The notes beneath the pieces were generated by a model. That model saw nothing but the letters and a program-made list of their open reading frames with translations, searched no databases and was not told the DNA's origin. From sequence record MK599315.1: a DNA stretch of 64,000 nt; one strand, given 5' to 3'. The position numbers and the translations under genes are program-made. Shown here piece by piece: positions 1 through 64,000 of this stretch; within the stretch, counting starts at the first letter, position 1, and each line of letters begins with the position of its first letter.

Positions 1-408
1 GATCCGGTGGTCCAAAGCTCCGGTGAAAAATCGGTGATCGTTGATCCAACTGCAACTCTACCGCACCTGACCGAAGAACATCTCCGTAAAGGAGGTGATA
101 TCCGATTGGCTATGGTCTATAATGTCAGAGCCCTTCGTGAAGATCTTCGTCGCATGGAGCTCCTGAACATTTCCATGGAATCACTGTTGCCTCGCAACCT
201 CCGTGTCAAAGACCTCGATGTTCCGGGTATGTTCCTCTCCACCAATCACACCATTCTGACTCGTCAACTGAAGTCCATTATGCGTGGTAAAGGTAACTAT
301 GACAAATACGTCGTAGAGGGTCTTGCACGTATGGGTGTTGATGTTTGGTATGATGAAGCTAAACGTAAAGTTGGCTTTAAAGATGGCACTTTTGTGGCGA
401 TGGTGTAA
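1..408 (+). CDS. 3' part of a gene running off the left edge; by synteny probably the non-virion RNAP beta-like subunit (phiKZ gp123-like)
   Basis: Frame is open from base 1 (GAT CCG GTG GTC...). Position just upstream of the gp125-gp129-like block. No catalytic motif in this fragment, so the call rests on synteny. Confidence 0.45.
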   Translation, partial: DPVVQSSGEKSVIVDPTATLPHLTEEHLRKGGDIRLAMVYNVRALREDLRRMELLNISMESLLPRNLRVKDLDVPGMFLSTNHTILTRQLKSIMRGKGNYDKYVVEGLARMGVDVWYDEAKRKVGFKDGTFVAMV

Positions 409-681
409 ATGTCTGTCTTCGGTTATGTATTGACGTGGACTCAGGAATTTCACATGTGGTTCCTGATAGCTGTTCTCGCTGCTTTCTTTGCTCTTTATCT
501 AAATCATCGGTTTAGGTATCTCATCTACGTGCCATTTGAAAAGATTGGCAAACGTGATTTCATTAAGATGTCCCTTACTTCAATTACAATGCTGTTGTGT
601 ATTGTCGTTGTATTTGGGGCTACTCTACGAATGATCGAGATGAAAGAGATCGATAGAGTATGGTCGATTGAACAGCGATGA
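409..681 (+). CDS. small membrane protein (2 predicted TM helices)
   Basis: 90 aa ORF abutting the upstream stop; hydrophobic stretches WFLIAVLAAFFALYL and LTSITMLLCIVVVFGATL; followed by a hairpin. Confidence 0.75.
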   Translation: MSVFGYVLTWTQEFHMWFLIAVLAAFFALYLNHRFRYLIYVPFEKIGKRDFIKMSLTSITMLLCIVVVFGATLRMIEMKEIDRVWSIEQR

Positions 682-686
682 GTAAC

Positions 687-725
687 AACATATCCGCCCT
701 CTCCGTTCGGGAGAGGCGATATGCT
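687..725. terminator. bidirectional intrinsic terminator hairpin (CATA..TATG family)
   Basis: aacatatccgccctctcc-gttc-gggagaggcgatatg followed by a T-rich tract, between convergent genes. Confidence 0.8.
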
Positions 726-735
726 TTATTTTTTT

Positions 736-1164
736 TTATTTCTCGAAACTTAATTCAACTTGTGAAGTTGGAATGTAGGCTAGAGAACGAGTAGTGGGTT
801 TTAAAATAACCGTATTACCAGTTAGAGGACCATCTAGGAATTCATCAGTATCGACGGGTACAGTCACTTTATCACGGAGTACTTTAATAACATCATGGAT
901 AGTTGAATAATCAATTCTCTTCCCTGGAATAACAACCCCATTGAGAGCTTCTTCAATTCGATATCGATTAAAGAATATTTGTTTCTGTCCTTTAAAATAC
1001 TTGCTTGTCCCAACAGCCTGAATAGTAGCTCTTGAGTTATTACCGTTCTGCAACCATATTTCAATACCAGTCCAAATAACATCCTCAGGACGAATAGCTG
1101 GATCCAACTTGTTCTGAATACTAAACTGTTGGAGTAGTTTAGATTTCATGTTTTTAACGTGCAT
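736..1164 (-). CDS. hypothetical (probable virion-associated) protein
   Basis: 142 aa ORF with SD (AAGGAG), co-oriented with the upstream structural genes. Confidence 0.7.
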   Translation of the reverse strand: MHVKNMKSKLLQQFSIQNKLDPAIRPEDVIWTGIEIWLQNGNNSRATIQAVGTSKYFKGQKQIFFNRYRIEEALNGVVIPGKRIDYSTIHDVIKVLRDKVTVPVDTDEFLDGPLTGNTVILKPTTRSLAYIPTSQVELSFEK

Positions 1165-1173
1165 CTCTACTCC

Positions 1174-2052
1174 TTAGTTATAATGAATTCTAATTTCGCC
1201 AACGACATCCTGACATAAAGTTTTATGTAACTCGATAACAAGTACATTTTGTATATCAGTACGCCCACTAAATCGAGGTAGTACAATGCCATTATAAATG
1301 ATCCTGTACTTTAGAACCCCTATTTCTTCAGTATAAGCGATGTTGTGAGAAGCTGGTGTCTTTGATGCTGTCCAAGGTTTATTCGTCACCTCGGCGAGAA
1401 TAGCGGCCATCTTCTTAGGATCCGGATGGGTACCAGCCTTTGTTAGATGACGAAGATACTCTCTATGTTCACTAAAGTCATATCCAGTGATGTAATAAGT
1501 ACCATTGATCAGTGAAAGATCATTAGCTTTAACATTGTCAGGTTTACCTACGTCAGGGAATTCAACTTTACTGAAAGTAGATAATTCCTTTCGTAGTGTA
1601 TTAATCAAACGAACCCGAAGAAAACCTACAAAACGAAGAGACTTTTTATTCGCATGGAGAATGAATTCTTGGTTGAATACATTATACTCGGTATGTTCGA
1701 AATCATCTACATCAAAAACAATGTTATTTAACTCGGATAATTTTTCGACAACCTTTAAACTGGAATATGGAGTATCCACATTCGATAAATCAAGCACTTG
1801 GGTTTGTCTAAAAAATGTCGTCAAATCTAATCGATCGTACGTATAAGTATCGAGTTCGACTTCCGGTAGTAAGTTACCGGAAGCCTTACTGCGATTTACA
1901 CTTATAACAATACGAGTCTTGGTACCACCCAGTGATTCGAACTGTTCAAGCTTAGTACTACCCGGAAACAATTGGGTAAAACAAGCATCGTTGATCATGT
2001 CGATTATAGATGTCCAAGGAGTAGACTGTAAATAGTCTCTCGTAATGTACAT
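1174..2052 (-). CDS. virion structural protein (phiKZ gp127-like)
   Basis: 292 aa; contains a YxYDRLDL motif typical of phiKZ tail/baseplate structural paralogues; synteny. Confidence 0.65.
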   Translation of the reverse strand: MYITRDYLQSTPWTSIIDMINDACFTQLFPGSTKLEQFESLGGTKTRIVISVNRSKASGNLLPEVELDTYTYDRLDLTTFFRQTQVLDLSNVDTPYSSLKVVEKLSELNNIVFDVDDFEHTEYNVFNQEFILHANKKSLRFVGFLRVRLINTLRKELSTFSKVEFPDVGKPDNVKANDLSLINGTYYITGYDFSEHREYLRHLTKAGTHPDPKKMAAILAEVTNKPWTASKTPASHNIAYTEEIGVLKYRIIYNGIVLPRFSGRTDIQNVLVIELHKTLCQDVVGEIRIHYN

Positions 2053-2054
2053 GA

Positions 2055-4223
2055 TTACTCCTTAAGTTTCGGCCAGTTAGGGTCAGTGGAATTCTGATAT
2101 TGATCCAAGTCGCCAGTTGTATTCGGCGAATTATTAGTTTCGATAACAACATTACTTACGTTAACACCGTTTACTGGAATGTAATAATGGGCGTCAGCGT
2201 AACTAAGGTCTCTCACTTCTACAAATGGATTAATCCAGAACATATCCTGTTGACTATAAACGTAGTCGACGAATGGAGAAGTAGAATCATCAACAACACG
2301 ATACGTATGCCCTGCCGACGTTCTATATGCTTTGACATTTTGAACAGCGACGTTGCAGATATAGTTACCAGCGGCATCTACTGTAATATCCCCCACACGT
2401 GGCATTACCATACCAAGAATATGGAAATCGGTAAAGCTAACGTTACGAAGATATTGAAGAGGATAACTGGATAGACGACCCATCAACCGTAGCAATTCAC
2501 GCTGCACTTCACCTAGTGTAATAACACGAACCAAGTTGGAGCCAGTTGCAATATTGATGCAATCCATACACATCTGTTCTGCCTCAGTCTTATTTAGATT
2601 GAGGATATCGAAAGATGCTCTACGGAAATAATCTTCAAACTTGGTATTTGGTGGAGCCAGTTTACACATCCGATACATGTAATGGAACTTTACAAGTTGC
2701 TCACAATAAGCACGACCAGCAGGATGCTCCTGGAAAGAATACATTTCCCATTGTAGGAGATATTCTTTGTGTAAACGGACACAGTCCAGATAGAACTGCT
2801 CAGTGGAGATATAGTTACCCATTGGAGTAACCATGTCTTGCACAGCTGTAATTAGACGGTCAGGGATAATACGTTTATCAACAGCTGGTCGAAGTTCACC
2901 AAAGGTAGGTAACTTATCTCTTAGTACTTCATATGCTACAAGACTAGGGATGTTATCGGTTGGAATATCACGAGCCTTGGCATAGGTATACATCATCACA
3001 ATGAAGGCATCTTTAACCGTCATGGTCATGAATTCGCCAGTCTTAGGATTAGGTATTTGAACATAAGCCCTATATTTATCACTTGAGGCCAAATGTAACC
3101 ATTCGTTCAGCAATACGCTCATTAATGAACGTACGGAACTATTAGACCGGTCAATCACCTCAGAGTCAAGAACTTTAGTTCTAAGCCAACTGTATTGATC
3201 GGAACTCATCTTATCGGTGATATCTTGCTCAGCATCGAAACGAACAAGAGGGTTCTCTCTTGCAAGGTCATCTTCCCTTTCAAGAACGTCTGCCACAGAT
3301 GTCGTTTCTTGGCCTTCTTGTACGACAGGGAAGTTAACGTCGTGTTTTATCATATCGACGGTTGGTCGATGCTGCTCAGGCATTTTAGAACTGTTTTGTT
3401 CAATAGTAAAACTGATCAACGGAATGCCACGAGGTGTAAGAATATTCTTAACAAGACGTTGCCAAATTTCCTTCTTACCCGCATTGCGTTCTAGAAACGC
3501 AATGTTACGATATAACCATAAACGTTGCTCAAGAGAAAGATAGGGAATAAACTCATCCAACCCTTGGTGAGATGCGAGGTATTCCGTAACGTGATAACTA
3601 TGCGCTTCGTTAGTCTTTGCATTCCGCAGACGAATAAGCATAATAGCAATAGGTAAACGGGTATATAAATGACCAAGGAAGTTTGCAAGGTATAGATCGT
3701 CAGTTAAATTAAACTGCGGGTTATACCAGCGAGTAATAAATACATTAACCCACGACTGAAGTTGATGGAAGAAAGAGTATTCATTATCTTCTACATACTT
3801 CGGATCAAAGTACAAAATATCCCCATCATTTGAATCTATTGCCGTTTGGATGTCAATTGGATATAAGATTCCAGTAATCAAACCTGCTTGTTCTGGGAAC
3901 TGTCTTACAAGGCTATTGTATAAAACGCTACCCGGAATATACTCTCGCGCAGTAGCGCGGTGAAGCGCCAGATTTTCTTTTGTGAAATCGATGATTTCAA
4001 GAGTATCCGCGGAACGAACTGTCATCATGACATCTGTTTCATGATACTCACCAGCAAGGTTCTGATAATATTTCCAAGTCTCCGGTCTTGCTGGATCAGC
4101 TTCATGTCCGACCTCTTTTAGGCGTTCATTAATCTGATTAGCTATTTCAGAAAACTTGATTACTACAGATCTTGCAAGTCTCATGACATCGTCACGGTAA
4201 ACTCCAAAATACATGCTACTCAT
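2055..4223 (-). CDS. virion structural/baseplate protein (phiKZ gp128-like)
   Basis: 722 aa, divergent from the portal gene; size and position match gp128. Confidence 0.7.
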   Translation of the reverse strand: MSSMYFGVYRDDVMRLARSVVIKFSEIANQINERLKEVGHEADPARPETWKYYQNLAGEYHETDVMMTVRSADTLEIIDFTKENLALHRATAREYIPGSVLYNSLVRQFPEQAGLITGILYPIDIQTAIDSNDGDILYFDPKYVEDNEYSFFHQLQSWVNVFITRWYNPQFNLTDDLYLANFLGHLYTRLPIAIMLIRLRNAKTNEAHSYHVTEYLASHQGLDEFIPYLSLEQRLWLYRNIAFLERNAGKKEIWQRLVKNILTPRGIPLISFTIEQNSSKMPEQHRPTVDMIKHDVNFPVVQEGQETTSVADVLEREDDLARENPLVRFDAEQDITDKMSSDQYSWLRTKVLDSEVIDRSNSSVRSLMSVLLNEWLHLASSDKYRAYVQIPNPKTGEFMTMTVKDAFIVMMYTYAKARDIPTDNIPSLVAYEVLRDKLPTFGELRPAVDKRIIPDRLITAVQDMVTPMGNYISTEQFYLDCVRLHKEYLLQWEMYSFQEHPAGRAYCEQLVKFHYMYRMCKLAPPNTKFEDYFRRASFDILNLNKTEAEQMCMDCINIATGSNLVRVITLGEVQRELLRLMGRLSSYPLQYLRNVSFTDFHILGMVMPRVGDITVDAAGNYICNVAVQNVKAYRTSAGHTYRVVDDSTSPFVDYVYSQQDMFWINPFVEVRDLSYADAHYYIPVNGVNVSNVVIETNNSPNTTGDLDQYQNSTDPNWPKLKE

Positions 4224-4258
4224 GGTAATTTACTCACTTGTTAAACGAGGAGCTTCAA

Positions 4259-6958
4259 ATGGCTCGACAAACGAATGAGGTAGCGTACCCAAAGTTGCAG
4301 ACGCTCCGTTTAGGATCGAAAGCAACTCCGACTAACGCCCTCCTCAACCTGTTGCGTAAGGACCCGAACGCAATTGGCAGCGAAGCAGCAAAGCCTCGTG
4401 TGAACGTAAACCGTTTCACATTAGATAAGGTTTCGCGTGATACTTCGCAAGAGATCGTTGACTCCGATTCTATTATGCAATTGCTACCAGACCTAGAGCT
4501 GGTAGAAACGGTATATGTCGGTAGTATCATCGACCCTAAAGCACTTTCGGATACGGACCTCACATTCGCGATCGATCCAGCTATCTTTGATAGCGAGATT
4601 GCAAAGCTTTTGTTGGAGCCAGTTGAAACGTACTTTAAACGAGACTATAAGATTGACGAGCGCTTGGACCTGATCCTTCGGGATTGCTTGTTCCGTAAAG
4701 GTGCTTCCATTCTAGCAGTTCTCCCTGAAAACGTTCTTGATAACCTTATCAATGGTCGTCGACAGGTTTCTATGGAAACTTTCTCTTCCATTAGAGATCG
4801 TGTTCAAAACACAACCAATGAAAACCTGGGTTTCCTCGGTCATCCCGATAAGAACAATATCTCTCTTGAGGGATATCATGATAATGCTACAGCTAACCGT
4901 ATCCGTGGGGATAAGCTACTCACTGTAACGGATAACTTTAACATTCTCAAAGTTCCATCGATGTCGCAACGTGTACGTGAAATGAATATTGCACGTAAGC
5001 TACGTGGTAATCAGATCTCGATGGAAAACGCTGTTCATAAATTCGGTAATGCTGAAATTGAACAACTCTATCAAAATCGGTTAGGTGGTACGGAACATAC
5101 ACAGGTGATCACTGCACCTAAGTACATGAACCGACCATCCGTTGGACATCCATTGACTCTCCCTCTTCCAATGGAATCCATTGTACCGGTATTCGTACAG
5201 GGTCGTCCACATGAACACATCGGCTATTTCTTGTTGGTTGACCAACACGGTTACCCGCTCTCCAAAGATTCAACCCGAGATTTCTACGGAGAACTCCAAT
5301 CAGGTTGGAAAGGCGGTAAGAATAACGATAATAGTTCTGAGGTTCTACGTCTCACTCGTGAAGCGATGGGGGCTAATACTTCTAAACAAGACTTCGAAGT
5401 GGATGAGATCCAACAGACATACAACGCTATTATTGTAAACGATCTTAATAACCGTCTACGTAACGGCATGTATGATCAAGAGATTGAAATCGGTCTTACC
5501 GAAGAAATCCAACGGATCATGTTGTACCGCTCTTGGAAAGCAAAGCATACCCAATTGGTTTTCATTCCAGCTGAGCTTCTTGTCTACATCGCATTCGACT
5601 ACAACGAAAACGGTATCGGTGAAACCCTTCTGTCTCGTTCGAAGATTATCGCGACTATGCGTTCTACTCTTCTTATGGCAGAAGCTATTGGCGGTATGCG
5701 TAATGCTGTTGGTCGTAAACGTGTAAGTATTACACTCGATCCGGATGATACTGACCCAGAGCAAACAATCAGTAATATCCAATCGAACATTATGGAATCG
5801 GCTCACAGGAGTTTCCCTCTTGCTGCTCCTGATCCCACACAAGCGATGGACCATCTGATTCGCTCTGGCTTCGACTTTGAAATCAATACCAATGGTGCTG
5901 ATTACGCCGAGACGAAAGTACAGTACGACGATTACAATACCAATGTGAACGCAGGTAATCCCGATCTACAAGATCGTCTTCGCCGCATGCACATTTCTGG
6001 TATGGGTGTACCACCTGAGAAAGTAGACCCGATGTCTTCTCCAGACTTCGCTACTTCTGTGGTACAGAATGACCTTGTAATGTCTCGACGTGTTAAAGAG
6101 AAACAGAAAGCGTTCTGTCAACACTTGTCTAAATTCATTCGTGTATTTGTAACGCACAGTTCTATCCTGCGTAATCAAATGTACAAAATCATTCAAGACA
6201 ACGTTGACATGTTGACATCGCCTGAACTTAAACAGTTGACAGTTGAAGAAGTAGTTGATGAGTTTATCACTGCCATTGAGGTTTCTCTACCGGCACCCGA
6301 TAATACTCAACATGAACGTCAAGCAGAATCGATGGATGCCTATGATCGACTTCTGACTATGGGCTTGGAAAACTACATTACCAGCGAACTCTTCCCTGAT
6401 GAGTTTACTTCCATACCTGGTCTGTCTGACCAGATAATGGTTCAGTTGAAAGCTGTATTTAAACGTCAGTTTATGGCAACACACAACATCCTTCCTGAAC
6501 TTAATGTTCTTACTGAGATGGATGGCGATAAGCCTGCATTTAGTCTGCTTGATTGGCTGAACGTACAGCAGGAAACTGTTGGCTCAGCTATCCTTAGTTA
6601 TGCGAAGCATCAACAAGAAGCCAAGAAGCGTCTTGAAGCTAAGTATAAATCTACTATCGATGGAGCAGATGACATTGGTGGCGGTGGTGACAGTTGGAAC
6701 AACGATAATAATGATGGGTCTGGAGATGACTCCTTCTCTGATTTAGATAGTTCCGATACTGATCTTGGTGTCGACGGTGGTACAGGGGATACTCCGGGTG
6801 GCGATAGTGATATTGCCGACGCGGACGAACCTTCTAGCGAAGATACTGATGAAGCTAATCCTGAAGATGAGCCGCAAGTTGAAGGTCTTGAAGATCCGAT
6901 ATCTGCTGCTGAGCAGGATGAACTGGAAGACGAAGAAGATACATCTGACTTCCGTTAA
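4259..6958 (+). CDS. portal protein (phiKZ gp129-like) with acidic C-terminal tail
   Basis: 899 aa from the ATG after GAGGAG; synteny and size; S-x-E motifs (VSME, ISLE, ISME) typical of gp175-type processing; D/E/G-rich tail. Confidence 0.75.
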   Translation: MARQTNEVAYPKLQTLRLGSKATPTNALLNLLRKDPNAIGSEAAKPRVNVNRFTLDKVSRDTSQEIVDSDSIMQLLPDLELVETVYVGSIIDPKALSDTDLTFAIDPAIFDSEIAKLLLEPVETYFKRDYKIDERLDLILRDCLFRKGASILAVLPENVLDNLINGRRQVSMETFSSIRDRVQNTTNENLGFLGHPDKNNISLEGYHDNATANRIRGDKLLTVTDNFNILKVPSMSQRVREMNIARKLRGNQISMENAVHKFGNAEIEQLYQNRLGGTEHTQVITAPKYMNRPSVGHPLTLPLPMESIVPVFVQGRPHEHIGYFLLVDQHGYPLSKDSTRDFYGELQSGWKGGKNNDNSSEVLRLTREAMGANTSKQDFEVDEIQQTYNAIIVNDLNNRLRNGMYDQEIEIGLTEEIQRIMLYRSWKAKHTQLVFIPAELLVYIAFDYNENGIGETLLSRSKIIATMRSTLLMAEAIGGMRNAVGRKRVSITLDPDDTDPEQTISNIQSNIMESAHRSFPLAAPDPTQAMDHLIRSGFDFEINTNGADYAETKVQYDDYNTNVNAGNPDLQDRLRRMHISGMGVPPEKVDPMSSPDFATSVVQNDLVMSRRVKEKQKAFCQHLSKFIRVFVTHSSILRNQMYKIIQDNVDMLTSPELKQLTVEEVVDEFITAIEVSLPAPDNTQHERQAESMDAYDRLLTMGLENYITSELFPDEFTSIPGLSDQIMVQLKAVFKRQFMATHNILPELNVLTEMDGDKPAFSLLDWLNVQQETVGSAILSYAKHQQEAKKRLEAKYKSTIDGADDIGGGGDSWNNDNNDGSGDDSFSDLDSSDTDLGVDGGTGDTPGGDSDIADADEPSSEDTDEANPEDEPQVEGLEDPISAAEQDELEDEEDTSDFR

Positions 6959-6997
6959 CGACATAAAGCCCGGCCTTGAGCCGGGCAATATGTTGTC
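6959..6997. terminator. bidirectional hairpin terminator
   Basis: gacataaagcccggc-cttga-gccgggcaatatgttgtc between convergent genes. Confidence 0.8.
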
Positions 6998-8284
6998 TTA
7001 ACCTTCAACACCTAAAATTCGGTAATATGCAGTCTCGTCTCTAAATGGATGAGCTGGGTAACGCCCTCCATCCACTACCTCTTGCTTAGGCCATGCACGG
7101 GTATTAGCATCGTACGAATTCCGACGATTTAATACAGCACAGTAGACGTACATGTTTTCATGTTGAGGAACAATACCTTCATGATGAGGTTCTTTGATGG
7201 TGTGGTAATCCAACATTCTACCGTACGCTCCAACGAGTGGAGCCCTGTCGTATTTGTTATCAAAGTAACGACCAGGTAGATTGAGATATTCTACAGCTTC
7301 GTATTCCTGAAAGAACGATTGTGAATCAACAATCACAAAGAAGCTCTGACTCAATGTTAGATATTTTCTAATAACATCGTTATTTTTGAGTTCATCTACA
7401 TTGAATAGAGTTGGGTTCTCTTTATCGAAGGTTAATCCTAGGGAAGAGAGATCCATTGCGTGGTACGATTCAAGATAACGATCCAAGAACATCATGTTAC
7501 CAAACTGTACTCTCCATGTCCTTTCACCTACGCGATTATAAACACTAGATAGAACATTAAGATAACCGCCGGTAACAAGCAATACTGTTTTGTTATCGAT
7601 ATCTACGTTTTCAGGCATTGTTAGATAAGCACCATCCCAAAGAGGAGCAGTGGGATTAAGTCCACTAATCATGCTATCGACAATAGGAACAAAGGTAAGC
7701 TTACCAATAGTTTCAAAACTGTAGACACCAATTTGGTTATCGTTACATTTACGTAACGTCGTGTTCCCATCGATAATCCTTACACCAGCACTGGTATAAT
7801 CACATAGATGGAAATAACCGTTAACCGAGATCATTGAATAATCTCTGATCTTTGCAGGTTGGTGTTTTGGGTGAACCATAAGAAGGTCTTCTTTATGGAA
7901 GTCGCTTCCTTGATCAAGTGGGTGGCCACCGCGAGCAACAGGGGTAAAGTTATAACCACAGTGCCATGCCTGAGCATATTTTACCAAACGGATTTTTTCA
8001 TTTGGTAGTTCTGCATCAAAGGGGAGAGCTTTATTACCTAAAGAGGTTAACCACTCTTGAACAGTAACAGTTGGTTCAACATCGTTTAGCCAGTTAGTAA
8101 CATTAACCCAGTGCAGTGCTCTTGTTACAGGCTCACCTTGGCCAGGATATTGGATGTAGAGATAAATATCCCCATACTTCGCAGCTAGTGTAGTTACTAG
8201 CTCATTTGTAAAGTCCGCTTCCTGCCACCGACCACCTCGGCGACTAGGGCGATACCTAGAACGTACAAGCACGTACATTGTCAT
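6998..8284 (-). CDS. virion structural protein (phiKZ gp130-like)
   Basis: 428 aa, between the portal and the tail-fibre cluster; synteny. Confidence 0.7.
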   Translation of the reverse strand: MTMYVLVRSRYRPSRRGGRWQEADFTNELVTTLAAKYGDIYLYIQYPGQGEPVTRALHWVNVTNWLNDVEPTVTVQEWLTSLGNKALPFDAELPNEKIRLVKYAQAWHCGYNFTPVARGGHPLDQGSDFHKEDLLMVHPKHQPAKIRDYSMISVNGYFHLCDYTSAGVRIIDGNTTLRKCNDNQIGVYSFETIGKLTFVPIVDSMISGLNPTAPLWDGAYLTMPENVDIDNKTVLLVTGGYLNVLSSVYNRVGERTWRVQFGNMMFLDRYLESYHAMDLSSLGLTFDKENPTLFNVDELKNNDVIRKYLTLSQSFFVIVDSQSFFQEYEAVEYLNLPGRYFDNKYDRAPLVGAYGRMLDYHTIKEPHHEGIVPQHENMYVYCAVLNRRNSYDANTRAWPKQEVVDGGRYPAHPFRDETAYYRILGVEG

Positions 8285-8312
8285 GTCTCCGTTAGAAAAG
8301 ATCGGACAATCT

Positions 8313-8316
8313 TATG
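8313..8316 (+). promoter_or_regulatory. possible late promoter core (TATG) overlapping the palindrome ATGTGAATTTCACAT
   Basis: TATG about 55 nt upstream of the tail-fibre operon; phiKZ late promoters have a conserved TATG. A 4-mer is weak evidence. Confidence 0.35.
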
Positions 8317-8372
8317 TGAATTTCACATCATTACGCTAACAACCGCGCGCTAGCGCTTTAAAGGAGGGCGCG

Positions 8373-10655
8373 ATGTCCACCGTTAGTACAACCGGTCTAT
8401 ATGACGAGGATTTGCATGGGACTAACCCAGCTAACCTTATCACAGGGGAAATCCAAACCCTGCAAGTACCCGGCCCTACCGATTACTATTTCATTATTCC
8501 GAAAGCGGCACCTTTCTTTGTCGACTCTCTTAAAGTACGGAACAACCAGACCGGTGCTCTGTTTGTAGAGGGTGTCGATTACATGATCGGTCACCGTTTC
8601 ATCGAAGCAATGGATTCTATTGGTCGACCGATCGCTGGTTCTATCCGCTTCATGAAACGCTCTATCGCCGGTCAAGCACGTCTTGACTATCGGACCATCG
8701 GTGGGCAGTGGGGCTTTAGCGACCAAGCTATTCTGGCGGAACTGTCTCGTCGACAGTATAACCCGCTGATTCGTGCATGGGGTAATATTGATGTACTCCC
8801 TGCCTCGTTCCCACCTCTCGATCACGATCAACCGATCGATAGTCTAGTGGGTTCAGAAGAGATTAATGCTTCTCTTCAACGTCTTGGCGATATCATGGAA
8901 GCAACTGCTTCCGGTACAACCGAGTCGCACTTAAGAGATTTCGATAACCCGCACCGTGTTAATAAGGTACAGGTTCAGCTTGGTAACGTGCCTAACTTCT
9001 CTATGGCGACTGACCAGCAACATAAAGACGGTAATCGTAACGATCTGTTTACGAACCCTCGTGGTGTGATGCTTTCTATTCAAGAGAATGCCCTTAAGCC
9101 TCTTAATGCTCACATTACTGCGACCGGTAACGTTCATGGAATGGTCCCGCGTGACATTGGTCTGGGTAACGTTCCTAACTATCCTGCTGCAACACCACAA
9201 CAGGCTGTTGATCCGACTAACAATAGTACCTTGATGACTCCGTATACGGTGTCTCTGCTTATTCAAGCCGTTCAAGGTGATCCTCGTCTTGATCAATTAA
9301 TCATTGACTTCAATAAACACCTTACCGATACTAACCCGCACAATATCACTCCTGGTCTAATTGGTACTTATACCAAGCAAGAAATTGATCAGAAGATTTC
9401 GGCTGGTGGAAGTGGTGGTGATGCTACTACCTTTGGTGGTGAAACACCTGAGGAATGGGAAGCTAAATTCCCAGCTAATAGCGATATCAATGGGATCATG
9501 TCGGAAGTGACTGAGAAGATCGCTGAAGGTATTGCATCTTCAGCTGACATCAGCTTTAATGATCCGACTCCTCCAGACGAACAAGATAAACAGCGACTGA
9601 GTAAGATTCAAGGCGTACAAGCCGGTGCTGCTGCGTATGCATTGTTCAATGGATCGGGTGATACAGTTTATCGTTCCGAGCCAGGTGGAGCAGATGCTTA
9701 TCCAAAAACTCCAATTCATGGAGCAGCTTGGTCGTGGCTAAGTCTACAAGATGCAGATTATCACCTAGTCCCAGCGGTACGTGACTTCCAGTCCGGTACT
9801 TGGTCTCAAGGTGATGGTATCCGTGCAGCGGGTTCTGCTAAGCTGGCTATCCCGGCAGGTTGGGCGGCAGGCGCTGGTTTCAATCAGGCGAATGCAATGG
9901 TTGCTATGTGGGGTTCTAAGACAGCTCTATATGTTCAACTGAAGCCCAGTGATGGTGCAGACGAAGGTAAGATCATGAAGATCGCCGGCGGCACTGTAAC
10001 TCAACTGTACGCTGAATCTGATAACGTTACTGAGATGTGGGTTGCGACTGAGGATGAAGATTCTCGTCAAATGGCAATTGTTGAAAAGTCTCCGCCTTCT
10101 GGTGATCCGACTTATACAGCAATAGGTGCCAGTGACTGGGTTTCGGCTGCTACTCCAGTTATCGCAGCACAATTGACCGGTGGGTGGGAAATCTCTGATA
10201 TCCGGATTGGTTCTAAGTATCTCGTGTTCCAAGGTGGTAATACCACCAGCGGGAATGCTAGTCGAATCCGTGTATATGAGATTACATATACACCTACGTT
10301 CAAGTTGACTGAAGTCACTTCTACTCTCGATGTCTGGTCGGCTAAAGATAACCGTCTAGTCAAAGCAAATACCCTAACCGATGTAAGTTCTATCTCTGGT
10401 AACTACGGACACCATGCTGTTCAAATTAGACGTGATCCGTCCAGCCTTGAGAATATGGATACTGATATCGCTATGTTCGGTTCCAATGAGAATGGACAGT
10501 TAGAAATTCCTTACGGGTCAGCACCTTTCTATAGTGCGGCTGCTGGTAAAGGTTTCACTGTTACTGTCAATAATCTTGGTTACACTGAATTCTGGGGTGA
10601 CTCTCCGACCAATGCTCTCATCTGGAATGATGGGACGACTATTGTCGCACCCTAA
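8373..10655 (+). CDS. tail tip/fibre protein (phiKZ gp131-like), probable C-terminal beta-propeller
   Basis: 760 aa; N-terminal domain shared with downstream paralogues; H-x-x-D-x-x-NPH-x-V...LGNV repeats; C-terminal blade/RCC1-like text (MFGSNENGQL). Confidence 0.75.
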   Translation: MSTVSTTGLYDEDLHGTNPANLITGEIQTLQVPGPTDYYFIIPKAAPFFVDSLKVRNNQTGALFVEGVDYMIGHRFIEAMDSIGRPIAGSIRFMKRSIAGQARLDYRTIGGQWGFSDQAILAELSRRQYNPLIRAWGNIDVLPASFPPLDHDQPIDSLVGSEEINASLQRLGDIMEATASGTTESHLRDFDNPHRVNKVQVQLGNVPNFSMATDQQHKDGNRNDLFTNPRGVMLSIQENALKPLNAHITATGNVHGMVPRDIGLGNVPNYPAATPQQAVDPTNNSTLMTPYTVSLLIQAVQGDPRLDQLIIDFNKHLTDTNPHNITPGLIGTYTKQEIDQKISAGGSGGDATTFGGETPEEWEAKFPANSDINGIMSEVTEKIAEGIASSADISFNDPTPPDEQDKQRLSKIQGVQAGAAAYALFNGSGDTVYRSEPGGADAYPKTPIHGAAWSWLSLQDADYHLVPAVRDFQSGTWSQGDGIRAAGSAKLAIPAGWAAGAGFNQANAMVAMWGSKTALYVQLKPSDGADEGKIMKIAGGTVTQLYAESDNVTEMWVATEDEDSRQMAIVEKSPPSGDPTYTAIGASDWVSAATPVIAAQLTGGWEISDIRIGSKYLVFQGGNTTSGNASRIRVYEITYTPTFKLTEVTSTLDVWSAKDNRLVKANTLTDVSSISGNYGHHAVQIRRDPSSLENMDTDIAMFGSNENGQLEIPYGSAPFYSAAAGKGFTVTVNNLGYTEFWGDSPTNALIWNDGTTIVAP

Positions 10656-10666
10656 GGAGATTTAAG

Positions 10667-10990
10667 ATGGCTATGACAGTATTTCGTGTCGAACTCGATA
10701 AGCTGAAAGGCAATATCGGTCAGTTTAACAACATCATTCTCAACCTGCTCCGTAGTGCTCGGGACCGTATGAACGCACACATCCTTGAAAAAGGTAACGT
10801 TCATGGACTTGAGCCTATGGATATCGGTTTGGGTAATGTCCCCGACTGGCTACCGGCACAGCAATCACAAGCTAAGGGTGGCACGAACAACTCTTCGTTC
10901 ATGACACCTAAACGGGTAGACAACTACGCTGAGGAGAATATCTTCAAAGCGATAGAGAAAGTGTTTAACGACGCTTACGATCGTTTGTAA
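10667..10990 (+). CDS. short tail-fibre-family protein (gp132-like)
   Basis: 107 aa with one GNVHG..DIGLGNV..SFMTP repeat homologous to the gp131-like repeats. Confidence 0.75.
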   Translation: MAMTVFRVELDKLKGNIGQFNNIILNLLRSARDRMNAHILEKGNVHGLEPMDIGLGNVPDWLPAQQSQAKGGTNNSSFMTPKRVDNYAEENIFKAIEKVFNDAYDRL

Positions 10991-11067
10991 CCTACCCTGG
11001 CAACGGATGGAATCACTGTGTGTAAAAGCACGGTGGTTCCGTCTTTTGTTCAATTTGGAGAATTTAA

Positions 11068-12435
11068 ATGTCCGATGTAATCGTACAACTACCGTTAGAT
11101 AAGACCGGACGTGATCCGAATAACCTGGTAGGTAGCGAAGAAGCAACTCTTACCCCTATCTCGGGGTTCCCGTTTAAAATGGTAACCATGTATCACGGCG
11201 GCTTCTATGTTAATAGCCTTCGTGTATATGACTCTCGTTACATTCCTTTGGTTCGTGATAAAGATTACATTGTCACGTATTACCATAAACAAGCCAGTGA
11301 GTTCTATGGACTTGATATTGCTAGCGGTATTGTTTTCTTAGATCGTACTCGCACTGGTAAAGTTTACATGTCCGCCCAGATGGTCGGTGGAGATGTTGCA
11401 TTTAGTTTCACAGTCATCGACGATTATGTAAACTTCTGGAAAACTAAGCCTTCTGACTATATTCCTAAATGGCTTGATTATAACGGCACTGAACCGATTT
11501 ATGGTCCTGGCGAGTTAGCTGCCCTACGCTGGCGCTTGGATACATATCAGCCGTTTAACAACGAGATTGAGAATATCTCTCGGGCAATCACTGGCCAACT
11601 TGGTAATACAGAAGCAGAGTTCCGTGTTGATGTAAAAGCTGAATATGATCGTTTCTTACAACGTTTCAATAATCGCCTCGATCTGCACATTCAAGATAAA
11701 GAAAACCCACACGTTGACACAAAAGAACATGTAGGTTTAGGTCTTGTAGAAAACTACCGCGTAGCGAGTCTTGCAGAGGCTACAGCAGGTATATCGAACG
11801 AACTCTATCTTACCCCACAGCTTTCGGCTGCGGAAGTAAATAAGATCGGTGGAGATCCACTACAGGCCCACATCGATGCACGTGGCAACGTTCATGGCGT
11901 CACTAATGCACAGTTGAATACCAATAGCAAGCAAGAAGTAAATACTCTGGCTAATACCAAGTATCTGAGAAATGAAGTTGTTGAAAACTCTAACCTCGGA
12001 TTTTGGTTAAACCAGGATATGACGTATAACCAAATTCTACAGTTGTATCGTAAAGACATTCCTGCAAATGCTTTTACTAACTATGATCAAGGCAAGCTTC
12101 CTCTTGGTCGATTAGGTCGTGGTGTTCTGAATAATCGTGCTGTTCTCGATAACAATCGGAACTGGACTAACATTGATGCCCTGCTATCTCTTCTTCCTCA
12201 AGGTGGCAGTGGAGATGTTGCATTCGCATCTTTCAGTGTCAATATCACTCAGGCGCAAGCCAACGCAATGGTTGCTACAACACCGCCGTTCTCTAACATG
12301 CGTTTGAATAGTATTGTTTTCTATTACATTCGCGAGACTAAGGCATGGGGTTCTGGTAACGGTGCATGGAACGGTGTATATGACATTCTTTACGCTTCTA
12401 TGAATATCCCAGGTCAAGGTTGGGTACCAATCTAA
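11068..12435 (+). CDS. tail fibre paralogue (gp133-like)
   Basis: 455 aa; LPLDKTG..PNN N-terminus, GGFY, QMVGG and NPH repeats. Confidence 0.75.
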   Translation: MSDVIVQLPLDKTGRDPNNLVGSEEATLTPISGFPFKMVTMYHGGFYVNSLRVYDSRYIPLVRDKDYIVTYYHKQASEFYGLDIASGIVFLDRTRTGKVYMSAQMVGGDVAFSFTVIDDYVNFWKTKPSDYIPKWLDYNGTEPIYGPGELAALRWRLDTYQPFNNEIENISRAITGQLGNTEAEFRVDVKAEYDRFLQRFNNRLDLHIQDKENPHVDTKEHVGLGLVENYRVASLAEATAGISNELYLTPQLSAAEVNKIGGDPLQAHIDARGNVHGVTNAQLNTNSKQEVNTLANTKYLRNEVVENSNLGFWLNQDMTYNQILQLYRKDIPANAFTNYDQGKLPLGRLGRGVLNNRAVLDNNRNWTNIDALLSLLPQGGSGDVAFASFSVNITQAQANAMVATTPPFSNMRLNSIVFYYIRETKAWGSGNGAWNGVYDILYASMNIPGQGWVPI

Positions 12436-12445
12436 AGGAATCAAC

Positions 12446-13852
12446 ATGAACCCATTACTTCACGCTCTTCCCTACGATGGGACGGGCACTTGTTTCAATA
12501 ACCGCACGCGTGGAGAATACCACAACTTGGCAGATCAAGCTGGTCTGCCATATCGGGTGATTGTTCTGGATAAAGGTTACTTCTACAATAACAATTTGCA
12601 CATGATCGATGGTCGTGGCTATGTGTTAAAAGAGAAGGACGATTTCCAATGCACTCAGATGCATCCAGAGATTACTAAGAAGACTGGCATTCCAGCTTTT
12701 GCAGTTATTGTCATTAAGAACCCACGGGTTCACCATGAGATCAGGGTTGATGCCCAGATGGTCGGTGGTGTTTACTGTAATCTTGGTAAAGCAATCGCTA
12801 ACCAAGCACTCGGGTTGATCAACAATACTCGGAAGATTCATTGGAACAATATTACTGGTAAACCGGATGATTACAAACCCAACGGTCACCTACATGCGCT
12901 GTGGGAACTTTACGGGTTTACGCCTCAAGTATTACTACTTAAGCGAATTACTGCCGCCGGTGAAAAGTTCGTAAAGAAAGACATGGATGCTTTGTTTGAC
13001 CAATATAAAGCCGAGCTTGCTTTAGTTGGAGATGAACTTACTTCCATTGAGCAACGTCTTACTACCCACATTAACGATCGTAATAACCCGCACAAACTCA
13101 CTGCCGCTAAAGTTCAGCTGGATAAAGTGAAGAATGCTGCTATTGCTACGAAAGATCAAGCTGAAGCAGCTAACGGGGATATTCTGGATCGTTACGCTAC
13201 GCCATTACGAGCTAAGCAAAGTATCGACAAGAACTTCTTACCGATTCTACAGGCGCACGTTGATGACCGTAATAACCCACACAAAGAGACAGCTGCTAAA
13301 CTTGGTACGTATACCGTTCAAGAACATCAGCAAGTTGCTGGGAACTATTACAACCGTGGTGAAACCGTTAACAGTACCGAACGTATTGGTGGCGTTAAAG
13401 ATGCCAACAACAATACGACTAGCAATGGCATGACTTTCCAAGAGCTTTACGAGTTCACTCGTCAGGATGAAATCCTTGGACAGCTGAAGACTGGTTTGCT
13501 GCCACCGCAAACTTTTGCAAGTGGGGCTATTCCACCTGCTAACAACTACGCGTTCCTTGTTCCTGCTTCTGCTGATGCAGCAAGCTGGCTTCATTGGATC
13601 GATATCCAAACAGCATGGATCGATAAACCAAAGAGCGTTATTTATGCGGCAGGGTCATTTGATCCTAACGGTGCAAACGCTGAAGCTCAGTTGAACAACG
13701 TGCTAGGTAGGAACCACCCTGCTGGTACAACGGCCATCTTCCGTTATCTTGGTGGCTGGGGTATCGGTACTGGTAACGGTGCAATCACAACGTATATTAA
13801 CTCCGTTGGTTTCGCTGTATTTAATACATCGTTAAATTCCTGGAAGGTATAA
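12446..13852 (+). CDS. tail fibre paralogue (gp134-like)
   Basis: 468 aa; LPYDGTG, GYFY, QMVGG, W..I.GKP..Y.P..H.H and NPH repeats. Confidence 0.75.
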   Translation: MNPLLHALPYDGTGTCFNNRTRGEYHNLADQAGLPYRVIVLDKGYFYNNNLHMIDGRGYVLKEKDDFQCTQMHPEITKKTGIPAFAVIVIKNPRVHHEIRVDAQMVGGVYCNLGKAIANQALGLINNTRKIHWNNITGKPDDYKPNGHLHALWELYGFTPQVLLLKRITAAGEKFVKKDMDALFDQYKAELALVGDELTSIEQRLTTHINDRNNPHKLTAAKVQLDKVKNAAIATKDQAEAANGDILDRYATPLRAKQSIDKNFLPILQAHVDDRNNPHKETAAKLGTYTVQEHQQVAGNYYNRGETVNSTERIGGVKDANNNTTSNGMTFQELYEFTRQDEILGQLKTGLLPPQTFASGAIPPANNYAFLVPASADAASWLHWIDIQTAWIDKPKSVIYAAGSFDPNGANAEAQLNNVLGRNHPAGTTAIFRYLGGWGIGTGNGAITTYINSVGFAVFNTSLNSWKV

Positions 13853-15217
13853 ATGAACGATATTACTTTTCTTGAGCTTGACCTTACCGGTGAAGATCCA
13901 GATAACTGGATTAAAGGTGAGGAACACACTCTAATTCAAGTTCCTGGTAAGAAGCATCGCGTATTCGTTTGTACCCATGGCGGTTTCTATACGAATGGCT
14001 TTGTACTGAGGGACTCTACTGGTAAAGCTCTTGTGCGTGGTAAAGACTATGTTCTAACGTATCACTACGAAAAGCTTTCTGAAATGACTGGTCAAAATGT
14101 GATGGGTCTCGTTGTTATCATCAACGCCTCCGTCACACCAGTCGTTCGTGCGGAATATCATGCAGTGGGTGGATTCTTTAGTGTTTCTGTAAAAGAACTT
14201 AAAGCACTAATGGAGAAGATAGATGAGACTAATCTTAAGTTTACTTGGGAAGAAATCATCGGTAAACCAACTGCATATACTCCATCAGAACACATGCACA
14301 AATATTGGCAGTTGTATGGTCTTGAATCCACGGTTGTCAATATTAACCGTTTAGGTGATGCATGGGCAGTGGGTCGAACTGCAATTCTAGCGGCTGGTAC
14401 GGATTATTACAAATATTACGTTCAGCTTGCGAAAGACGATGTGCAGAATTATATCAACCGTGTGAACGCTCACATAACCGATGAAAATAATCCGCACTCT
14501 TCGGATAAGGTAAAGATTAAGCTTGGGCAAATTAACAACTGGCCAATGGCTACAAAAGCTCAGACAACAGATACTAGCCTAACCAATGTGTATATGCCGA
14601 TTGGTGGTATTTTCAATCTGATCCAATCCATTTTGATTCCAAAGATTACAGATCACATTCGTAATCAAAATAACCCTCATGGGTTAACACTGGCGATCAT
14701 GAACTTGTACAGTAAAGCTGAAATCGATGCTATTTATGCACAACGGCTTCACCGTACACAACGCGCATTTACATCTAAACGGTTGGCTGGGGTTGGTTGG
14801 GAACAATTGTATTTCCCTGCACGAGTTGACCTAGATGCTAGTAACGTTTGGAATATCACTCGCTTTGAATTAAAGCAATTCGTTACGACTTTCCCAACTC
14901 CATGGCCTCCTACTGGAACTGATCCTCAAGGTCGTCCAAATATCCCGTCTGACTACTGCATTATGGGTAATGGACAAATCGTTCACTTCCGTGATCTATT
15001 TGCGACTTATAATGCCAATGCACGTGGGCACTATTATGCTGGTGGACGTTATGCTAGCGCTCAAGCTGCTATCAGTGCTCTCCAGGCAAATATCTCGCAG
15101 ATTGCTGATGGTGGTTATGGATTTGCTCAATACTTGCTGGACTTCAACAATGGTCGCAAAATGCCAACAATGGTTGTAATGCGCCGTAACGGTAGTAGTC
15201 TCACTCGAATCGTCTAA
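13853..15217 (+). CDS. tail fibre paralogue (gp135-like)
   Basis: 454 aa; LELDLTG..PDN, HGGFY, AVGG, WEEIIGKPTAYTPSEHMH and NPH repeats. Confidence 0.75.
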   Translation: MNDITFLELDLTGEDPDNWIKGEEHTLIQVPGKKHRVFVCTHGGFYTNGFVLRDSTGKALVRGKDYVLTYHYEKLSEMTGQNVMGLVVIINASVTPVVRAEYHAVGGFFSVSVKELKALMEKIDETNLKFTWEEIIGKPTAYTPSEHMHKYWQLYGLESTVVNINRLGDAWAVGRTAILAAGTDYYKYYVQLAKDDVQNYINRVNAHITDENNPHSSDKVKIKLGQINNWPMATKAQTTDTSLTNVYMPIGGIFNLIQSILIPKITDHIRNQNNPHGLTLAIMNLYSKAEIDAIYAQRLHRTQRAFTSKRLAGVGWEQLYFPARVDLDASNVWNITRFELKQFVTTFPTPWPPTGTDPQGRPNIPSDYCIMGNGQIVHFRDLFATYNANARGHYYAGGRYASAQAAISALQANISQIADGGYGFAQYLLDFNNGRKMPTMVVMRRNGSSLTRIV

Positions 15218-15229
15218 AGGAAATTACAC

Positions 15230-15826
15230 ATGTTCGATTTTCATAATGTACCAGAACCTGAAAAGGGTCGTAAACCTGTTGTCCTTTGTTTTAACCGTCT
15301 GAATGGTAAGTTCATCGTTGCTACTTCGATGACTATCGATCAATGCGATCCAGATAACCCAAACGTGATCTATGTTGAAGACAACATGGATCTGTTTAAT
15401 GGTGACCGAGTTGTCGGTGACCTCACCATCAATGACGATGGAACCTGGGAAAAGAACTACTCTATTCTTGGAGAGAACGAAGGTCCTCGTCTGATCTACG
15501 AAGCACAGCTGGACAACCAGATGGCTTACAAGATCACTCAACGTTATCCTGTCGTAGAACAAGTAAACGTGCTTGGGCGTGCAATCGTGGCTCTTGCAGA
15601 GAAGACCGGTCTTGAACTTACTGAACTTAGTGAGATGCTAGACTATATCAAACTCTGTAAAGATACTAGTCGAAATCACAAAGAGTTCTATCAGAATGAT
15701 CCCAACTACGAATACATTACCAATGAGCAAGAAGCCGAAGATCGAGCTGCTACCTTCGAAGGCGGTCTCCATGAACTCATTGGCCCAAGAAACATCGAAG
15801 GCGGTCGTGTTTTCGCAACCAGTTAG
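15230..15826 (+). CDS. hypothetical, possibly a tail-fibre assembly/chaperone-like protein
   Basis: 198 aa directly after the fibres; RYPVVEQVNVL resembles the R..YP...EQL..L motif of fibre-associated small proteins (recalled, unverified). Confidence 0.55.
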   Translation: MFDFHNVPEPEKGRKPVVLCFNRLNGKFIVATSMTIDQCDPDNPNVIYVEDNMDLFNGDRVVGDLTINDDGTWEKNYSILGENEGPRLIYEAQLDNQMAYKITQRYPVVEQVNVLGRAIVALAEKTGLELTELSEMLDYIKLCKDTSRNHKEFYQNDPNYEYITNEQEAEDRAATFEGGLHELIGPRNIEGGRVFATS

Positions 15827-16253
15827 TGAAAGACTGGTGGAGTACTTAAAAGCGCTACCTCGTGCAAGATGGTACAATCGCAAGAAGATAAATAGTATCC
15901 CTACCAAGGGTACAGTGGAAGCAAACTACTGGTTCCTTGGTAATGGTCAGATGCCAAAAGAACTTAGCGATTATCTGTTTGAAATTGCACCAACTATCAA
16001 TGGGATAAAACCCAAAGAAGCATGTGTCAATATGTACGAGGTTGGTTTTGGTATGCCGGAACATATCGACATTGCAATGTATCGATTTAATGTGGTGATT
16101 GCATTGTGTGATAATGGAGATGGACTCGACCTAAATGGTGAGTTCATCCCAGATGTTCCTGGAAGAGCAGTAATCTTTCCAGCTAAAACACCACCGCATT
16201 CTGTACCACCCGTAAAACACCTACGCTTCGTTCTCATCTATCTCTACGAGTAG
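15771..16253 (+). CDS. 2OG-Fe(II) dioxygenase superfamily protein
   Basis: VNMYEVGFGMPEHID (HxD) ... GRAVIFP...PHSVPPV..RFVL (distal His and 2OG-binding Arg). Start chosen at the ATG of MNSLAQE. Confidence 0.8.
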   Translation: MNSLAQETSKAVVFSQPVSERLVEYLKALPRARWYNRKKINSIPTKGTVEANYWFLGNGQMPKELSDYLFEIAPTINGIKPKEACVNMYEVGFGMPEHIDIAMYRFNVVIALCDNGDGLDLNGEFIPDVPGRAVIFPAKTPPHSVPPVKHLRFVLIYLYE

Positions 16254-16260
16254 GACAGAT

Positions 16261-16749
16261 ATGTATAAACATTACGACCCCCTTACCGAAGAGGAAGTAA
16301 CTACTTTAGTAGACCTCTCTCGTAAGGTTAAATATAAAGACTCGTATGGCTCTCGTTGCCGTATCGGTAAGAACAAAACCAAAGCACTGAGTATTTACAA
16401 CTATTCTAAGTGGTTTGATTGGACATCTAAACAACGAGATATCTTCAAGGTTGGTTTTAGTGAAGATATCCAAAATAAAGCTGTTCAAGGTTGGTTCCTA
16501 GATATTCCAGCTGGTCGTGGTTTCCTCGATCAGATGACAACGTGGGTCAATAAAACTGGTGCAGGTACCATCGTCGCAACTGCATTAAAAGATAGACAAG
16601 CCATTCAACTTAATGGACGTTTGATCGAACTTCGTAAAGGTGAACAGATCGCCTTTAACCTTAGTACAGTTCACGCGATTCCTAAATCCGACCATGGTCA
16701 GTTGTGGGCATGTGTAATGATACGTGGTGACTTCCAACAGTACACCTAA
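16261..16749 (+). CDS. degenerate DSBH/2OG-oxygenase-fold paralogue lacking HxD
   Basis: Aligns by eye with the upstream gene (ATALKD..IQLNG..I....G..IAF..ST.HAIP vs VIALCD..LDLNG..I....G..VIF..KT.PHSVP). Confidence 0.6.
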   Translation: MYKHYDPLTEEEVTTLVDLSRKVKYKDSYGSRCRIGKNKTKALSIYNYSKWFDWTSKQRDIFKVGFSEDIQNKAVQGWFLDIPAGRGFLDQMTTWVNKTGAGTIVATALKDRQAIQLNGRLIELRKGEQIAFNLSTVHAIPKSDHGQLWACVMIRGDFQQYT

Positions 16750-16780
16750 CGGCATAAACCTCCCTAACGGGAGGCAAGCC
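16750..16780 (+). terminator. hairpin terminator
   Basis: ggcataaacctccc-taac-gggaggcaagcc right after the stop codon. Confidence 0.65.
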
Positions 16781-16832
16781 AAAAATTCTTACACAATGGT
16801 ACAATGAACTTTCTAAGTCAAGGATTAAAAGA

Positions 16833-17708
16833 ATGGCTAGTAACCCTATCGATCAGCAGATTATCAACGTAGTACGTACGTGCTATGCATCTTATCTGCA
16901 AACTACAAAATATCTCGGTCTATCTCCGTTCCGTGTGATTGCACATACAACTCTGAATGAGAAGTTCGGTGTACAAAATGGCGTAACTCCAGCAGCGGGT
17001 GAAATTCCGAACGTGCGTTATATGGTAATTGGTAACATGGGTCACTACACAATCAAAGCCGCTGATGGCTCCGATGAAGTAGAAAACCGTATTCACCGTT
17101 CTAACCATGCTGCACTTTATAACCATATTCCGTTTGCACTGCGTGAAGTAACTGATGATCTTCCAGCCGCACAACGGGATCGGTTCTGCTTACGTGTTCC
17201 GGAAAAACATAATGGTAAAAACTACGTTGCCTATTATGGAATGCGCATTAACGTTACAGGTGTACAACCACAGCTTCTGGAAATCGAAGTAATTAATGGT
17301 ATTCCAACACCGAAACCGTACACACCAACTGTTGATGATCTTAACCCAGTACCGCCAGCTATTTCGAACAACGGTACAGTTATCGGTTCTAACGTAAATA
17401 TCTCGGCTAGTGCAATTGTTAAGGTAAGTTTGTCTGCTGAAGATATTATCGAGATCACCAATGCGCATCGAATTCGTACTGCATCGACTCGTTCTCCGAT
17501 TATCTCTGAGATCGGCTTGTGTTCTGGTGTTGACCGTAAGGTCGATGCACCCGCCGGTACGGGTGGTTCGTTCCAATATCTCGAAGTAATCGCTTGTCAA
17601 GTTAACGTACATATTGCCACTAACCATCCAATCGGTTATAACTCGAATGGTCTTAATCTGACCTTCGATATTGGTGGCGTTGAGCTACTCTTGGCGACAA
17701 GGCAGTAA
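16833..17708 (+). CDS. virion structural protein (phiKZ gp139-like)
   Basis: 291 aa, high-expression codon bias, synteny. Confidence 0.7.
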
Positions 17709-17738
17709 ACGTAGCTAAGTTCGTATAAGGACTTGGTT

Positions 17739-18305
17739 ATGTTGCAGATGCCTGAAAGCGATGAACCATTCCGTGTTGCTTCGTTCGACCCAGGTTCGTC
17801 TAACTTGGGTCAAGCGTTGTTGGAACATGGCTTTAAGAATGAAGGTGTGGCGGTGAAAACCGCCTATACCTCTGTTCTTAGAGATACTCATCCGGACTAT
17901 TCAATGTTCGGGGAATTGCATGGTAGTCGGGTAGTCCGATTAATGATCATGCGAGATTTGATACTAGACTTCTTAAGGACACATAGACCACATGCTGTTA
18001 TTGTTGAATCTAACTATCTAGGTAGATTTGCCACAAGCTTTGCCGCATTGGTTGAATGTGTTGCCGTTATACGAAGTGCTCTTTTTGAGTATGACCCTTT
18101 TATACCGCTTTACATGGTTGACCCTACAACAGTTAAAACCAACGTGGGTATGAAGAAAATTAAGGGTACAGACAAAGAAGATGTGCGACGTGCATTGGTA
18201 AGTAGACCCGATGTTGTTTGGGGTGATGTTGACCATAATCAACTAGATGAACACTCCATCGATGCTGTAGCAATCGGTTACTATTTCCTTACACAGTTGT
18301 TCTAG
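17739..18305 (+). CDS. ruvC: RuvC-like Holliday junction resolvase
   Basis: RVASFDPGSSNLG (D), AVIVES (E), PTTVK..VG, K.DV, DEHSIDAVAIG (D..D): the RuvC catalytic pattern. Confidence 0.8.
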   Translation: MLQMPESDEPFRVASFDPGSSNLGQALLEHGFKNEGVAVKTAYTSVLRDTHPDYSMFGELHGSRVVRLMIMRDLILDFLRTHRPHAVIVESNYLGRFATSFAALVECVAVIRSALFEYDPFIPLYMVDPTTVKTNVGMKKIKGTDKEDVRRALVSRPDVVWGDVDHNQLDEHSIDAVAIGYYFLTQLF

Positions 18306-18317
18306 ATGTGAGGTAGT

Positions 18318-18812
18318 ATGTTCAACTGGTTAAAAAACATCAAGTGGTTTAATTGGGTGTTTATCGGTATAGTTATTACCGGTGGGCTTGGACTGTTGTT
18401 CTTCTATAACCAGTATACTGATCAGCTTGTACACAATGGCAGTTTAGTTGAGAAAAATGGTCAACTAGAAGTCAAAGTCGAAATGCAGGGTAAGTCAGCT
18501 GCCATCACTGATGAAACCGTTACTCAGTATACCACTCAAAAAGTCGATGAGCTGAGAGAGCTGGAACAATCACGAGCAGGAGTGATTGATGAGTACATTA
18601 ACTTATCCGGACAATCTGGGGTCAGTTGGCCTACTACAGAAAATGTCCCTGTGGAAAAAACTAGGGATGAACCTATTCGGAAAAATCCCACCACCGCCAT
18701 TAAAGATAATGGTAGTGTTACTGACGATGTTGCTCTTATCACCCTTGCTAATAGGATGTACGAGCACTACTGCAAAGCCAAGCGGCTGGACCCGCAGTGC
18801 GGTACCAAGTAG
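18318..18812 (+). CDS. i-spanin (Rz-like) candidate
   Basis: One N-terminal TM helix, then a coiled-coil periplasmic region ending with two Cys; overlapped by a lipoprotein gene. Confidence 0.7.
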   Translation: MFNWLKNIKWFNWVFIGIVITGGLGLLFFYNQYTDQLVHNGSLVEKNGQLEVKVEMQGKSAAITDETVTQYTTQKVDELRELEQSRAGVIDEYINLSGQSGVSWPTTENVPVEKTRDEPIRKNPTTAIKDNGSVTDDVALITLANRMYEHYCKAKRLDPQCGTK

Positions 18813-19059
18813 CTTTACTCAACTTTGCTATGTAGCTCCTCCACCGTCAGCTGACGATCTCATCAATGCACCTAGTCGGTATAAAGTAGCTGGGATCACT
18901 GATCCATGGGAAGCTCGTTTCCTATTGATGACAGATCACTGGTTATTACAGACTGACTATCTCGGTTCGTGTAATTTGCAAATCGAGAAGCTCCGTGACT
19001 GGGATAAAAAACAGTCAGAGATGGAGAGAAGCTATGACTCTGGAAAAAATATTAAGTGA
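18709..19059 (+). CDS. o-spanin (Rz1-like) lipoprotein candidate
   Basis: MVVLLTMLLLSPLLIG-C signal peptide with lipobox; Pro-rich (CYVAPPP); overlaps the 3' end of the i-spanin gene. Confidence 0.75.
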   Translation: MVVLLTMLLLSPLLIGCTSTTAKPSGWTRSAVPSSFTQLCYVAPPPSADDLINAPSRYKVAGITDPWEARFLLMTDHWLLQTDYLGSCNLQIEKLRDWDKKQSEMERSYDSGKNIK

Positions 19060-19438
19060 CCTTGGCGATAAGCCTTTGTCGAAAGCTCCTAACTATCGTC
19101 AAATCGTAGCATACTTGAACGGTATGTTACATGCAGATGGTAGTGCACGTGTTAATGGGAATACAACTGCCGATGAAGTATTAACTGAGATCTATTCTCT
19201 TTCTGATCTTGAAAAGCAGTCGAAGCTTCTCGAAAAAGAATACACTGGTGTTAGAGCTAGTGATACTTACCGCAGTTCTATTTTAACTGCAAGTGCCTTG
19301 TTAGCTATACTATCCACTGGTGTGGTGATGAGTGTTATTAACACTGATGGTCCAATGACTTCAGAAGTAGCCGATATCTTTAAAACTTTAGGTATGGGTC
19401 TTATTGAAATCATTAAGATGGTAATTTCTACTCAGTAA
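19034..19438 (+). CDS. membrane protein in the lysis region (holin/antiholin candidate)
   Basis: 134 aa with a soluble N-terminus and 1-2 C-terminal hydrophobic helices; lies between the spanins and the endolysin. Confidence 0.55.
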   Translation: MTLEKILSDLGDKPLSKAPNYRQIVAYLNGMLHADGSARVNGNTTADEVLTEIYSLSDLEKQSKLLEKEYTGVRASDTYRSSILTASALLAILSTGVVMSVINTDGPMTSEVADIFKTLGMGLIEIIKMVISTQ

Positions 19439-19448
19439 CAATAATATT

Positions 19449-19476
19449 AGCCCCTCCTTAAGTGGAGGGGCTTTTA
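19449..19476 (+). terminator. hairpin terminator
   Basis: agcccctcc-ttaagt-ggaggggct-ttt. Confidence 0.8.
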
Positions 19477-19528
19477 TAATGCTATGTGGGTTAAGTAAAT
19501 TTTGTAAACCACAATTGAGGGTTTAACA

Positions 19529-20062
19529 ATGAGCGATCGTTTTCCTTATAACCTCCCGTCTCGTGCGGCACTTTGCCGTTTGATTCGGGAAACGTCTAAA
19601 CACAAGAATATTCAGGACGAGTTTGTAAACTTCGAAGATATGTTCTTCAGTCCTACTTCTGGTGTTCCGGGGCGTACTTATATCGAGATGATCGATAACA
19701 AAGCTAGTCTAAAAGACTGGTTCGTTTATCGTCGTCTGGAATTGTCTCACCCTGATTGTCTTGGACCTAATCCGTCTATTAAACTATCTGGTGTAGCTAC
19801 ACCTGCGGCCATCGCAGAAGAGATCAACCGTTCCCGTAAGATGACATTCGGTCCGGACGATCTATCCTTCTCTACCACTGTCATTAATACCAAAGACGAC
19901 GTATTCGAATATGAACTCGTTGCAATGACTGGTAGTTACGCCTACTTCGGTTCGACTATCGTTACGATCGAAATGGTTGAAGGTAACCAATATGCACGTC
20001 TACTTGAGGATGGTGGTTATCGTCTAATGGAAGACGGCTTGATTCGTGAGCTGGAACATTAA
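19529..20062 (+). CDS. hypothetical/virion protein (gp143-like)
   Basis: 177 aa; YRRLEL motif like other phiKZ structural paralogues; ends with an RLLEDGGYRLMEDG repeat; TATG at 19483. Confidence 0.65.
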   Translation: MSDRFPYNLPSRAALCRLIRETSKHKNIQDEFVNFEDMFFSPTSGVPGRTYIEMIDNKASLKDWFVYRRLELSHPDCLGPNPSIKLSGVATPAAIAEEINRSRKMTFGPDDLSFSTTVINTKDDVFEYELVAMTGSYAYFGSTIVTIEMVEGNQYARLLEDGGYRLMEDGLIRELEH

Positions 20063-20079
20063 TTACTGGAGACAGACAA

Positions 20080-20859
20080 ATGGGTACTGTACTCAAACGT
20101 GGCGACCGCGGCTCTGCTGTGGAAGATCTACAAATGAAACTTCGAGTCGCAGGATACGCAGTTAGCGCTGACGGAATCTTCGGTGGAGATACAGAGAAAG
20201 CTGTTCGTGATTTCCAAGCTTCTAAAGCTTTGGTGGTTGACGGAAAAGTTGGACCTGCTACTCTAGCTGAACTAGCCAAATCCGCTACTGTTCCTGCTAA
20301 ATGGGAAGCTATCCCTTTCCCAACAGCCAATAAATCTCGGTCGGCTGCAATGCCCACTCTGAATGCGGTTGGAGCAATGACTGGTACCGATCCTCGGTTA
20401 CTCGCTACATTCGCTTCCATTGAGTCTGCTTTTGATTACACTGTCAAAGCATCCACATCTTCGGCTACTGGTTGGTTCCAGTTCCTTGATGCTACATGGG
20501 ATGACATGATCAAAGCACATGGTTCCAAATACGGGCTACCTAAAGATCCCACTAGGGCACTCCGTAAAGACCCACGTGCAAATGCATTAATGGGTGCAGA
20601 ATTCCTTAAAGGAAATGCAGCTGTATTACGTCCAGTAATCAATCGCGAACCGAGTGATACAGACTTGTATTTGGCACATTTCCTTGGTGCTGGCGGCGCT
20701 AAGAAATTCCTATCCGCAGATCAGAAAACTCTCGGTGAAGTTCTATTCCCGAAACCTGCTAAAGCAAACCCGTCGATCTTTAGCAATAAAGGTGTACCAC
20801 GTACCCTTGCAGAGATCTACAAGCTGTTCGAAGATAAAGTTTCGAAACATCGGGCATAG
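20080..20859 (+). CDS. modular endolysin: N-terminal peptidoglycan-binding domain + lytic transglycosylase (phiKZ gp144-like)
   Basis: LKRGDRG..V..LQ..L...GY....DGIFG..TE.AV..FQ....L.VDG.VG..T; catalytic ASIESAF...A.TSSATGWFQFL; DLYLAHFLG. Confidence 0.95.
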   Translation: MGTVLKRGDRGSAVEDLQMKLRVAGYAVSADGIFGGDTEKAVRDFQASKALVVDGKVGPATLAELAKSATVPAKWEAIPFPTANKSRSAAMPTLNAVGAMTGTDPRLLATFASIESAFDYTVKASTSSATGWFQFLDATWDDMIKAHGSKYGLPKDPTRALRKDPRANALMGAEFLKGNAAVLRPVINREPSDTDLYLAHFLGAGGAKKFLSADQKTLGEVLFPKPAKANPSIFSNKGVPRTLAEIYKLFEDKVSKHRA

Positions 20860-20907
20860 CGTCCACCTGTTCTTTTAACGGTGGTAACACTTAGAAAAGG
20901 ATTTTGT

Positions 20908-20952
20908 TAACCTGATACTTCCCCAGGTTTGAAGGTGGTATTATCAGGTTAA
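20908..20952. other. AT-rich inverted repeat after the endolysin gene (possible terminator)
   Basis: ttaacctgata...tatcaggttaa arms, followed by TATG at 20958-20961. Confidence 0.45.
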
Positions 20953-20990
20953 AAGAATATGTGCAACGCAGCCAATCCTGAAGGACATCT

Positions 20991-22010
20991 ATGATGGCTG
21001 AAGAAAAGAAAAAGGTTTCTGAACTCGATTTTCTGTCTGGTCTAACCGGACAGGAATTCGTAGAGGTTGTTGCTCGCGATACAGAAGGTTCTTATAAGAA
21101 CTATCGTGTACTCGCAGATAAATTACGTGTAGGCGCTTCTGCTTTTGATGGCGCTGTCAAAGCTGGTTTTGTCGGTACTGAAGAAGAATGGTTAGAAACA
21201 CTCGTTGGAAAATCTGCGTATCAAATCGCAGTTGATCAGGGTTATGAAGGCACTGAAGAACAATGGGTTTCTGCAACCAATCCTCTATTTGAGATCCTTC
21301 CAGAAAATGCTGGTATGGTACTCACTGTAAATGAACTAGGTCTTCCAGAGTGGAAAGTAATTGACCTTTCGTTTGCAAACTTAGATAAGGTCGATAATAC
21401 AGCAGATGCTGATAAACCTATTTCTCGTCAGCAGAAGAAAGAACTTGATCGAAAGCTTTACATCAAAGATGCACCGAGTGCGGTTATGTCCACTCTACAA
21501 CAAATCGGTGTAGTTGTTTCTGAAGATGGTAAAGAAGTATCGTTCGACGAAGGGCGTGCCACAGAAGTCAGTGAACTGCTTCTACAACATCGTCGCGGCT
21601 CTGCTCTAGAAGCGGCAGCTTGGACAGGCAAAGAAGGAACGTTCTTTGTAGATCTTGAGAATAAGAAGCTTTATGTTCACGATGGCGTTACTGTCGGTGG
21701 TGCTCAGATCGGTGGTCTAACTGCCGCTGAAGTACAAGTCATCATCGATGCAGGTATTGCTATCGATAAAGTTACTGGACTGGTTGATGCTCTTGCTAAG
21801 AAAGCAGATCTCGATGAGGACGGTAAACTGAAAATAGAACAGCTTCCTGAACTGGATATTCCGACTAAGGTTGATGAAGCTGCTGTCATTGCTGGTGAGG
21901 ATGATACAGGCTTTGCTACTGCTAAAGGTATTCATGCACTTCTGGACGCCATTGGTTTTACCAAAGACGAAAATGGTTCTTGGAAACTCGATCCAGCCGT
22001 TGTGGCGTAA
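20991..22010 (+). CDS. fibre/virion protein paralogous to the next gene, with an Mtd-N/hyaluronidase-like small domain
   Basis: N-terminal G.EFVEV.....GSYKN.R and GKSAY/GFVGTEEEW repeats shared with the 22178 gene; LQHRRG...WTGKEG.FFVDLENKKLYVHDGVT.GG motif. Confidence 0.65.
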   Translation: MMAEEKKKVSELDFLSGLTGQEFVEVVARDTEGSYKNYRVLADKLRVGASAFDGAVKAGFVGTEEEWLETLVGKSAYQIAVDQGYEGTEEQWVSATNPLFEILPENAGMVLTVNELGLPEWKVIDLSFANLDKVDNTADADKPISRQQKKELDRKLYIKDAPSAVMSTLQQIGVVVSEDGKEVSFDEGRATEVSELLLQHRRGSALEAAAWTGKEGTFFVDLENKKLYVHDGVTVGGAQIGGLTAAEVQVIIDAGIAIDKVTGLVDALAKKADLDEDGKLKIEQLPELDIPTKVDEAAVIAGEDDTGFATAKGIHALLDAIGFTKDENGSWKLDPAVVA

Positions 22011-22050
22011 ATAAAATAGTCGCAACTCCAGATAGATGCTCTCCTGAAAA

Positions 22051-22086
22051 GGCATACTGGAGTCCCCTTTGGGACTCCTATATGTT
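22051..22086. terminator. hairpin (CATA..TATG family)
   Basis: gcatactggagtccc-cttt-gggactcctatatg. Confidence 0.65.
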
Positions 22087-22177
22087 GCTAAAATAATACA
22101 CTACTCTATGAGTCTTATTTTCCTTTTAAGACGTGCACGAGTAGTTGCGAAGACTCTCTCCAACAAAGGAATACGTA

Positions 22178-24646
22178 ATGGCCATTAAATCCAGTCCGGG
22201 TATGATCTCCGGAATGCAGCCTCTTAACACCATCACAGGTGAAGAGTTTGTAGAAGTTATCCGTCTTGAGGCAGATGGTTCTTATAAGAACTTCCGTCTC
22301 ATGGTTTCTAAAATCCGTAACAATGAAGGCCTATCGGCTTATGAAGTTGCGGTAAAGAATGGTTTCGTAGGCACTGAAACTGAGTGGCTCGAAAGTCTAA
22401 AAGGTCAAGGTATTTATCAGCTGGCTCTTCAACAGGGCTTCGTAGGTACTGAAGACGAATTCCTCGCCTCTCTTAAAGGCGAAGACGGCGCAGATGGCGC
22501 TGTAGGTAAATCCATCTATGAAGTTGCCGTAGATAACGGCTTCACTGGCACTGAACAAGAATTCCTTGCAACTCTCGTCGGTAAGTCTGCCTATCAATCC
22601 GCTCTTGATACTGGTTTTACCGGTACCGAGGCCGAGTTCATCCAGTCCCTAAAAGGTGACAAAGGCGATGCCGGCGAGAAAGGTGATAAGGGTGATAAAG
22701 GCGACCAGGGTGATCAAGGTAAGTCCGCTTACGATCTAGCTGTCGAAGCTGGTTTCACTGGAACCGAAGCTGAGTACCTGGAATCTCTCCACGGTATCGA
22801 CGGTACTAAAGGTGATGACGGTATCGATGGCGCTGACGGCAAATCTGCTTACGAGCTAGCCGTAGCAGCCGGTTTCGTTGGTACTGAAGAAGAATATCTC
22901 GAAAGCCTACACGGAGCTGATGGTAAGTCTGCTTATCAGATCGCTCGTGATAATGGTTTCGTTGGTACTGAAGAACAATGGCTGGAAAGCCTAGAAGGCG
23001 CTAATGGTAAGTCCGCATACGAATCCGCTGTTGATGGTGGATACGTTGGTACTGAAGAAGAATTTAACCTGTCGCTTGCCGAACCGAAAGGTGTAAATGG
23101 TGGCGTATTCATCACTGATATCACTCCGGTTAATGCCGCTGATAACGTCGGTGAGAAGGTTAAGTCCGCGGATAGTTTCTCTCTGGTGCAATGTTCTTCG
23201 TCTACTCGTGACGTTAAAGTTAAAGTGGCTGCTATTACCGGTCATACTAACTATCGTCCTGTCGTTAAAGTTAACGGCGTAGATGTATCTCTCGTCGCTG
23301 GTGCAAATGCCCCGATGTGGACCGGTGAAGTAACTATTAATCTGCCTGAGCCGGTTGGTAGTGATCCCATTAAGGTCGAAGCTGTTCACGAAGATGGTGC
23401 TAAGGCATCTACTGATGTAATCATGGATACCGCGCCGGTTGTAACTGCGGCTACATTTACAGGTGAATATCCTGGTTCTCAAACCGAGCTGAAAGCAGGC
23501 GACACAATGTCGATCACTTTCACCACTGACCAAGATGTGGTAGGTTATGAGATTCGTGATGAAGGTGCATTCGTAGCACGCAATGGTACACTGACTGCTG
23601 GTAAGACTCACAGTCTGACTGGTCTGGTTATTGCTGACCGTGGTAACACTGCTACTAACCAACCGTTCAGTATCCGCGTTAAGAAAGCCTCCGGTAGTTT
23701 CTCCGCGTGGTATAAGTCCGACGTAGCTGGTACTACTGAGAAAGTCAACGTTGTCAAGCTGAACAACCTGAAACCGACGATTACATTCGGTGCTGTAACT
23801 TATCCGGCTGGTCAAACTGCCATTAAAGCTGGTGAAGATGCAACCGTTGCTAACACTGTAACTAACGCTACTAGCGCTACTTACACCTCGGCTAATGGTC
23901 AGCTGACTGTAACTAACCCGACTCAGATTGAAGCAAACAAAACTGTTTCTTACCTGACTGGTAATTACAACGACCTGACTAATAACCTGACAATCACTGC
24001 GCAACGTGCTGCTAACGGTAGTTCGTCTACTGCATCGACAATCGTTAAGATTGCTAACGGTGCCCCTGAACTGACTGTTACCACTCCTGCCACTCGTCTG
24101 CGCTCTGGTGGTAATGCAGGTACTGTTGTACAGCGTCACACCATCACTATCACTTCGACTCAATCGCTGGCTGAAGCCCCTGTGATGACTGCTCCTGGCG
24201 GTAACTGGGATTCTGCTGGTTGGGTGGGTGATGCAGCTAAGAAAGTATGGACACGCACACTGCTCGTTCATGATGATGATGCTAAAGGTATCTTCAACTT
24301 TACCGATGTTGTAGCCAAAGGTCTGGCTGGCGTTACAGTCAATACCCTTAAAGCTGGTGGCGAGTATACCCTTGGTGGCTTCGTTCTTCGTACCATGTCT
24401 ATCGCTGCTTTCCCGAATCGTGAAGGTGCTATTGGTACAGATGTAGTTATGACTGGTAAACTTCGCTGCACTAACCTGTCTAAGGGTGCTAGCGGTTCTC
24501 TTAACTTCACCTATAAAGCTGACGATGCTGATGCTGTAAATACTTACACCATCAAGAATAGCAATAGTTGGTATAACTGCGACGCAGCTAACGCTGTATC
24601 TAACACATCCGGTCTGATGCGCGTCGAACTTGAGGAAGTTGTATAA
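22178..24646 (+). CDS. tail fibre/structural protein (phiKZ gp145-like) with GKSAY-GFxGTE repeats and Ig-like C-terminal domains
   Basis: 822 aa from the ATG after AAGGA; about 9 GKSAY..A...GF.GTE.E.L.SL.G units with short Gly-X-Y runs; Thr-rich beta C-terminus. Confidence 0.8.
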   Translation: MAIKSSPGMISGMQPLNTITGEEFVEVIRLEADGSYKNFRLMVSKIRNNEGLSAYEVAVKNGFVGTETEWLESLKGQGIYQLALQQGFVGTEDEFLASLKGEDGADGAVGKSIYEVAVDNGFTGTEQEFLATLVGKSAYQSALDTGFTGTEAEFIQSLKGDKGDAGEKGDKGDKGDQGDQGKSAYDLAVEAGFTGTEAEYLESLHGIDGTKGDDGIDGADGKSAYELAVAAGFVGTEEEYLESLHGADGKSAYQIARDNGFVGTEEQWLESLEGANGKSAYESAVDGGYVGTEEEFNLSLAEPKGVNGGVFITDITPVNAADNVGEKVKSADSFSLVQCSSSTRDVKVKVAAITGHTNYRPVVKVNGVDVSLVAGANAPMWTGEVTINLPEPVGSDPIKVEAVHEDGAKASTDVIMDTAPVVTAATFTGEYPGSQTELKAGDTMSITFTTDQDVVGYEIRDEGAFVARNGTLTAGKTHSLTGLVIADRGNTATNQPFSIRVKKASGSFSAWYKSDVAGTTEKVNVVKLNNLKPTITFGAVTYPAGQTAIKAGEDATVANTVTNATSATYTSANGQLTVTNPTQIEANKTVSYLTGNYNDLTNNLTITAQRAANGSSSTASTIVKIANGAPELTVTTPATRLRSGGNAGTVVQRHTITITSTQSLAEAPVMTAPGGNWDSAGWVGDAAKKVWTRTLLVHDDDAKGIFNFTDVVAKGLAGVTVNTLKAGGEYTLGGFVLRTMSIAAFPNREGAIGTDVVMTGKLRCTNLSKGASGSLNFTYKADDADAVNTYTIKNSNSWYNCDAANAVSNTSGLMRVELEEVV

Positions 24647-27600
24647 TGGCTGGTGAATCCGCATTTGAAGTTTTCGTTAACGGTGAGTTACCAAAACGTA
24701 TCTCCACCGAAGACAATCCTCTTGAGGTAGTTGCAGGCAAGATCCCGGTTTCGACCGGGGCTGGCCTGGCTACAACTTTCAAAGACCCGACCGAAATCGA
24801 GGGAATGAAAGGTGAGGATGGCGCGGATGGTAAATCCGCTTATCAGCTGGCACTCGATGCTGGCTTTATTGGTACTGAAGCCGAGTGGCTCGAATCGCTG
24901 AAAGGCGAAGACGGCGCTAAAGGTGATACTGGTCTGCAAGGTAATCCTGGTGAACCGGGTCCCGTTACCAATATCAAAGGTACCGTAACTCTTGACGATT
25001 TCGAAACCAACATTGCTCCCATCGATAGTTGGGAATTTGGTGATGCTTGGTTCGTTCGTTCTTCCACTGCTACTGTACTGAAAGTATGGTCTGCCCCAGA
25101 AACCGGTTCGCCGGATGCTGGCCAGTGGATCGACTCCGGTGACATGCGTGGTCCGGAAGGTACTGGTCTTGTTATTCGTGGTCAATGGCCTGATAACCAA
25201 GAACTTCCGCCCTTGGCTGCCAAAGGCGATACCTACGGTTGGAAAAATGCTCTTTACACTTTCATGCTTGTAGCTGGTGAAGAAGATATCTTCCCTGACA
25301 ACTATGCATACATCCAGATCGTGCCGATGGGTCCTGAGGGTCCTAAAGGTGATACTGGTGCCAAAGGTGATAAAGGCGACCGTGGTCTGAAAGGCGACAC
25401 TGGTGCACCTGGTAAGGACGCTACTCCGTTCACTATTAAAGCTGACTTAGCTTCCGAAGATGATCTGCCTCTGGCTGGCGATGCCAAGCCTGAAGAAGCA
25501 TATTCGGTTATGGTTGACGATGTACGCCATCTATTCGTCTTCTCCGTCGATGAAAACCGCTGGATGGATCTCGGTACTTGGCAGGGCCCGAAAGGTGAAC
25601 CTGGTCAAGACGGTATCATCGGTGGCGACGGCCCGAAAGGGGACAAGGGCGATAAGGGTGATAAAGGCGATCCTGGTCAAGATGGTATCGATGGTCAAGA
25701 CGGTGCTCCTGGTGAAAACCTGGAAATCCTCGGTACGTATCCGACCATGGCAGATCTTCTGGCCGCAGGTGCTACTCTTGTCATCAAGAAAGCTTACGCT
25801 GTTCGCGATGTTAACACCCTCTTCTACGTAGCTACTACTCCTGTTACCTCTGAAGGCGACCTGATTAACCTAGGTCAATTCAAAGGTGAGAAGGGCGACA
25901 AAGGAGATAAAGGTGACAAAGGGGATACCGGTGCAAAAGGCGATAAGGGTGACACCGGTGACGGTGGTAAGAACCTGGTTGTCTCCGGTGTTCTTCCTGA
26001 CCTTGCTGCCATTCAAGCCGTACCTGATCCGCAAGAACAGGAAGCTTGGGTAGCTGCCGATAACCGCCACCTCTACATGTTCATTGATGGAACATGGGTT
26101 GACCTTGGTACTCATACTGGCGCCAAAGGCGATAAAGGGGACAAAGGCGATAAGGGTGATACTGGCGCCAAGGGTGACACTGGTGATAAAGGCGACAAAG
26201 GTGATCAGGGTGAAAACTTTGAAATCATCGCTGTTGTTGACACTGTAGGTGAAGTTCCTCCGGCCACTGCCGACAACAAAGGTAAAGCCGTTGTTGTTAA
26301 AGGCGGTGATGTTTATGTAAACATTAGTGGTACTCAGTTCGTATCTGTTGGTCCCATTGGCCAGAAAGGTGATCAGGGTGATCGTGGCGCCTCGATGCGC
26401 ATCGTTGGTGAAGTAGGTTCTGTTGAAGCTCTACCTGAACTGGTAGCCGGTGAAACTGATCCCGCTGATGGCGAGGCGTACATTGTTACCGTTATCCAGG
26501 GTGATGACACCATTAAGGTAATCTACGTAGCTAACCGCTCTACGAATACCTACGATGGTCCGTTCAATATCCAGGGTCCGCAAGGTAACGATGGTCCGCA
26601 GGGTGAAGTAGGTCCTCGCGGTGAAATCGGCCAAGGTATCAAAATTGTTGGCGACTATCCGTCTGAAGCTGCTCTTACAGCTGCTCATCCGACTAGTGCT
26701 ATTGGTGATGCATATTCGGTTGGTCCTGAAAACAGTAAAGAACTGTTTGTTTGGGCTGTCGATGGTGCTGATGATACTGAGAAGTATCTGAACCTGGGTA
26801 GCTTCACCGTTGGCGCCAAAGGCGAAAAAGGTGATAAGGGTGACCAAGGTATTGTTGGTCCTCGTGGTATTCAAGGTGCAAAAGGTGATAAAGGTTCTCG
26901 TTGGGTAATTCTACCGAACGGTGTCGATATCCCGAATAACACTATTGGTACTCAAGATGACTGGTGCCTTGATAAGTCTGGTAAAGTTTGGTATCGTGAC
27001 GCAACTGGCTGGAAAGAATTCATCCAACTTCTGGATGTTCCTGTAGCCGAAGTAGAAACTGCCGATCAGAACAAGAAGATGGTTCGCTATCAACTTGGCT
27101 GGGCACCTCTACTGGTCGATGAAGTGGAAACCCCTGAAGAAGGTGAACAGTATATCCGTAAGGGTAAAGCTGATGGCACCACCGAATGGGCTCCGCTTGA
27201 AGTAGATGCTGTACCAGACGTTCCTACTCCCAACATTGCTCTTGCAATGGTTCGTAAGGACGGTGAGTGGAAACAAGGTGCACCTATTGTCATTGCCAAC
27301 GATGTTGATAAGCATTACGTTCTGAAGGGTAAGGCTAGCTGGGTCGAAACCGATGTCTTTAAAGACGCGGCTAGCGATGGTAAGTCTTACGCTCGTAAGG
27401 ATGGTGCTTGGGCTGCGGTAGTACCTGAAACTACCAATGATGATAAACTGTACGCTCGTAAAACTACTGTTGCTGGCGGGTCCAGCTGGGTAGAGGTACC
27501 GGCTGCAATTATCGCATCGGATGCTCCGGATGCCAAGAACTACACTCGTTCTAACGGTGAGTGGAAAGAACTGGTAACCATTCCGGAACCAGGTATCGAT

Positions 27601-27969
27601 GCTACTAAAGTTTGGGGTCGTCAGACAACTGCTGCTGGTACATCGGCGTGGGTAGAGATCAAGAAAGAATTTGATACCTACTCCCTGCTATCTGGTGCTG
27701 CTCCTGCTGGTAACTTCACCATCACTCCGGCTAACCAACAGTGCTATACTGTTCCATCTACTGCTGCTCGTACTATCACTCTAGGTGATGGTCCGTCTGG
27801 CCGAATGATTACAGCTGTACTGGTTCTAACTGGTACGGTCATTCCGACCTTCAGCGGTAACTTCAAATGGAATGATAACACGGCTCCTGAAGCCGCTGCA
27901 ACCAAGACTGTCATCACCCTTCTGTGGGATGGTAGCGAATGGCTCGGCGCTAAAGGTGCTGGCTACTAA
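24646..27969 (+). CDS. collagen-like tail fibre protein (phiKZ gp146-like)
   Basis: 1107 aa; about 7 Gly-X-Y blocks (GDKGDKGDTG...) separated by repeated small domains; C-terminal foldon-like motifs. Confidence 0.85.
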   Translation: MAGESAFEVFVNGELPKRISTEDNPLEVVAGKIPVSTGAGLATTFKDPTEIEGMKGEDGADGKSAYQLALDAGFIGTEAEWLESLKGEDGAKGDTGLQGNPGEPGPVTNIKGTVTLDDFETNIAPIDSWEFGDAWFVRSSTATVLKVWSAPETGSPDAGQWIDSGDMRGPEGTGLVIRGQWPDNQELPPLAAKGDTYGWKNALYTFMLVAGEEDIFPDNYAYIQIVPMGPEGPKGDTGAKGDKGDRGLKGDTGAPGKDATPFTIKADLASEDDLPLAGDAKPEEAYSVMVDDVRHLFVFSVDENRWMDLGTWQGPKGEPGQDGIIGGDGPKGDKGDKGDKGDPGQDGIDGQDGAPGENLEILGTYPTMADLLAAGATLVIKKAYAVRDVNTLFYVATTPVTSEGDLINLGQFKGEKGDKGDKGDKGDTGAKGDKGDTGDGGKNLVVSGVLPDLAAIQAVPDPQEQEAWVAADNRHLYMFIDGTWVDLGTHTGAKGDKGDKGDKGDTGAKGDTGDKGDKGDQGENFEIIAVVDTVGEVPPATADNKGKAVVVKGGDVYVNISGTQFVSVGPIGQKGDQGDRGASMRIVGEVGSVEALPELVAGETDPADGEAYIVTVIQGDDTIKVIYVANRSTNTYDGPFNIQGPQGNDGPQGEVGPRGEIGQGIKIVGDYPSEAALTAAHPTSAIGDAYSVGPENSKELFVWAVDGADDTEKYLNLGSFTVGAKGEKGDKGDQGIVGPRGIQGAKGDKGSRWVILPNGVDIPNNTIGTQDDWCLDKSGKVWYRDATGWKEFIQLLDVPVAEVETADQNKKMVRYQLGWAPLLVDEVETPEEGEQYIRKGKADGTTEWAPLEVDAVPDVPTPNIALAMVRKDGEWKQGAPIVIANDVDKHYVLKGKASWVETDVFKDAASDGKSYARKDGAWAAVVPETTNDDKLYARKTTVAGGSSWVEVPAAIIASDAPDAKNYTRSNGEWKELVTIPEPGIDATKVWGRQTTAAGTSAWVEIKKEFDTYSLLSGAAPAGNFTITPANQQCYTVPSTAARTITLGDGPSGRMITAVLVLTGTVIPTFSGNFKWNDNTAPEAAATKTVITLLWDGSEWLGAKGAGY

Positions 27970-27975
27970 TAATAG

Positions 27976-28014
27976 CGGCATAAAGCCCAGGGTTAACCCT
28001 GGGCTTTTATGTCG
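27976..28014. terminator. bidirectional hairpin terminator
   Basis: cggcataaagcccaggg-ttaa-ccctgggcttttatgtcg between convergent genes. Confidence 0.85.
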
Positions 28015-28754
28015 TCTTTATCAACTTCGATACCGTTATCTCCAGGACGAATCATGGAGAAATATTTAGCATCTATAAATTCAAAGTCCATGTGAATCAG
28101 CCGCTCGACCCTGAACTTAAATAGTTCAAACTTCTTCTCCTCGATAGTGAGTTTACTAACGTCACGTTCGAAGAGTTTAGGTCCAATAAAATTGAAGCAT
28201 GGCATTTGAACTTTAGACAAAGCAAGATAATGAGTGTGCATCCATTCATGGAAATCGTAAGTGATATACATCGCATAGAGAGCATCCAAGAATTTAGGTG
28301 TGAGCTCTTCTAATGGATGACTAACTACTTCCACGGGCATTTCTTCGCCGTATATTTCTTGGATGATATTTTCAAGATCATCGATAACTTCACCAGGTAA
28401 CGTGTAAGGCCAGATGTTGATCGTAAGACCAATCTCGTCTTCAGGATTACCCATGTTATCCATTCTGTTTACATGATCTTCCGCGAGAATTCGCATCAAG
28501 AACGGACTGATACCTGTTAGGATAGAAGCGTTGATAGTATCAGCGGAATTATCTCCGCCTCTATTAGCATACGCTTCTTTGAATTGCTCCGTTGTAACAA
28601 GACCACCTGTTAGAGTGGTCCAGTCATCATTTTCACGAAGCCAATATTCCTTAGTGGAAACCAACCGTTCTGCTGCCTCCTTGTTAATTGTAGACATGAC
28701 TCCAAGACGGGTGTCAAGTAATACATCAAGAGGTATCAGAATACGTTTGATCAT
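27993..28754 (-). CDS. conserved hypothetical protein (gp147-like)
   Basis: 253 aa; begins ILIPLDVLLDT (weakly HAD-like DxxxD); translationally coupled to the upstream gene. Confidence 0.65.
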   Translation of the reverse strand: MIKRILIPLDVLLDTRLGVMSTINKEAAERLVSTKEYWLRENDDWTTLTGGLVTTEQFKEAYANRGGDNSADTINASILTGISPFLMRILAEDHVNRMDNMGNPEDEIGLTINIWPYTLPGEVIDDLENIIQEIYGEEMPVEVVSHPLEELTPKFLDALYAMYITYDFHEWMHTHYLALSKVQMPCFNFIGPKLFERDVSKLTIEEKKFELFKFRVERLIHMDFEFIDAKYFSMIRPGDNGIEVDKDDIKAQG

Positions 28755-29227
28755 TTCATTTTCGCCTGTGCAATAATGTTATTTACATGGCGAAGTTGCG
28801 TAGATGCATATACAAGGAAGAACAACCAGTGATTTTGCTGTAGCGTACCATAGAGTTCATCTACATTAGCTGCTTTACCCAGTAACTCCCTATCGACCAT
28901 TGCCGAATCAGGTGTGAATGGAACCAAGCGTCTAGTGAGATACTCAATCGCTACATCAATGTTTTCAATTTCTAAAGTGAATGTAGTGGTGGTAGACAGA
29001 AGAGCACCCAATACATCCTGCTTAGAACGGATACCTGACCAAATCTGATTAATGATAACTCTATCATTAAAACTAGAAATCATCATATTGTTTCTAAGTT
29101 CGTTAATATGCTCTAGAATTTGAGCAATAACGAGATCATCATCAACAGATACCAATTCACTAATTGCAACACCTAATGCATTCTGCAATACTTCGCTAAT
29201 ACCTTCTTCCGCATTCTTAATAGCCAT
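28751..29227 (-). CDS. conserved hypothetical protein (gp148-like)
   Basis: 158 aa helical ORF with an ATGA overlap into the next gene. Confidence 0.7.
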   Translation of the reverse strand: MAIKNAEEGISEVLQNALGVAISELVSVDDDLVIAQILEHINELRNNMMISSFNDRVIINQIWSGIRSKQDVLGALLSTTTTFTLEIENIDVAIEYLTRRLVPFTPDSAMVDRELLGKAANVDELYGTLQQNHWLFFLVYASTQLRHVNNIIAQAKMK

Positions 29228-29229
29228 GA

Positions 29230-29903
29230 TTACCCCACTAGGTTATTCTGTAAATGCATGGCCTTCAAATAGACGGACATGGTTTTGTTAGATTTAACTT
29301 GAGAAGCGTCTCGGCCATAATGGAATCGAGAGAAGCTTCACCTGTTTCAATGATGGATCGATTCATAGCGTTATATGCCTTTTCATCACCACCACGAAAC
29401 TTAATCAGTTCGAGAACCATGTTGTTAAGACCTTTAGAGGCGTTAACCTGAATCTCAGGGGCAGATAGACGTGCACCTTTACTATCACCAGTTGCCTGTC
29501 CAGAACGCTCGTCAACAACAGTATTAGAACCTGGGATAGAAGCTTTCTTAGCTAGCATCTGAACCTGCCGACGAAGCGGAACCATACCAACTAGGTGTTT
29601 ATTCTGAGTCTTATAAACTTGACCAGTACCCGGATCAGTTAAGATAAGGTGTTGGAATAGTTCAAAACCAAGAGCATCAGCTACTTTATAATTCTGAGCG
29701 ATACTTAGAGTCGGTTCTTCTAAGTTAGGAGCGTAGAGAGCCAGCACTTCACCTGCCTCTAGACGTTCCATCCATTCAAAAAACTCTTCGTCAGAATAAC
29801 GGTCAAAAAGTTCTTGATAGATTTTAACGTTCTCGCTTCCTGGTCGGAACATGTCGATGAAGTATAGAATTTCTTTTTCAAGGACTTTACGATCGGGTTT
29901 CAT
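29230..29903 (-). CDS. rpoB: virion RNA polymerase beta C-terminal fragment (phiKZ gp149-like); apparent -1 frameshift near 29306
   Basis: GARLSAPEIQV...ELIKFRGGD matches beta GQRFGEME...EMLTVKSDD. The -1 frame supplies SQVKSNKTMSVYLKAMHLQNNLVG* (beta PESF.VL..EL.SL-like end), stopping 2 nt before the next ATG. Confidence 0.75.
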
Positions 29904-29938
29904 AGTTACCTCTACAAATCAAATGAGCATACGATTAC

Positions 29939-30259
29939 TCAGATTGATTTAGACTCGCAGTGATACATTGGCTGTGCAGCAGCGTCTGTACATGGAGGTA
30001 ACCGCTTTTTACGGAACAGCGGAATGAAATTAGCAGCGAAGTTACGCCACCATGCTTCAAAATCATTCACTTCATTTAGAGTACAACGTAATTCCAGGGT
30101 GTTGATTTTGTATTGAGCCAACAACAGATGGAAGAATTGATTAAGAGTTGCAAGATCCTTGATTTCGGGCATGCGTCTATACAGATCTTCAGCAACCTCT
30201 ACATCAAGAGCACGGGTACGCTGAAAAATAACAGCGCGATAATCGATGGTATTAGACAT
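29939..30259 (-). CDS. hypothetical protein
   Basis: 106 aa ORF in operon context. Confidence 0.65.
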   Translation of the reverse strand: MSNTIDYRAVIFQRTRALDVEVAEDLYRRMPEIKDLATLNQFFHLLLAQYKINTLELRCTLNEVNDFEAWWRNFAANFIPLFRKKRLPPCTDAAAQPMYHCESKSI

Positions 30260-30281
30260 AATTTGTTTCCTGATCGGGTAA

Positions 30282-30629
30282 CTACTCTATTTCGCCTAGG
30301 TAGTTTACCTCAGTTATTTCTTTTAAAAATTTAACGAGAATGTGTCGATGGCAAAACTTACCAGCTGGACAGTAACATCCTAGTGCAACCTTGTCCAACT
30401 CAGTCAGCCATTCGAAGTAATCTGGGAATGCAGCGTATCGTTCAGAGAGGATGGCCATATACGCATCCTCATATTGCTCATCTGTAATGGCGCCGGCTTT
30501 ATGTCCCATTACCATATTCCAGGTAGGGGCAAGTAATTCCTCACCACTTTTTATAGTTGTATCCAAAGGAAAGATATGTTTCTGTCTAACCTTTCGCCAT
30601 TTAGCGATTTGATAAGTATAGACGTTCAT
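30282..30629 (-). CDS. DUF488-like protein
   Basis: LAPTW.MV...K...I....Y...Y..IL..R and C-terminal VALGCYC....CHRHIL, the typical DUF488 pattern. Confidence 0.65.
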   Translation of the reverse strand: MNVYTYQIAKWRKVRQKHIFPLDTTIKSGEELLAPTWNMVMGHKAGAITDEQYEDAYMAILSERYAAFPDYFEWLTELDKVALGCYCPAGKFCHRHILVKFLKEITEVNYLGEIE

Positions 30630-30643
30630 TGGAATACCTACTT

Positions 30644-30675
30644 GACATAGAGGGAGCTAATGCTCCCGTCTATGA
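30644..30675 (-). terminator. hairpin (CATA..TATG family)
   Basis: gacatagagggagc-taat-gctcccgtctatg. Confidence 0.6.
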
Positions 30676-30677
30676 TA

Positions 30678-31004
30678 TTAATCACAACAACTGCTATCGC
30701 TACTTGAACCACTATCGGTAGTATCGCTAGAAAGGGCCACAGCAGCTCCTACAGCGAAGATTGTGTTGGACAGGTCCATATCCTCGGCTCCTCTACCAGA
30801 AGCGTAACCACGGCCTTCTGGGATCCTTAAAGGTTGAACCTGTTTTGATTCGTTTGCTCTATAGCGCTCGTACCATTCTTTTGCTGGGTCAGATAAAGTG
30901 GATCTATATTTTTCACTGCCCATTTCAACGGCTTCGCGTGCCAAAGAGATCTGTTCGCATTTACCCAAATCCCCGCGCTCGGCAGGGATAGGTTCAACGA
31001 TCAC
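30678..31004 (-). CDS. hypothetical protein with Ser/Asp-rich tail
   Basis: GTG start preceded by AAGGAG just after the recA stop; ends SSDTTDSGSSSDSSCCD. Confidence 0.6.
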   Translation of the reverse strand: MIVEPIPAERGDLGKCEQISLAREAVEMGSEKYRSTLSDPAKEWYERYRANESKQVQPLRIPEGRGYASGRGAEDMDLSNTIFAVGAAVALSSDTTDSGSSSDSSCCD

Positions 31005-31014
31005 AACTCCTTCT

Positions 31015-32454
31015 TTAGGCAGCTTTCGCTTTGGCCAGATCCAACGGAATAATCTTAGCACGTTCATCATCAGTCATCCAGTAAGGTTTATAGTCACCGG
31101 TACGCATACGAAGAAGATCGTAGGTCGAAAGGAATTTCTTATCGGTGAGAGCTTCGTCTTCTTCACACATCCAATAGCCACGAGTCGTATTCAGGATCAT
31201 ATCCCAATCATAACCCATCGCTTTCAGATCTTCGTACAGTGTCTTTGGATCACATACATCTTCAGCCGTCCAACGCTGGAACTGGATCAACTGAAGCATC
31301 TCAGATTGAATTTCAACAGCCCGACGAAGGGATTCGTTTTCCATAAGCTTCTTACGTACAGTGGTACGACTAAGCTTGATATCTGGGCAAAGTTCAATGT
31401 AGTAGTTCAGAAGGTTACCACCAATACCCCAACCATTTTCTTTGCAGTAATGGAACTCAGTGAGCGAAGGAAGTACACCTTCAGTCTGAGAAACTACGAT
31501 ATGGAAAGGAAGGCCAGTAATACCACCTTTACCACGAAGGTTCATTACCTCCAGAATCTTAAGATCGGTATCCCCTTCCATTGCGGTCGAGTTATCGATC
31601 GGATACAGAGGCATCTTCTCTTTGTTAACAAGAGGTTTGTTAGACTCGATAGAGAATACGTTGTTAGGCAGCGAATAGAAGCCAGAACTAACGCCTTTAA
31701 GAACCGTATCCTTCTTCATGTGGGAAAGATTACGTTTATCAGTCGGGTACATCTCCATTTGGATGATGTCACCAGTGTGCGCAGTCAATACGATATAAGT
31801 ACCGGTCTTAGCACATACCTGAGGCAATTGGTTGAACAGCTGGTTCTTAGCCTTACCATTAGTCATGGCATCGGTGTTGTTACCAGATGCACCGATAGCA
31901 TTCTTCTCGTACATATCCGATACGGCAGTAACGATAAACTTCGAGAAACTATCGATCAGGCCAGTTGTCGGGTACATGCATTTCTTGTTGTTACCTTCAA
32001 CATCAAGGAACGGAGTAGTGCGCTGATATTCTTTTTCTGCTTTCTCTTTCTCACCAAGTGCTGTACGGAAGAGTTTAAAGAACTCATCGCCGGTATATCG
32101 AGAAAGGTCAGTGAACATGAATTGCTCGTCATGTTCCCAATCGATCTTTTGCAGATCACTGAATTGAGCTGCAAGACTACTGAAACGTGCAACCGGGTTC
32201 AAGGTACCCTCGGTATCATAGATCATGCCATGGGAACCCGGCATAGCTCGACGAACCATCGCTAGCATATACACAGCGAGTGCAGTTTTAAAGTTGTTAG
32301 GTCGAGATGCGATACCGGTCATCGGACCGAGACCACCGTTACAGATCATCTCGCCGTGTTTACCTTGTTCATATTTACCAGTGGATACATCCATCAGGCA
32401 GCCGATATTAACCGCCGGGCGGAAGGCCGGACGTTGGAAGTGTTTAGCGAACAT
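31015..32454 (-). CDS. recA: RecA/UvsX-like recombinase (phiKZ gp152-like)
   Basis: 479 aa; Walker A-like GIASRPNNFKT, YDTEG, Walker B LIDS; synteny. Confidence 0.8.
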   Translation of the reverse strand: MFAKHFQRPAFRPAVNIGCLMDVSTGKYEQGKHGEMICNGGLGPMTGIASRPNNFKTALAVYMLAMVRRAMPGSHGMIYDTEGTLNPVARFSSLAAQFSDLQKIDWEHDEQFMFTDLSRYTGDEFFKLFRTALGEKEKAEKEYQRTTPFLDVEGNNKKCMYPTTGLIDSFSKFIVTAVSDMYEKNAIGASGNNTDAMTNGKAKNQLFNQLPQVCAKTGTYIVLTAHTGDIIQMEMYPTDKRNLSHMKKDTVLKGVSSGFYSLPNNVFSIESNKPLVNKEKMPLYPIDNSTAMEGDTDLKILEVMNLRGKGGITGLPFHIVVSQTEGVLPSLTEFHYCKENGWGIGGNLLNYYIELCPDIKLSRTTVRKKLMENESLRRAVEIQSEMLQLIQFQRWTAEDVCDPKTLYEDLKAMGYDWDMILNTTRGYWMCEEDEALTDKKFLSTYDLLRMRTGDYKPYWMTDDERAKIIPLDLAKAKAA

Positions 32455-32552
32455 TGATATTACCTTTTAGTGATTAGCCAATCACTTTATTGATATTGAG
32501 AGTAATTTTATGTTTAGAGAATTCGCAACTCTTGTGCCATAGGAAAACAACC

Positions 32553-33521
32553 ATGATTAAAAATGTTCTTAATAAATACACTGAGAAGGTCTCCAATGAA
32601 AACGTCCAGACTGATGACGTTATCTTTGATAGTTCTCAGAATAAGTTCTTCACTGAGGGTGATCCTCAAGCAGCAGAGCAAACCCCTGAAACAGAAGTTC
32701 TTCCTGTAGATCAAACTCCTACAGACAAACTATTCGATGCTCTGGGTACAATTTCCACTGAAGCTGGTTTCATTGGTAATGTTTCTAATTGGTTTGCCCG
32801 TAAAGTATCCAATATGGGAGTTCATATTAAAGACGGTTTCCGTTATCTGACTACGTGGAACTATGATCCGCTTCTACCTCTTAATCCTCTATCCATGAAA
32901 GGCTTTGTGGCTACTCTGGATTATTTCGAAGTTGAGAAAGAGATTGTTCCGCAACCAGCTGGCTTTAAAGGCGAAATGCTTCCATATACCGCTGGTCTGG
33001 TATCGCGTGCACAGGTAATGGCGCAAGTAGTAGAGAAGGTTATTCGACCCGCGACATCTCGTTTTGGTCATTATCTGACTACTCCAGAAGATCGTGCAGA
33101 ACGTCGAGACTTCCAATACGGTATCGATATTGATAAATCGATTGACCAGCTTATTAAAGAAGACGCTCAGTTCTTTGCTAATAACCGCCAGTCAACTGTT
33201 GCATTTGGTAAGATTTACAGTTCGATGAATGACTTCTATGAATCTGAACAACATATGTTCGAGATTAATACCATTCTTAAAGGTGGTGAAACCTCTACCG
33301 TTAAGAGTGCAGTAGAAGCATTAAGTCAAACTGTAACTGCTTTGATGGAACGGATCGGTAAAGAAGGCGATATCAAAACATCCAGCGAGTTCGCTAAGAT
33401 GATGTCTGAGGAACTAACCCAAGTAGCTAAGTGGGTAGAGTGGTTCTCCATTCAAATGACACGAATTATTGAAACCAATAATGTCTTAGCTGAAACAGAG
33501 AAACATCTTCGTTCTCTGTAA
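32553..33521 (+). CDS. head/inner-body structural protein (phiKZ gp153-like)
   Basis: 322 aa from the ATG after AGGA; acidic N-terminal propeptide ending ISTE (S-x-E cleavage-type site). Confidence 0.65.
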   Translation: MIKNVLNKYTEKVSNENVQTDDVIFDSSQNKFFTEGDPQAAEQTPETEVLPVDQTPTDKLFDALGTISTEAGFIGNVSNWFARKVSNMGVHIKDGFRYLTTWNYDPLLPLNPLSMKGFVATLDYFEVEKEIVPQPAGFKGEMLPYTAGLVSRAQVMAQVVEKVIRPATSRFGHYLTTPEDRAERRDFQYGIDIDKSIDQLIKEDAQFFANNRQSTVAFGKIYSSMNDFYESEQHMFEINTILKGGETSTVKSAVEALSQTVTALMERIGKEGDIKTSSEFAKMMSEELTQVAKWVEWFSIQMTRIIETNNVLAETEKHLRSL

Positions 33522-33524
33522 GAC

Positions 33525-33561
33525 AACATATTGCCCCACCTAATGGTGGGGCTTTATGCCG
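33525..33561. terminator. bidirectional hairpin terminator
   Basis: aacatattgccccacc-taat-ggtggggctttatgcc between convergent genes. Confidence 0.85.
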
Positions 33562-33971
33562 TTAAGCTGTCGCCTGACGTTCCTTCATGCAATGGTGTAC
33601 TAATTGCTTAAGTTCTTTAACGAAAGTTTCCTTGTCTGTATATAGAAGCCAGCAGGGAGTCTTTCGAGCGATCCTTTCGAAGTACTTGTCAGATTCAAGA
33701 TCAACCTTCTCGATAGGAGGATACCTTTCCAAACGTAAGGTCCAAATAACGTTGGTAAGCGTAAGGCGCTTTCATCCCTCACGAGACGCATCACTGAATT
33801 AAGCGAAGATATCCGCTCGCATTCGTGATCGCGACACTGCACCAGTGCGGCATGCAATGACGCCATTACGCACATCCGTTTGAAGCCGTTATCCAGGTGA
33901 TTCCAGATGAAAACCCAGAATGTCCTGAATGGATTTTCATCCAGCCTCAAGAATCTGCTAATAAGGCTCAT
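33562..33971 (-). CDS. hypothetical protein with an apparent -1 frameshift near 33770
   Basis: Restoring one A in GAT GAA AGC gives ...RDEKRLTLTNVIWTLRLERYPP...MKERQATA*, which stops exactly at the terminator. Confidence 0.55.
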
Positions 33972-33981
33972 GAGTTACCCA

Positions 33982-35427
33982 CTATTTTTTCAAAATGAAC
34001 TGTGTGTACGGTGCTTCATAGATGGCAGAACCATCATCAGTTACAAACACAGTCGAGTATGAATAGGCTAACGGACCCGTAGCTACAATCAGTACTTCCA
34101 CTTTAACACCCTCGCAGCTGATTCGAGCGAGTTGGTTACGAGAAGGAATATCGATTGTCAATGCCAATCGGAGTGATACCTTCTGTCCTTTATAATCGAT
34201 AGGAATATCGAGATATGGTGTATTTTGAGTGATAGACTTCTTAAGTTGGGTTACCGTCTTCTTACCGCTCTGTACAGTTTCATACAGGTGATCGGTAATG
34301 TCGATTTTATAAACCGACTCTCCTATCGTTCCCGCCGTGTATTCCGCCAAACGACGTTCCAGCACGTTAAACATGCTTACCGCATCGTTAGCCATACGTG
34401 GTGGGTTGAGAGTCCTACTAATGAGACCCATATCTGGAGTTGCAAGAACAAAGATGTCATCAAAACGTACAAGAGCATCAAGCCCAAGTGATTCGATTTG
34501 CTGGCGTTGCTTTGCTCCACAAGCATTACCCAGATTGAGAATACCGAGTTCTGGGAGGTCAGTCCCAAATGCTTTCGTATGTAGCTCAATTAGATTCTCT
34601 AAATACTCGTCAGGTTCCCGAGATTTATAGACTCCAAAGGTTGCTTCGGAAATCCTTCTCCCAAGTAGCAAATCTGCTTTGGCCAATTTATCTTTGGCAG
34701 TATCCCTAGGACGATGGCCCGCATTATGCATACTTCCGAGGTTGTACATGTAGTAGGTCCCATCCGAGGGTTTCCCACTATTAATTCCAAAGAGCAGACG
34801 GGACTCCAGGATCAGTGGATTCATCTGAACTTTTTTCAGCTTGTTGATGGCATCGCCTTCAACCTTAACTGTTTTAGGTGTAACCGAAGCACCGCCTCCG
34901 CGTAGCGCATTGACGTCAGCCTTCTCGTTGCCTATATCTCCCGAATGGCCTTTAACCCATTTGAGTTCCAGTTTGCGGTCGTTCTTAAGCCAATCCATCT
35001 TTTGCTGGTTCAGAGCAATCCATAGATCTTTGTTGGCTACAGGATTACCATCTACCTTAACCCAATTGTTTTTTATCCATTTTGGGAGATAAGATTCGAG
35101 ACCTTTTCTGACATACTCACTATCCATAAGCATGGTTAGTTTAGTAGCCTTAGAGGCATCTGCAATCTTAAAGCCGTTAATCGCAGCACTAAGCTCAGCG
35201 GTGTTGTTCGTCGGATTATCGACTACCTTACCGAAGGAGTCGATATATTCAATAACCGTACAAGTATCCTCGGCACCGACATCCTGATAACCCGATGCAG
35301 TTGGCTGCTGTTTTGTAGCAGCTTTAGACTTCATCGGTGTATTGGTGTAAGTGTAACCATGGACTCCCCAACCAGCTAGACCTTGACGGAATGATCCATC
35401 TGTGTATAGCACTATACCGTCGCACAT
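33982..35427 (-). CDS. rnhA: ribonuclease HI with C-terminal extension (phiKZ gp155-like)
   Basis: VLYTDGS, TNNTAEL, MDSEYV, N.DLW, WVKGHSG..GNEKAD: complete RNase HI motifs. Confidence 0.92.
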   Translation of the reverse strand: MCDGIVLYTDGSFRQGLAGWGVHGYTYTNTPMKSKAATKQQPTASGYQDVGAEDTCTVIEYIDSFGKVVDNPTNNTAELSAAINGFKIADASKATKLTMLMDSEYVRKGLESYLPKWIKNNWVKVDGNPVANKDLWIALNQQKMDWLKNDRKLELKWVKGHSGDIGNEKADVNALRGGGASVTPKTVKVEGDAINKLKKVQMNPLILESRLLFGINSGKPSDGTYYMYNLGSMHNAGHRPRDTAKDKLAKADLLLGRRISEATFGVYKSREPDEYLENLIELHTKAFGTDLPELGILNLGNACGAKQRQQIESLGLDALVRFDDIFVLATPDMGLISRTLNPPRMANDAVSMFNVLERRLAEYTAGTIGESVYKIDITDHLYETVQSGKKTVTQLKKSITQNTPYLDIPIDYKGQKVSLRLALTIDIPSRNQLARISCEGVKVEVLIVATGPLAYSYSTVFVTDDGSAIYEAPYTQFILKK

Positions 35428-35470
35428 TGTTTTTTTACCTCTGTCAACAGACTCTTAACTAAAGTATAAA

Positions 35471-35880
35471 TCAGTCGAGTTTTCTTTGACAGTGATCCAA
35501 CCACTTTTGGTGGGCTTGCTCTATCTTGGATCGTTCGGCAACATTGTACGCACGAAGTTCGGCTACATACTCCGAGAGTTTCCGATCGATTTCTTCTGAA
35601 GACTGCGCACTCGCTAATTCTTCTTCGTTCGGTTTCTCGGGGAGTAAAGCAGCACGTGGGAGTACAAACGGTTCACAGCTTGCTAACGGACGCTTTTGTT
35701 CTGTGACAGGTGTTTGTATAACTCGTTCTTTCACTTCCGTTATTGTTTTATTTGCGGCTGGCTAAATTCCCAGCTGGAAGTTGTCTTTTGCTGAACCACA
35801 GTCTGTGTGGTGTACCTCGGTGCATAAATAACGCAACCAGAAAGAGTCAAACAAAGTACTAGTAAATATTTTTTAGACAT
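35471..35880 (-). CDS. lipoprotein (o-spanin-like); 5' part missing from the ORF track, apparent -1 frameshift near 35746
   Basis: ATG at 35880 gives MSKKYLLVLCLTLSG-C (lipobox) after an AGGTG SD. Adding one A in ATAAAAC joins it to the 35471-35734 ORF (136 aa, two further Cys). Confidence 0.65.
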
Positions 35881-35906
35881 GTGGTTCACCTACAGCCCAT
35901 TAAAGG

Positions 35907-36194
35907 TTATTTCAGAATTTCACCCAGAAGCTTTCGCCTGGCTTGAAGCGATTCGACAGAGTCTACATCGCATACACATTCCGGACGTTGTTTCAACTTC
36001 CAGTTCTCTGACTTAACATCATTCAACTCGCCGATAGTTAACATGAGCGACATGGCCAAGACCAGTACCATCGCAAACATAAACGTAACGTGCTTGTTTT
36101 CCAGCATCACTTCACGGACAGTACGATCACCGAAGATCGCCCGTTTCAGGAAGGGCCACAACAGGAGCAAGGCTTTTGCAGTTAAACTGAGCAT
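35907..36194 (-). CDS. small inner-membrane protein (i-spanin-like)
   Basis: 95 aa; TM FMFAMVLVLAMSLMLTI followed by a short coiled segment with CxC. Confidence 0.65.
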   Translation of the reverse strand: MLSLTAKALLLLWPFLKRAIFGDRTVREVMLENKHVTFMFAMVLVLAMSLMLTIGELNDVKSENWKLKQRPECVCDVDSVESLQARRKLLGEILK

Positions 36195-36383
36195 GATTTC
36201 CTCTGTTCAGTTAGACATTGCGCCTACCCATAAAAGCCGTGGATGGCTGAGATCAATAGACATTAAAGACAATATACTAACCGTTTAAAAGCATTAGTAT
36301 ACCCGACGTTTTAAATAAGCACAAGCGGAGTGACTGATTTTATAGATGGAAGACCATCGATCTCTCGCTCATGAGGATAGCAC

Positions 36384-37690
36384 ATGTACAATTTGAAAGG
36401 CTTTTACAGCTTCCCTGCACTCATTTCGAATGCACCTGAAACTGTAGCGAAGCTCGGCGAACTTTCGTCGAACAGCGCAACCTATGCAAAGGACAAGACT
36501 TTCCACACCGGTACGTCCGCACCAAACGTTGTTTTTATTTCTTTTCATAGCGTAAAGGATGGAACGTTGTTGATGTTGCTGGTAACAACAAAGATCAAGT
36601 TCTTAAGCTAGGTGAATATATTTATCAACAGTCGATTTCTGGTACGATCGGTTCCGATCCTAACGTACTTCGTCAACTGGTGATGGCAGAGTTTAATGGG
36701 GTTATCCAAAGTTTCCGTAGTGGTCAAATGATTTCTAACGGTAGCATTTGGATGCCAGAATGGGTTGAATTCGTATTAGTTGGTTCTGAAGCTAACCAGA
36801 TGAATATCTGGCTTGCAGATGAATCCTTTGCAGCTCAGTACGATGAATACATCATCGAGATCGTACATCCGATAATTCCGTATGACGATTTCTTTAAAGA
36901 TCCGCTTATTGTTAAGCAGCTACTGGACGATTATGATCTCGTTGAGAAGATCGAAGAAGTTCAGGCTAAGCGGGCACAATATCCATATACACATCAACGG
37001 GCATTCATGTTTGAATACCATAATCCCCGTGATGATTCTATGCGTTTCCCCGCCTATTGGATTGCAATCGTCTATGGCGAGGCTGGCAACAACCCTGACC
37101 TCATCAAAGACAAGATTGTAGAAGAACTACTGGCTGACTCTGCACATCCACGGACAGATTGGGAAGTTATTCTTCCAGACCTGTTCATGACAACTGAGTT
37201 CATCTTTACTCCATTCTGGAACCAGTATTCTATCGAACAAGCCGATTATCGAGCTGGTACCTACAGTCCTACTGTAGACCATCGTAAACGACTTCCTTTG
37301 ATTCGTCGAACAGCACGTGGGCCAGGTTATACTCAAACCTACGTAGACAATAAATTCGAGCTGTCTTCGAACACATACAAATCCATTGCCTTCTCCGTAT
37401 TGGGTAACCCTCAAAACAGGAATGGTATTACACAGTTCTCGCAGAAATTTAAAGATTATCAGTTAGTAACTAACGATACTGGAGATATCAATAAATCGTC
37501 GCCTGAAACAATTGAATGGATGATGTTGTTCTCGAAGCTACTGAAAGCAGCCGAAGGGATGACTCGCTATAGCTCTGTTCCACAAGGGGTGTCTCGCATG
37601 ATTCGTGATAATGTGATTTATGCAAGCGCATACTTTAAGAACGTTAACTACATGGTTGTAGCTAAAGCTAGCGTAGAAGAATTATCCTAA
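36384..37690 (+). CDS. virion structural protein (phiKZ gp157-like), split by an apparent -1 frameshift near 36562
   Basis: The 75 aa ORF and the 336 aa ORF join (..[22 protein letters not shown]..) into about 435 aa if one base is restored. Confidence 0.7.
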
Positions 37691-37691
37691 A

Positions 37692-37725
37692 AACATAAGG
37701 GAGAGGGGAAACCCTCTCCTTTTAT
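37692..37725 (+). terminator. hairpin terminator
   Basis: aagggagaggg-gaaa-ccctctccttttatt. Confidence 0.75.
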
Positions 37726-37737
37726 TAGGGGATACAC

Positions 37738-39312
37738 ATGCGTCAAATTTCTATTTCACTTACCGATAACCCTATCGGTGCTAGTCCATTAGTTGGACTT
37801 TATAAAGCGATTAACGCTAAATATTCCAGCCTAGGTCTGACCCAAGCAAACTCTCGGGTTATTAGAGTACAACCAGCAGCAACTAAAGAAAGACCCAACC
37901 AGACAGTAGTGTTTATTCAGAAGGGAACTTCTTATGACACTATTTACGATTTTTATTACGATCGTTTTAACCTAAACGATTTTATTGAAAATCCATACTG
38001 GACGGCTTCTGAAGTTGAAGAACTCCAACAGATGGAGAACTCTACTGAAGTCCTTGGTGAAGTGGCTCGTAAATCGACTTTAAATTTAACAAAATCAGAT
38101 ATTTGGGTTAACGATACTTCTATCGATTATACCGGTGGACAAGTCGGACCTAACTGGTTATTAAAGTCTATTTACAACTCACTGTATTTTACCGGCGAAC
38201 TAGTTCTTTGGTTACATTCAGGTGGAGATGGTCCTGGTCCAGAGCCTGAACCTATAGATGGGTTCTATGAACATATCTTCGAAGGTTCGATCTCTAATTA
38301 CATTACTGGTACATTTGGTAACCCAGGTTACTATGTATCTCTTAGTGTACAACAGAATGGTAACCGTGTTTATGTACTCGAACCAATTCCTGAGGGTGAG
38401 AAGGTACCTACACTGAACTGGCCTACCTACCATGAAAATGATCCAGCTACACTTGTACCTGGACATGAATGGATTATTATCAATAACTCCGGACATGAGA
38501 TCACATTTGATCCAGAGGGACTTAGTCATAATAAATTCCTCTTACCTGCATGGAATGTAATCGCAGTTAAACAGGGTGGGACTATTCGTGGTACTGCCAT
38601 CGGTTGGGATAATAATACCAATCAATGGATTTGGGCAATTTCTGGGGATATTGTTCAAGGTAAAACTGTAGGTAGTTCTATCATGGATGACTTGATTAGT
38701 TGGTATGCCATGGAAGGGATTGCTACAGACTCACACGGCGGTCATAACTTCGGATTTAACTCTGAAAGTACGATACCTGGTAAAGTTGGTCAAGCACTAA
38801 GTGGTATAAAAGCTTCCGGTGCTGAAGGTAACTTCGGTAGCTATAATAGCGGTACGGCAATGTTTGGTTGGTTTAAAGTAAATAACCCAACCGTAAGTCA
38901 GGAATATGTATTGACTCTTGGTAAGTTTGGCGAGTACTATGGCTGTAAGTACGGCTTATCGTACAGAGGTTCCAACGGCTGGAGAGGATTCTCTCGCAAT
39001 GCTGCTAACACAGAGACTACTGTATCTACTGGCGGTCAACACATGGGTAAAGGAGAATGGCAATTCATCGTTCTTCAAGTAAAAGATCGATTCCTTGAGA
39101 TCTATGTTGACAATGGTAATCCGATACGTAAAGAAATTCCATTACCAAGTAGTGGTTCTTATGATGGTCTACAGTTCGGAGAAATCTTTAGTGATTCCAA
39201 GTTTGATGGCGCTGTAGATGAAGTTGGATTATGCTGGCGACCGCTAGAGAAAGAAGAGATCGCGTGGCTATACAACAATGGTCAAGGTCGTACTTATGAA
39301 ACTCTTGTTTAA
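37738..39312 (+). CDS. virion protein with phiKZ-type N-terminal domain and C-terminal LamG/ConA-like domain
   Basis: FYYDRFNL motif; GPGPEPEP linker; C-terminal WQFIVL......IYVDNG ... FDGAVDEV....RPL...EI..LY (LamG signature). Confidence 0.7.
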   Translation: MRQISISLTDNPIGASPLVGLYKAINAKYSSLGLTQANSRVIRVQPAATKERPNQTVVFIQKGTSYDTIYDFYYDRFNLNDFIENPYWTASEVEELQQMENSTEVLGEVARKSTLNLTKSDIWVNDTSIDYTGGQVGPNWLLKSIYNSLYFTGELVLWLHSGGDGPGPEPEPIDGFYEHIFEGSISNYITGTFGNPGYYVSLSVQQNGNRVYVLEPIPEGEKVPTLNWPTYHENDPATLVPGHEWIIINNSGHEITFDPEGLSHNKFLLPAWNVIAVKQGGTIRGTAIGWDNNTNQWIWAISGDIVQGKTVGSSIMDDLISWYAMEGIATDSHGGHNFGFNSESTIPGKVGQALSGIKASGAEGNFGSYNSGTAMFGWFKVNNPTVSQEYVLTLGKFGEYYGCKYGLSYRGSNGWRGFSRNAANTETTVSTGGQHMGKGEWQFIVLQVKDRFLEIYVDNGNPIRKEIPLPSSGSYDGLQFGEIFSDSKFDGAVDEVGLCWRPLEKEEIAWLYNNGQGRTYETLV

Positions 39313-39318
39313 GGAGGA

Positions 39319-39741
39319 ATGATGGCTACGATGTGTGTTAGTTGGCCAGAGATCATCACCATGGATCTTTCTGGTGCCGGCGCAGGTGGAGAGACTGTAA
39401 GCAATAGAAAGGATATTTTGAGTAGTACACTGATTTTAACCGGTGGTACTTTCGATGGTAAAGATAAAGCTAATGGAAATTATAATGACGCGTTTATCTT
39501 CTACCTGGATACTCCAGATATGCCTGCTGACCAGCGTGTCCGATTTAAAGTTTTCAACCATAGCGAACGTTCGATCATATTCAACGTCCCAGAGAGATGG
39601 CTTGGTAAACGGAATGGTATTCAACTAGTTATCCAACCTGGTAACGGAGTTGAGATTCTACGTGTAGTCTGGATTGATGAAGATACACCGATTATTCGAT
39701 GGATCATGCGTGGACCACATTACGAATTCAACAACATGTAG
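39319..39741 (+). CDS. hypothetical small beta-rich protein
   Basis: 140 aa, SD AAGGAGG, co-transcribed with the LamG gene. Confidence 0.65.
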   Translation: MMATMCVSWPEIITMDLSGAGAGGETVSNRKDILSSTLILTGGTFDGKDKANGNYNDAFIFYLDTPDMPADQRVRFKVFNHSERSIIFNVPERWLGKRNGIQLVIQPGNGVEILRVVWIDEDTPIIRWIMRGPHYEFNNM

Positions 39742-39748
39742 GTGTTAT

Positions 39749-40204
39749 ATGGACATTAATCCAATTAATTGCTGGAACTTTGTTGATTCACCAAACCAGC
39801 TTCTGATCACTGATTACCCTGAGCAGTTTAGTTATGACGGTTACACAATGGCCGTTAACAAGATCGATGTTTCTAAATACGTCGATACTATTCTTATACT
39901 TGGTAATCCCTCAGATGAAGGTAGGGAATATGACATCGGTATTGTTTTAAAATACAATAGCGATTATGTTTCTGGTACTGCATGTGATATCGTCTTTCCG
40001 ACAGGTATCATAAGTGGAGGTTGTGTACTCTACGAAGACAGTAATGGTGATTATCATCGTCTACGTTCTAATTATCCAAGTCTCACTCCAGATGGCACCT
40101 ATTATTTTGAATCAGGTGAAGCCATCAGAGTGACATTGTTTATTGATAAGTGGACTAACAAATATTACTGGCAATTATCAGAACTGATAGAGCGTCAATA
40201 CTAA
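39749..40204 (+). CDS. hypothetical small beta-rich protein
   Basis: 151 aa from the ATG after AGGTG; followed by a terminator. Confidence 0.65.
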   Translation: MDINPINCWNFVDSPNQLLITDYPEQFSYDGYTMAVNKIDVSKYVDTILILGNPSDEGREYDIGIVLKYNSDYVSGTACDIVFPTGIISGGCVLYEDSNGDYHRLRSNYPSLTPDGTYYFESGEAIRVTLFIDKWTNKYYWQLSELIERQY

Positions 40205-40207
40205 GAA

Positions 40208-40235
40208 TGTGGCTCGGTTAACCGAGCCACTCTTT
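40208..40235 (+). terminator. hairpin terminator
   Basis: gtggctcgg-ttaa-ccgagccac-tcttt. Confidence 0.8.
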
Positions 40236-40280
40236 ACTTTCATTACCAATTACATGACAATTCAATAGTGAGTATGATAC

Positions 40281-40910
40281 ATGGCCACTAACAATTTAAT
40301 GGTCCCTCCAATTGGTACAAAGGGACTATATGTTCTTCTACCTCCGTTTGATAAAGTATTGGAAGCAGCTGAACTTTACGAATGCGGTGCTATCCGCTAC
40401 TTCGAGGATGTAGAAAATAATGGTCGTTCAGTTTATGACCTTTATTACAAGCCTTGGAAAATCGACGAGGCACGCGTCGCGACAGATCGACAGCAAGGTC
40501 ATGTAATCGTAACGTTGCTGTCACCTAAATTCCCACCTGTTTATGTACCATCGAGCTACATCAAATCTTATCCTGATCTTAGCTCTAAGCCATACAACCA
40601 AGTCATCATGACTCTGTCGCTTGGTGCATTGCCAGATGACGTAATTCTAGATACAGCCGCTAATGCTGCTGCGAATGCAGTTAGTGATACGATCGGTGTT
40701 AATCCAGAAGTCCACTTTGGCATTATGCCGTTGTCAGATGCTGTAACACCAGCCGTCCACGAAACACGTGAGGCAGCACGACAAGGTAAGATCAAGAATC
40801 GTACGACGGATTATGCTCGTCTACTTGAACTGGAAAATGCCAACTCTATTTTAAAGCAACAGAACCTTATTCTTGAGAAAATCATCAAGGATAACAACCT
40901 GCTGCCTTAA
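40281..40910 (+). CDS. conserved hypothetical/virion protein (gp161-like)
   Basis: 209 aa with a C-terminal coiled coil; synteny. Confidence 0.65.
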   Translation: MATNNLMVPPIGTKGLYVLLPPFDKVLEAAELYECGAIRYFEDVENNGRSVYDLYYKPWKIDEARVATDRQQGHVIVTLLSPKFPPVYVPSSYIKSYPDLSSKPYNQVIMTLSLGALPDDVILDTAANAAANAVSDTIGVNPEVHFGIMPLSDAVTPAVHETREAARQGKIKNRTTDYARLLELENANSILKQQNLILEKIIKDNNLLP

Positions 40911-40963
40911 CAACCTTATGTAGTTTAAACTCACGAAATCCCCCGCAATTGTGGAGTATATAA

Positions 40964-42724
40964 ATGGCCCGCGCTAACCTTTTCGATCTGTGCCGTAGCA
41001 TCTCTAACGAATCCATTACTGAAGAAGTAGAGAACAAAGCTGCTGGTACTGTCACTGAAGCCTCCGATCAGAACGTGGATCTGGAAGGCAAGAAAGATCT
41101 CGAACCTCAACTGAAGAGTGATGAGGGCGAAAAGCCTGATGCTGATGATGTTGATGCTTCGGTCACTAACACACAGACTAGTGAACCAGGTCCCACTGAA
41201 GGTGGTGGCGATGGTACTGCCGAAACTGTAGATGTGACCAATGTTCATACTTCGGACACCGTTGAGAATCACGTAACCGCCGTTGACCAAACTGGTCTTG
41301 GGGATGTTGGTTCTGCACATGACGAAGTATCGGCTGACGATGATAACGTCGCTACCACTACTTCTGTAGAAGAACACACTGATGGTCTCGATACCATCGA
41401 ATCTGGTGAAACTGAATCCGTTGGCGAAGCTGACGACATGGTACAGGACATCGATGAAGCTGTTGAAGCTCTTACTGCCGATGGCCTTACATCCGCTACT
41501 GATGCCAAAGGTGCCGTTGTAAACGAGATTGCTTCGGATATGGGCGACATTGAAAACGCCAAAGCTTCCGTTGAGCGTTATCTTGGTATCCTGCGTGGCA
41601 TGCGTGAAAACGGCTATGAAGTTACTAACGAGCTGGCTGAGTCGATGCGTGTCGGTCTGGAAATGATTGATCCTGATTTCTTCTCTGATACCGTGGTATC
41701 CGTTGAAGAACTTGACGACAGCGATAAGCATACTTCTGCTCGTGATGCTACTGAAAGCAAACTCACTGCTAAGATGAAGTCTTTGCTGGAAGCAGCCCGT
41801 AATGTTCTGATGCGTATCTTCAACGCATTGATGGACTTCTGGCGCTCCTTTACTCAAGATGCTACCAAACTGAAAGAACGTCTGCGTACTCTCCGTAGTA
41901 AAGTAGGTACTCTTGATGGTGGTAAGCAGATTAAGATTGGTGGTCTTCAACGTCTGTCCATTGGTAAAGAATTCGTTGGCGATAGTCCTGAAGCTATTAA
42001 GCGTGTTGAGAATACCGCTGATATCGTTCTCATCAACTGGCCGAGCAAACTTGCTGAAATTCTGAAGAAGTTTGATGATAAATCTACTTACTACTTCGGC
42101 GTTCAAAGCGGTCTCGCTCCTGAAATGCTCGATGCGATCGATGACATTCTGTCTAACTCCTTCCGTGGATTCAAGAACGTTAATTCCAACGAGAAAGATA
42201 AAGTTCCGAGTGGTATGTTGAATAGCACCTCGGTTCATATGTCCGAAGTTCTTCCGGGTAACCGTGCAATGTTCGTTGGTGTGAACACCGATTACGCAGC
42301 CGATAAGACTTTCAACTTCAACAACGCTATTAATATCAACTTCTCGGTTATTCCGGGCGGCGATAGCTATGGTGGTGCCGATACCATCAAAACGATGTCT
42401 GCTGGTGAAGCAGTTTCTGTTATTCGCGCTACCGAGCAACTGATCAATAAAGTTGAAGCAGCTGTTGAAGGTCGTAGCAAGCTGAATGAACTCGCCCAAC
42501 GGGTTAACCAGAAAGGATCTAGCTTCCTGTTTGGTGCACTGATGACCGGTGATGAGAACTCGGCTATTTCCAGTCTGCTTGCCATTACTCTGGCTCGTCA
42601 AACTGCTAATGCTAACCATCTGTTTACAGGTTATTGCCTGAACCTGGTTAAAGCTGAAATCGCTGTTATTGAAGCCATGCTGAAAGCTGAACATGGTGAT
42701 GTTATCGAAGGCGAGAAAGCCTAA
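40964..42724 (+). CDS. inner-body/head ejection protein of the gp93/gp162 paralogue family
   Basis: 586 aa; long acidic propeptide ending near VSVEE; SD GGAG; TATG at 40917; strong codon bias. Confidence 0.7.
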   Translation: MARANLFDLCRSISNESITEEVENKAAGTVTEASDQNVDLEGKKDLEPQLKSDEGEKPDADDVDASVTNTQTSEPGPTEGGGDGTAETVDVTNVHTSDTVENHVTAVDQTGLGDVGSAHDEVSADDDNVATTTSVEEHTDGLDTIESGETESVGEADDMVQDIDEAVEALTADGLTSATDAKGAVVNEIASDMGDIENAKASVERYLGILRGMRENGYEVTNELAESMRVGLEMIDPDFFSDTVVSVEELDDSDKHTSARDATESKLTAKMKSLLEAARNVLMRIFNALMDFWRSFTQDATKLKERLRTLRSKVGTLDGGKQIKIGGLQRLSIGKEFVGDSPEAIKRVENTADIVLINWPSKLAEILKKFDDKSTYYFGVQSGLAPEMLDAIDDILSNSFRGFKNVNSNEKDKVPSGMLNSTSVHMSEVLPGNRAMFVGVNTDYAADKTFNFNNAININFSVIPGGDSYGGADTIKTMSAGEAVSVIRATEQLINKVEAAVEGRSKLNELAQRVNQKGSSFLFGALMTGDENSAISSLLAITLARQTANANHLFTGYCLNLVKAEIAVIEAMLKAEHGDVIEGEKA

Positions 42725-42734
42725 GGGTGAAAGC

Positions 42735-43919
42735 ATGTCCTATCTGGCACAATGGAATGAAGTATCTGAAGACCTGAGTAAGATTCAGCGTCTTGGTTCT
42801 TCTCTAGAGCGCTACCGCGATCTGCTAGCTGGACGTGACGTTGTAACAGGGGCTACTGCTGATGTTATCTCGGTAGCCCTTGAGAGTATTGACCCTGACT
42901 TTGATATCAAAGAAGGTTCTAAAATTACTCTGAGAGCAATCAAAGAAGGCATTATCGCGGCGGCGAAAGCCACCCGCGATATTGTCCGCTACATCTGGGA
43001 ATTGCTTAACTCTTTCTACGTCAAATTCACCGGTAGCATTCGTCGTGTTCGTCGCACACAAGAAAGCATTAGTCGACGCTTAGGTAAACTAGGCTCGGCA
43101 ACTACTTACCAGAAAATGTCTGTAGCTGGTGTACAACGTCTATCTATTGATGGTAACTTCGTGGGGTTAGACCTTAACCACTTGAACGACATCAAAGATC
43201 TAACCAACTACATTCTCAACCATTATCCTAAATCGGTTGCAAAGATTGCACGGAACAGTTCTCGACAGTTCCTGAATATCTTGGATAAATCTAAGGATGC
43301 TAGCTCTAATGAAGTAGCTGGTGAGGTTGTAGAAGCATTTGCAAATATCCTCCAACGTGATTTTACCCCTCCGCCTGGTCATGCCCCTCTCCAACAGAGA
43401 GAACTGACTACTGCGGAAAAAGGTGTCCATCGTTCGGTTGTCCTACCTGGCAACGTAGCGTTCATCTATACACCACCTGACGTTATCAGTCAGATGTTGA
43501 ATAATAGTAAAGTCGCTAACGAGGATGTTGTAAGACGTTCGTTTACAATGCAGTTCGCTGAGCTACAGCTAAATGTAGCTGACCGTTCTGAACGTGAGAT
43601 TGATGTACCTTCTGTCCGTACTCTTAGTGAGATCACTCAGTTGATCTCCAGCATCCTTTCTCTAGCAGAGAAAGCTGAAACGGGTCAGCGGGACTTCTCC
43701 ACGGTCAAAGTAGTTGTAGACGACGCTATTCGACAGATCGCTGAAGCGGGTGAAGAGGCAGGTAAATCCTATAATTCTGTTCTCTCTATTATCGGCGAGA
43801 TTTCGAAGAAGTTAGCTGAACCAATGGGTTTCTATACTCACTGGCTGGCTGTATCGCTTAATGTGTATTTGACTTTCATTAGTCATTGCATCAAGCATTA
43901 CGAAGCTGAAGGCGTATAA
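42735..43919 (+). CDS. inner-body/head protein paralogue (gp163-like)
   Basis: 394 aa; VALE cleavage-type motif; shares GxQRLSIxxxFVG, VLPGNxA and MxxxE/SV blocks with the upstream gene. Confidence 0.7.
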   Translation: MSYLAQWNEVSEDLSKIQRLGSSLERYRDLLAGRDVVTGATADVISVALESIDPDFDIKEGSKITLRAIKEGIIAAAKATRDIVRYIWELLNSFYVKFTGSIRRVRRTQESISRRLGKLGSATTYQKMSVAGVQRLSIDGNFVGLDLNHLNDIKDLTNYILNHYPKSVAKIARNSSRQFLNILDKSKDASSNEVAGEVVEAFANILQRDFTPPPGHAPLQQRELTTAEKGVHRSVVLPGNVAFIYTPPDVISQMLNNSKVANEDVVRRSFTMQFAELQLNVADRSEREIDVPSVRTLSEITQLISSILSLAEKAETGQRDFSTVKVVVDDAIRQIAEAGEEAGKSYNSVLSIIGEISKKLAEPMGFYTHWLAVSLNVYLTFISHCIKHYEAEGV

Positions 43920-43961
43920 CGGCATATCGCCCCTACCGAATGGTAGGGGCTTTATGTTGTC
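43920..43961. terminator. bidirectional hairpin terminator
   Basis: cggcatatcgcccctacc-gaat-ggtaggggctttatgttg between convergent genes. Confidence 0.85.
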
Positions 43962-44226
43962 AACCGCTACTAGTCGCATCGGGTCTACCGGTTGCAGTAT
44001 GACCACAGCTAGCGGACATTCCTTGCAGAACAATTGGCACGCCTTTAATAAAAGCTTTCGTTGAAGCTTGTACCATGTTTGCGCTGTTATGTGGAGATCG
44101 CCCATGACCATCTACGGGATCACCTAATACAGCAATTGGATTACCTTTATAGAAGCCGGTTGAATTACCACTTGGTCTTATTGTTCCACCAGCAGAATCT
44201 ATATTACAAACAGCTATACCAGGCAT
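43960..44226 (-). CDS. PAAR-repeat spike tip protein (phiKZ gp163.1-like)
   Basis: 88 aa from MPGIAVC; G.PIAVLGD.V..H...PH and IKGVPIV..G....CGH metal-binding pattern; TAATG overlap with the spike gene. Confidence 0.85.
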
Positions 44227-45035
44227 TAGACAATATCCCATCTTCCAGTTTGTTCGATAATGTGACCCGCCACAGTTGTATGTGTCCCACTACTCGTTAG
44301 TGTAGTATTAGACGTATTACTGTTAATCGAATCTGGTCGCAGCTCAAGAGTTGTTCCGCCCACGGTCATTTTGATATGATCATCCGCAGACATTTCGATC
44401 CATTGCCGTTCTACCTTAACAAAAGAGTTGTCCGAGTTTATTAATTGTACACGTCGTTCAGTTGAATCAAGTTCTATAAGCTGACCAACATCGTCTTTAA
44501 TATAGACTGCGCCATAATCAGTATTAATTTGGAATGTGTATGCGAAAGGTTCTCCATTTGCTTTAGATGTACCGATTGTCCAGTGTTTGTCATGTGCTGA
44601 TATAGCCATGAAATAACACGTGCTAAAATCGATACCACCGCCACCAGGTTTGGGCGAAGCATTCCATGCAAATACAACGGATTCTAATGTACGAAGATTG
44701 TTACGAAGACCCATACACCGCCAATAGTACTGATCGGTGTCTCCCATTCGCCAAATCTCTACGATCTCGTTACGACGTACATCTGGTGGAGTAACACGGT
44801 TGTCTTCGTTCGGTAGCCATTCACAGTTAGTCGTTCTAGTTGTAGTAGCTTTAACATTATACTGATTACCCTCGGCATCGAAACCTTGTAGTGTTTCCTG
44901 CAATGGGTCAAACGTTACTTCACCATCAGTACCAGTGGCGAGCTCTACAGGTAAAACGTCCACATGTCTTGAAGAACGTTCTTTGTTTGCAGCTACTCTA
45001 CCAATACTTACTAATTTGAAAATTGAAGCTTCCAT
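44226..45035 (-). CDS. baseplate central spike protein (phiKZ gp164-like, gpV/VgrG-type)
   Basis: 269 aa; OB-like N-terminus (PPDV...E.VEIW), beta-helix-like C-terminus; directly upstream of PAAR. Confidence 0.75.
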
Positions 45036-45103
45036 ATGTTCCTCTGAATAATTACTGGTAACCTTAGTTCTATAGGGTAACGTACGATTTTAAGGGCTTA
45101 CCA

Positions 45104-47596
45104 ATGCAAATCACTCTACTGCGTTTGAAAAAATTCAAACGACTTATGACGGCAAATATCCAATTCTTCGAATGGACTCCCACTAAGAACATGATGATTA
45201 TACTCGGTTCTAATGGTTCGGGTAAATCGTCAGTTATGGATGAACTAACTCCATTGCCATCTCGACATACAAACTTTGATAAAGATGGTTTTAAAGAATT
45301 CCATTGCTACCATAATGGAAGCCTTTATGTACTTCATTCGGTATATGGTCATGGTACTGGTCGTCACTCTTTCAAACGGGATAATGAAGAGTTGAATAGC
45401 GGCGGTACATATAAAATCCAAGAAGAACTCTGTCTACAAGAGTTTGGACTTACGCGTGAAATCCATGAGATTGCAACTGGTCGAGTTAAATTTACCGCTA
45501 TGTCTACAGCAAAGCGCCGCGAGATTCTTACGCGGATGTCAACTGTTGATTTGACTTATGCGTTAGATGTATACAGAGACATTAAACAGGAACATCGCAG
45601 TCAGAAAGGTGTCATCGATCTAATCACAAAACGCCTAGTCACTGAAAATCACGATATCTTTAGTGATAGTGAAATGACACTGATGCGTGAAGAGACCTCT
45701 CGTCTTACTAAGCGATTGAATAAACTCTTCCAAGAAAAGCAAAATGATGTTCGACCTGCTTTCCAGAATGTGCAACAAGCTGAAAACGAACTCGAATCTA
45801 TTCTGAATGATGCACGCGCTTGCCTACGTGATTATCCAATGTTACCGGCCGCTATTCGTGTAGCTAACCATGGAGAATTCCAGGCAGAATTCAATCGGGT
45901 ATCGGAGCAATACTCTTCGATCAATGCAGTGATTAATCGTCTTGCAGAAGAACTAGAAAAGCTTCGTACTAACTCTCCATCGGCGATTGAAATATCGGAA
46001 GATGATGTTAATGCATTGAAACAACAGCATGCTGCGAATCTGGCGAATGTTGAATCGTGTATTAACTCGATGAAAACTTATACTGGTCAATTTCCAATTA
46101 TTAAGTTTAATACAGCCGGTGCTGATCCTATTTGTAAGTTGGATGGAATGTTCGACCGATGGTTTGATCTGTTAACTAGTTTCCCTGATAACGGTGACGG
46201 TTGGATGAATCGGGAAGAAGCAACCAAACGACAGAACCGTCAGAAAGAACTTAGGAATATTTACGCACAAGTCTCAGATAAAATCGAGCAGGCTAATTCC
46301 AGGTTGTCGCGTTTGAAAGGTTGTGAATCTGTGGTATGTCCATCTTGTACCCATGAATTTAAACCTGGTGTAGATCCATCTGAAACGGATATGCTTGAAG
46401 CTTCTAAAGTTAAACTCCACGAAGCTATCGATCGTATCGAAGCAGAACAAAAAGAGAACGAAGAATATCTTGAGAAATTCCAGGACTATTCAAGTTATGT
46501 TTTCCAGTACATGTCTTTGACAAAAGACTACCCAGAGTTTAATGAACTGTGGGATTATTGTGCAACTAACATGACAATGTATCGGACTCCTGCATTGCAT
46601 AAGACTGATGCTTTGCAATGGCATACAGCCATGCGGAGTTATGTCAAATCCCGTACTGAACTAGAGCTTGCTACTAATATCGAGAAACGTCTTAAAGTTA
46701 TCGCTGAGATAGACCAAGATGCAATCGGTTATATGAAACGCCGCGCTGAAGAATTGGAAACTGAAATTAACATCATGTATGTTAAAGCTTCAGATATCAA
46801 TCAGTATATGCAAGATCTACGGTCCGGTGAACAATCTATTCTACGTAACAATAAACGTATCCATGATGTCCTGGACCGTTATGAAATGTGGAAAGATAAA
46901 GTAGAGCGTCATTCGGAGTATTTGCTTGATAGAGCCTATACCGAAGAGATAGGAACCATCCAGGTAAAACTCGCTGAAACAACGCGACAGCTCACACAGA
47001 TGGAACAACGTGAAACGACCATACGTACGCTTGAAAACGAAGTAACAAATGCTACTGAAGTACATAGCGATCTTGGTATTCTAATTAAGTCGTTATCTCC
47101 AAACGGCGGATTGTTGGGTCGATATATGCTTGGCTTCTTGCAGGGTGTTACTTACATTGTCAATGCATTCATTGACGAGGTGTGGACATACCCAATGGAA
47201 GTACTACCTTCTAAAGTTGAAAAGGAGGAGTTAGACTACAACTTCCCTCTCAAAGTAGCAGGTGGTCAAGTAATGGCACCTGACATTTCGTATGGTTCCG
47301 ATAGTCAATTGGAAATCGTTAACTTTGCATTCAAGATGGCTATTCTGAAGTTCCTCGGTCTTGAAGACATGCCATTGTATCTTGATGAATTTGGTCGTAC
47401 GTTTGATGAACAACACCGCGCAAACTTAATCCCGTTTATCTCTCGTCTTATCGAGAACGGTCAATTTAAACAAGTGTTCTTTATCAGCCACTTCCAGTCT
47501 ACTCATGGTGCTTTCAATAATACAGAAGTAGTTGTTATTAACCCAACTAATATCACCGTACCTGAAGCTTATAACAAGAACGTAGTTATCAAGTGA
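45104..47596 (+). CDS. sbcC: SbcC/Rad50-like SMC ATPase (phiKZ gp165-like)
   Basis: Walker A GSNGSGKS, coiled coils with a CPSC zinc hook, signature-like SYGSDSQ, Walker B LYLDEFG, H-loop ISH. Confidence 0.9.
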   Translation: MQITLLRLKKFKRLMTANIQFFEWTPTKNMMIILGSNGSGKSSVMDELTPLPSRHTNFDKDGFKEFHCYHNGSLYVLHSVYGHGTGRHSFKRDNEELNSGGTYKIQEELCLQEFGLTREIHEIATGRVKFTAMSTAKRREILTRMSTVDLTYALDVYRDIKQEHRSQKGVIDLITKRLVTENHDIFSDSEMTLMREETSRLTKRLNKLFQEKQNDVRPAFQNVQQAENELESILNDARACLRDYPMLPAAIRVANHGEFQAEFNRVSEQYSSINAVINRLAEELEKLRTNSPSAIEISEDDVNALKQQHAANLANVESCINSMKTYTGQFPIIKFNTAGADPICKLDGMFDRWFDLLTSFPDNGDGWMNREEATKRQNRQKELRNIYAQVSDKIEQANSRLSRLKGCESVVCPSCTHEFKPGVDPSETDMLEASKVKLHEAIDRIEAEQKENEEYLEKFQDYSSYVFQYMSLTKDYPEFNELWDYCATNMTMYRTPALHKTDALQWHTAMRSYVKSRTELELATNIEKRLKVIAEIDQDAIGYMKRRAEELETEINIMYVKASDINQYMQDLRSGEQSILRNNKRIHDVLDRYEMWKDKVERHSEYLLDRAYTEEIGTIQVKLAETTRQLTQMEQRETTIRTLENEVTNATEVHSDLGILIKSLSPNGGLLGRYMLGFLQGVTYIVNAFIDEVWTYPMEVLPSKVEKEELDYNFPLKVAGGQVMAPDISYGSDSQLEIVNFAFKMAILKFLGLEDMPLYLDEFGRTFDEQHRANLIPFISRLIENGQFKQVFFISHFQSTHGAFNNTEVVVINPTNITVPEAYNKNVVIK

Positions 47597-47626
47597 GTAC
47601 AAGGTAATCTGTTTGGAGTCTATCAA

Positions 47627-47971
47627 ATGACCGAAAAAGAGAGAGTAGAGTTGCTGGAGATTATCTTCGATAACTTCTATTACCTACTTATACCACATTA
47701 CCGACATGATCTTTCAGCCATCACTGGTCGGTTTGAATATGTGTTTAAAGAGCAAGCGAGATTATTGTTGGGGGATCTACGTATAGAAGTACCTCATATT
47801 AGGTCTAAAACGCTCTTTACGGTGGCGATCAATGAAACACGTGTCCTTGTAGTAGAATGGGAAGAAGGTGTTAAGGTGGAGCTCCTAGAAGGTTTAAATG
47901 GACAACTCTGGCGCTCCCTGTTGAAGGCTATAGTTGGTAGTTCATCGTACGTCCTAAGAGCATCATGCTAA
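47627..47971 (+). CDS. hypothetical protein
   Basis: 114 aa ORF followed by a terminator. Confidence 0.6.
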   Translation: MTEKERVELLEIIFDNFYYLLIPHYRHDLSAITGRFEYVFKEQARLLLGDLRIEVPHIRSKTLFTVAINETRVLVVEWEEGVKVELLEGLNGQLWRSLLKAIVGSSSYVLRASC

Positions 47972-47972
47972 T

Positions 47973-48003
47973 ATAAAAGCCTCCCTTCGGGGAGGCTTTA
48001 TGT
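47973..48003 (+). terminator. hairpin terminator
   Basis: taaaagcctccc-ttcg-gggaggctttatg. Confidence 0.85.
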
Positions 48004-48020
48004 TATCTTACATTTAAAGC

Positions 48021-48039
48021 ATTTTAAACCCTATATTAC
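48021..48039 (+). promoter_or_regulatory. phiKZ-type early promoter (virion RNAP)
   Basis: attttaaaccc-TATATTAC, matching the phiKZ early consensus; upstream of a small-gene cluster. Confidence 0.8.
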
Positions 48040-48076
48040 AAATGTGATAAAACTACCTATGTAAAAGGAAATTACC

Positions 48077-48388
48077 ATGAATATTCAAACCAATGTACTC
48101 CTTGAGTGTGGTTACCGTGATGGTGACAAAAACAAATCGATAGCAATCTATCGCTTCGAGCAGACTCTTCCAGGACGAGACCTTTCTTATTTTGCAGTAA
48201 GTAGTATCGATCCTAAAGAAGACCTCGATAAGTTCTTGGTATATGCCAAGTTCTTTAACACTCGCTCCGTTTCAACTGCATACTTGCACGCGTTCATGAA
48301 ATATGATTCTGGTCAGGATTTCACTGAACAAGATTATCATGACATGAATGTAGGTAAGTGCTACGAAGAGCTTCTCGCTGACGTTTAA
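48077..48388 (+). CDS. early hypothetical protein
   Basis: 103 aa, SD AAGGA. Confidence 0.7.
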   Translation: MNIQTNVLLECGYRDGDKNKSIAIYRFEQTLPGRDLSYFAVSSIDPKEDLDKFLVYAKFFNTRSVSTAYLHAFMKYDSGQDFTEQDYHDMNVGKCYEELLADV

Positions 48389-48403
48389 CGTCAAGGACTA
48401 GTC

Positions 48404-48760
48404 ATGTTTAACGTAGACAGTATCAATCGGTTAGCTAAGCGTATACGCCTTATTAAAGGGTGTCCCGCTCGGATGTTTGTTACACTGAGATCAGAGCATG
48501 GGCATTACTATGATCTTGATATCAGTGGTGACGCTTTCATCTTTGTAATGCGTAATGGCCGACCAGATGCTACTGTTTACGGTCATTATAAAGAGGATGT
48601 TGGTGGGTACATCCAATTGACTCAATGGACATGTACGCTGACTGACGACGAAGTTGGAGACCTTCTCCACACAATAGATCGTACTATCGCACTGCATACA
48701 GAATGCAATTACATTGTACTTGCTAACAAACATCTTTTTAAGGATACATTTCATGTTTAA
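48404..48760 (+). CDS. early hypothetical protein
   Basis: 118 aa, SD AAGGA. Confidence 0.7.
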   Translation: MFNVDSINRLAKRIRLIKGCPARMFVTLRSEHGHYYDLDISGDAFIFVMRNGRPDATVYGHYKEDVGGYIQLTQWTCTLTDDEVGDLLHTIDRTIALHTECNYIVLANKHLFKDTFHV

Positions 48761-49448
48761 CAAAGATCTCTCGCGTGACGTAGCAATTGGTGTAACGTAC
48801 TCCATCGATTTCCTTTGCCAGGTTTATGGCGTCAAGAATTCGCTGGATATGATTTCTTCTGAAGGTTCAAACCAGTCTCTTATCGATATCGCGCACGTAC
48901 CTATATTCCACCGTAGGGTTCCGATGAACCTGGTTCGATCGGCTTCCAACTCCACTGGTTGGAAATATCATGAACGTGATACCAATGAAGAGACCTGGAA
49001 AATGATGGACCTTACGGATGAAAAATTCCGTGAGTTCGTAATTCCTCTGGATGCTTATAATAAGATCCTGAAGTCCACTCCACCGACTGGCGTATGGGCA
49101 GCTGTATCGGGCCTATTCAATTCCATGTCGGCTTCCGAAGCATGCGATATTCTTTTCGGTAAAGCTACTTACGGTGAAGCCTTTGCTGTCTCAGAGGAAC
49201 GTCGTCGTAAAGAGGCCGAGGAAGCCGCCAAAAAGGCTGTATATCGCACGATAGTGAAAGAGCTGCATCGTCAGGTCTCTGAGACCCAAAACGTCATAGA
49301 CGCCATGGAGCGCTCCTCTTTCATTGAACGCTTGCTTCGCACTGGTGAATACGGTGACGTCTACCGTATTGTTTTCATCGATCTGTACACTCAACACTTC
49401 GGTACTCCCCCGCGGGATAACGAGTGGAAAGGTACGGCACTTTTCTAA
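48753..49448 (+). CDS. early hypothetical protein
   Basis: 231 aa from the ATG after AAGGA; noticeably more GC-rich codons. Confidence 0.7.
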   Translation: MFNKDLSRDVAIGVTYSIDFLCQVYGVKNSLDMISSEGSNQSLIDIAHVPIFHRRVPMNLVRSASNSTGWKYHERDTNEETWKMMDLTDEKFREFVIPLDAYNKILKSTPPTGVWAAVSGLFNSMSASEACDILFGKATYGEAFAVSEERRRKEAEEAAKKAVYRTIVKELHRQVSETQNVIDAMERSSFIERLLRTGEYGDVYRIVFIDLYTQHFGTPPRDNEWKGTALF

Positions 49449-49484
49449 TCAACATAAATTCAACCCCAACGAAAGGAATATACA

Positions 49485-49877
49485 ATGACTACTCTTGCTC
49501 AGAAATACGCTGGCCACCTCGTTAACCTGACCGCGACGGCTGGTAATCTGGCTACCCTCACTCGCGATATCCTGAACAACGCCGACAACCGTTCGTTCAT
49601 GGATGATGTTCGTGAAGCGTCCGATATGTCTCTGTCTCACCTGCAACAGCTCGTGGAGATGGACATGAAGACGATTGAACGTAACATGGCTCTTCTCAAG
49701 GCTGCTCTGTACGTCCAAGACGTAGAGCTGGCCAACGGTAAGGGCGACTGGCGTGAGGTTGCCGATACCGAACACACCATCAAAGCGGTGGTGGCGCTTC
49801 GTCGCAATATCCCCGAACTGTCCGTATCGGAAGCGAAGGCGGTCGTCGAAGGTTACAAAGCTGGTATCTTCAAGTAA
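49485..49877 (+). CDS. early protein with a C-terminal ribosomal protein bL12 (L7/L12) CTD-like motif
   Basis: TIKAVVALRRNIPELSVSEAKAVVE resembles bL12 KIAVIKAVR...GLGLKEAKDLVE; SD AAGGA; host-like codons. Confidence 0.6.
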   Translation: MTTLAQKYAGHLVNLTATAGNLATLTRDILNNADNRSFMDDVREASDMSLSHLQQLVEMDMKTIERNMALLKAALYVQDVELANGKGDWREVADTEHTIKAVVALRRNIPELSVSEAKAVVEGYKAGIFK

Positions 49878-49887
49878 GTTGTAAATA

Positions 49888-49924
49888 GGCATATGCCCTC
49901 TCCTTCGGGAGAGGGCTTTATGTC
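49888..49924 (+). terminator. hairpin terminator (CATA..TATG family)
   Basis: ggcatatgccctctcc-ttcg-ggagagggctttatg. Confidence 0.85.
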
Positions 49925-49944
49925 AATAAAATTTTTTTCAGATC

Positions 49945-49952
49945 TATATTAC
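49945..49952 (+). promoter_or_regulatory. phiKZ-type early promoter
   Basis: TATATTAC after an AT-rich tract, 50 nt upstream of an ATG with a GAGGTG SD. Confidence 0.75.
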
Positions 49953-50001
49953 CTAATTGAGCCGTATCTAAGGATACCGTTCGTTTAAAGAGGTGACTAA
50001 C

Positions 50002-50145
50002 ATGAACTGGAAAACTTTGACCGCTATTAGCATCGGCGTATTCATTGGTGCTACCATTGTATTCGGAGGAGATCTATTCACGACTAATCAGAATGATGAA
50101 ACTACTGTCGATGAGGCAGATGCAACTCCAATCAACGTAGAATGA
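50002..50145 (+). CDS. 47 aa membrane peptide (below the ORF-track cut-off)
   Basis: MNWKTLTAISIGVFIGATIVFGGDLF... with SD GAGGTG and an ATGA overlap into the next gene. Confidence 0.75.
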   Translation: MNWKTLTAISIGVFIGATIVFGGDLFTTNQNDETTVDEADATPINVE

Positions 50146-50582
50146 CTTACCGCAGCATAGAGGTCCTTAGGAGCCACTTTGCTGTCGATCATTTAACGGA
50201 TCTGTTGTACATAGATTCGGTAAGAGAACAGATTGAACATTTCCGTTTCTATTACCGTGGTACTGAAAGACATATCTGTAAAGAGAAAGGCGAGTATTGG
50301 TGTCTTCATAGAGGACGTAATGGGGAGTGGGTTAAAGAGCAACTCACTGAAACAATCCTTTCTGAATTTAAGGTACTCGATCACGAATGGCGTATACTTG
50401 CTGGCATTGAGTTAGATGATACTACTGAAGTAAAAGAAGAACAAAAGGAGTATTATGATTACTTGAAACAAAATGAAAAGAAAGTAGAAGAGGAGAGTGC
50501 TAGTGAATTGATGGCAGCATTGTTCATGGGAACAATGTTTACTGTAACAAGTTGCCACATCTATCGGATGTGGAATAAGTAG
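50142..50582 (+). CDS. early hypothetical protein
   Basis: 146 aa, coupled to the upstream peptide; hydrophobic C-terminus. Confidence 0.65.
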   Translation: MTYRSIEVLRSHFAVDHLTDLLYIDSVREQIEHFRFYYRGTERHICKEKGEYWCLHRGRNGEWVKEQLTETILSEFKVLDHEWRILAGIELDDTTEVKEEQKEYYDYLKQNEKKVEEESASELMAALFMGTMFTVTSCHIYRMWNK

Positions 50583-50709
50583 TTTGAGTGATGTTTGTTC
50601 ATGGGAATATTTACCTGATAGGTAAGGATATGTAGGACTAAGAATAAGGAGGGGACTCTTTATATTCTTTTATCCTACAGTTCTTTTAAATAGACCTAGG
50701 TAAATACTC

Positions 50710-51345
50710 ATGAGCAACATCCCTTTCTACTGGACTGTAAAAACAACCGGTTTAACCGAATCCGAATTAATCAACACCGTACTTCGTCTTCATGAAGAAG
50801 TTGATAGTGTAAACGATACTATCATCGATGGTACTCTAGTAGACCTCGATGTATTGTTAGAAGTTAAAGGACAAGATGATCTAGTTGATGATGCTATCAT
50901 TGATTGGATCCGTGATAACTATAAAGCAGGCGATAACATCGTTCTGAAAGTAAAAACTAATCGATTTGTATTTGGTTGGTTTGCACAAGGTATTGTTGAT
51001 ATTGGAGCAATTCTCCAGAAATATGAACAAGTCCCTGACATGCCAATGGTATTCGATACCTTTAAGCTGAAAGATTACAATAAAGAGAAACCCCGTAAGA
51101 AAGGTTTCTTTGAACAGTTTAAAGAAAGTATAAATCCGTTGGTTGAACTAGCATATCAGAATAAAGGCTCTATTGCTGGAATTGCACTCGTTGCAGGTAG
51201 TGTACTCTTTGCAAAAAAGTTACAAGACGATCTGGTCAAAACCACAGAAGAAACCGTCCGTAAGACAATGCAAGAATTTGAACCACCGACCGTCGAAATC
51301 CATATCGATGAGTATGGTACATTTGAAGACGTTATTGTTGATTAA
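50710..51345 (+). CDS. hypothetical protein with one hydrophobic segment
   Basis: 211 aa; SIAGIALVAGSVLFA segment; structured 5' leader. Confidence 0.7.
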   Translation: MSNIPFYWTVKTTGLTESELINTVLRLHEEVDSVNDTIIDGTLVDLDVLLEVKGQDDLVDDAIIDWIRDNYKAGDNIVLKVKTNRFVFGWFAQGIVDIGAILQKYEQVPDMPMVFDTFKLKDYNKEKPRKKGFFEQFKESINPLVELAYQNKGSIAGIALVAGSVLFAKKLQDDLVKTTEETVRKTMQEFEPPTVEIHIDEYGTFEDVIVD

Positions 51346-51347
51346 GA

Positions 51348-51386
51348 CAGCATAGAGCAGCCTTCCATAGGCTGGGCTCTATGTCG
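51348..51386. terminator. bidirectional hairpin terminator
   Basis: catagagcagcct-tccat-aggctgggctctatg between convergent genes. Confidence 0.75.
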
Positions 51387-51899
51387 TTAAGAGAGACCAA
51401 GTGCGGCTTCTTCCTCACGTGCTTTCTTTTCAGCAACCGCGCGCATGCGTTCGTTGAACTCTTCAGATGTCTCGTTAATGACACCAATTTCACCTTCACC
51501 GGCGGCGTGTTCAAACTCACCAAGATCTTCATTATCGATATCTGGTTCTGAACCGCGGTTATCTTCACCAGGTACGGCAACGAACGGGTTCTTGTTCTTA
51601 GCTTGCCTAATGAACTCTGCCATCGATTCAACCAGATCACGTGCAGACTTATTACCTTCTGCTTCAATCTGTGTACGACGATTCTGGATAGTCGTGCGAT
51701 CCATCGAGTCCATAACTTTCAACATCGAATCAATAGATTCTTTGTCGGTTGGAATAGTACCATCCACACGGGAGGTCATTACACCATGAAGAATCCGATG
51801 CTTAACGTTTTGTGTAAGTTTTAGCTGGTCTTCATAAGAAAGCTCAGAGTACAAAACCTCTGGTTCTGTCGGAATAAATTCCGGGATCGGAGTTTCCAT
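51387..51899 (-). CDS. conserved hypothetical protein
   Basis: 170 aa acidic/helical ORF with SD GAGGT. Confidence 0.7.
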   Translation of the reverse strand: METPIPEFIPTEPEVLYSELSYEDQLKLTQNVKHRILHGVMTSRVDGTIPTDKESIDSMLKVMDSMDRTTIQNRRTQIEAEGNKSARDLVESMAEFIRQAKNKNPFVAVPGEDNRGSEPDIDNEDLGEFEHAAGEGEIGVINETSEEFNERMRAVAEKKAREEEAALGLS

Positions 51900-51974
51900 T
51901 TTACTACCTCACTGTTGAGAAATACTCAACGGAATAACAATATGCCATAAAATGCGGATTAGGGAGTTTTCTAT

Positions 51975-52517
51975 ATGATTAATACGCTACGCCGCTGGTT
52001 ACGGGTGTTCCAGCCAGTATCCAAAAAACAACTGTATTCAGCACTGCTTGATCAGTTTGAAGACGAGGGCGTGCGTCGTGATAATTATCCCATCATGCTT
52101 GCAGAATTATGGAATAGAATCGATGTCAAAGACTTCGGTGAAATTTCACCTAGAGACATGATGGCAGTAAACATGGAGCTGCGACATACTAACGTAACTT
52201 ATCTGATTGAACAGATGAATGTCATTAACACAATGGTATCCACCGGCGATCAAGCAGCTTTAGAACAAATTAGTAAGAATGAATTCACTCAATTCAGTAG
52301 AGTTAACTTAGATGAATACTTTGCTGATGCAAGAGGTTATTCTGTAGATATAGTCGACTCTTTAGAAAAGCTTAAGACGTATCTTGATAAACATGCAATG
52401 ATTCTTGAAACACAAACCGCGAGCTTCTATAGAAGAGTTTTAGGAAGAGTGTATCATGATATCCTCGTACTTACCCAAACGCTTGTTGATACCATGAAGG
52501 AAGAAACTATGAAATAA
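51975..52517 (+). CDS. conserved hypothetical protein
   Basis: 180 aa, SD GGGAG. Confidence 0.7.
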   Translation: MINTLRRWLRVFQPVSKKQLYSALLDQFEDEGVRRDNYPIMLAELWNRIDVKDFGEISPRDMMAVNMELRHTNVTYLIEQMNVINTMVSTGDQAALEQISKNEFTQFSRVNLDEYFADARGYSVDIVDSLEKLKTYLDKHAMILETQTASFYRRVLGRVYHDILVLTQTLVDTMKEETMK

Positions 52518-52570
52518 ATAGAGTTGCGAAACGAAACCTTCTCTTTAATCACCGTAGGTGTAAATGAAAA

Positions 52571-53326
52571 ATGGATTCTGTACAAGACCTTCTTTCCGAT
52601 CCCCTTAAGGGAACGTTGCGAGCATCCGATATCCCGTGTTATCTGTTTCGTGAAGTTCTATTGTGGCGTAAGATTAACCAACGTACATGGAACCGGCGGC
52701 AAGAAGCTTTCTTTGAGAAACCTTGGAATAAAAATAATCAAGACAAGGGTAACCTGAATAAAGCTCTTAAGTCAGACACGATGCAGTGGTCCGCTTTCAG
52801 AAAAGCAATTGACTTCCTGAACCCAGTCCACGCAACACTGGAGATTAAACTGACATGGCGTGACGATCGTGTTAGTTCGTATGTCATCACGATGGATCCC
52901 GAAGAACGGGAAGATGTTCTGACGACCAACAGTTTCCCTTGGCAGGATTGTAAGATATTCGAGAATGCTAAACCCGCAGGTACATTGATGGCGCATCTTT
53001 TCAGGCACGTTGTTGCAATGGAAGGGAAAGATAAACCAGATATTAAACTCTGGTGGGAGAAGCTTTTTGATGATTACACGAAGAATCCCGTTAATGTAGT
53101 TGGATTGACTCAGAAAGAAGTGAACCAAAATGTAAACACGTTACGACGTGCTCTGCTTGATCCGAGGGTATCTTTGAATAACTTCCGTCGTGGCATCCAT
53201 TTGCTACGCGCAGTTAAGGAAGAATATATTCTGACCCTCCGTTGGTCCGATGATCCAATTGTCCGTGAATCACTTCCGGACTCTGTTCACAAGATCACTA
53301 TAACTGACCCTGTAGTTGTGGAGTAA
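52571..53326 (+). CDS. hypothetical protein made of two tandem internal repeats
   Basis: 251 aa; duplicated LFR.V ... W ... N...L..AL ... FR..I..L ... L.W.DD pattern. Confidence 0.7.
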   Translation: MDSVQDLLSDPLKGTLRASDIPCYLFREVLLWRKINQRTWNRRQEAFFEKPWNKNNQDKGNLNKALKSDTMQWSAFRKAIDFLNPVHATLEIKLTWRDDRVSSYVITMDPEEREDVLTTNSFPWQDCKIFENAKPAGTLMAHLFRHVVAMEGKDKPDIKLWWEKLFDDYTKNPVNVVGLTQKEVNQNVNTLRRALLDPRVSLNNFRRGIHLLRAVKEEYILTLRWSDDPIVRESLPDSVHKITITDPVVVE

Positions 53327-53330
53327 GAGA

Positions 53331-53708
53331 ATGGATAACTGTATTGACCTGAGCTCTCCCCTTTGCCCTGATGTCCTTCAGTTCCATTCATCCGTGTTGA
53401 AACATACGGTTACCGGAACAGCTTTTTACAGCTGGAACGGTTTCCGTTTGTATCTTATTACAGGAAAGGTTCACCCCAAATATCTAGATGGTATCAACCT
53501 TGAAGAAGCTGGGGTGGAAAGTAGATACAAGTTCGTTCCAGATCTGTACGAAAAGATGGAGGAAACTCTTCGTGTGTGCATTGCCAAGTACCCCCTCCTA
53601 AAACTTAAACTTAATAAAAATACACAGATTGTGTGGCGTGCTCACGGTATTACCCCAGCTGAAGAAGAATGGGTTAATATCGTTAAACGTGTTGCTTCAA
53701 GTATGTAA
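53331..53708 (+). CDS. hypothetical protein
   Basis: 125 aa from an ATG 4 nt after the upstream stop. Confidence 0.65.
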   Translation: MDNCIDLSSPLCPDVLQFHSSVLKHTVTGTAFYSWNGFRLYLITGKVHPKYLDGINLEEAGVESRYKFVPDLYEKMEETLRVCIAKYPLLKLKLNKNTQIVWRAHGITPAEEEWVNIVKRVASSM

Positions 53709-53713
53709 AGTGA

Positions 53714-53753
53714 CTGCCTTGGGTTCTCCCTTCGGGGAGAGCCTAATGGCAAT
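53714..53753 (+). terminator. hairpin terminator
   Basis: gccttgggttctccc-ttcg-gggagagcctaatggc. Confidence 0.7.
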
Positions 53754-53789
53754 CATTGTATGACTCTTATTTTTTTTTGGTGAAATTCA

Positions 53790-54914
53790 ATGGTACAATT
53801 AGCGATCCCTTCATTTACTGGTTTACCAGATGCGGCTGTCAAAGAGGTTGATGCCTATACAGAACAAAGCGCTGAATTAAAAAATCAGCTAGCCTCTAAG
53901 GTAACAGCATTTGGTGTAGGTGCAGACGAACTCATTCAAAAATCACTTGGTGTTGTTAAAGGTATCGGTAACAAGATCCTTAACAACGGTATTGATCTCA
54001 ACATGGCTAGAACACGAATTGCGGATGCCCTAAAAGGGTCACGTAGTTCCATTGTAAGTCTAGCTACGGACGTTGAACGATCGATTATGGAAGAGTTAAC
54101 CGGAGAAGATACCGGTACAGGTTATGTTCGTAAAGCAACGGATATGATCGATGGCGTTAAAATGGTTCTCAACCAAAAGGATTATTATTTTAAAGATGGG
54201 AACTTTAGCGGAGTTAATAGTATTATTGGGTTCATGGGTGATCTGACTAATAACTCATTGCTCCGTGTATTCGATCTTGGTGCTGAAGCAGCACTGATGA
54301 AAGGGATTATCGAAGAGGTTACAGCTTGGGGTATACCCGATCTAGTTGATGAAACCTTTGGAGCCAAGTGGACGGATAACAAGTATGAATACGACTATGA
54401 TGATGATTTCAGATTCTCTGTTGTTAAGCGAGCTTCTGCTAGTATTAGCCCTAGTACTGATCTTGCCACAATCGAAAGGTTAATGCTGCATGGCGGTGTT
54501 TCAGCACTTATTGCTGAGAACCCAAATTTTCCTGCGCAGTTACTACAGAATTACGTGTTCCCTGAAGAATGTGTACCTGGTGGTCCTTTCCCTAAAATGA
54601 TTCCTGACCCGAATAATCCAACTGGACCTGAGATCCCAGATCCAACTGGTGCACAGGAACGTCCTAACTACGCCGACCAAATGGCTACTTTAGTACGCAT
54701 CCTTAATCAACTCAAACCAGATTGGTTCACTACTCGGCGCCAGGGTCAACCCGTGTGGAATCTTTACTTCCTAAGTCACGCTTCTGAAGATGCGACCACA
54801 TTGATTCTTAGTAGTGAAACTCATCGTGAAGCAATGTTGACAGCTCCGTTCTACAAGATGGAAAACCCAATAGAGCTGATCAAGTCGTTCTATCCTGATG
54901 CTGCTATTCAATAG
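53790..54914 (+). CDS. virion structural protein (phiKZ gp174-like)
   Basis: 374 aa; preceded by TATG (53759); synteny next to the protease. Confidence 0.65.
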   Translation: MVQLAIPSFTGLPDAAVKEVDAYTEQSAELKNQLASKVTAFGVGADELIQKSLGVVKGIGNKILNNGIDLNMARTRIADALKGSRSSIVSLATDVERSIMEELTGEDTGTGYVRKATDMIDGVKMVLNQKDYYFKDGNFSGVNSIIGFMGDLTNNSLLRVFDLGAEAALMKGIIEEVTAWGIPDLVDETFGAKWTDNKYEYDYDDDFRFSVVKRASASISPSTDLATIERLMLHGGVSALIAENPNFPAQLLQNYVFPEECVPGGPFPKMIPDPNNPTGPEIPDPTGAQERPNYADQMATLVRILNQLKPDWFTTRRQGQPVWNLYFLSHASEDATTLILSSETHREAMLTAPFYKMENPIELIKSFYPDAAIQ

Positions 54915-54954
54915 CGACATAAAGCCCTCCCTTTTGGGGAGGGCAATATGCCGT
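54915..54954 (+). terminator. hairpin terminator (CATA..TATG family)
   Basis: gacataaagccctccc-tttt-gggagggcaatatgccgtc. Confidence 0.85.
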
Positions 54955-54977
54955 CTTAATCTAACTTAATTGAGAAC

Positions 54978-54985
54978 TATATTAC
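54978..54985 (+). promoter_or_regulatory. phiKZ-type early promoter
   Basis: TATATTAC followed by AAACGTGA, similar to AAATGTGA after the 48032 copy. Confidence 0.7.
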
Positions 54986-55081
54986 AAACGTGAATTGGGT
55001 GAGATGTTCGAGCATCCCACCCAGTTTGCGATACGTCTGATTCGGTTAAACTCAGACTTTCTTCACATGGGATAGAAACCT

Positions 55082-55393
55082 ATGAAAAAATGGCCTTTCA
55101 TTAACGAGAACTTCCGAAGATTAGTAAGAATCTTCTCGGTAGATGAAGGGCGGGAATATTACCTTACACCTGAAGGTTTAGCACTGGATGATGTGAGTAA
55201 TACTCTCGCATATAATTCGGTAGATAAGTATAAACTTGCTTTAAATAAAGCTCGTAAACTTATAACCCAAGGTGTGTTCGGGAGATCAGTCTACCTGGAC
55301 GGTCAAGATGTAACAGAAGAACAGATCAATGGTAAACCACAGTTAGTCCGTTGGCCACCTGTTAATGAAGAAGCTTATGGCTTCGTAGCATAA
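55082..55393 (+). CDS. early hypothetical protein
   Basis: 103 aa single-gene unit between an early promoter and a terminator. Confidence 0.7.
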   Translation: MKKWPFINENFRRLVRIFSVDEGREYYLTPEGLALDDVSNTLAYNSVDKYKLALNKARKLITQGVFGRSVYLDGQDVTEEQINGKPQLVRWPPVNEEAYGFVA

Positions 55394-55394
55394 A

Positions 55395-55432
55395 GGCATA
55401 TCGCCCTCTCCTTCGGGAGAGGGCTTTATGTT
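55395..55432. terminator. bidirectional hairpin terminator
   Basis: ggcatatcgccctctcc-ttcg-ggagagggctttatg; core identical to the 49888 hairpin. Confidence 0.85.
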
Positions 55433-55441
55433 CCATTTTTT

Positions 55442-56275
55442 TTATCGCATGTAAGCAGGTACACGAATCGGCTTCTTACGCGACCAACCTAGTTGTTGAA
55501 TTAGATCAGTAACGTCTAGATTAGGATCAGATTCCATACCGATATTAGCACGCTTCTGTGCTTCATCCTGCATCTTCCAAAGGGTAGCAGGTGTGATGAT
55601 AACTTCGGTATCGGAGAAACTTTCCAAAGCAGGGGAGGTATATTTGTTAGCAATATAGATACCACCCTCACCGACGAAGTCCCAGGTGGAGATTTCCCGT
55701 GTATACTTAATACCACGCATTACGTCGTCCTGTGTGATAGAACGAACGGAACAATAGGTATTGATGCTTGGGTTATCCAAAGACTCTTTAAAAATGTGAC
55801 CAAACGGACCGTAAGGTTTAACCTCACCGACGACCATTTTAACAGTCTTACCATTTTCATTCTTACCGGGAACAATAGTCAATGCACGGATATGTGCACA
55901 AACCCGGTTATCGTCGATCATACGAATACGTTGCAGGTATTGACGATCATCCATCGGTTGACGAACAACACGACCATCAATCATCAGGTCTGTAAACGGT
56001 TCAGGGTGTTTGAACTCCATGAAGAGAACACCTTTCTTAAGGCGACGCATCAGGGAAGAGTTCGGATCAAACATCGCAACGCCACTGGCTTCGTCATAGA
56101 ACATACCAGCAGAGTTATGTGTACCATAGGCACCCAGAACTACAGTATAATAACCGTCCGCATTCGGCGCAAGAATTCCTTTTTTGTCCGTACCAGCTAA
56201 CATAGTGCAGCCAATACGTACCTGATTCTGCGGAGAATTTTGGACACCAAAAGAAGATTGTGCCAAAGGATGCAT
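55442..56275 (-). CDS. prohead protease (phiKZ gp175-like, T4 gp21 family)
   Basis: EFKHPEP (catalytic His) and TYCSVRS (catalytic Ser); I.TWDFVG; self-cleavage-type PALE site; synteny. Confidence 0.85.
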   Translation of the reverse strand: MHPLAQSSFGVQNSPQNQVRIGCTMLAGTDKKGILAPNADGYYTVVLGAYGTHNSAGMFYDEASGVAMFDPNSSLMRRLKKGVLFMEFKHPEPFTDLMIDGRVVRQPMDDRQYLQRIRMIDDNRVCAHIRALTIVPGKNENGKTVKMVVGEVKPYGPFGHIFKESLDNPSINTYCSVRSITQDDVMRGIKYTREISTWDFVGEGGIYIANKYTSPALESFSDTEVIITPATLWKMQDEAQKRANIGMESDPNLDVTDLIQQLGWSRKKPIRVPAYMR

Positions 56276-56290
56276 TTCTGCAACTCCGTG

Positions 56291-57013
56291 TTATGTCCTC
56301 AATAGCTCTTCAATCACTTCTACTTTCTCACTAGGGTTCACTAGTGCAGAGTTGATAGCGTCGCTGAAGTAAGCACCATTAAGTTTTGAGGTGGTATCTG
56401 AGGTGTTCCAAATAACCGATCGGAAAGGTACGGTTACTGGAGGTTTATTTTTAACATCATCATGCCGCGACAGAATGTGGCGGTATAGTCTTGTCATATC
56501 ATCCGGATCACGAGCGATGGTTGAAATGATAAGCTCGATAATCGAACGACCACCAATAAATGTATCTGCATGTTCTTTTGCAGTTTCGAACATTTTCGCC
56601 ATGTCATAATAGTTCATATACCAAGGGATGTTCCCTTTGGATACGAACTCGTCGTACATGTAATATGTTAGTGTGTCGTTGACCACAAGATGTGTCGAAT
56701 AGAAAACTTTATCACCTTTCTCGAAACTAAATTCGTAATAAGGTTCACTCTCTACAACAACACGCTCAGTAGAGTTTGGAAGAATGCGCATCATCGCGAT
56801 TGTATTATTAACCGCGTAAAACTCTTCATTCATGATGATAGGAAAGAATCCAAATATGAATACTTCACTACCTAATACAGCCAAGTTCTTAGCAGTAAAA
56901 CGTTCTGGAATTTGAATCTTACAGGGAAGGTTTGTAGCAATACCACCATCTTCCAATTCAATCAGATTTGCATTTACGCGTGCAGCATCACGTGTTAATT
57001 GCCTAACGTTCAT
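56291..57013 (-). CDS. phiKZ gp176-like protein; probable vRNAP beta' C-terminal fragment
   Basis: 240 aa; its end (VPFRSV...SDTTSKLNGAYFSDAINSAL......IEELL) loosely resembles the beta' C-terminus; synteny. Confidence 0.5.
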   Translation of the reverse strand: MNVRQLTRDAARVNANLIELEDGGIATNLPCKIQIPERFTAKNLAVLGSEVFIFGFFPIIMNEEFYAVNNTIAMMRILPNSTERVVVESEPYYEFSFEKGDKVFYSTHLVVNDTLTYYMYDEFVSKGNIPWYMNYYDMAKMFETAKEHADTFIGGRSIIELIISTIARDPDDMTRLYRHILSRHDDVKNKPPVTVPFRSVIWNTSDTTSKLNGAYFSDAINSALVNPSEKVEVIEELLRT

Positions 57014-57048
57014 ATAAGTCTCTTCTTAGAAAAAGGAAAGTTGACACA

Positions 57049-57074
57049 CTCCGGTACCCCGAAGGATACCGGAG
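57049..57074 (-). terminator. hairpin terminator
   Basis: ctccggt-a-cccc gaa gg-ataccggag, with a T-tract on the minus strand (aaaaaggaaag on +). Confidence 0.6.
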
Positions 57075-57082
57075 GTTATCAA

Positions 57083-58789
57083 TTATGCTTGTTCTTCTTC
57101 TTCAGTTTCGGACTCAGTTTCTTCTTCACTGGCTTCTTCCTGCTCTTCTTCGACTTCTTCAGTCTCAGATTCAGTAGGAGTTTCATCAGCGTAAGGATCT
57201 TCTTCGTCTTCTACTTCCGGAGTTTCAGCCAGGGGACCTTCACCTTCTACTGCATTACCGACAGCATCGGCAACTTCTTCACTAGTTGGTTCAGTGATTT
57301 CCTCTGGCACTTCTTCTGGTTCAGGAAGAGTTGCATTCGGATCAACATCAGGATTGAATGTTTCTACTTTGATCTGCTGTGCTTGGAAAATAGCAATCAG
57401 CGAAATCAGAGCTTGAGTATTCAATTCACGTAGTTCTGCACCGGGGAAGTTTTGGCCATATTCATCGATAGTATCGAGATACAGCTTATACATCGGTTCG
57501 GTGTAGTAAGTACGGCAGATAAGATTACTGAATACGCAGTATGGATTATCCAGATCTTCGCGCCGAACGAAACGCATGGCGGTAGCCAGTAGTTCACGTA
57601 CGTTACCGATATTCATTTCACGTAAAGGACCTTCACCACAGTGTGCGAGGAAGGTATCAATAACGTCCTGCCGACGACGGCTCTCAGCGTAGTCGAGTGC
57701 TGCTTGTTTGATTAGCGGATATGTAGCGGTCCAGCGTTTGATGTAATGATCAGCACGTGCGTCAATGCCTTGTGTATGTACGACATTACCGCCATCAATA
57801 GCTGCACCAAGCAGAGCTTCAACAGAACCACCTTTAACGAGCCAGCTCTCAGCAACGTCACCGTTAAGAGTAACAAGTACACGACGGTTTTCAACTGGGC
57901 GATGAGCTTCATAACGAAGTACAAGAGTATTAGACTCTCGCATTTCAAGACGATTCTCATACGCACGGATGATGTAGAAACCAAGCATCTCGTGGAGTAG
58001 ACGAACCGTTTGTTCCCATTCTTCCGATGTTACGGATTCACCAGGTACTTCTTGTGGGTTCTCGATGTAATGACCACAGATGAAATAAGCTAGAGTCAGT
58101 TCATCAAGATTAAACGGGAAAGCATTAGGATTGATAAAGCTCAGGTTAGAAACAGTCAAACCACGTGCAGTACCAAATAGTTCACTCCAAACGTTTTCTA
58201 CCCGTTGTGCCGGAATCTTAAGAGCCCATTCAGTAACTTGCTCTTGATCCAGGTGCGGGTTATTGATGGATACCATCTCGATGATGGTAGCAGCATCAAC
58301 CGGGCGAAGCATAAAGGTACGATATTCCGGTAGAGGACGCACTTTAGCATAGCGAGTTTGGATGTGGTTAACTAGACGAGGATCGTTATGAATCGGGTCG
58401 TAGTTGAAAGTGCTGACATCGCAATCCGCTTGAGAACTTACGTTCTGACGGGAGGCATAGTCAGTGGCCATTGCTTTAATAGCCGGAATGATAACGTTTT
58501 GAGTATTGAATTGAATCTTGGCAATAGCGGTATGCATATTGCTGATGATCGCTTCACGTTCTTCATTAACGTTCTCGGGTGCTTCAACGTTACTTTCGAC
58601 GAAATGAGCTTCAACGGAAGCAGCCAGTTCATCGGACATTGCAACTTTATTACCTTCGGTTTCACAGTTGAAACCATCAGCATATACAGCTAGAGGGAAC
58701 TCGGGGTTCGGAATTGTCAGAACACGTTCCTGTTCAGTGAATGCTTGAGCTGCATCGCGAACAGCGTCCAGAGTTTCGGGATTAAACAT
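57083..58789 (-). CDS. head-associated protein (phiKZ gp177-like) with acidic tail
   Basis: 568 aa; E-rich C-terminus; synteny between the protease block and the vRNAP genes. Confidence 0.65.
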   Translation of the reverse strand: MFNPETLDAVRDAAQAFTEQERVLTIPNPEFPLAVYADGFNCETEGNKVAMSDELAASVEAHFVESNVEAPENVNEEREAIISNMHTAIAKIQFNTQNVIIPAIKAMATDYASRQNVSSQADCDVSTFNYDPIHNDPRLVNHIQTRYAKVRPLPEYRTFMLRPVDAATIIEMVSINNPHLDQEQVTEWALKIPAQRVENVWSELFGTARGLTVSNLSFINPNAFPFNLDELTLAYFICGHYIENPQEVPGESVTSEEWEQTVRLLHEMLGFYIIRAYENRLEMRESNTLVLRYEAHRPVENRRVLVTLNGDVAESWLVKGGSVEALLGAAIDGGNVVHTQGIDARADHYIKRWTATYPLIKQAALDYAESRRRQDVIDTFLAHCGEGPLREMNIGNVRELLATAMRFVRREDLDNPYCVFSNLICRTYYTEPMYKLYLDTIDEYGQNFPGAELRELNTQALISLIAIFQAQQIKVETFNPDVDPNATLPEPEEVPEEITEPTSEEVADAVGNAVEGEGPLAETPEVEDEEDPYADETPTESETEEVEEEQEEASEEETESETEEEEQA

Positions 58790-58801
58790 GTTGACTCCTA
58801 A

Positions 58802-58996
58802 TTAACCGAGGAATTTGCACATACGGGCAACGATAGCTGCCTGAATATCTTCTTTGGTCAGATACTCACCTTCTAGAGTAGCTGCCGAGGTGTCACCGCC
58901 GATGGAGCGAAGCAAAGCTTCGGCTCCAAGTTCGGCAGCAGCAGTCAGAACAGCGATGTTCTGACTGAGTACTACGTTGTTACTTTGATTTTGCAT
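58802..58996 (-). CDS. small hypothetical protein
   Basis: 64 aa, SD GAGG, overlapping the end of the RNAP beta gene. Confidence 0.6.
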   Translation of the reverse strand: MQNQSNNVVLSQNIAVLTAAAELGAEALLRSIGGDTSAATLEGEYLTKEDIQAAIVARMCKFLG

Positions 58997-61900
58997 TTGT
59001 GGTTCCTCGATAGAGAGCAGCTACGTGCTTGGAAAGAGCTTGCTGCAAGATTGTAGTGGTCGCAATCAGTTTAGGGGACATGACCATCCGTTCTTCAACC
59101 GAAGTGTTGCCGAAGATCAGACCAATCGGAGTACCGTCTTCACATTCGTTACGGCCATCCATTACCCGAGAGAATACAGTTTTCATCTGGTTCGCTACTA
59201 CACCTTTGTCACCAGTACCACAAGGGATATCATGGTCGATGTAGATTCGGATAACCATGTTGTCAGGTTCAAGCATTTGACCTTTAACACGGAAGGATGC
59301 GTCGACTTCACCTGTGAATTCTGGTTCGTTCAACGACTTGGCCCTATCGGCTCTCTCTTTATCAGATGCTCTGGCTATCTTCTGAAGATTACTGGACATG
59401 TCTTCAATGTCACCATGATAGTAACATTCGATTTTAGAGATAGTCCCTACGACTTTAGCACGGGGTGCATTAGCCGAAAGTTTCTTCAGTGTTTCAATAG
59501 CAGCGGCACCAAACAGAGAGTTCTCGGCCATTTCGGGGTCTTGAATAGTACATAGAATTGAATCCAAGTCTACGTGTTCTCCAACTTTGACCAAATTCTC
59601 AATCGACTGATCAAATCGAACAGTAATGTTCTTGATGTCAGTTGTCTGAGTATTAAGCTTAATAGCCACGTCTTTACTAATAACAGATCCGTCTTCAAGT
59701 GTATCAAGGTTATCGCAGAATGCAACACGAACCATGACACCAGCTTTCCAAAGAACTTGTCCAGGGGTATAACGATCTTCGGTAAAATACTTACTATTGA
59801 AAGTAAGCGTATCACCGCGTTTGAACTTATCACCCTTCTTAAGTGTGGTAACGAGAGTATGCGGATAGTTTACACCCGCAGCAGTACCATGGACGGTTCC
59901 AAGCTGAGAACTAAAGATCTCACCGTCAGCATATTTAACTGTAATGCCATGACCGTCTACTGCAATCACCTCTCCATCTTGTTCGGCGGCAGACGCAAAG
60001 ATCGAACTGGTACGTTGAGCGATAATCTGCTCATAACCAGTGCGAAGAGGAGTTACCTCATAGCCATCTGCATAGATACCTTGCTGTTGCTGAATACTAA
60101 CGAAGTTAATCCGTTTCGGGTCATCGTTTGTTGTAGCAACCCCGGTGAGAGCACCGGTAGATAGCATCTTAGCGGCGCCATCCTTACCTTTCTCAAACAA
60201 CCTAGTTGTACCACGCATGCTGTTGAAGTTAGCATCAGGAGATAGATAAGCGATTACACCCACATCACCAGAGTCTACAGTGGATTCAGAAACTACACCC
60301 ACGTCAGATTCATGGTAGATACGTGTACGGGCAACCATTGAAGTCGACCCACGACCACCATCACCACGATAGGTCATGGCTTCTTGCTCACGCAAGTTAG
60401 CAATTGGGTTAGAATCTTCAATAGTAGCTACAGTCGGGTCAGATGCAATCTTACGCCAAACCTCGTGTTGATCCATCACGATCTGCTGATCAGCTGAGCC
60501 TTCACGATTATTGTAGATACGAACAGCGCGGTTCAAACTACCGTAGATAGTTCCTGCCATGCGTTCATAGCCACGATAGCGCATGTATGCACCATCCACC
60601 TCTGCTGGCGACCAGTCATTAGTTAGCAGCTCTACAGAACGATACAACAGACCTTGGAAATCAGTTGGCTCTTTCATTTCTTCCAGCAGACCTTTTGTGA
60701 TCGGGTCAACGAAAGAAGTAAACAAGCTATCGATTTCACGGGTGTATCGAGCGGACATGCCAGCTTCCTCTAACAGACGGAAGTAAACATCTCGCCGGTC
60801 AAAGTCCCATCGAGAGAACTTCTTCAGAGATTGGTGATAACGTTTCAGACCAGACAGCACCAACGTCGCACGATAATCTTGACGACTGAATACAAGGATC
60901 TCGTCGGAGAATGCCAGGGTATAATCATCAGGACTAACACTAATGCGAGTACCACGTGGATGACTCTGATATTGTACCCCGAGCGTATCAAGCAACGTGG
61001 ACAGACCTTGACGATAACCAAGAATGAAACCAAGTGGTAGCTCTTTGTTTGCAACTGAAACCAGAATAGCTTCAAGAGGAGCTTTAACCTGATTAAGACC
61101 TAGGATATCAACCATGGTACCCATTGGCTCAAGTTCATTACCTTCCTTAACATAGAACTGAGACGAGCTGTCAACCAGAATAGGTAACCGATTATGGGCA
61201 CCTACTACAACCATCCCATCTTTCTCTAATGCTTCTACCGAAATACCGTAAGTCTTTTGGAAGTATTCAGCATGATCGTCGAACTTGAAATAGAACTCAT
61301 TGGCCCCATTTTTGAAAGAACGATAAGCTCGACCCAATGCAGAATAGACTCGCGGTAGAACGAACATCGATTGGTCTAGTTCAGCATAGCGTACATCAGT
61401 TACAGAGACATCACTGTTGTCTCTAGCCCTAACGCCAATTTGTCGAATCAACCAAGTATCGTAGTTGTTCTCTGCACGTTCAGAACGCGTGACAAACGTC
61501 TTGTTGTAATAACTCGTCAAAGCAACCTTGAGTGGGTTTACTTTACGGATTGGAATATCCGCACGTTGTAGACGTTGACGATAAGTTACGCCATTGGAAC
61601 GGAAACGTCCATCTCTGTCGATAACCGGAATACGGAAACGCAATTGAGAAGGTCGTCCACGAATAGGCTTAACAGTTACAGTGAACGATTGATAATGGTT
61701 CATCGCGTCACGGACTTCTTCCATTCGAACATCAGTTACAGCCACACCCTGTGCTTGAACAGATAGGATAGACTGCATGATGTCTTTAGGTAACAAAGTC
61801 TTCGTGTATTTACGCATCATCGCTTTGTGAATAGAACCCAGCATCGACTTGTCAGTAATCGTGGATTTATCAGCGAATTTTTCTACCGGTACTTTAAAGT

Positions 61901-63341
61901 CTTCTTCTTCGTAAGTCATCGCCTCAGCGATAGTCTTACCAGAACCAAACGGATCAGGAATAGACTTGTACATAGAAGCATCATCAACAGCCTGTTCAAA
62001 CGAACGACCAGAGATCATGCCAACCTGATATAGTTCAAATGCTTTTTGTCCAACAGGGTCTACCAGAGCATCACCACTATTAAAAGCAGGTACGACAGAT
62101 TTAGTTACTGGAGCTGTCTCTACTTTGAGAGTTGGTGCTTTAGCGATCGGCGCCGTTTCGAGCGGATCTTTCTCGATGACGAGAGTAGTTTTCTCAAGCT
62201 CGGATTCAGGCGGTGGATCATAAACAACTTCGAGCATCCCGAGATCGAGTAATGTGCTAACATTAGATCCAGTTGCATTGGAATCATCGATCGCATCAAT
62301 GTCGTTAGCTTCTTCAGTTTCTTCAGCACGTTCTGTAACTTCTTCGACTTCTTCGTCGTCTGTGTCAACCTTATCTTCGGGTTCGATCAGGTCAGTGATC
62401 TTTGGAGTTTCAGGTTCGACTTCCATTAGAGTGTCGTTACCATTATTGAACTCAACCAAAGTAGTCAACAGGCTGATAACTCGACGTTGCATTACATCCG
62501 GTTTATAGAAAACTTCAAGACCGAGTTCATCCACAAAACTTTCAGTAGCTACTGTCTCTTGTTCCGCTATTACTTCTGGAGCATCACGCCATGCTTCAAG
62601 TTGTCCAAGGTTAATAACAAAGAAGTTATTCTGGACACGAATCAGGAAGTTAATCTTTTCGTAAGCTTCTTTAGGTACGATCGACATATAAGACGAAGAT
62701 CGATTATCACCAAGGAAACGATAAAGATCGAAAACGTTTAATACAGCGTTAGTACGGAATTTCTCAAGTAGTGCCTGAGTGGTACCGCGCTCTAACATCT
62801 TAAATTCATTAAACGTTGGCATGGATTCTGGAATATGGAGTTCGATGAACTGATTCCAACCAAAGCGTTTATGTACATCGACAACACCTTTCCAGAAGGT
62901 AGCGGTGTTGTTACTCCAGCGATACCAGTTAGATTTGAAATTAGCTTGGTACTTCCAGAGTGGGTTTAGCATGCTGTAGTTAAACACAGCAACGTTTTGA
63001 ATATTGAGTTTTACAGCCGCATCTTTACGCAGTGGTTTGAAGAAACGGTGTTGGCGACGGAAATCAGCTTCAAGGGTAGTCGGAATAAGAGAAGTACGCC
63101 GAGCGTTACCATCGAGTGTTTCTAGCTGTGTAATGTGTTCAATGAACACCTTTCCCTGCAACTTAGCAAAGAGGGGGTCCGATTGACTCGGACCCTTTAC
63201 AGCAGCGTTGTCATCAAGGAACTGATACACCACCTCTTGGGGTAGCTCTAGCTTCGTCAACGGGAACAGACGAGGACGCAGTAGTTCGCCTGAGTTTCGA
63301 AGACTGTAATTCTTCAGAAACTGATGAATTTTCAAACGCAT
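58980..63341 (-). CDS. rpoB: virion RNA polymerase beta subunit, large fragment (phiKZ gp178-like)
   Basis: 1453 aa; ESTVDSGDVG, NDDPKR..F..IQ, TLEDGSVIS, GDKGVVANQMKTVFS (beta GDK...HGNKG equivalent). Confidence 0.9.
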   Translation of the reverse strand: MRLKIHQFLKNYSLRNSGELLRPRLFPLTKLELPQEVVYQFLDDNAAVKGPSQSDPLFAKLQGKVFIEHITQLETLDGNARRTSLIPTTLEADFRRQHRFFKPLRKDAAVKLNIQNVAVFNYSMLNPLWKYQANFKSNWYRWSNNTATFWKGVVDVHKRFGWNQFIELHIPESMPTFNEFKMLERGTTQALLEKFRTNAVLNVFDLYRFLGDNRSSSYMSIVPKEAYEKINFLIRVQNNFFVINLGQLEAWRDAPEVIAEQETVATESFVDELGLEVFYKPDVMQRRVISLLTTLVEFNNGNDTLMEVEPETPKITDLIEPEDKVDTDDEEVEEVTERAEETEEANDIDAIDDSNATGSNVSTLLDLGMLEVVYDPPPESELEKTTLVIEKDPLETAPIAKAPTLKVETAPVTKSVVPAFNSGDALVDPVGQKAFELYQVGMISGRSFEQAVDDASMYKSIPDPFGSGKTIAEAMTYEEEDFKVPVEKFADKSTITDKSMLGSIHKAMMRKYTKTLLPKDIMQSILSVQAQGVAVTDVRMEEVRDAMNHYQSFTVTVKPIRGRPSQLRFRIPVIDRDGRFRSNGVTYRQRLQRADIPIRKVNPLKVALTSYYNKTFVTRSERAENNYDTWLIRQIGVRARDNSDVSVTDVRYAELDQSMFVLPRVYSALGRAYRSFKNGANEFYFKFDDHAEYFQKTYGISVEALEKDGMVVVGAHNRLPILVDSSSQFYVKEGNELEPMGTMVDILGLNQVKAPLEAILVSVANKELPLGFILGYRQGLSTLLDTLGVQYQSHPRGTRISVSPDDYTLAFSDEILVFSRQDYRATLVLSGLKRYHQSLKKFSRWDFDRRDVYFRLLEEAGMSARYTREIDSLFTSFVDPITKGLLEEMKEPTDFQGLLYRSVELLTNDWSPAEVDGAYMRYRGYERMAGTIYGSLNRAVRIYNNREGSADQQIVMDQHEVWRKIASDPTVATIEDSNPIANLREQEAMTYRGDGGRGSTSMVARTRIYHESDVGVVSESTVDSGDVGVIAYLSPDANFNSMRGTTRLFEKGKDGAAKMLSTGALTGVATTNDDPKRINFVSIQQQQGIYADGYEVTPLRTGYEQIIAQRTSSIFASAAEQDGEVIAVDGHGITVKYADGEIFSSQLGTVHGTAAGVNYPHTLVTTLKKGDKFKRGDTLTFNSKYFTEDRYTPGQVLWKAGVMVRVAFCDNLDTLEDGSVISKDVAIKLNTQTTDIKNITVRFDQSIENLVKVGEHVDLDSILCTIQDPEMAENSLFGAAAIETLKKLSANAPRAKVVGTISKIECYYHGDIEDMSSNLQKIARASDKERADRAKSLNEPEFTGEVDASFRVKGQMLEPDNMVIRIYIDHDIPCGTGDKGVVANQMKTVFSRVMDGRNECEDGTPIGLIFGNTSVEERMVMSPKLIATTTILQQALSKHVAALYRGTTNAKSK

Positions 63342-63343
63342 GG

Positions 63344-64000
63344 TTAAATCCTACTTTTCGGTTCCCCAGTCATATACCGGAGAGTTAGATTAAGCGTGTG
63401 GATGTTGACACTGAATGCAAGACCACCACCAGCCTTGATATAAGCTAAACGAGATTTAAAGAATCGATCGGATTCTTCAATAGCCTCTTTAGAATACACG
63501 GCGTTGAATGACACAGTGTCACCGTCGAAGTCCGCACCAAGAGGAGCAAGTATAGACGGGGAAATAGACGTGGAGTCATGCCATTGCGCCGGTTCGTTAA
63601 TAGTGATGATTGGATATTCTAATGCGATCTCAGCATTAGTATCTCGTTCCCAGTCCCAACCAAGTGGGTAGCGCATCTCACCTTTAACAGTTGTCTTCAC
63701 GTACATCTTTACAGGAATAGAACTGTTATAGTTCTCAACAGGGTAACGAGTAACGAATGCGGAGTTTCTTTTCCACATAGGTAATCCGCTTAGGTAAATC
63801 AATTCAGCATAGGAAATAGGACGCACGAACTTCTTGTCGAGCTTCTTCGGCATTTCTTCAATATCCCTAAAGATCTTGAAGTTTTGCTTGTCATCTAGAT
63901 AGACTAACGCCAGATAATGACCAGCGATTTCAATCGCACGAGAACGTTTGTCGATGACTTTCAGTTCGCCAATAACACGTTCAAGACCCTCGGGTGTTCC
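63344..64000 (-). CDS. rpoC: virion RNA polymerase beta' subunit, catalytic fragment (phiKZ gp180-like), 5'-truncated by the window edge
   Basis: LGADFDGDT catalytic motif and an upstream TRYP motif; the frame stays open to base 64000. Confidence 0.92.
   Translation of the reverse strand, partial: GTPEGLERVIGELKVIDKRSRAIEIAGHYLALVYLDDKQNFKIFRDIEEMPKKLDKKFVRPISYAELIYLSGLPMWKRNSAFVTRYPVENYNSSIPVKMYVKTTVKGEMRYPLGWDWERDTNAEIALEYPIITINEPAQWHDSTSISPSILAPLGADFDGDTVSFNAVYSKEAIEESDRFFKSRLAYIKAGGGLAFSVNIHTLNLTLRYMTGEPKSRI

Follow-up and report, generated by a model that had tools for sequence, protein, structure and literature searches.

The three open reading frames that follow the tail-fibre genes of Pseudomonas phage PA1C (ORF1, ORF2, and ORF3) constitute, as judged by sequence comparison, a conserved, co-inherited, translationally coupled, and horizontally mobile cassette, and this three-gene mobile cassette is the new element of the present analysis. 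PA1C, a phiKZ-like phage, is the source of the window, by which we mean the whole stretch of 64 kb that was analysed. Considering that the trio travels together behind fibre genes in unrelated phages, it probably matures tail fibres; the full reading, in which the cassette is a non-structural module maturing tail-fibre proteins and hydroxylation is an accessory step, has in our judgement about an even chance of being correct. Literature searches for gp136, gp137, and gp138, and for oxygenases beside tail fibres, gave no account of the cassette.

According to the ORF list, the PA1C annotation, and the 201phi2-1 record, five gp131-135-type fibre paralogues precede the trio at 8373-15217, in agreement with the earlier note on this DNA. 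The features of the locus are the following:

8373..10655, plus strand: gp131-like fibre or baseplate-periphery protein of 760 aa, first of the five paralogues (ORF list)
10667..10990, plus strand: gp132-like short paralogue of 107 aa (ORF list, PA1C annotation)
11005-11044: terminator-like hairpin with a T-run, 3′ of the gp132-like paralogue
11068..12435, plus strand: gp133-like fibre paralogue of 455 aa, whose C-terminus has a P/N-x-G/N-S...G-N-G...W module
12446..13852, plus strand: gp134-like fibre paralogue of 468 aa with a C-terminal P-x-G-T...G-N-G...W module
13853..15217, plus strand: gp135-like fibre paralogue of 454 aa, adjoining the cassette upstream; phrog_2163 and tail-fibre PHROGs
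15230..15826, plus strand: ORF1, 198 aa, homologue of phiKZ gp136, phrog_13209; putative adaptor- or chaperone-like protein that heads the cassette
15807..16253, plus strand: ORF2, homologue of phiKZ gp137, predicted minimal Fe(II)/2-oxoglutarate (2OG) oxygenase, 148 aa from the GTG at 15807
16062-16064 (H), 16068-16070 (D), 16197-16199 (H), and 16224-16226 (R), plus strand: key codons of ORF2
16261..16749, plus strand: ORF3, 162 aa, homologue of phiKZ gp138, phrog_14616; predicted double-stranded beta-helix without the full iron triad
16759..16774, plus strand: GC hairpin with a six-pair stem and a four-base loop, which closes the unit
24646-27969: tail protein of 1107 aa with long Gly-X-Y runs, including many X-Lys-Gly and some X-Pro-Gly triplets

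The product of 8373..10655 is called "virion structural protein" in the PA1C annotation, and its paralogy is noted in the 201phi2-1 record. At the other end of the unit, the terminator that had been proposed after ORF3 is a real GC hairpin (dG −14.9 kcal/mol and z −2.7 by folding), with a comparable hairpin in Noxifer, but it lacks a U-tract and was not called by the consensus scan. A conserved intergenic motif 3′ of ORF3 was considered as a general promoter and rejected, having no recurrence within the 64-kb window.

The distribution of the three genes was examined in the phage collection. ORF2 and ORF3 each match exactly 72 phage records, with identical count and host breakdown, and all of them are Pseudomonas phages belonging to three unrelated lineages; the more divergent ORF1 matches 24 Pseudomonas phage records from the same lineages. 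Conservation across the Chimalliviridae, which the earlier note proposed to check, does not describe this pattern, the cassette being confined within the phage collection to those 72 records. The trio is the sole content common to the window and the loci of QdP_Psa3 and Milchi, with pairwise E values from 3e-12 to 4e-32. Homologues of ORF1 head the cassette in QdP_Psa3, Milchi, L009-L012, and L014. In the metagenomic contigs L009 and L012 the order is fibre, ORF1, ORF2, and ORF3, while L011 has the permuted order ORF1, ORF3, and ORF2. In every locus where the upstream gene is present, the cassette lies directly 3′ of a tail-fibre gene, and the upstream genes of QdP_Psa3 and L011 are genuine fibres by their match to PF12571. 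The linkage to tail fibres is thus stronger than first seen, since it extends to unrelated phages.

The frame of ORF2 covers 15696-16253, and its likely start is either GTG 15807 (148 aa) or ATG 15771 (160 aa, as in the PA1C annotation); with both, it overlaps the 3′ end of ORF1. The HxD...H...R signature reported before is intact: residues H98, D100, H143, and R152 (160-aa numbering) are invariant in 19 homologues, and equivalents of H98, D100, and H143 are kept in the divergent metagenomic homologues of L009, L010, and L011. R152 is the basic residue for the C5 carboxylate of 2OG, a residue whose expected spacing is about 9-10 residues after the distal His. The AlphaFold model of ORF2 (pLDDT 89.8) is a double-stranded beta-helix and matches solved 2OG oxygenases with Z 13.7-15.8 over 139-156 residues. 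Its best neighbours are PHD2, Pseudomonas PPHD, and the PKHD-type enzymes PiuC and YbiX (Z 15.0-15.8); 3dkq, a hydroxylase of the PKHD type, scores Z 15.8, and PiuC from Pseudomonas Z 15.0. These enzymes share the same HxD...H...R arrangement and correspond to the best Pfam match, PF13640. This profile matches 19 of the 19 family members with scores that stay under the threshold or close to it (best E 1.3e-5), and a precomputed match exists for some homologues; the PA1C protein itself scores 23.3 bits, under the gathering cut-off of 27 bits. ORF2 differs from PHD2, PPHD, and the PKHD-type enzymes in being 40-80 residues shorter, and this length would therefore leave little room for extra substrate-binding loops. 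Taken together, motif and model indicate that ORF2 is a minimal 2OG-Fe(II) oxygenase with every residue for Fe(II)/2OG catalysis. As candidates for its subfamily, PKHD, P4H, PHD2, ALKBH6, and ALKBH5 tie by structure within about one Z unit. The preference for protein modification over AlkB-type activity, expressed in the earlier note, therefore stands in part: Pfam slightly favours PHD/P4H/PKHD (PF13640 in all 19 members against 10 of 19 for the AlkB profile PF13532, whose best E is 4e-4), whereas structure does not separate them. The label "DNA endonuclease" that the database gives to phrog_2297 has no backing from fold or motifs.

ORF3 has the same predicted fold. Its AlphaFold model (pLDDT 88.7) has its secondary-structure elements in the same order as ORF2 and matches PHD2 with Z 14.4 and 3dkq with Z 14.0, within a range of Z 13.7-14.4 for the PHD2/PPHD/PKHD-type group; it also matches the Psa21 homologue of ORF2 with TM 0.69/0.74. 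The catalytic positions, placed in register from predicted secondary structure and not from superposed coordinates, would be occupied by F88-x-D90, H138, and Q147, and W149 is also conserved. Across the 94 clusters of the family, D90, H138, and W149 are conserved, D90 and H138 being nearly invariant, and position 88 is Phe in most and His in few. The losses that had been described for this protein are consequently partly right: the Arg (Q147) and the first His (F88) are lost and the distal His is kept, but the Asp is kept too. Likewise, "tandem paralogue" holds at the level of the fold only, because neither BLASTP (E 19) nor hhalign (probability 0.8%) shows significant similarity between the ORF2 and ORF3 sequences. 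A search of 1.84 billion proteins with the ORF3 family profile retrieved 94 clusters, all from its own family, and nothing that would link them to active enzymes; the few members with His at position 88 were the nearest to an exception. In profile searches against PDB sequences, the matches were by chance (Sel1 repeat, Rab6), besides a weak local ALKBH8 motif in ORF2. According to the model, ORF3 adopts the double-stranded beta-helix but has an incomplete metal triad, and the description of an active enzyme encoded next to a degenerate copy of its fold is upheld by the intact triad of ORF2 beside a protein of the same predicted fold that lacks it.

ORF1 is an integral, obligatory third member of the cassette, more than the neighbouring chaperone that it was formerly taken for. 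It may be adaptor- or chaperone-like, but the chaperone match is below threshold: PF02413 matched 2 of 23 homologues without significance (best E 0.018), and for PF16778 the protein-atlas feature score of 0.88 served as a lead only, with no significant match. The chaperone resemblance suggested by these searches is thus a weak lead, below any threshold. The C-terminal tail of ORF1, EGGLHE..GPR..GGRVF, is invariant among homologues and ends exactly at the start of ORF2. Its conservation may partly reflect the overlapping ribosome-binding site and start codon of ORF2.

Proteomic and genetic data were taken from the relatives phiKZ and 201phi2-1, and not from PA1C, for which a look for RNA runs on record returned none. 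According to the notes of the 201phi2-1 record, virion mass spectrometry (MS) found gp216-220 and gp224 but not gp221-223. The "experiment" tags of the phiKZ RefSeq record give MS evidence for gp132-135 and RNA evidence only for gp136-138. The trio is absent from the 40-protein cryo-EM atlas of phiKZ, in which the density of the fibres was too poor for an atomic model (PMC13250141), and its proteins were detected by size-exclusion MS of infected cells (PMC10449902). At 15 min the levels of the trio transcripts resemble those of the fibre genes in the supplement to PMC12571901. In these data the homologues of the trio are made in infected cells and are not seen in virions. In the phiKZ transposon preprint (10.1101/2025.11.23.690004), gp137 received 577 reads at 2 sites and gp136 and gp138 had 0 insertions; a second table gives 604 reads at 8 sites for gp137, 4 reads for gp136, and 1 read for gp138. 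The phiKZ fibre genes resemble gp136 and gp138 in lacking insertions. Three antisense oligomers against gp137 had no scored effect, and gp137 is outside the top-hit table of that paper. It appears that gp137 of phiKZ is dispensable in the laboratory and that gp136 and gp138 are required, and therefore the essential job of the cassette is probably non-catalytic. For gp136 and gp138, polar effects or the small size of the genes could account for the missing insertions.

The fibres beside the cassettes share a small C-terminal module, P-x-G-S/T...G-N-G...W. This similarity rests on short, divergent sequences, and profiles were used to follow it, given that a strict regular expression missed obvious variants. 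The C-termini of the gp133- and gp134-like paralogues match those of the cassette-adjoining fibres of other lineages with an hhalign probability of 83.5% (E 8e-6), and 4 of the 5 non-phiKZ cassette-adjoining fibres outscore all 533 control ORFs with the module profile. The gp135-like paralogue gives a weak and partial match (E 0.0026), limited to the N-terminal half of the module, and the L009 fibre has no G-N-G. Pfam found nothing on the module, the atlas lead PF24243 (score 0.83) had no confirmation, and tblastn with the 94-aa module was too insensitive, failing to reach even phiKZ.

Our proposal is that ORF1 and ORF3 would bind the fibres at their nascent C-terminal module, P-x-G-S/T...G-N-G...W, as the client domain, and that the clients in PA1C would be the gp133- and gp134-like paralogues. 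Binding would help the module to fold or trimerise, and this would be the step that the phage cannot spare. ORF2 may dock to the complex of ORF1, ORF3, and client and hydroxylate a client side chain, for which the Asn of G-N-G or the Pro of P-x-G are guesses. Such hydroxylation would adjust receptor binding or stability, and on the laboratory host the phage would manage without it. If the fibres are indeed hydroxylated, this would be, to our knowledge, the first such system reported for a phage tail fibre.

Small non-virion proteins encoded after a fibre gene and needed for its maturation are well represented by gp57A/gp38 of T4 and by Tfa of P2, Mu, and lambda (PF02413). The cassette resembles these tail-fibre assembly chaperones in its position after the fibre; in the published data on 201phi2-1 and phiKZ it is not found in virions, and gp136 and gp138 appear required in phiKZ unless the effect is polar. 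In sequence, however, ORF1 has no significant similarity to them, as the PF02413 and atlas values given above indicate. No fibre chaperone known to us has an oxygenase fold or is accompanied by an oxygenase. The vCPH of PBCV-1 is a small viral oxygenase of the P4H type, whose substrate is a structural protein of the virus or its host. It is structurally similar to the models of ORF2 (Z 14.1) and ORF3 (Foldseek E 1.9e-5), but it is not known to have a pseudo-enzyme partner or an adaptor gene, and collagen-like repeats are missing from two of the lineages with the cassette.

By analogy, the closest arrangement may be that of the ribosomal-protein prolyl hydroxylases OGFOD1/Tpa1p/Ofd1, in which an active PHD-like beta-helix is combined with a metal-less beta-helix and an adaptor. 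The C-terminal domain of OGFOD1 has no metal site and was proposed to bind substrate or partners, and prokaryotic prolyl hydroxylases are described as single-domain enzymes (PMC4396695); in fission yeast a separate adaptor, Nro1, presents the unassembled client to Ofd1 (PMC5690285). In these eukaryotic proteins the two beta-helices are in one polypeptide of 500-plus residues, whereas here they are separate proteins of ~150-160 aa accompanied by ORF1; the client is uS12 in one case and, as proposed, a tail fibre in the other, and no sequence relationship was detected. That the cassette is a split, mobile viral counterpart of OGFOD1/Ofd1-Nro1, in which the chaperone formed by dead oxygenase and adaptor is indispensable and ORF2 hydroxylates the fibre tip module conditionally, is possible but rather doubtful.

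Taking into account that all cultured carriers infect Pseudomonas, across three unrelated phage lineages, ORF2 could act instead on a host or small molecule at the cell envelope, with ORF1 and ORF3 as targeting partners. The candidates would be a receptor, lipopolysaccharide, or an iron-uptake or siderophore component, as for the PiuC/PKHD family, to which the structural neighbours 3dkq and PiuC belong, and the cassette would be placed beside the fibres because it serves adsorption or superinfection control. Dispensability of the oxygenase on the laboratory host agrees with this. However, a shared host eases gene exchange, and therefore the restriction to Pseudomonas need not reflect function; the trio are small, putatively cytoplasmic-type proteins, in which no signal peptide or membrane segment was noticed on reading the sequences, gp136 and gp138 seem indispensable on the laboratory host as well, and the place directly 3′ of a fibre is kept in every lineage, with a C-terminal module common to the fibres. 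We regard an envelope target as unlikely.

Somewhat less likely still is a purely non-catalytic fibre chaperone made of ORF1 and ORF3, with ORF2 as a regulatory add-on that leaves the virion unmodified and hydroxylates either ORF3 or the invariant tail of ORF1, for instance to sense oxygen or iron. The invariance of that tail and its end exactly where ORF2 begins are in keeping with it, as are the insertions tolerated in gp137 and absent from gp136 and gp138, and the Asp/His/Trp pocket of ORF3 could hold a peptide. Yet the conservation of the tail has the overlapping start signals of ORF2 as a possible partial source, and all the lineages examined have retained ORF2 and its complete triad, a point in favour of selection for catalysis.

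The N-x-Y motif upstream of HxD (N87 and Y89, invariant in the 19 homologues) is shared with the AlkB family, and the N-x-Y...G-x-G-M-P-x-H-I-D stretch resembles ALKBH8, weakly and locally (E 0.027, profile against PDB sequences). Together with the fold, the PF13532 matches, the Z values of 13.7-15.1 against ALKBH6, ALKBH5, and AlkB, and the "DNA endonuclease" label, these features would suit an AlkB-like nucleic-acid oxygenase for DNA or RNA repair or base modification, whose late-region position would be incidental. We consider this very unlikely. Of the two Arg residues in the C-terminal R-x-x-x-x-x-R of AlkB, the second is missing from ORF2, and an invariant Leu occupies that position, six residues after R152, in the 19 homologues; a protein of 148-160 aa could hardly accommodate a nucleotide-recognition lid; among the Pfam profiles PF13640 matches better, and PF13532 gives the PA1C protein 12.6 bits, below the cut-off of 31.2; and in the loci examined ORF2 is co-inherited with the pseudo-oxygenase and ORF1 behind fibres and never adjoins replication genes.

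Finally, the Gly-X-Y protein at 24646-27969 had been put forward as a candidate substrate. Its long runs are real, and runs of at least 8 triplets are present in PA1C, Noxifer, and 201phi2-1. In Milchi there is no such run, the sole six-triplet match being a Gly-rich stretch that is not collagen-like, and the match in QdP_Psa3 comes from a P-x-x repeat gene, on its non-coding strand. That ORF2 is a prolyl or lysyl hydroxylase of the collagen type acting on this protein is the least probable reading, despite the PBCV-1 collagen prolyl hydroxylase and the lysyl hydroxylase LH3 among the structural matches of ORF2, because Milchi and QdP_Psa3 carry the full cassette without a collagen-like repeat, so that this fibre is not the general substrate, and the collagen-like gene lies ~8 kb downstream of the cassette with other genes between.

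A transposon mutant of gp137 is probably already present in the published phiKZ library. Host range is set by the tail fibres, and the phiKZ-like phages are of interest both for therapy and as the principal model of nucleus-forming phages. In the data consulted, gp136, gp137, and gp138 are unnamed or mislabelled (as "DNA endonuclease"), though two of them seem to be required in phiKZ. Should the cassette mature fibres, engineering module-bearing fibres or swapping them between phages may need the cassette too, an oxygen-, iron-, and 2OG-dependent mark may link adsorption to host physiology, and a pseudo-oxygenase acting as a chaperone would be a new use of the fold.

The region 13800-17800 was 100% identical to phage PA1C (MK599315; window position equals record position minus 124000) and 99% identical to PS119XW, a phiKZ-like jumbo phage of the genus Pawinskivirus. 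The ORF list confirmed the gene positions in 15230-16749 and the five upstream fibre paralogues described in the earlier note:

8373-15217, plus strand: five gp131-135-type tail-fibre paralogues
15230-15826, plus strand: ORF1, starting 12 bases past the fibre paralogues
15696-16253, plus strand: frame of ORF2, with start at GTG 15807 or the annotated ATG 15771
16261-16749, plus strand: ORF3, beginning 7 bases past the end of ORF2

The equivalents of the trio are gp136, gp137, and gp138 in phiKZ, gp221-223 in 201phi2-1, and genes 155-157 in phiPA3; the middle gene is annotated "similar to PHIKZ137" in the PA1C record. The likeliest start codons of ORF2 are GTG 15807, which follows GAAGGCGG, and the annotated ATG 15771; in homologues with called lengths of 148-150 aa, the start corresponds to 15804-15807. 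With either start ORF2 overlaps ORF1, and the similar overlap found in QdP_Psa3, Milchi, Noxifer, 201phi2-1, and the metagenomic contig L009 suggests translational coupling. The GC hairpin 3′ of ORF3, previously read as the terminator closing the unit, is real (16759-16774; dG −14.9 kcal/mol, z −2.7) and has a comparable counterpart in Noxifer, but it lacks a U-tract and is therefore only a putative terminator. Between the gp132-like and gp133-like genes there is a strong terminator-like hairpin of 17 pairs with a T-run (11005-11044), so the five paralogues may not form one transcription unit. In the intergenic stretch that follows ORF3, at 16786-16803 and in the compared loci L005, L006, and L007, a motif close to TGCACAAT-NN-TACA was observed; it is kept in PA1C, phiPA3, 201phi2-1, and Noxifer. 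It was rejected as a general promoter consensus because its one other occurrence in the window, with one mismatch, is at chance level.

Searches by tblastn with ORF2, ORF3, or the Milchi homologue of ORF3 each retrieved 72 of 50,697 phage records with an identical host breakdown, all of them Pseudomonas phages. Most carriers are phiKZ-like: phiKZ, phiPA3, 201phi2-1, Phabio, Psa21, Noxifer, PA1C, and phages closely related to them. The others are QdP_Psa3, of 115 kb, and two phages of 175 kb, Milchi and Astolliot, in which the genes around the trio are arranged much as in T4 between the baseplate wedge and the neck. The fibre linkage put forward earlier held in these relatives, with the trio following fibre genes in the phiKZ-like phages and the order fibre, ORF1, ORF2, ORF3 recurring in QdP_Psa3 and in the Milchi lineage. 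In an all-against-all comparison of the 64-kb window with the QdP_Psa3 and Milchi loci, the trio was the sole common part. Metagenomic contigs were reached via divergent relatives of ORF3, with genes assigned at profile E values of 1e-14 to 1e-45:

L009: baseplate genes, putative fibre (456 aa), ORF1, ORF2, ORF3
L010: ORF1, ORF2, ORF3
L011: PF12571 fibre, ORF1, ORF3, ORF2 (permuted)
L012: fibre C-terminus, ORF1, ORF2, ORF3
L013 (195-1212): ORF2, then two tandem ORF3-family genes (profile E 1.6e-45 and 8.7e-41)
L014 (contig of 947 bases): ORF1, ORF3

The main new result is that the three genes are, judged by homology and gene order, a single mobile cassette linked to fibre genes.

The fibres adjoining the cassette are mutually unrelated apart from their last ~50 residues, in which P-x-G-S/T is followed by a hydrophobic strand, then by G-N-G, and finally by a Trp near the end. 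In PA1C this module forms the C-terminal end of two paralogues, the gp133-like and the gp134-like, and is matched only weakly by the gp135-like product of the gene immediately preceding the cassette. A profile made solely from phiKZ-like paralogue C-termini found the Milchi fibre (181 aa) at E 4e-4 among 533 ORFs, the best unrelated ORF scoring 5.9 bits; it gave 17.7 bits with the L012 fragment, 10.9 with the L011 fibre, and 10.0 (domain) with the QdP_Psa3 C-terminus. The L009 fibre is without G-N-G. When the phiKZ-like set was compared, profile against profile, with the five non-phiKZ fibres, the probability was 83.5% (E 8e-6, 45 columns). It is likely, from these alignments, that the module is common to cassette-adjoining fibres.

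Published data on relatives bear on the role of the trio in the virion. Virion mass spectrometry of 201phi2-1, according to its record notes, detects gp216-220 and gp224, not gp221-223, and the "experiment" tags of the phiKZ RefSeq record give MS evidence for gp132-135 and RNA evidence only for gp136-138. The phiKZ cryo-EM atlas of 40 proteins does not mention gp136-138, its fibre base model comprising three gp131 copies with gp133, gp134, and gp135 (PMC13250141). All three proteins were detected in infected cells (PMC10449902 supplement), and at 15 min their genes were transcribed at about 1,400-1,800 RPKM, within the fibre-gene range (PMC12571901 supplement). In phiKZ transposon data, gp137 received 577 reads at 2 sites in Supplemental Table 2, with zero for gp135, gp136, gp138, gp139, and gp140, and 604 reads at 8 sites in Table 3, with 4 reads for gp136 and 1 for gp138; the tail genes without insertions include, per the text, gp131-135 (bioRxiv 10.1101/2025.11.23.690004). 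For three anti-gp137 antisense oligomers the effect column is empty and gp137 is outside the top-hit table; it is still in the RNA-seq set, captioned as 56 top hits (PMC12571901 supplement). From these data on relatives, with polar effects possible, phiKZ seems able to do without its oxygenase on PAO1 in rich medium, and gp136 and gp138 seem to behave like fibre genes.

In the ORF1 family the N-terminal third is variable, the middle is conserved, and the C-terminal end carries the invariant tail EGGLHE..GPR..GGRVF. Chaperone similarity was sub-threshold only (PF02413 in 2 of 23 members; protein-atlas score 0.88 for PF16778). Since the GGRVF codons (within 15771-15826) double, in another frame, as the likely ribosome-binding site and GTG start of ORF2, the tail may be conserved partly as DNA or RNA sequence, for the sake of these overlapping signals.

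The intact HxD...H...R reported for ORF2 was borne out: all 19 homologues compared (51-72% identity) keep H98, D100, H143, and R152, and likewise N87 and Y89. Over the family, PF13640 matched 19/19 members and PF13532 10/19; PA1C ORF2 itself scored 23.3 bits against PF13640, below the gathering cut-off. The AlphaFold model (pLDDT 89.8) gave nearly full-length matches to solved oxygenases, supporting the fold expected by the earlier note. The Z values are tied, so the subfamily is not assignable from structure: PKHD-type hydroxylase 3dkq 15.8, Pseudomonas putida P4H 15.4, ALKBH6 15.1, PHD2 15.1, PiuC 15.0, PBCV-1 vCPH 14.1, and AlkB 13.8. Its motifs and model make ORF2 a minimal 2OG-Fe(II) oxygenase whose activity is predicted. 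The "DNA endonuclease" label (PHROG phrog_2297, RefSeq) is unsupported by fold or motifs; attached to phiKZ gp137 homologues, it has propagated into RefSeq and numerous GenBank entries.

Sequence comparison of ORF2 with ORF3 detected no significant similarity. The ORF3 model (pLDDT 88.7) has the same strand and helix succession and matched PHD2 (Z 14.4, rmsd 2.6 Å, 139 residues), 3dkq (Z 14.0), and, in a viral structure library, the Psa21 homologue of ORF2 (TM 0.69/0.74). The register, read from secondary-structure strings and not from superposed coordinates, would be Y89 to F79, H98 to F88, D100 to D90, H143 to H138, and R152 to Q147, so that in ORF3 the first His would be missing, as would the Arg and Tyr that bind 2OG. 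The degenerate paralogue proposed earlier thus stands as to fold, distal His, and loss of Arg and first His, but by this register the Asp is kept. Searching 1.84 billion proteins with the ORF3 profile returned only 94 clusters, all of its own family, in which D90, H138, and W149 are nearly invariant, which argues for selection on the pocket; position 88 is mostly Phe, with few His. The pocket is predicted not to be a canonical iron/2OG site. Members P0086, P0122, P0127, P0132, P0138, and P0158 have His at 88, giving HxD...H still without Arg, which could be an ancestral state or a reversion.

Among other explanations, ORF2 might act on a host or small-molecule target, consistent with the restriction of carriers to Pseudomonas phages and with its PiuC-like structural neighbours. 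It might also have a self-contained regulatory role. An AlkB-like role on nucleic acids would agree with the N-x-Y motif and with local similarity to ALKBH8; two features, the invariant Leu in place of the second Arg and a stronger match to PF13640 than to PF13532, point instead to the PHD/P4H/PKHD group. Finally, a collagen-like substrate had been suggested, and the Gly-X-Y runs are real: the 1107-aa protein at 24646-27969 has long ones with many X-Lys-Gly, and PA1C has 22 overlapping matches of at least 8 triplets. Such runs, mainly G-D-K, were seen in both gp145-/gp146-like large tail proteins (22145-24646 and 24646-27969), whose PS119XW homologues bear the RefSeq label "hydrolase". Scanning five whole cassette-bearing genomes at this threshold found runs in PA1C, Noxifer, and 201phi2-1 and none in the whole Milchi genome; the match in QdP_Psa3 is antisense to a gene adjoining the major head protein (68320-69498, minus; hypothetical protein), whose long period-3 P-x-x repeat mimics Gly-X-Y on the opposite strand. 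The cassette thus occurs independently of collagen-like repeats.

Our literature search found no paper on the gp136-138 genes or the cassette, and a split active/dead oxygenase pair with an adaptor, in a mobile, fibre-linked arrangement, appears to be a new combination of parts of known kinds. Its closest mechanistic precedent is OGFOD1/Tpa1p/Ofd1 (PMC4396695); in fission yeast, the adaptor Nro1 presents unassembled uS12 (PMC4396695; PMC5690285). We infer hydroxylation, its target residue, and a physical complex of the trio. The best-supported reading is that the cassette is a non-structural fibre-maturation system, in which ORF1 and ORF3 would be a required chaperone/adaptor pair for the fibre C-terminal module and ORF2 would hydroxylate the client, a step conserved in evolution and conditional in the laboratory.
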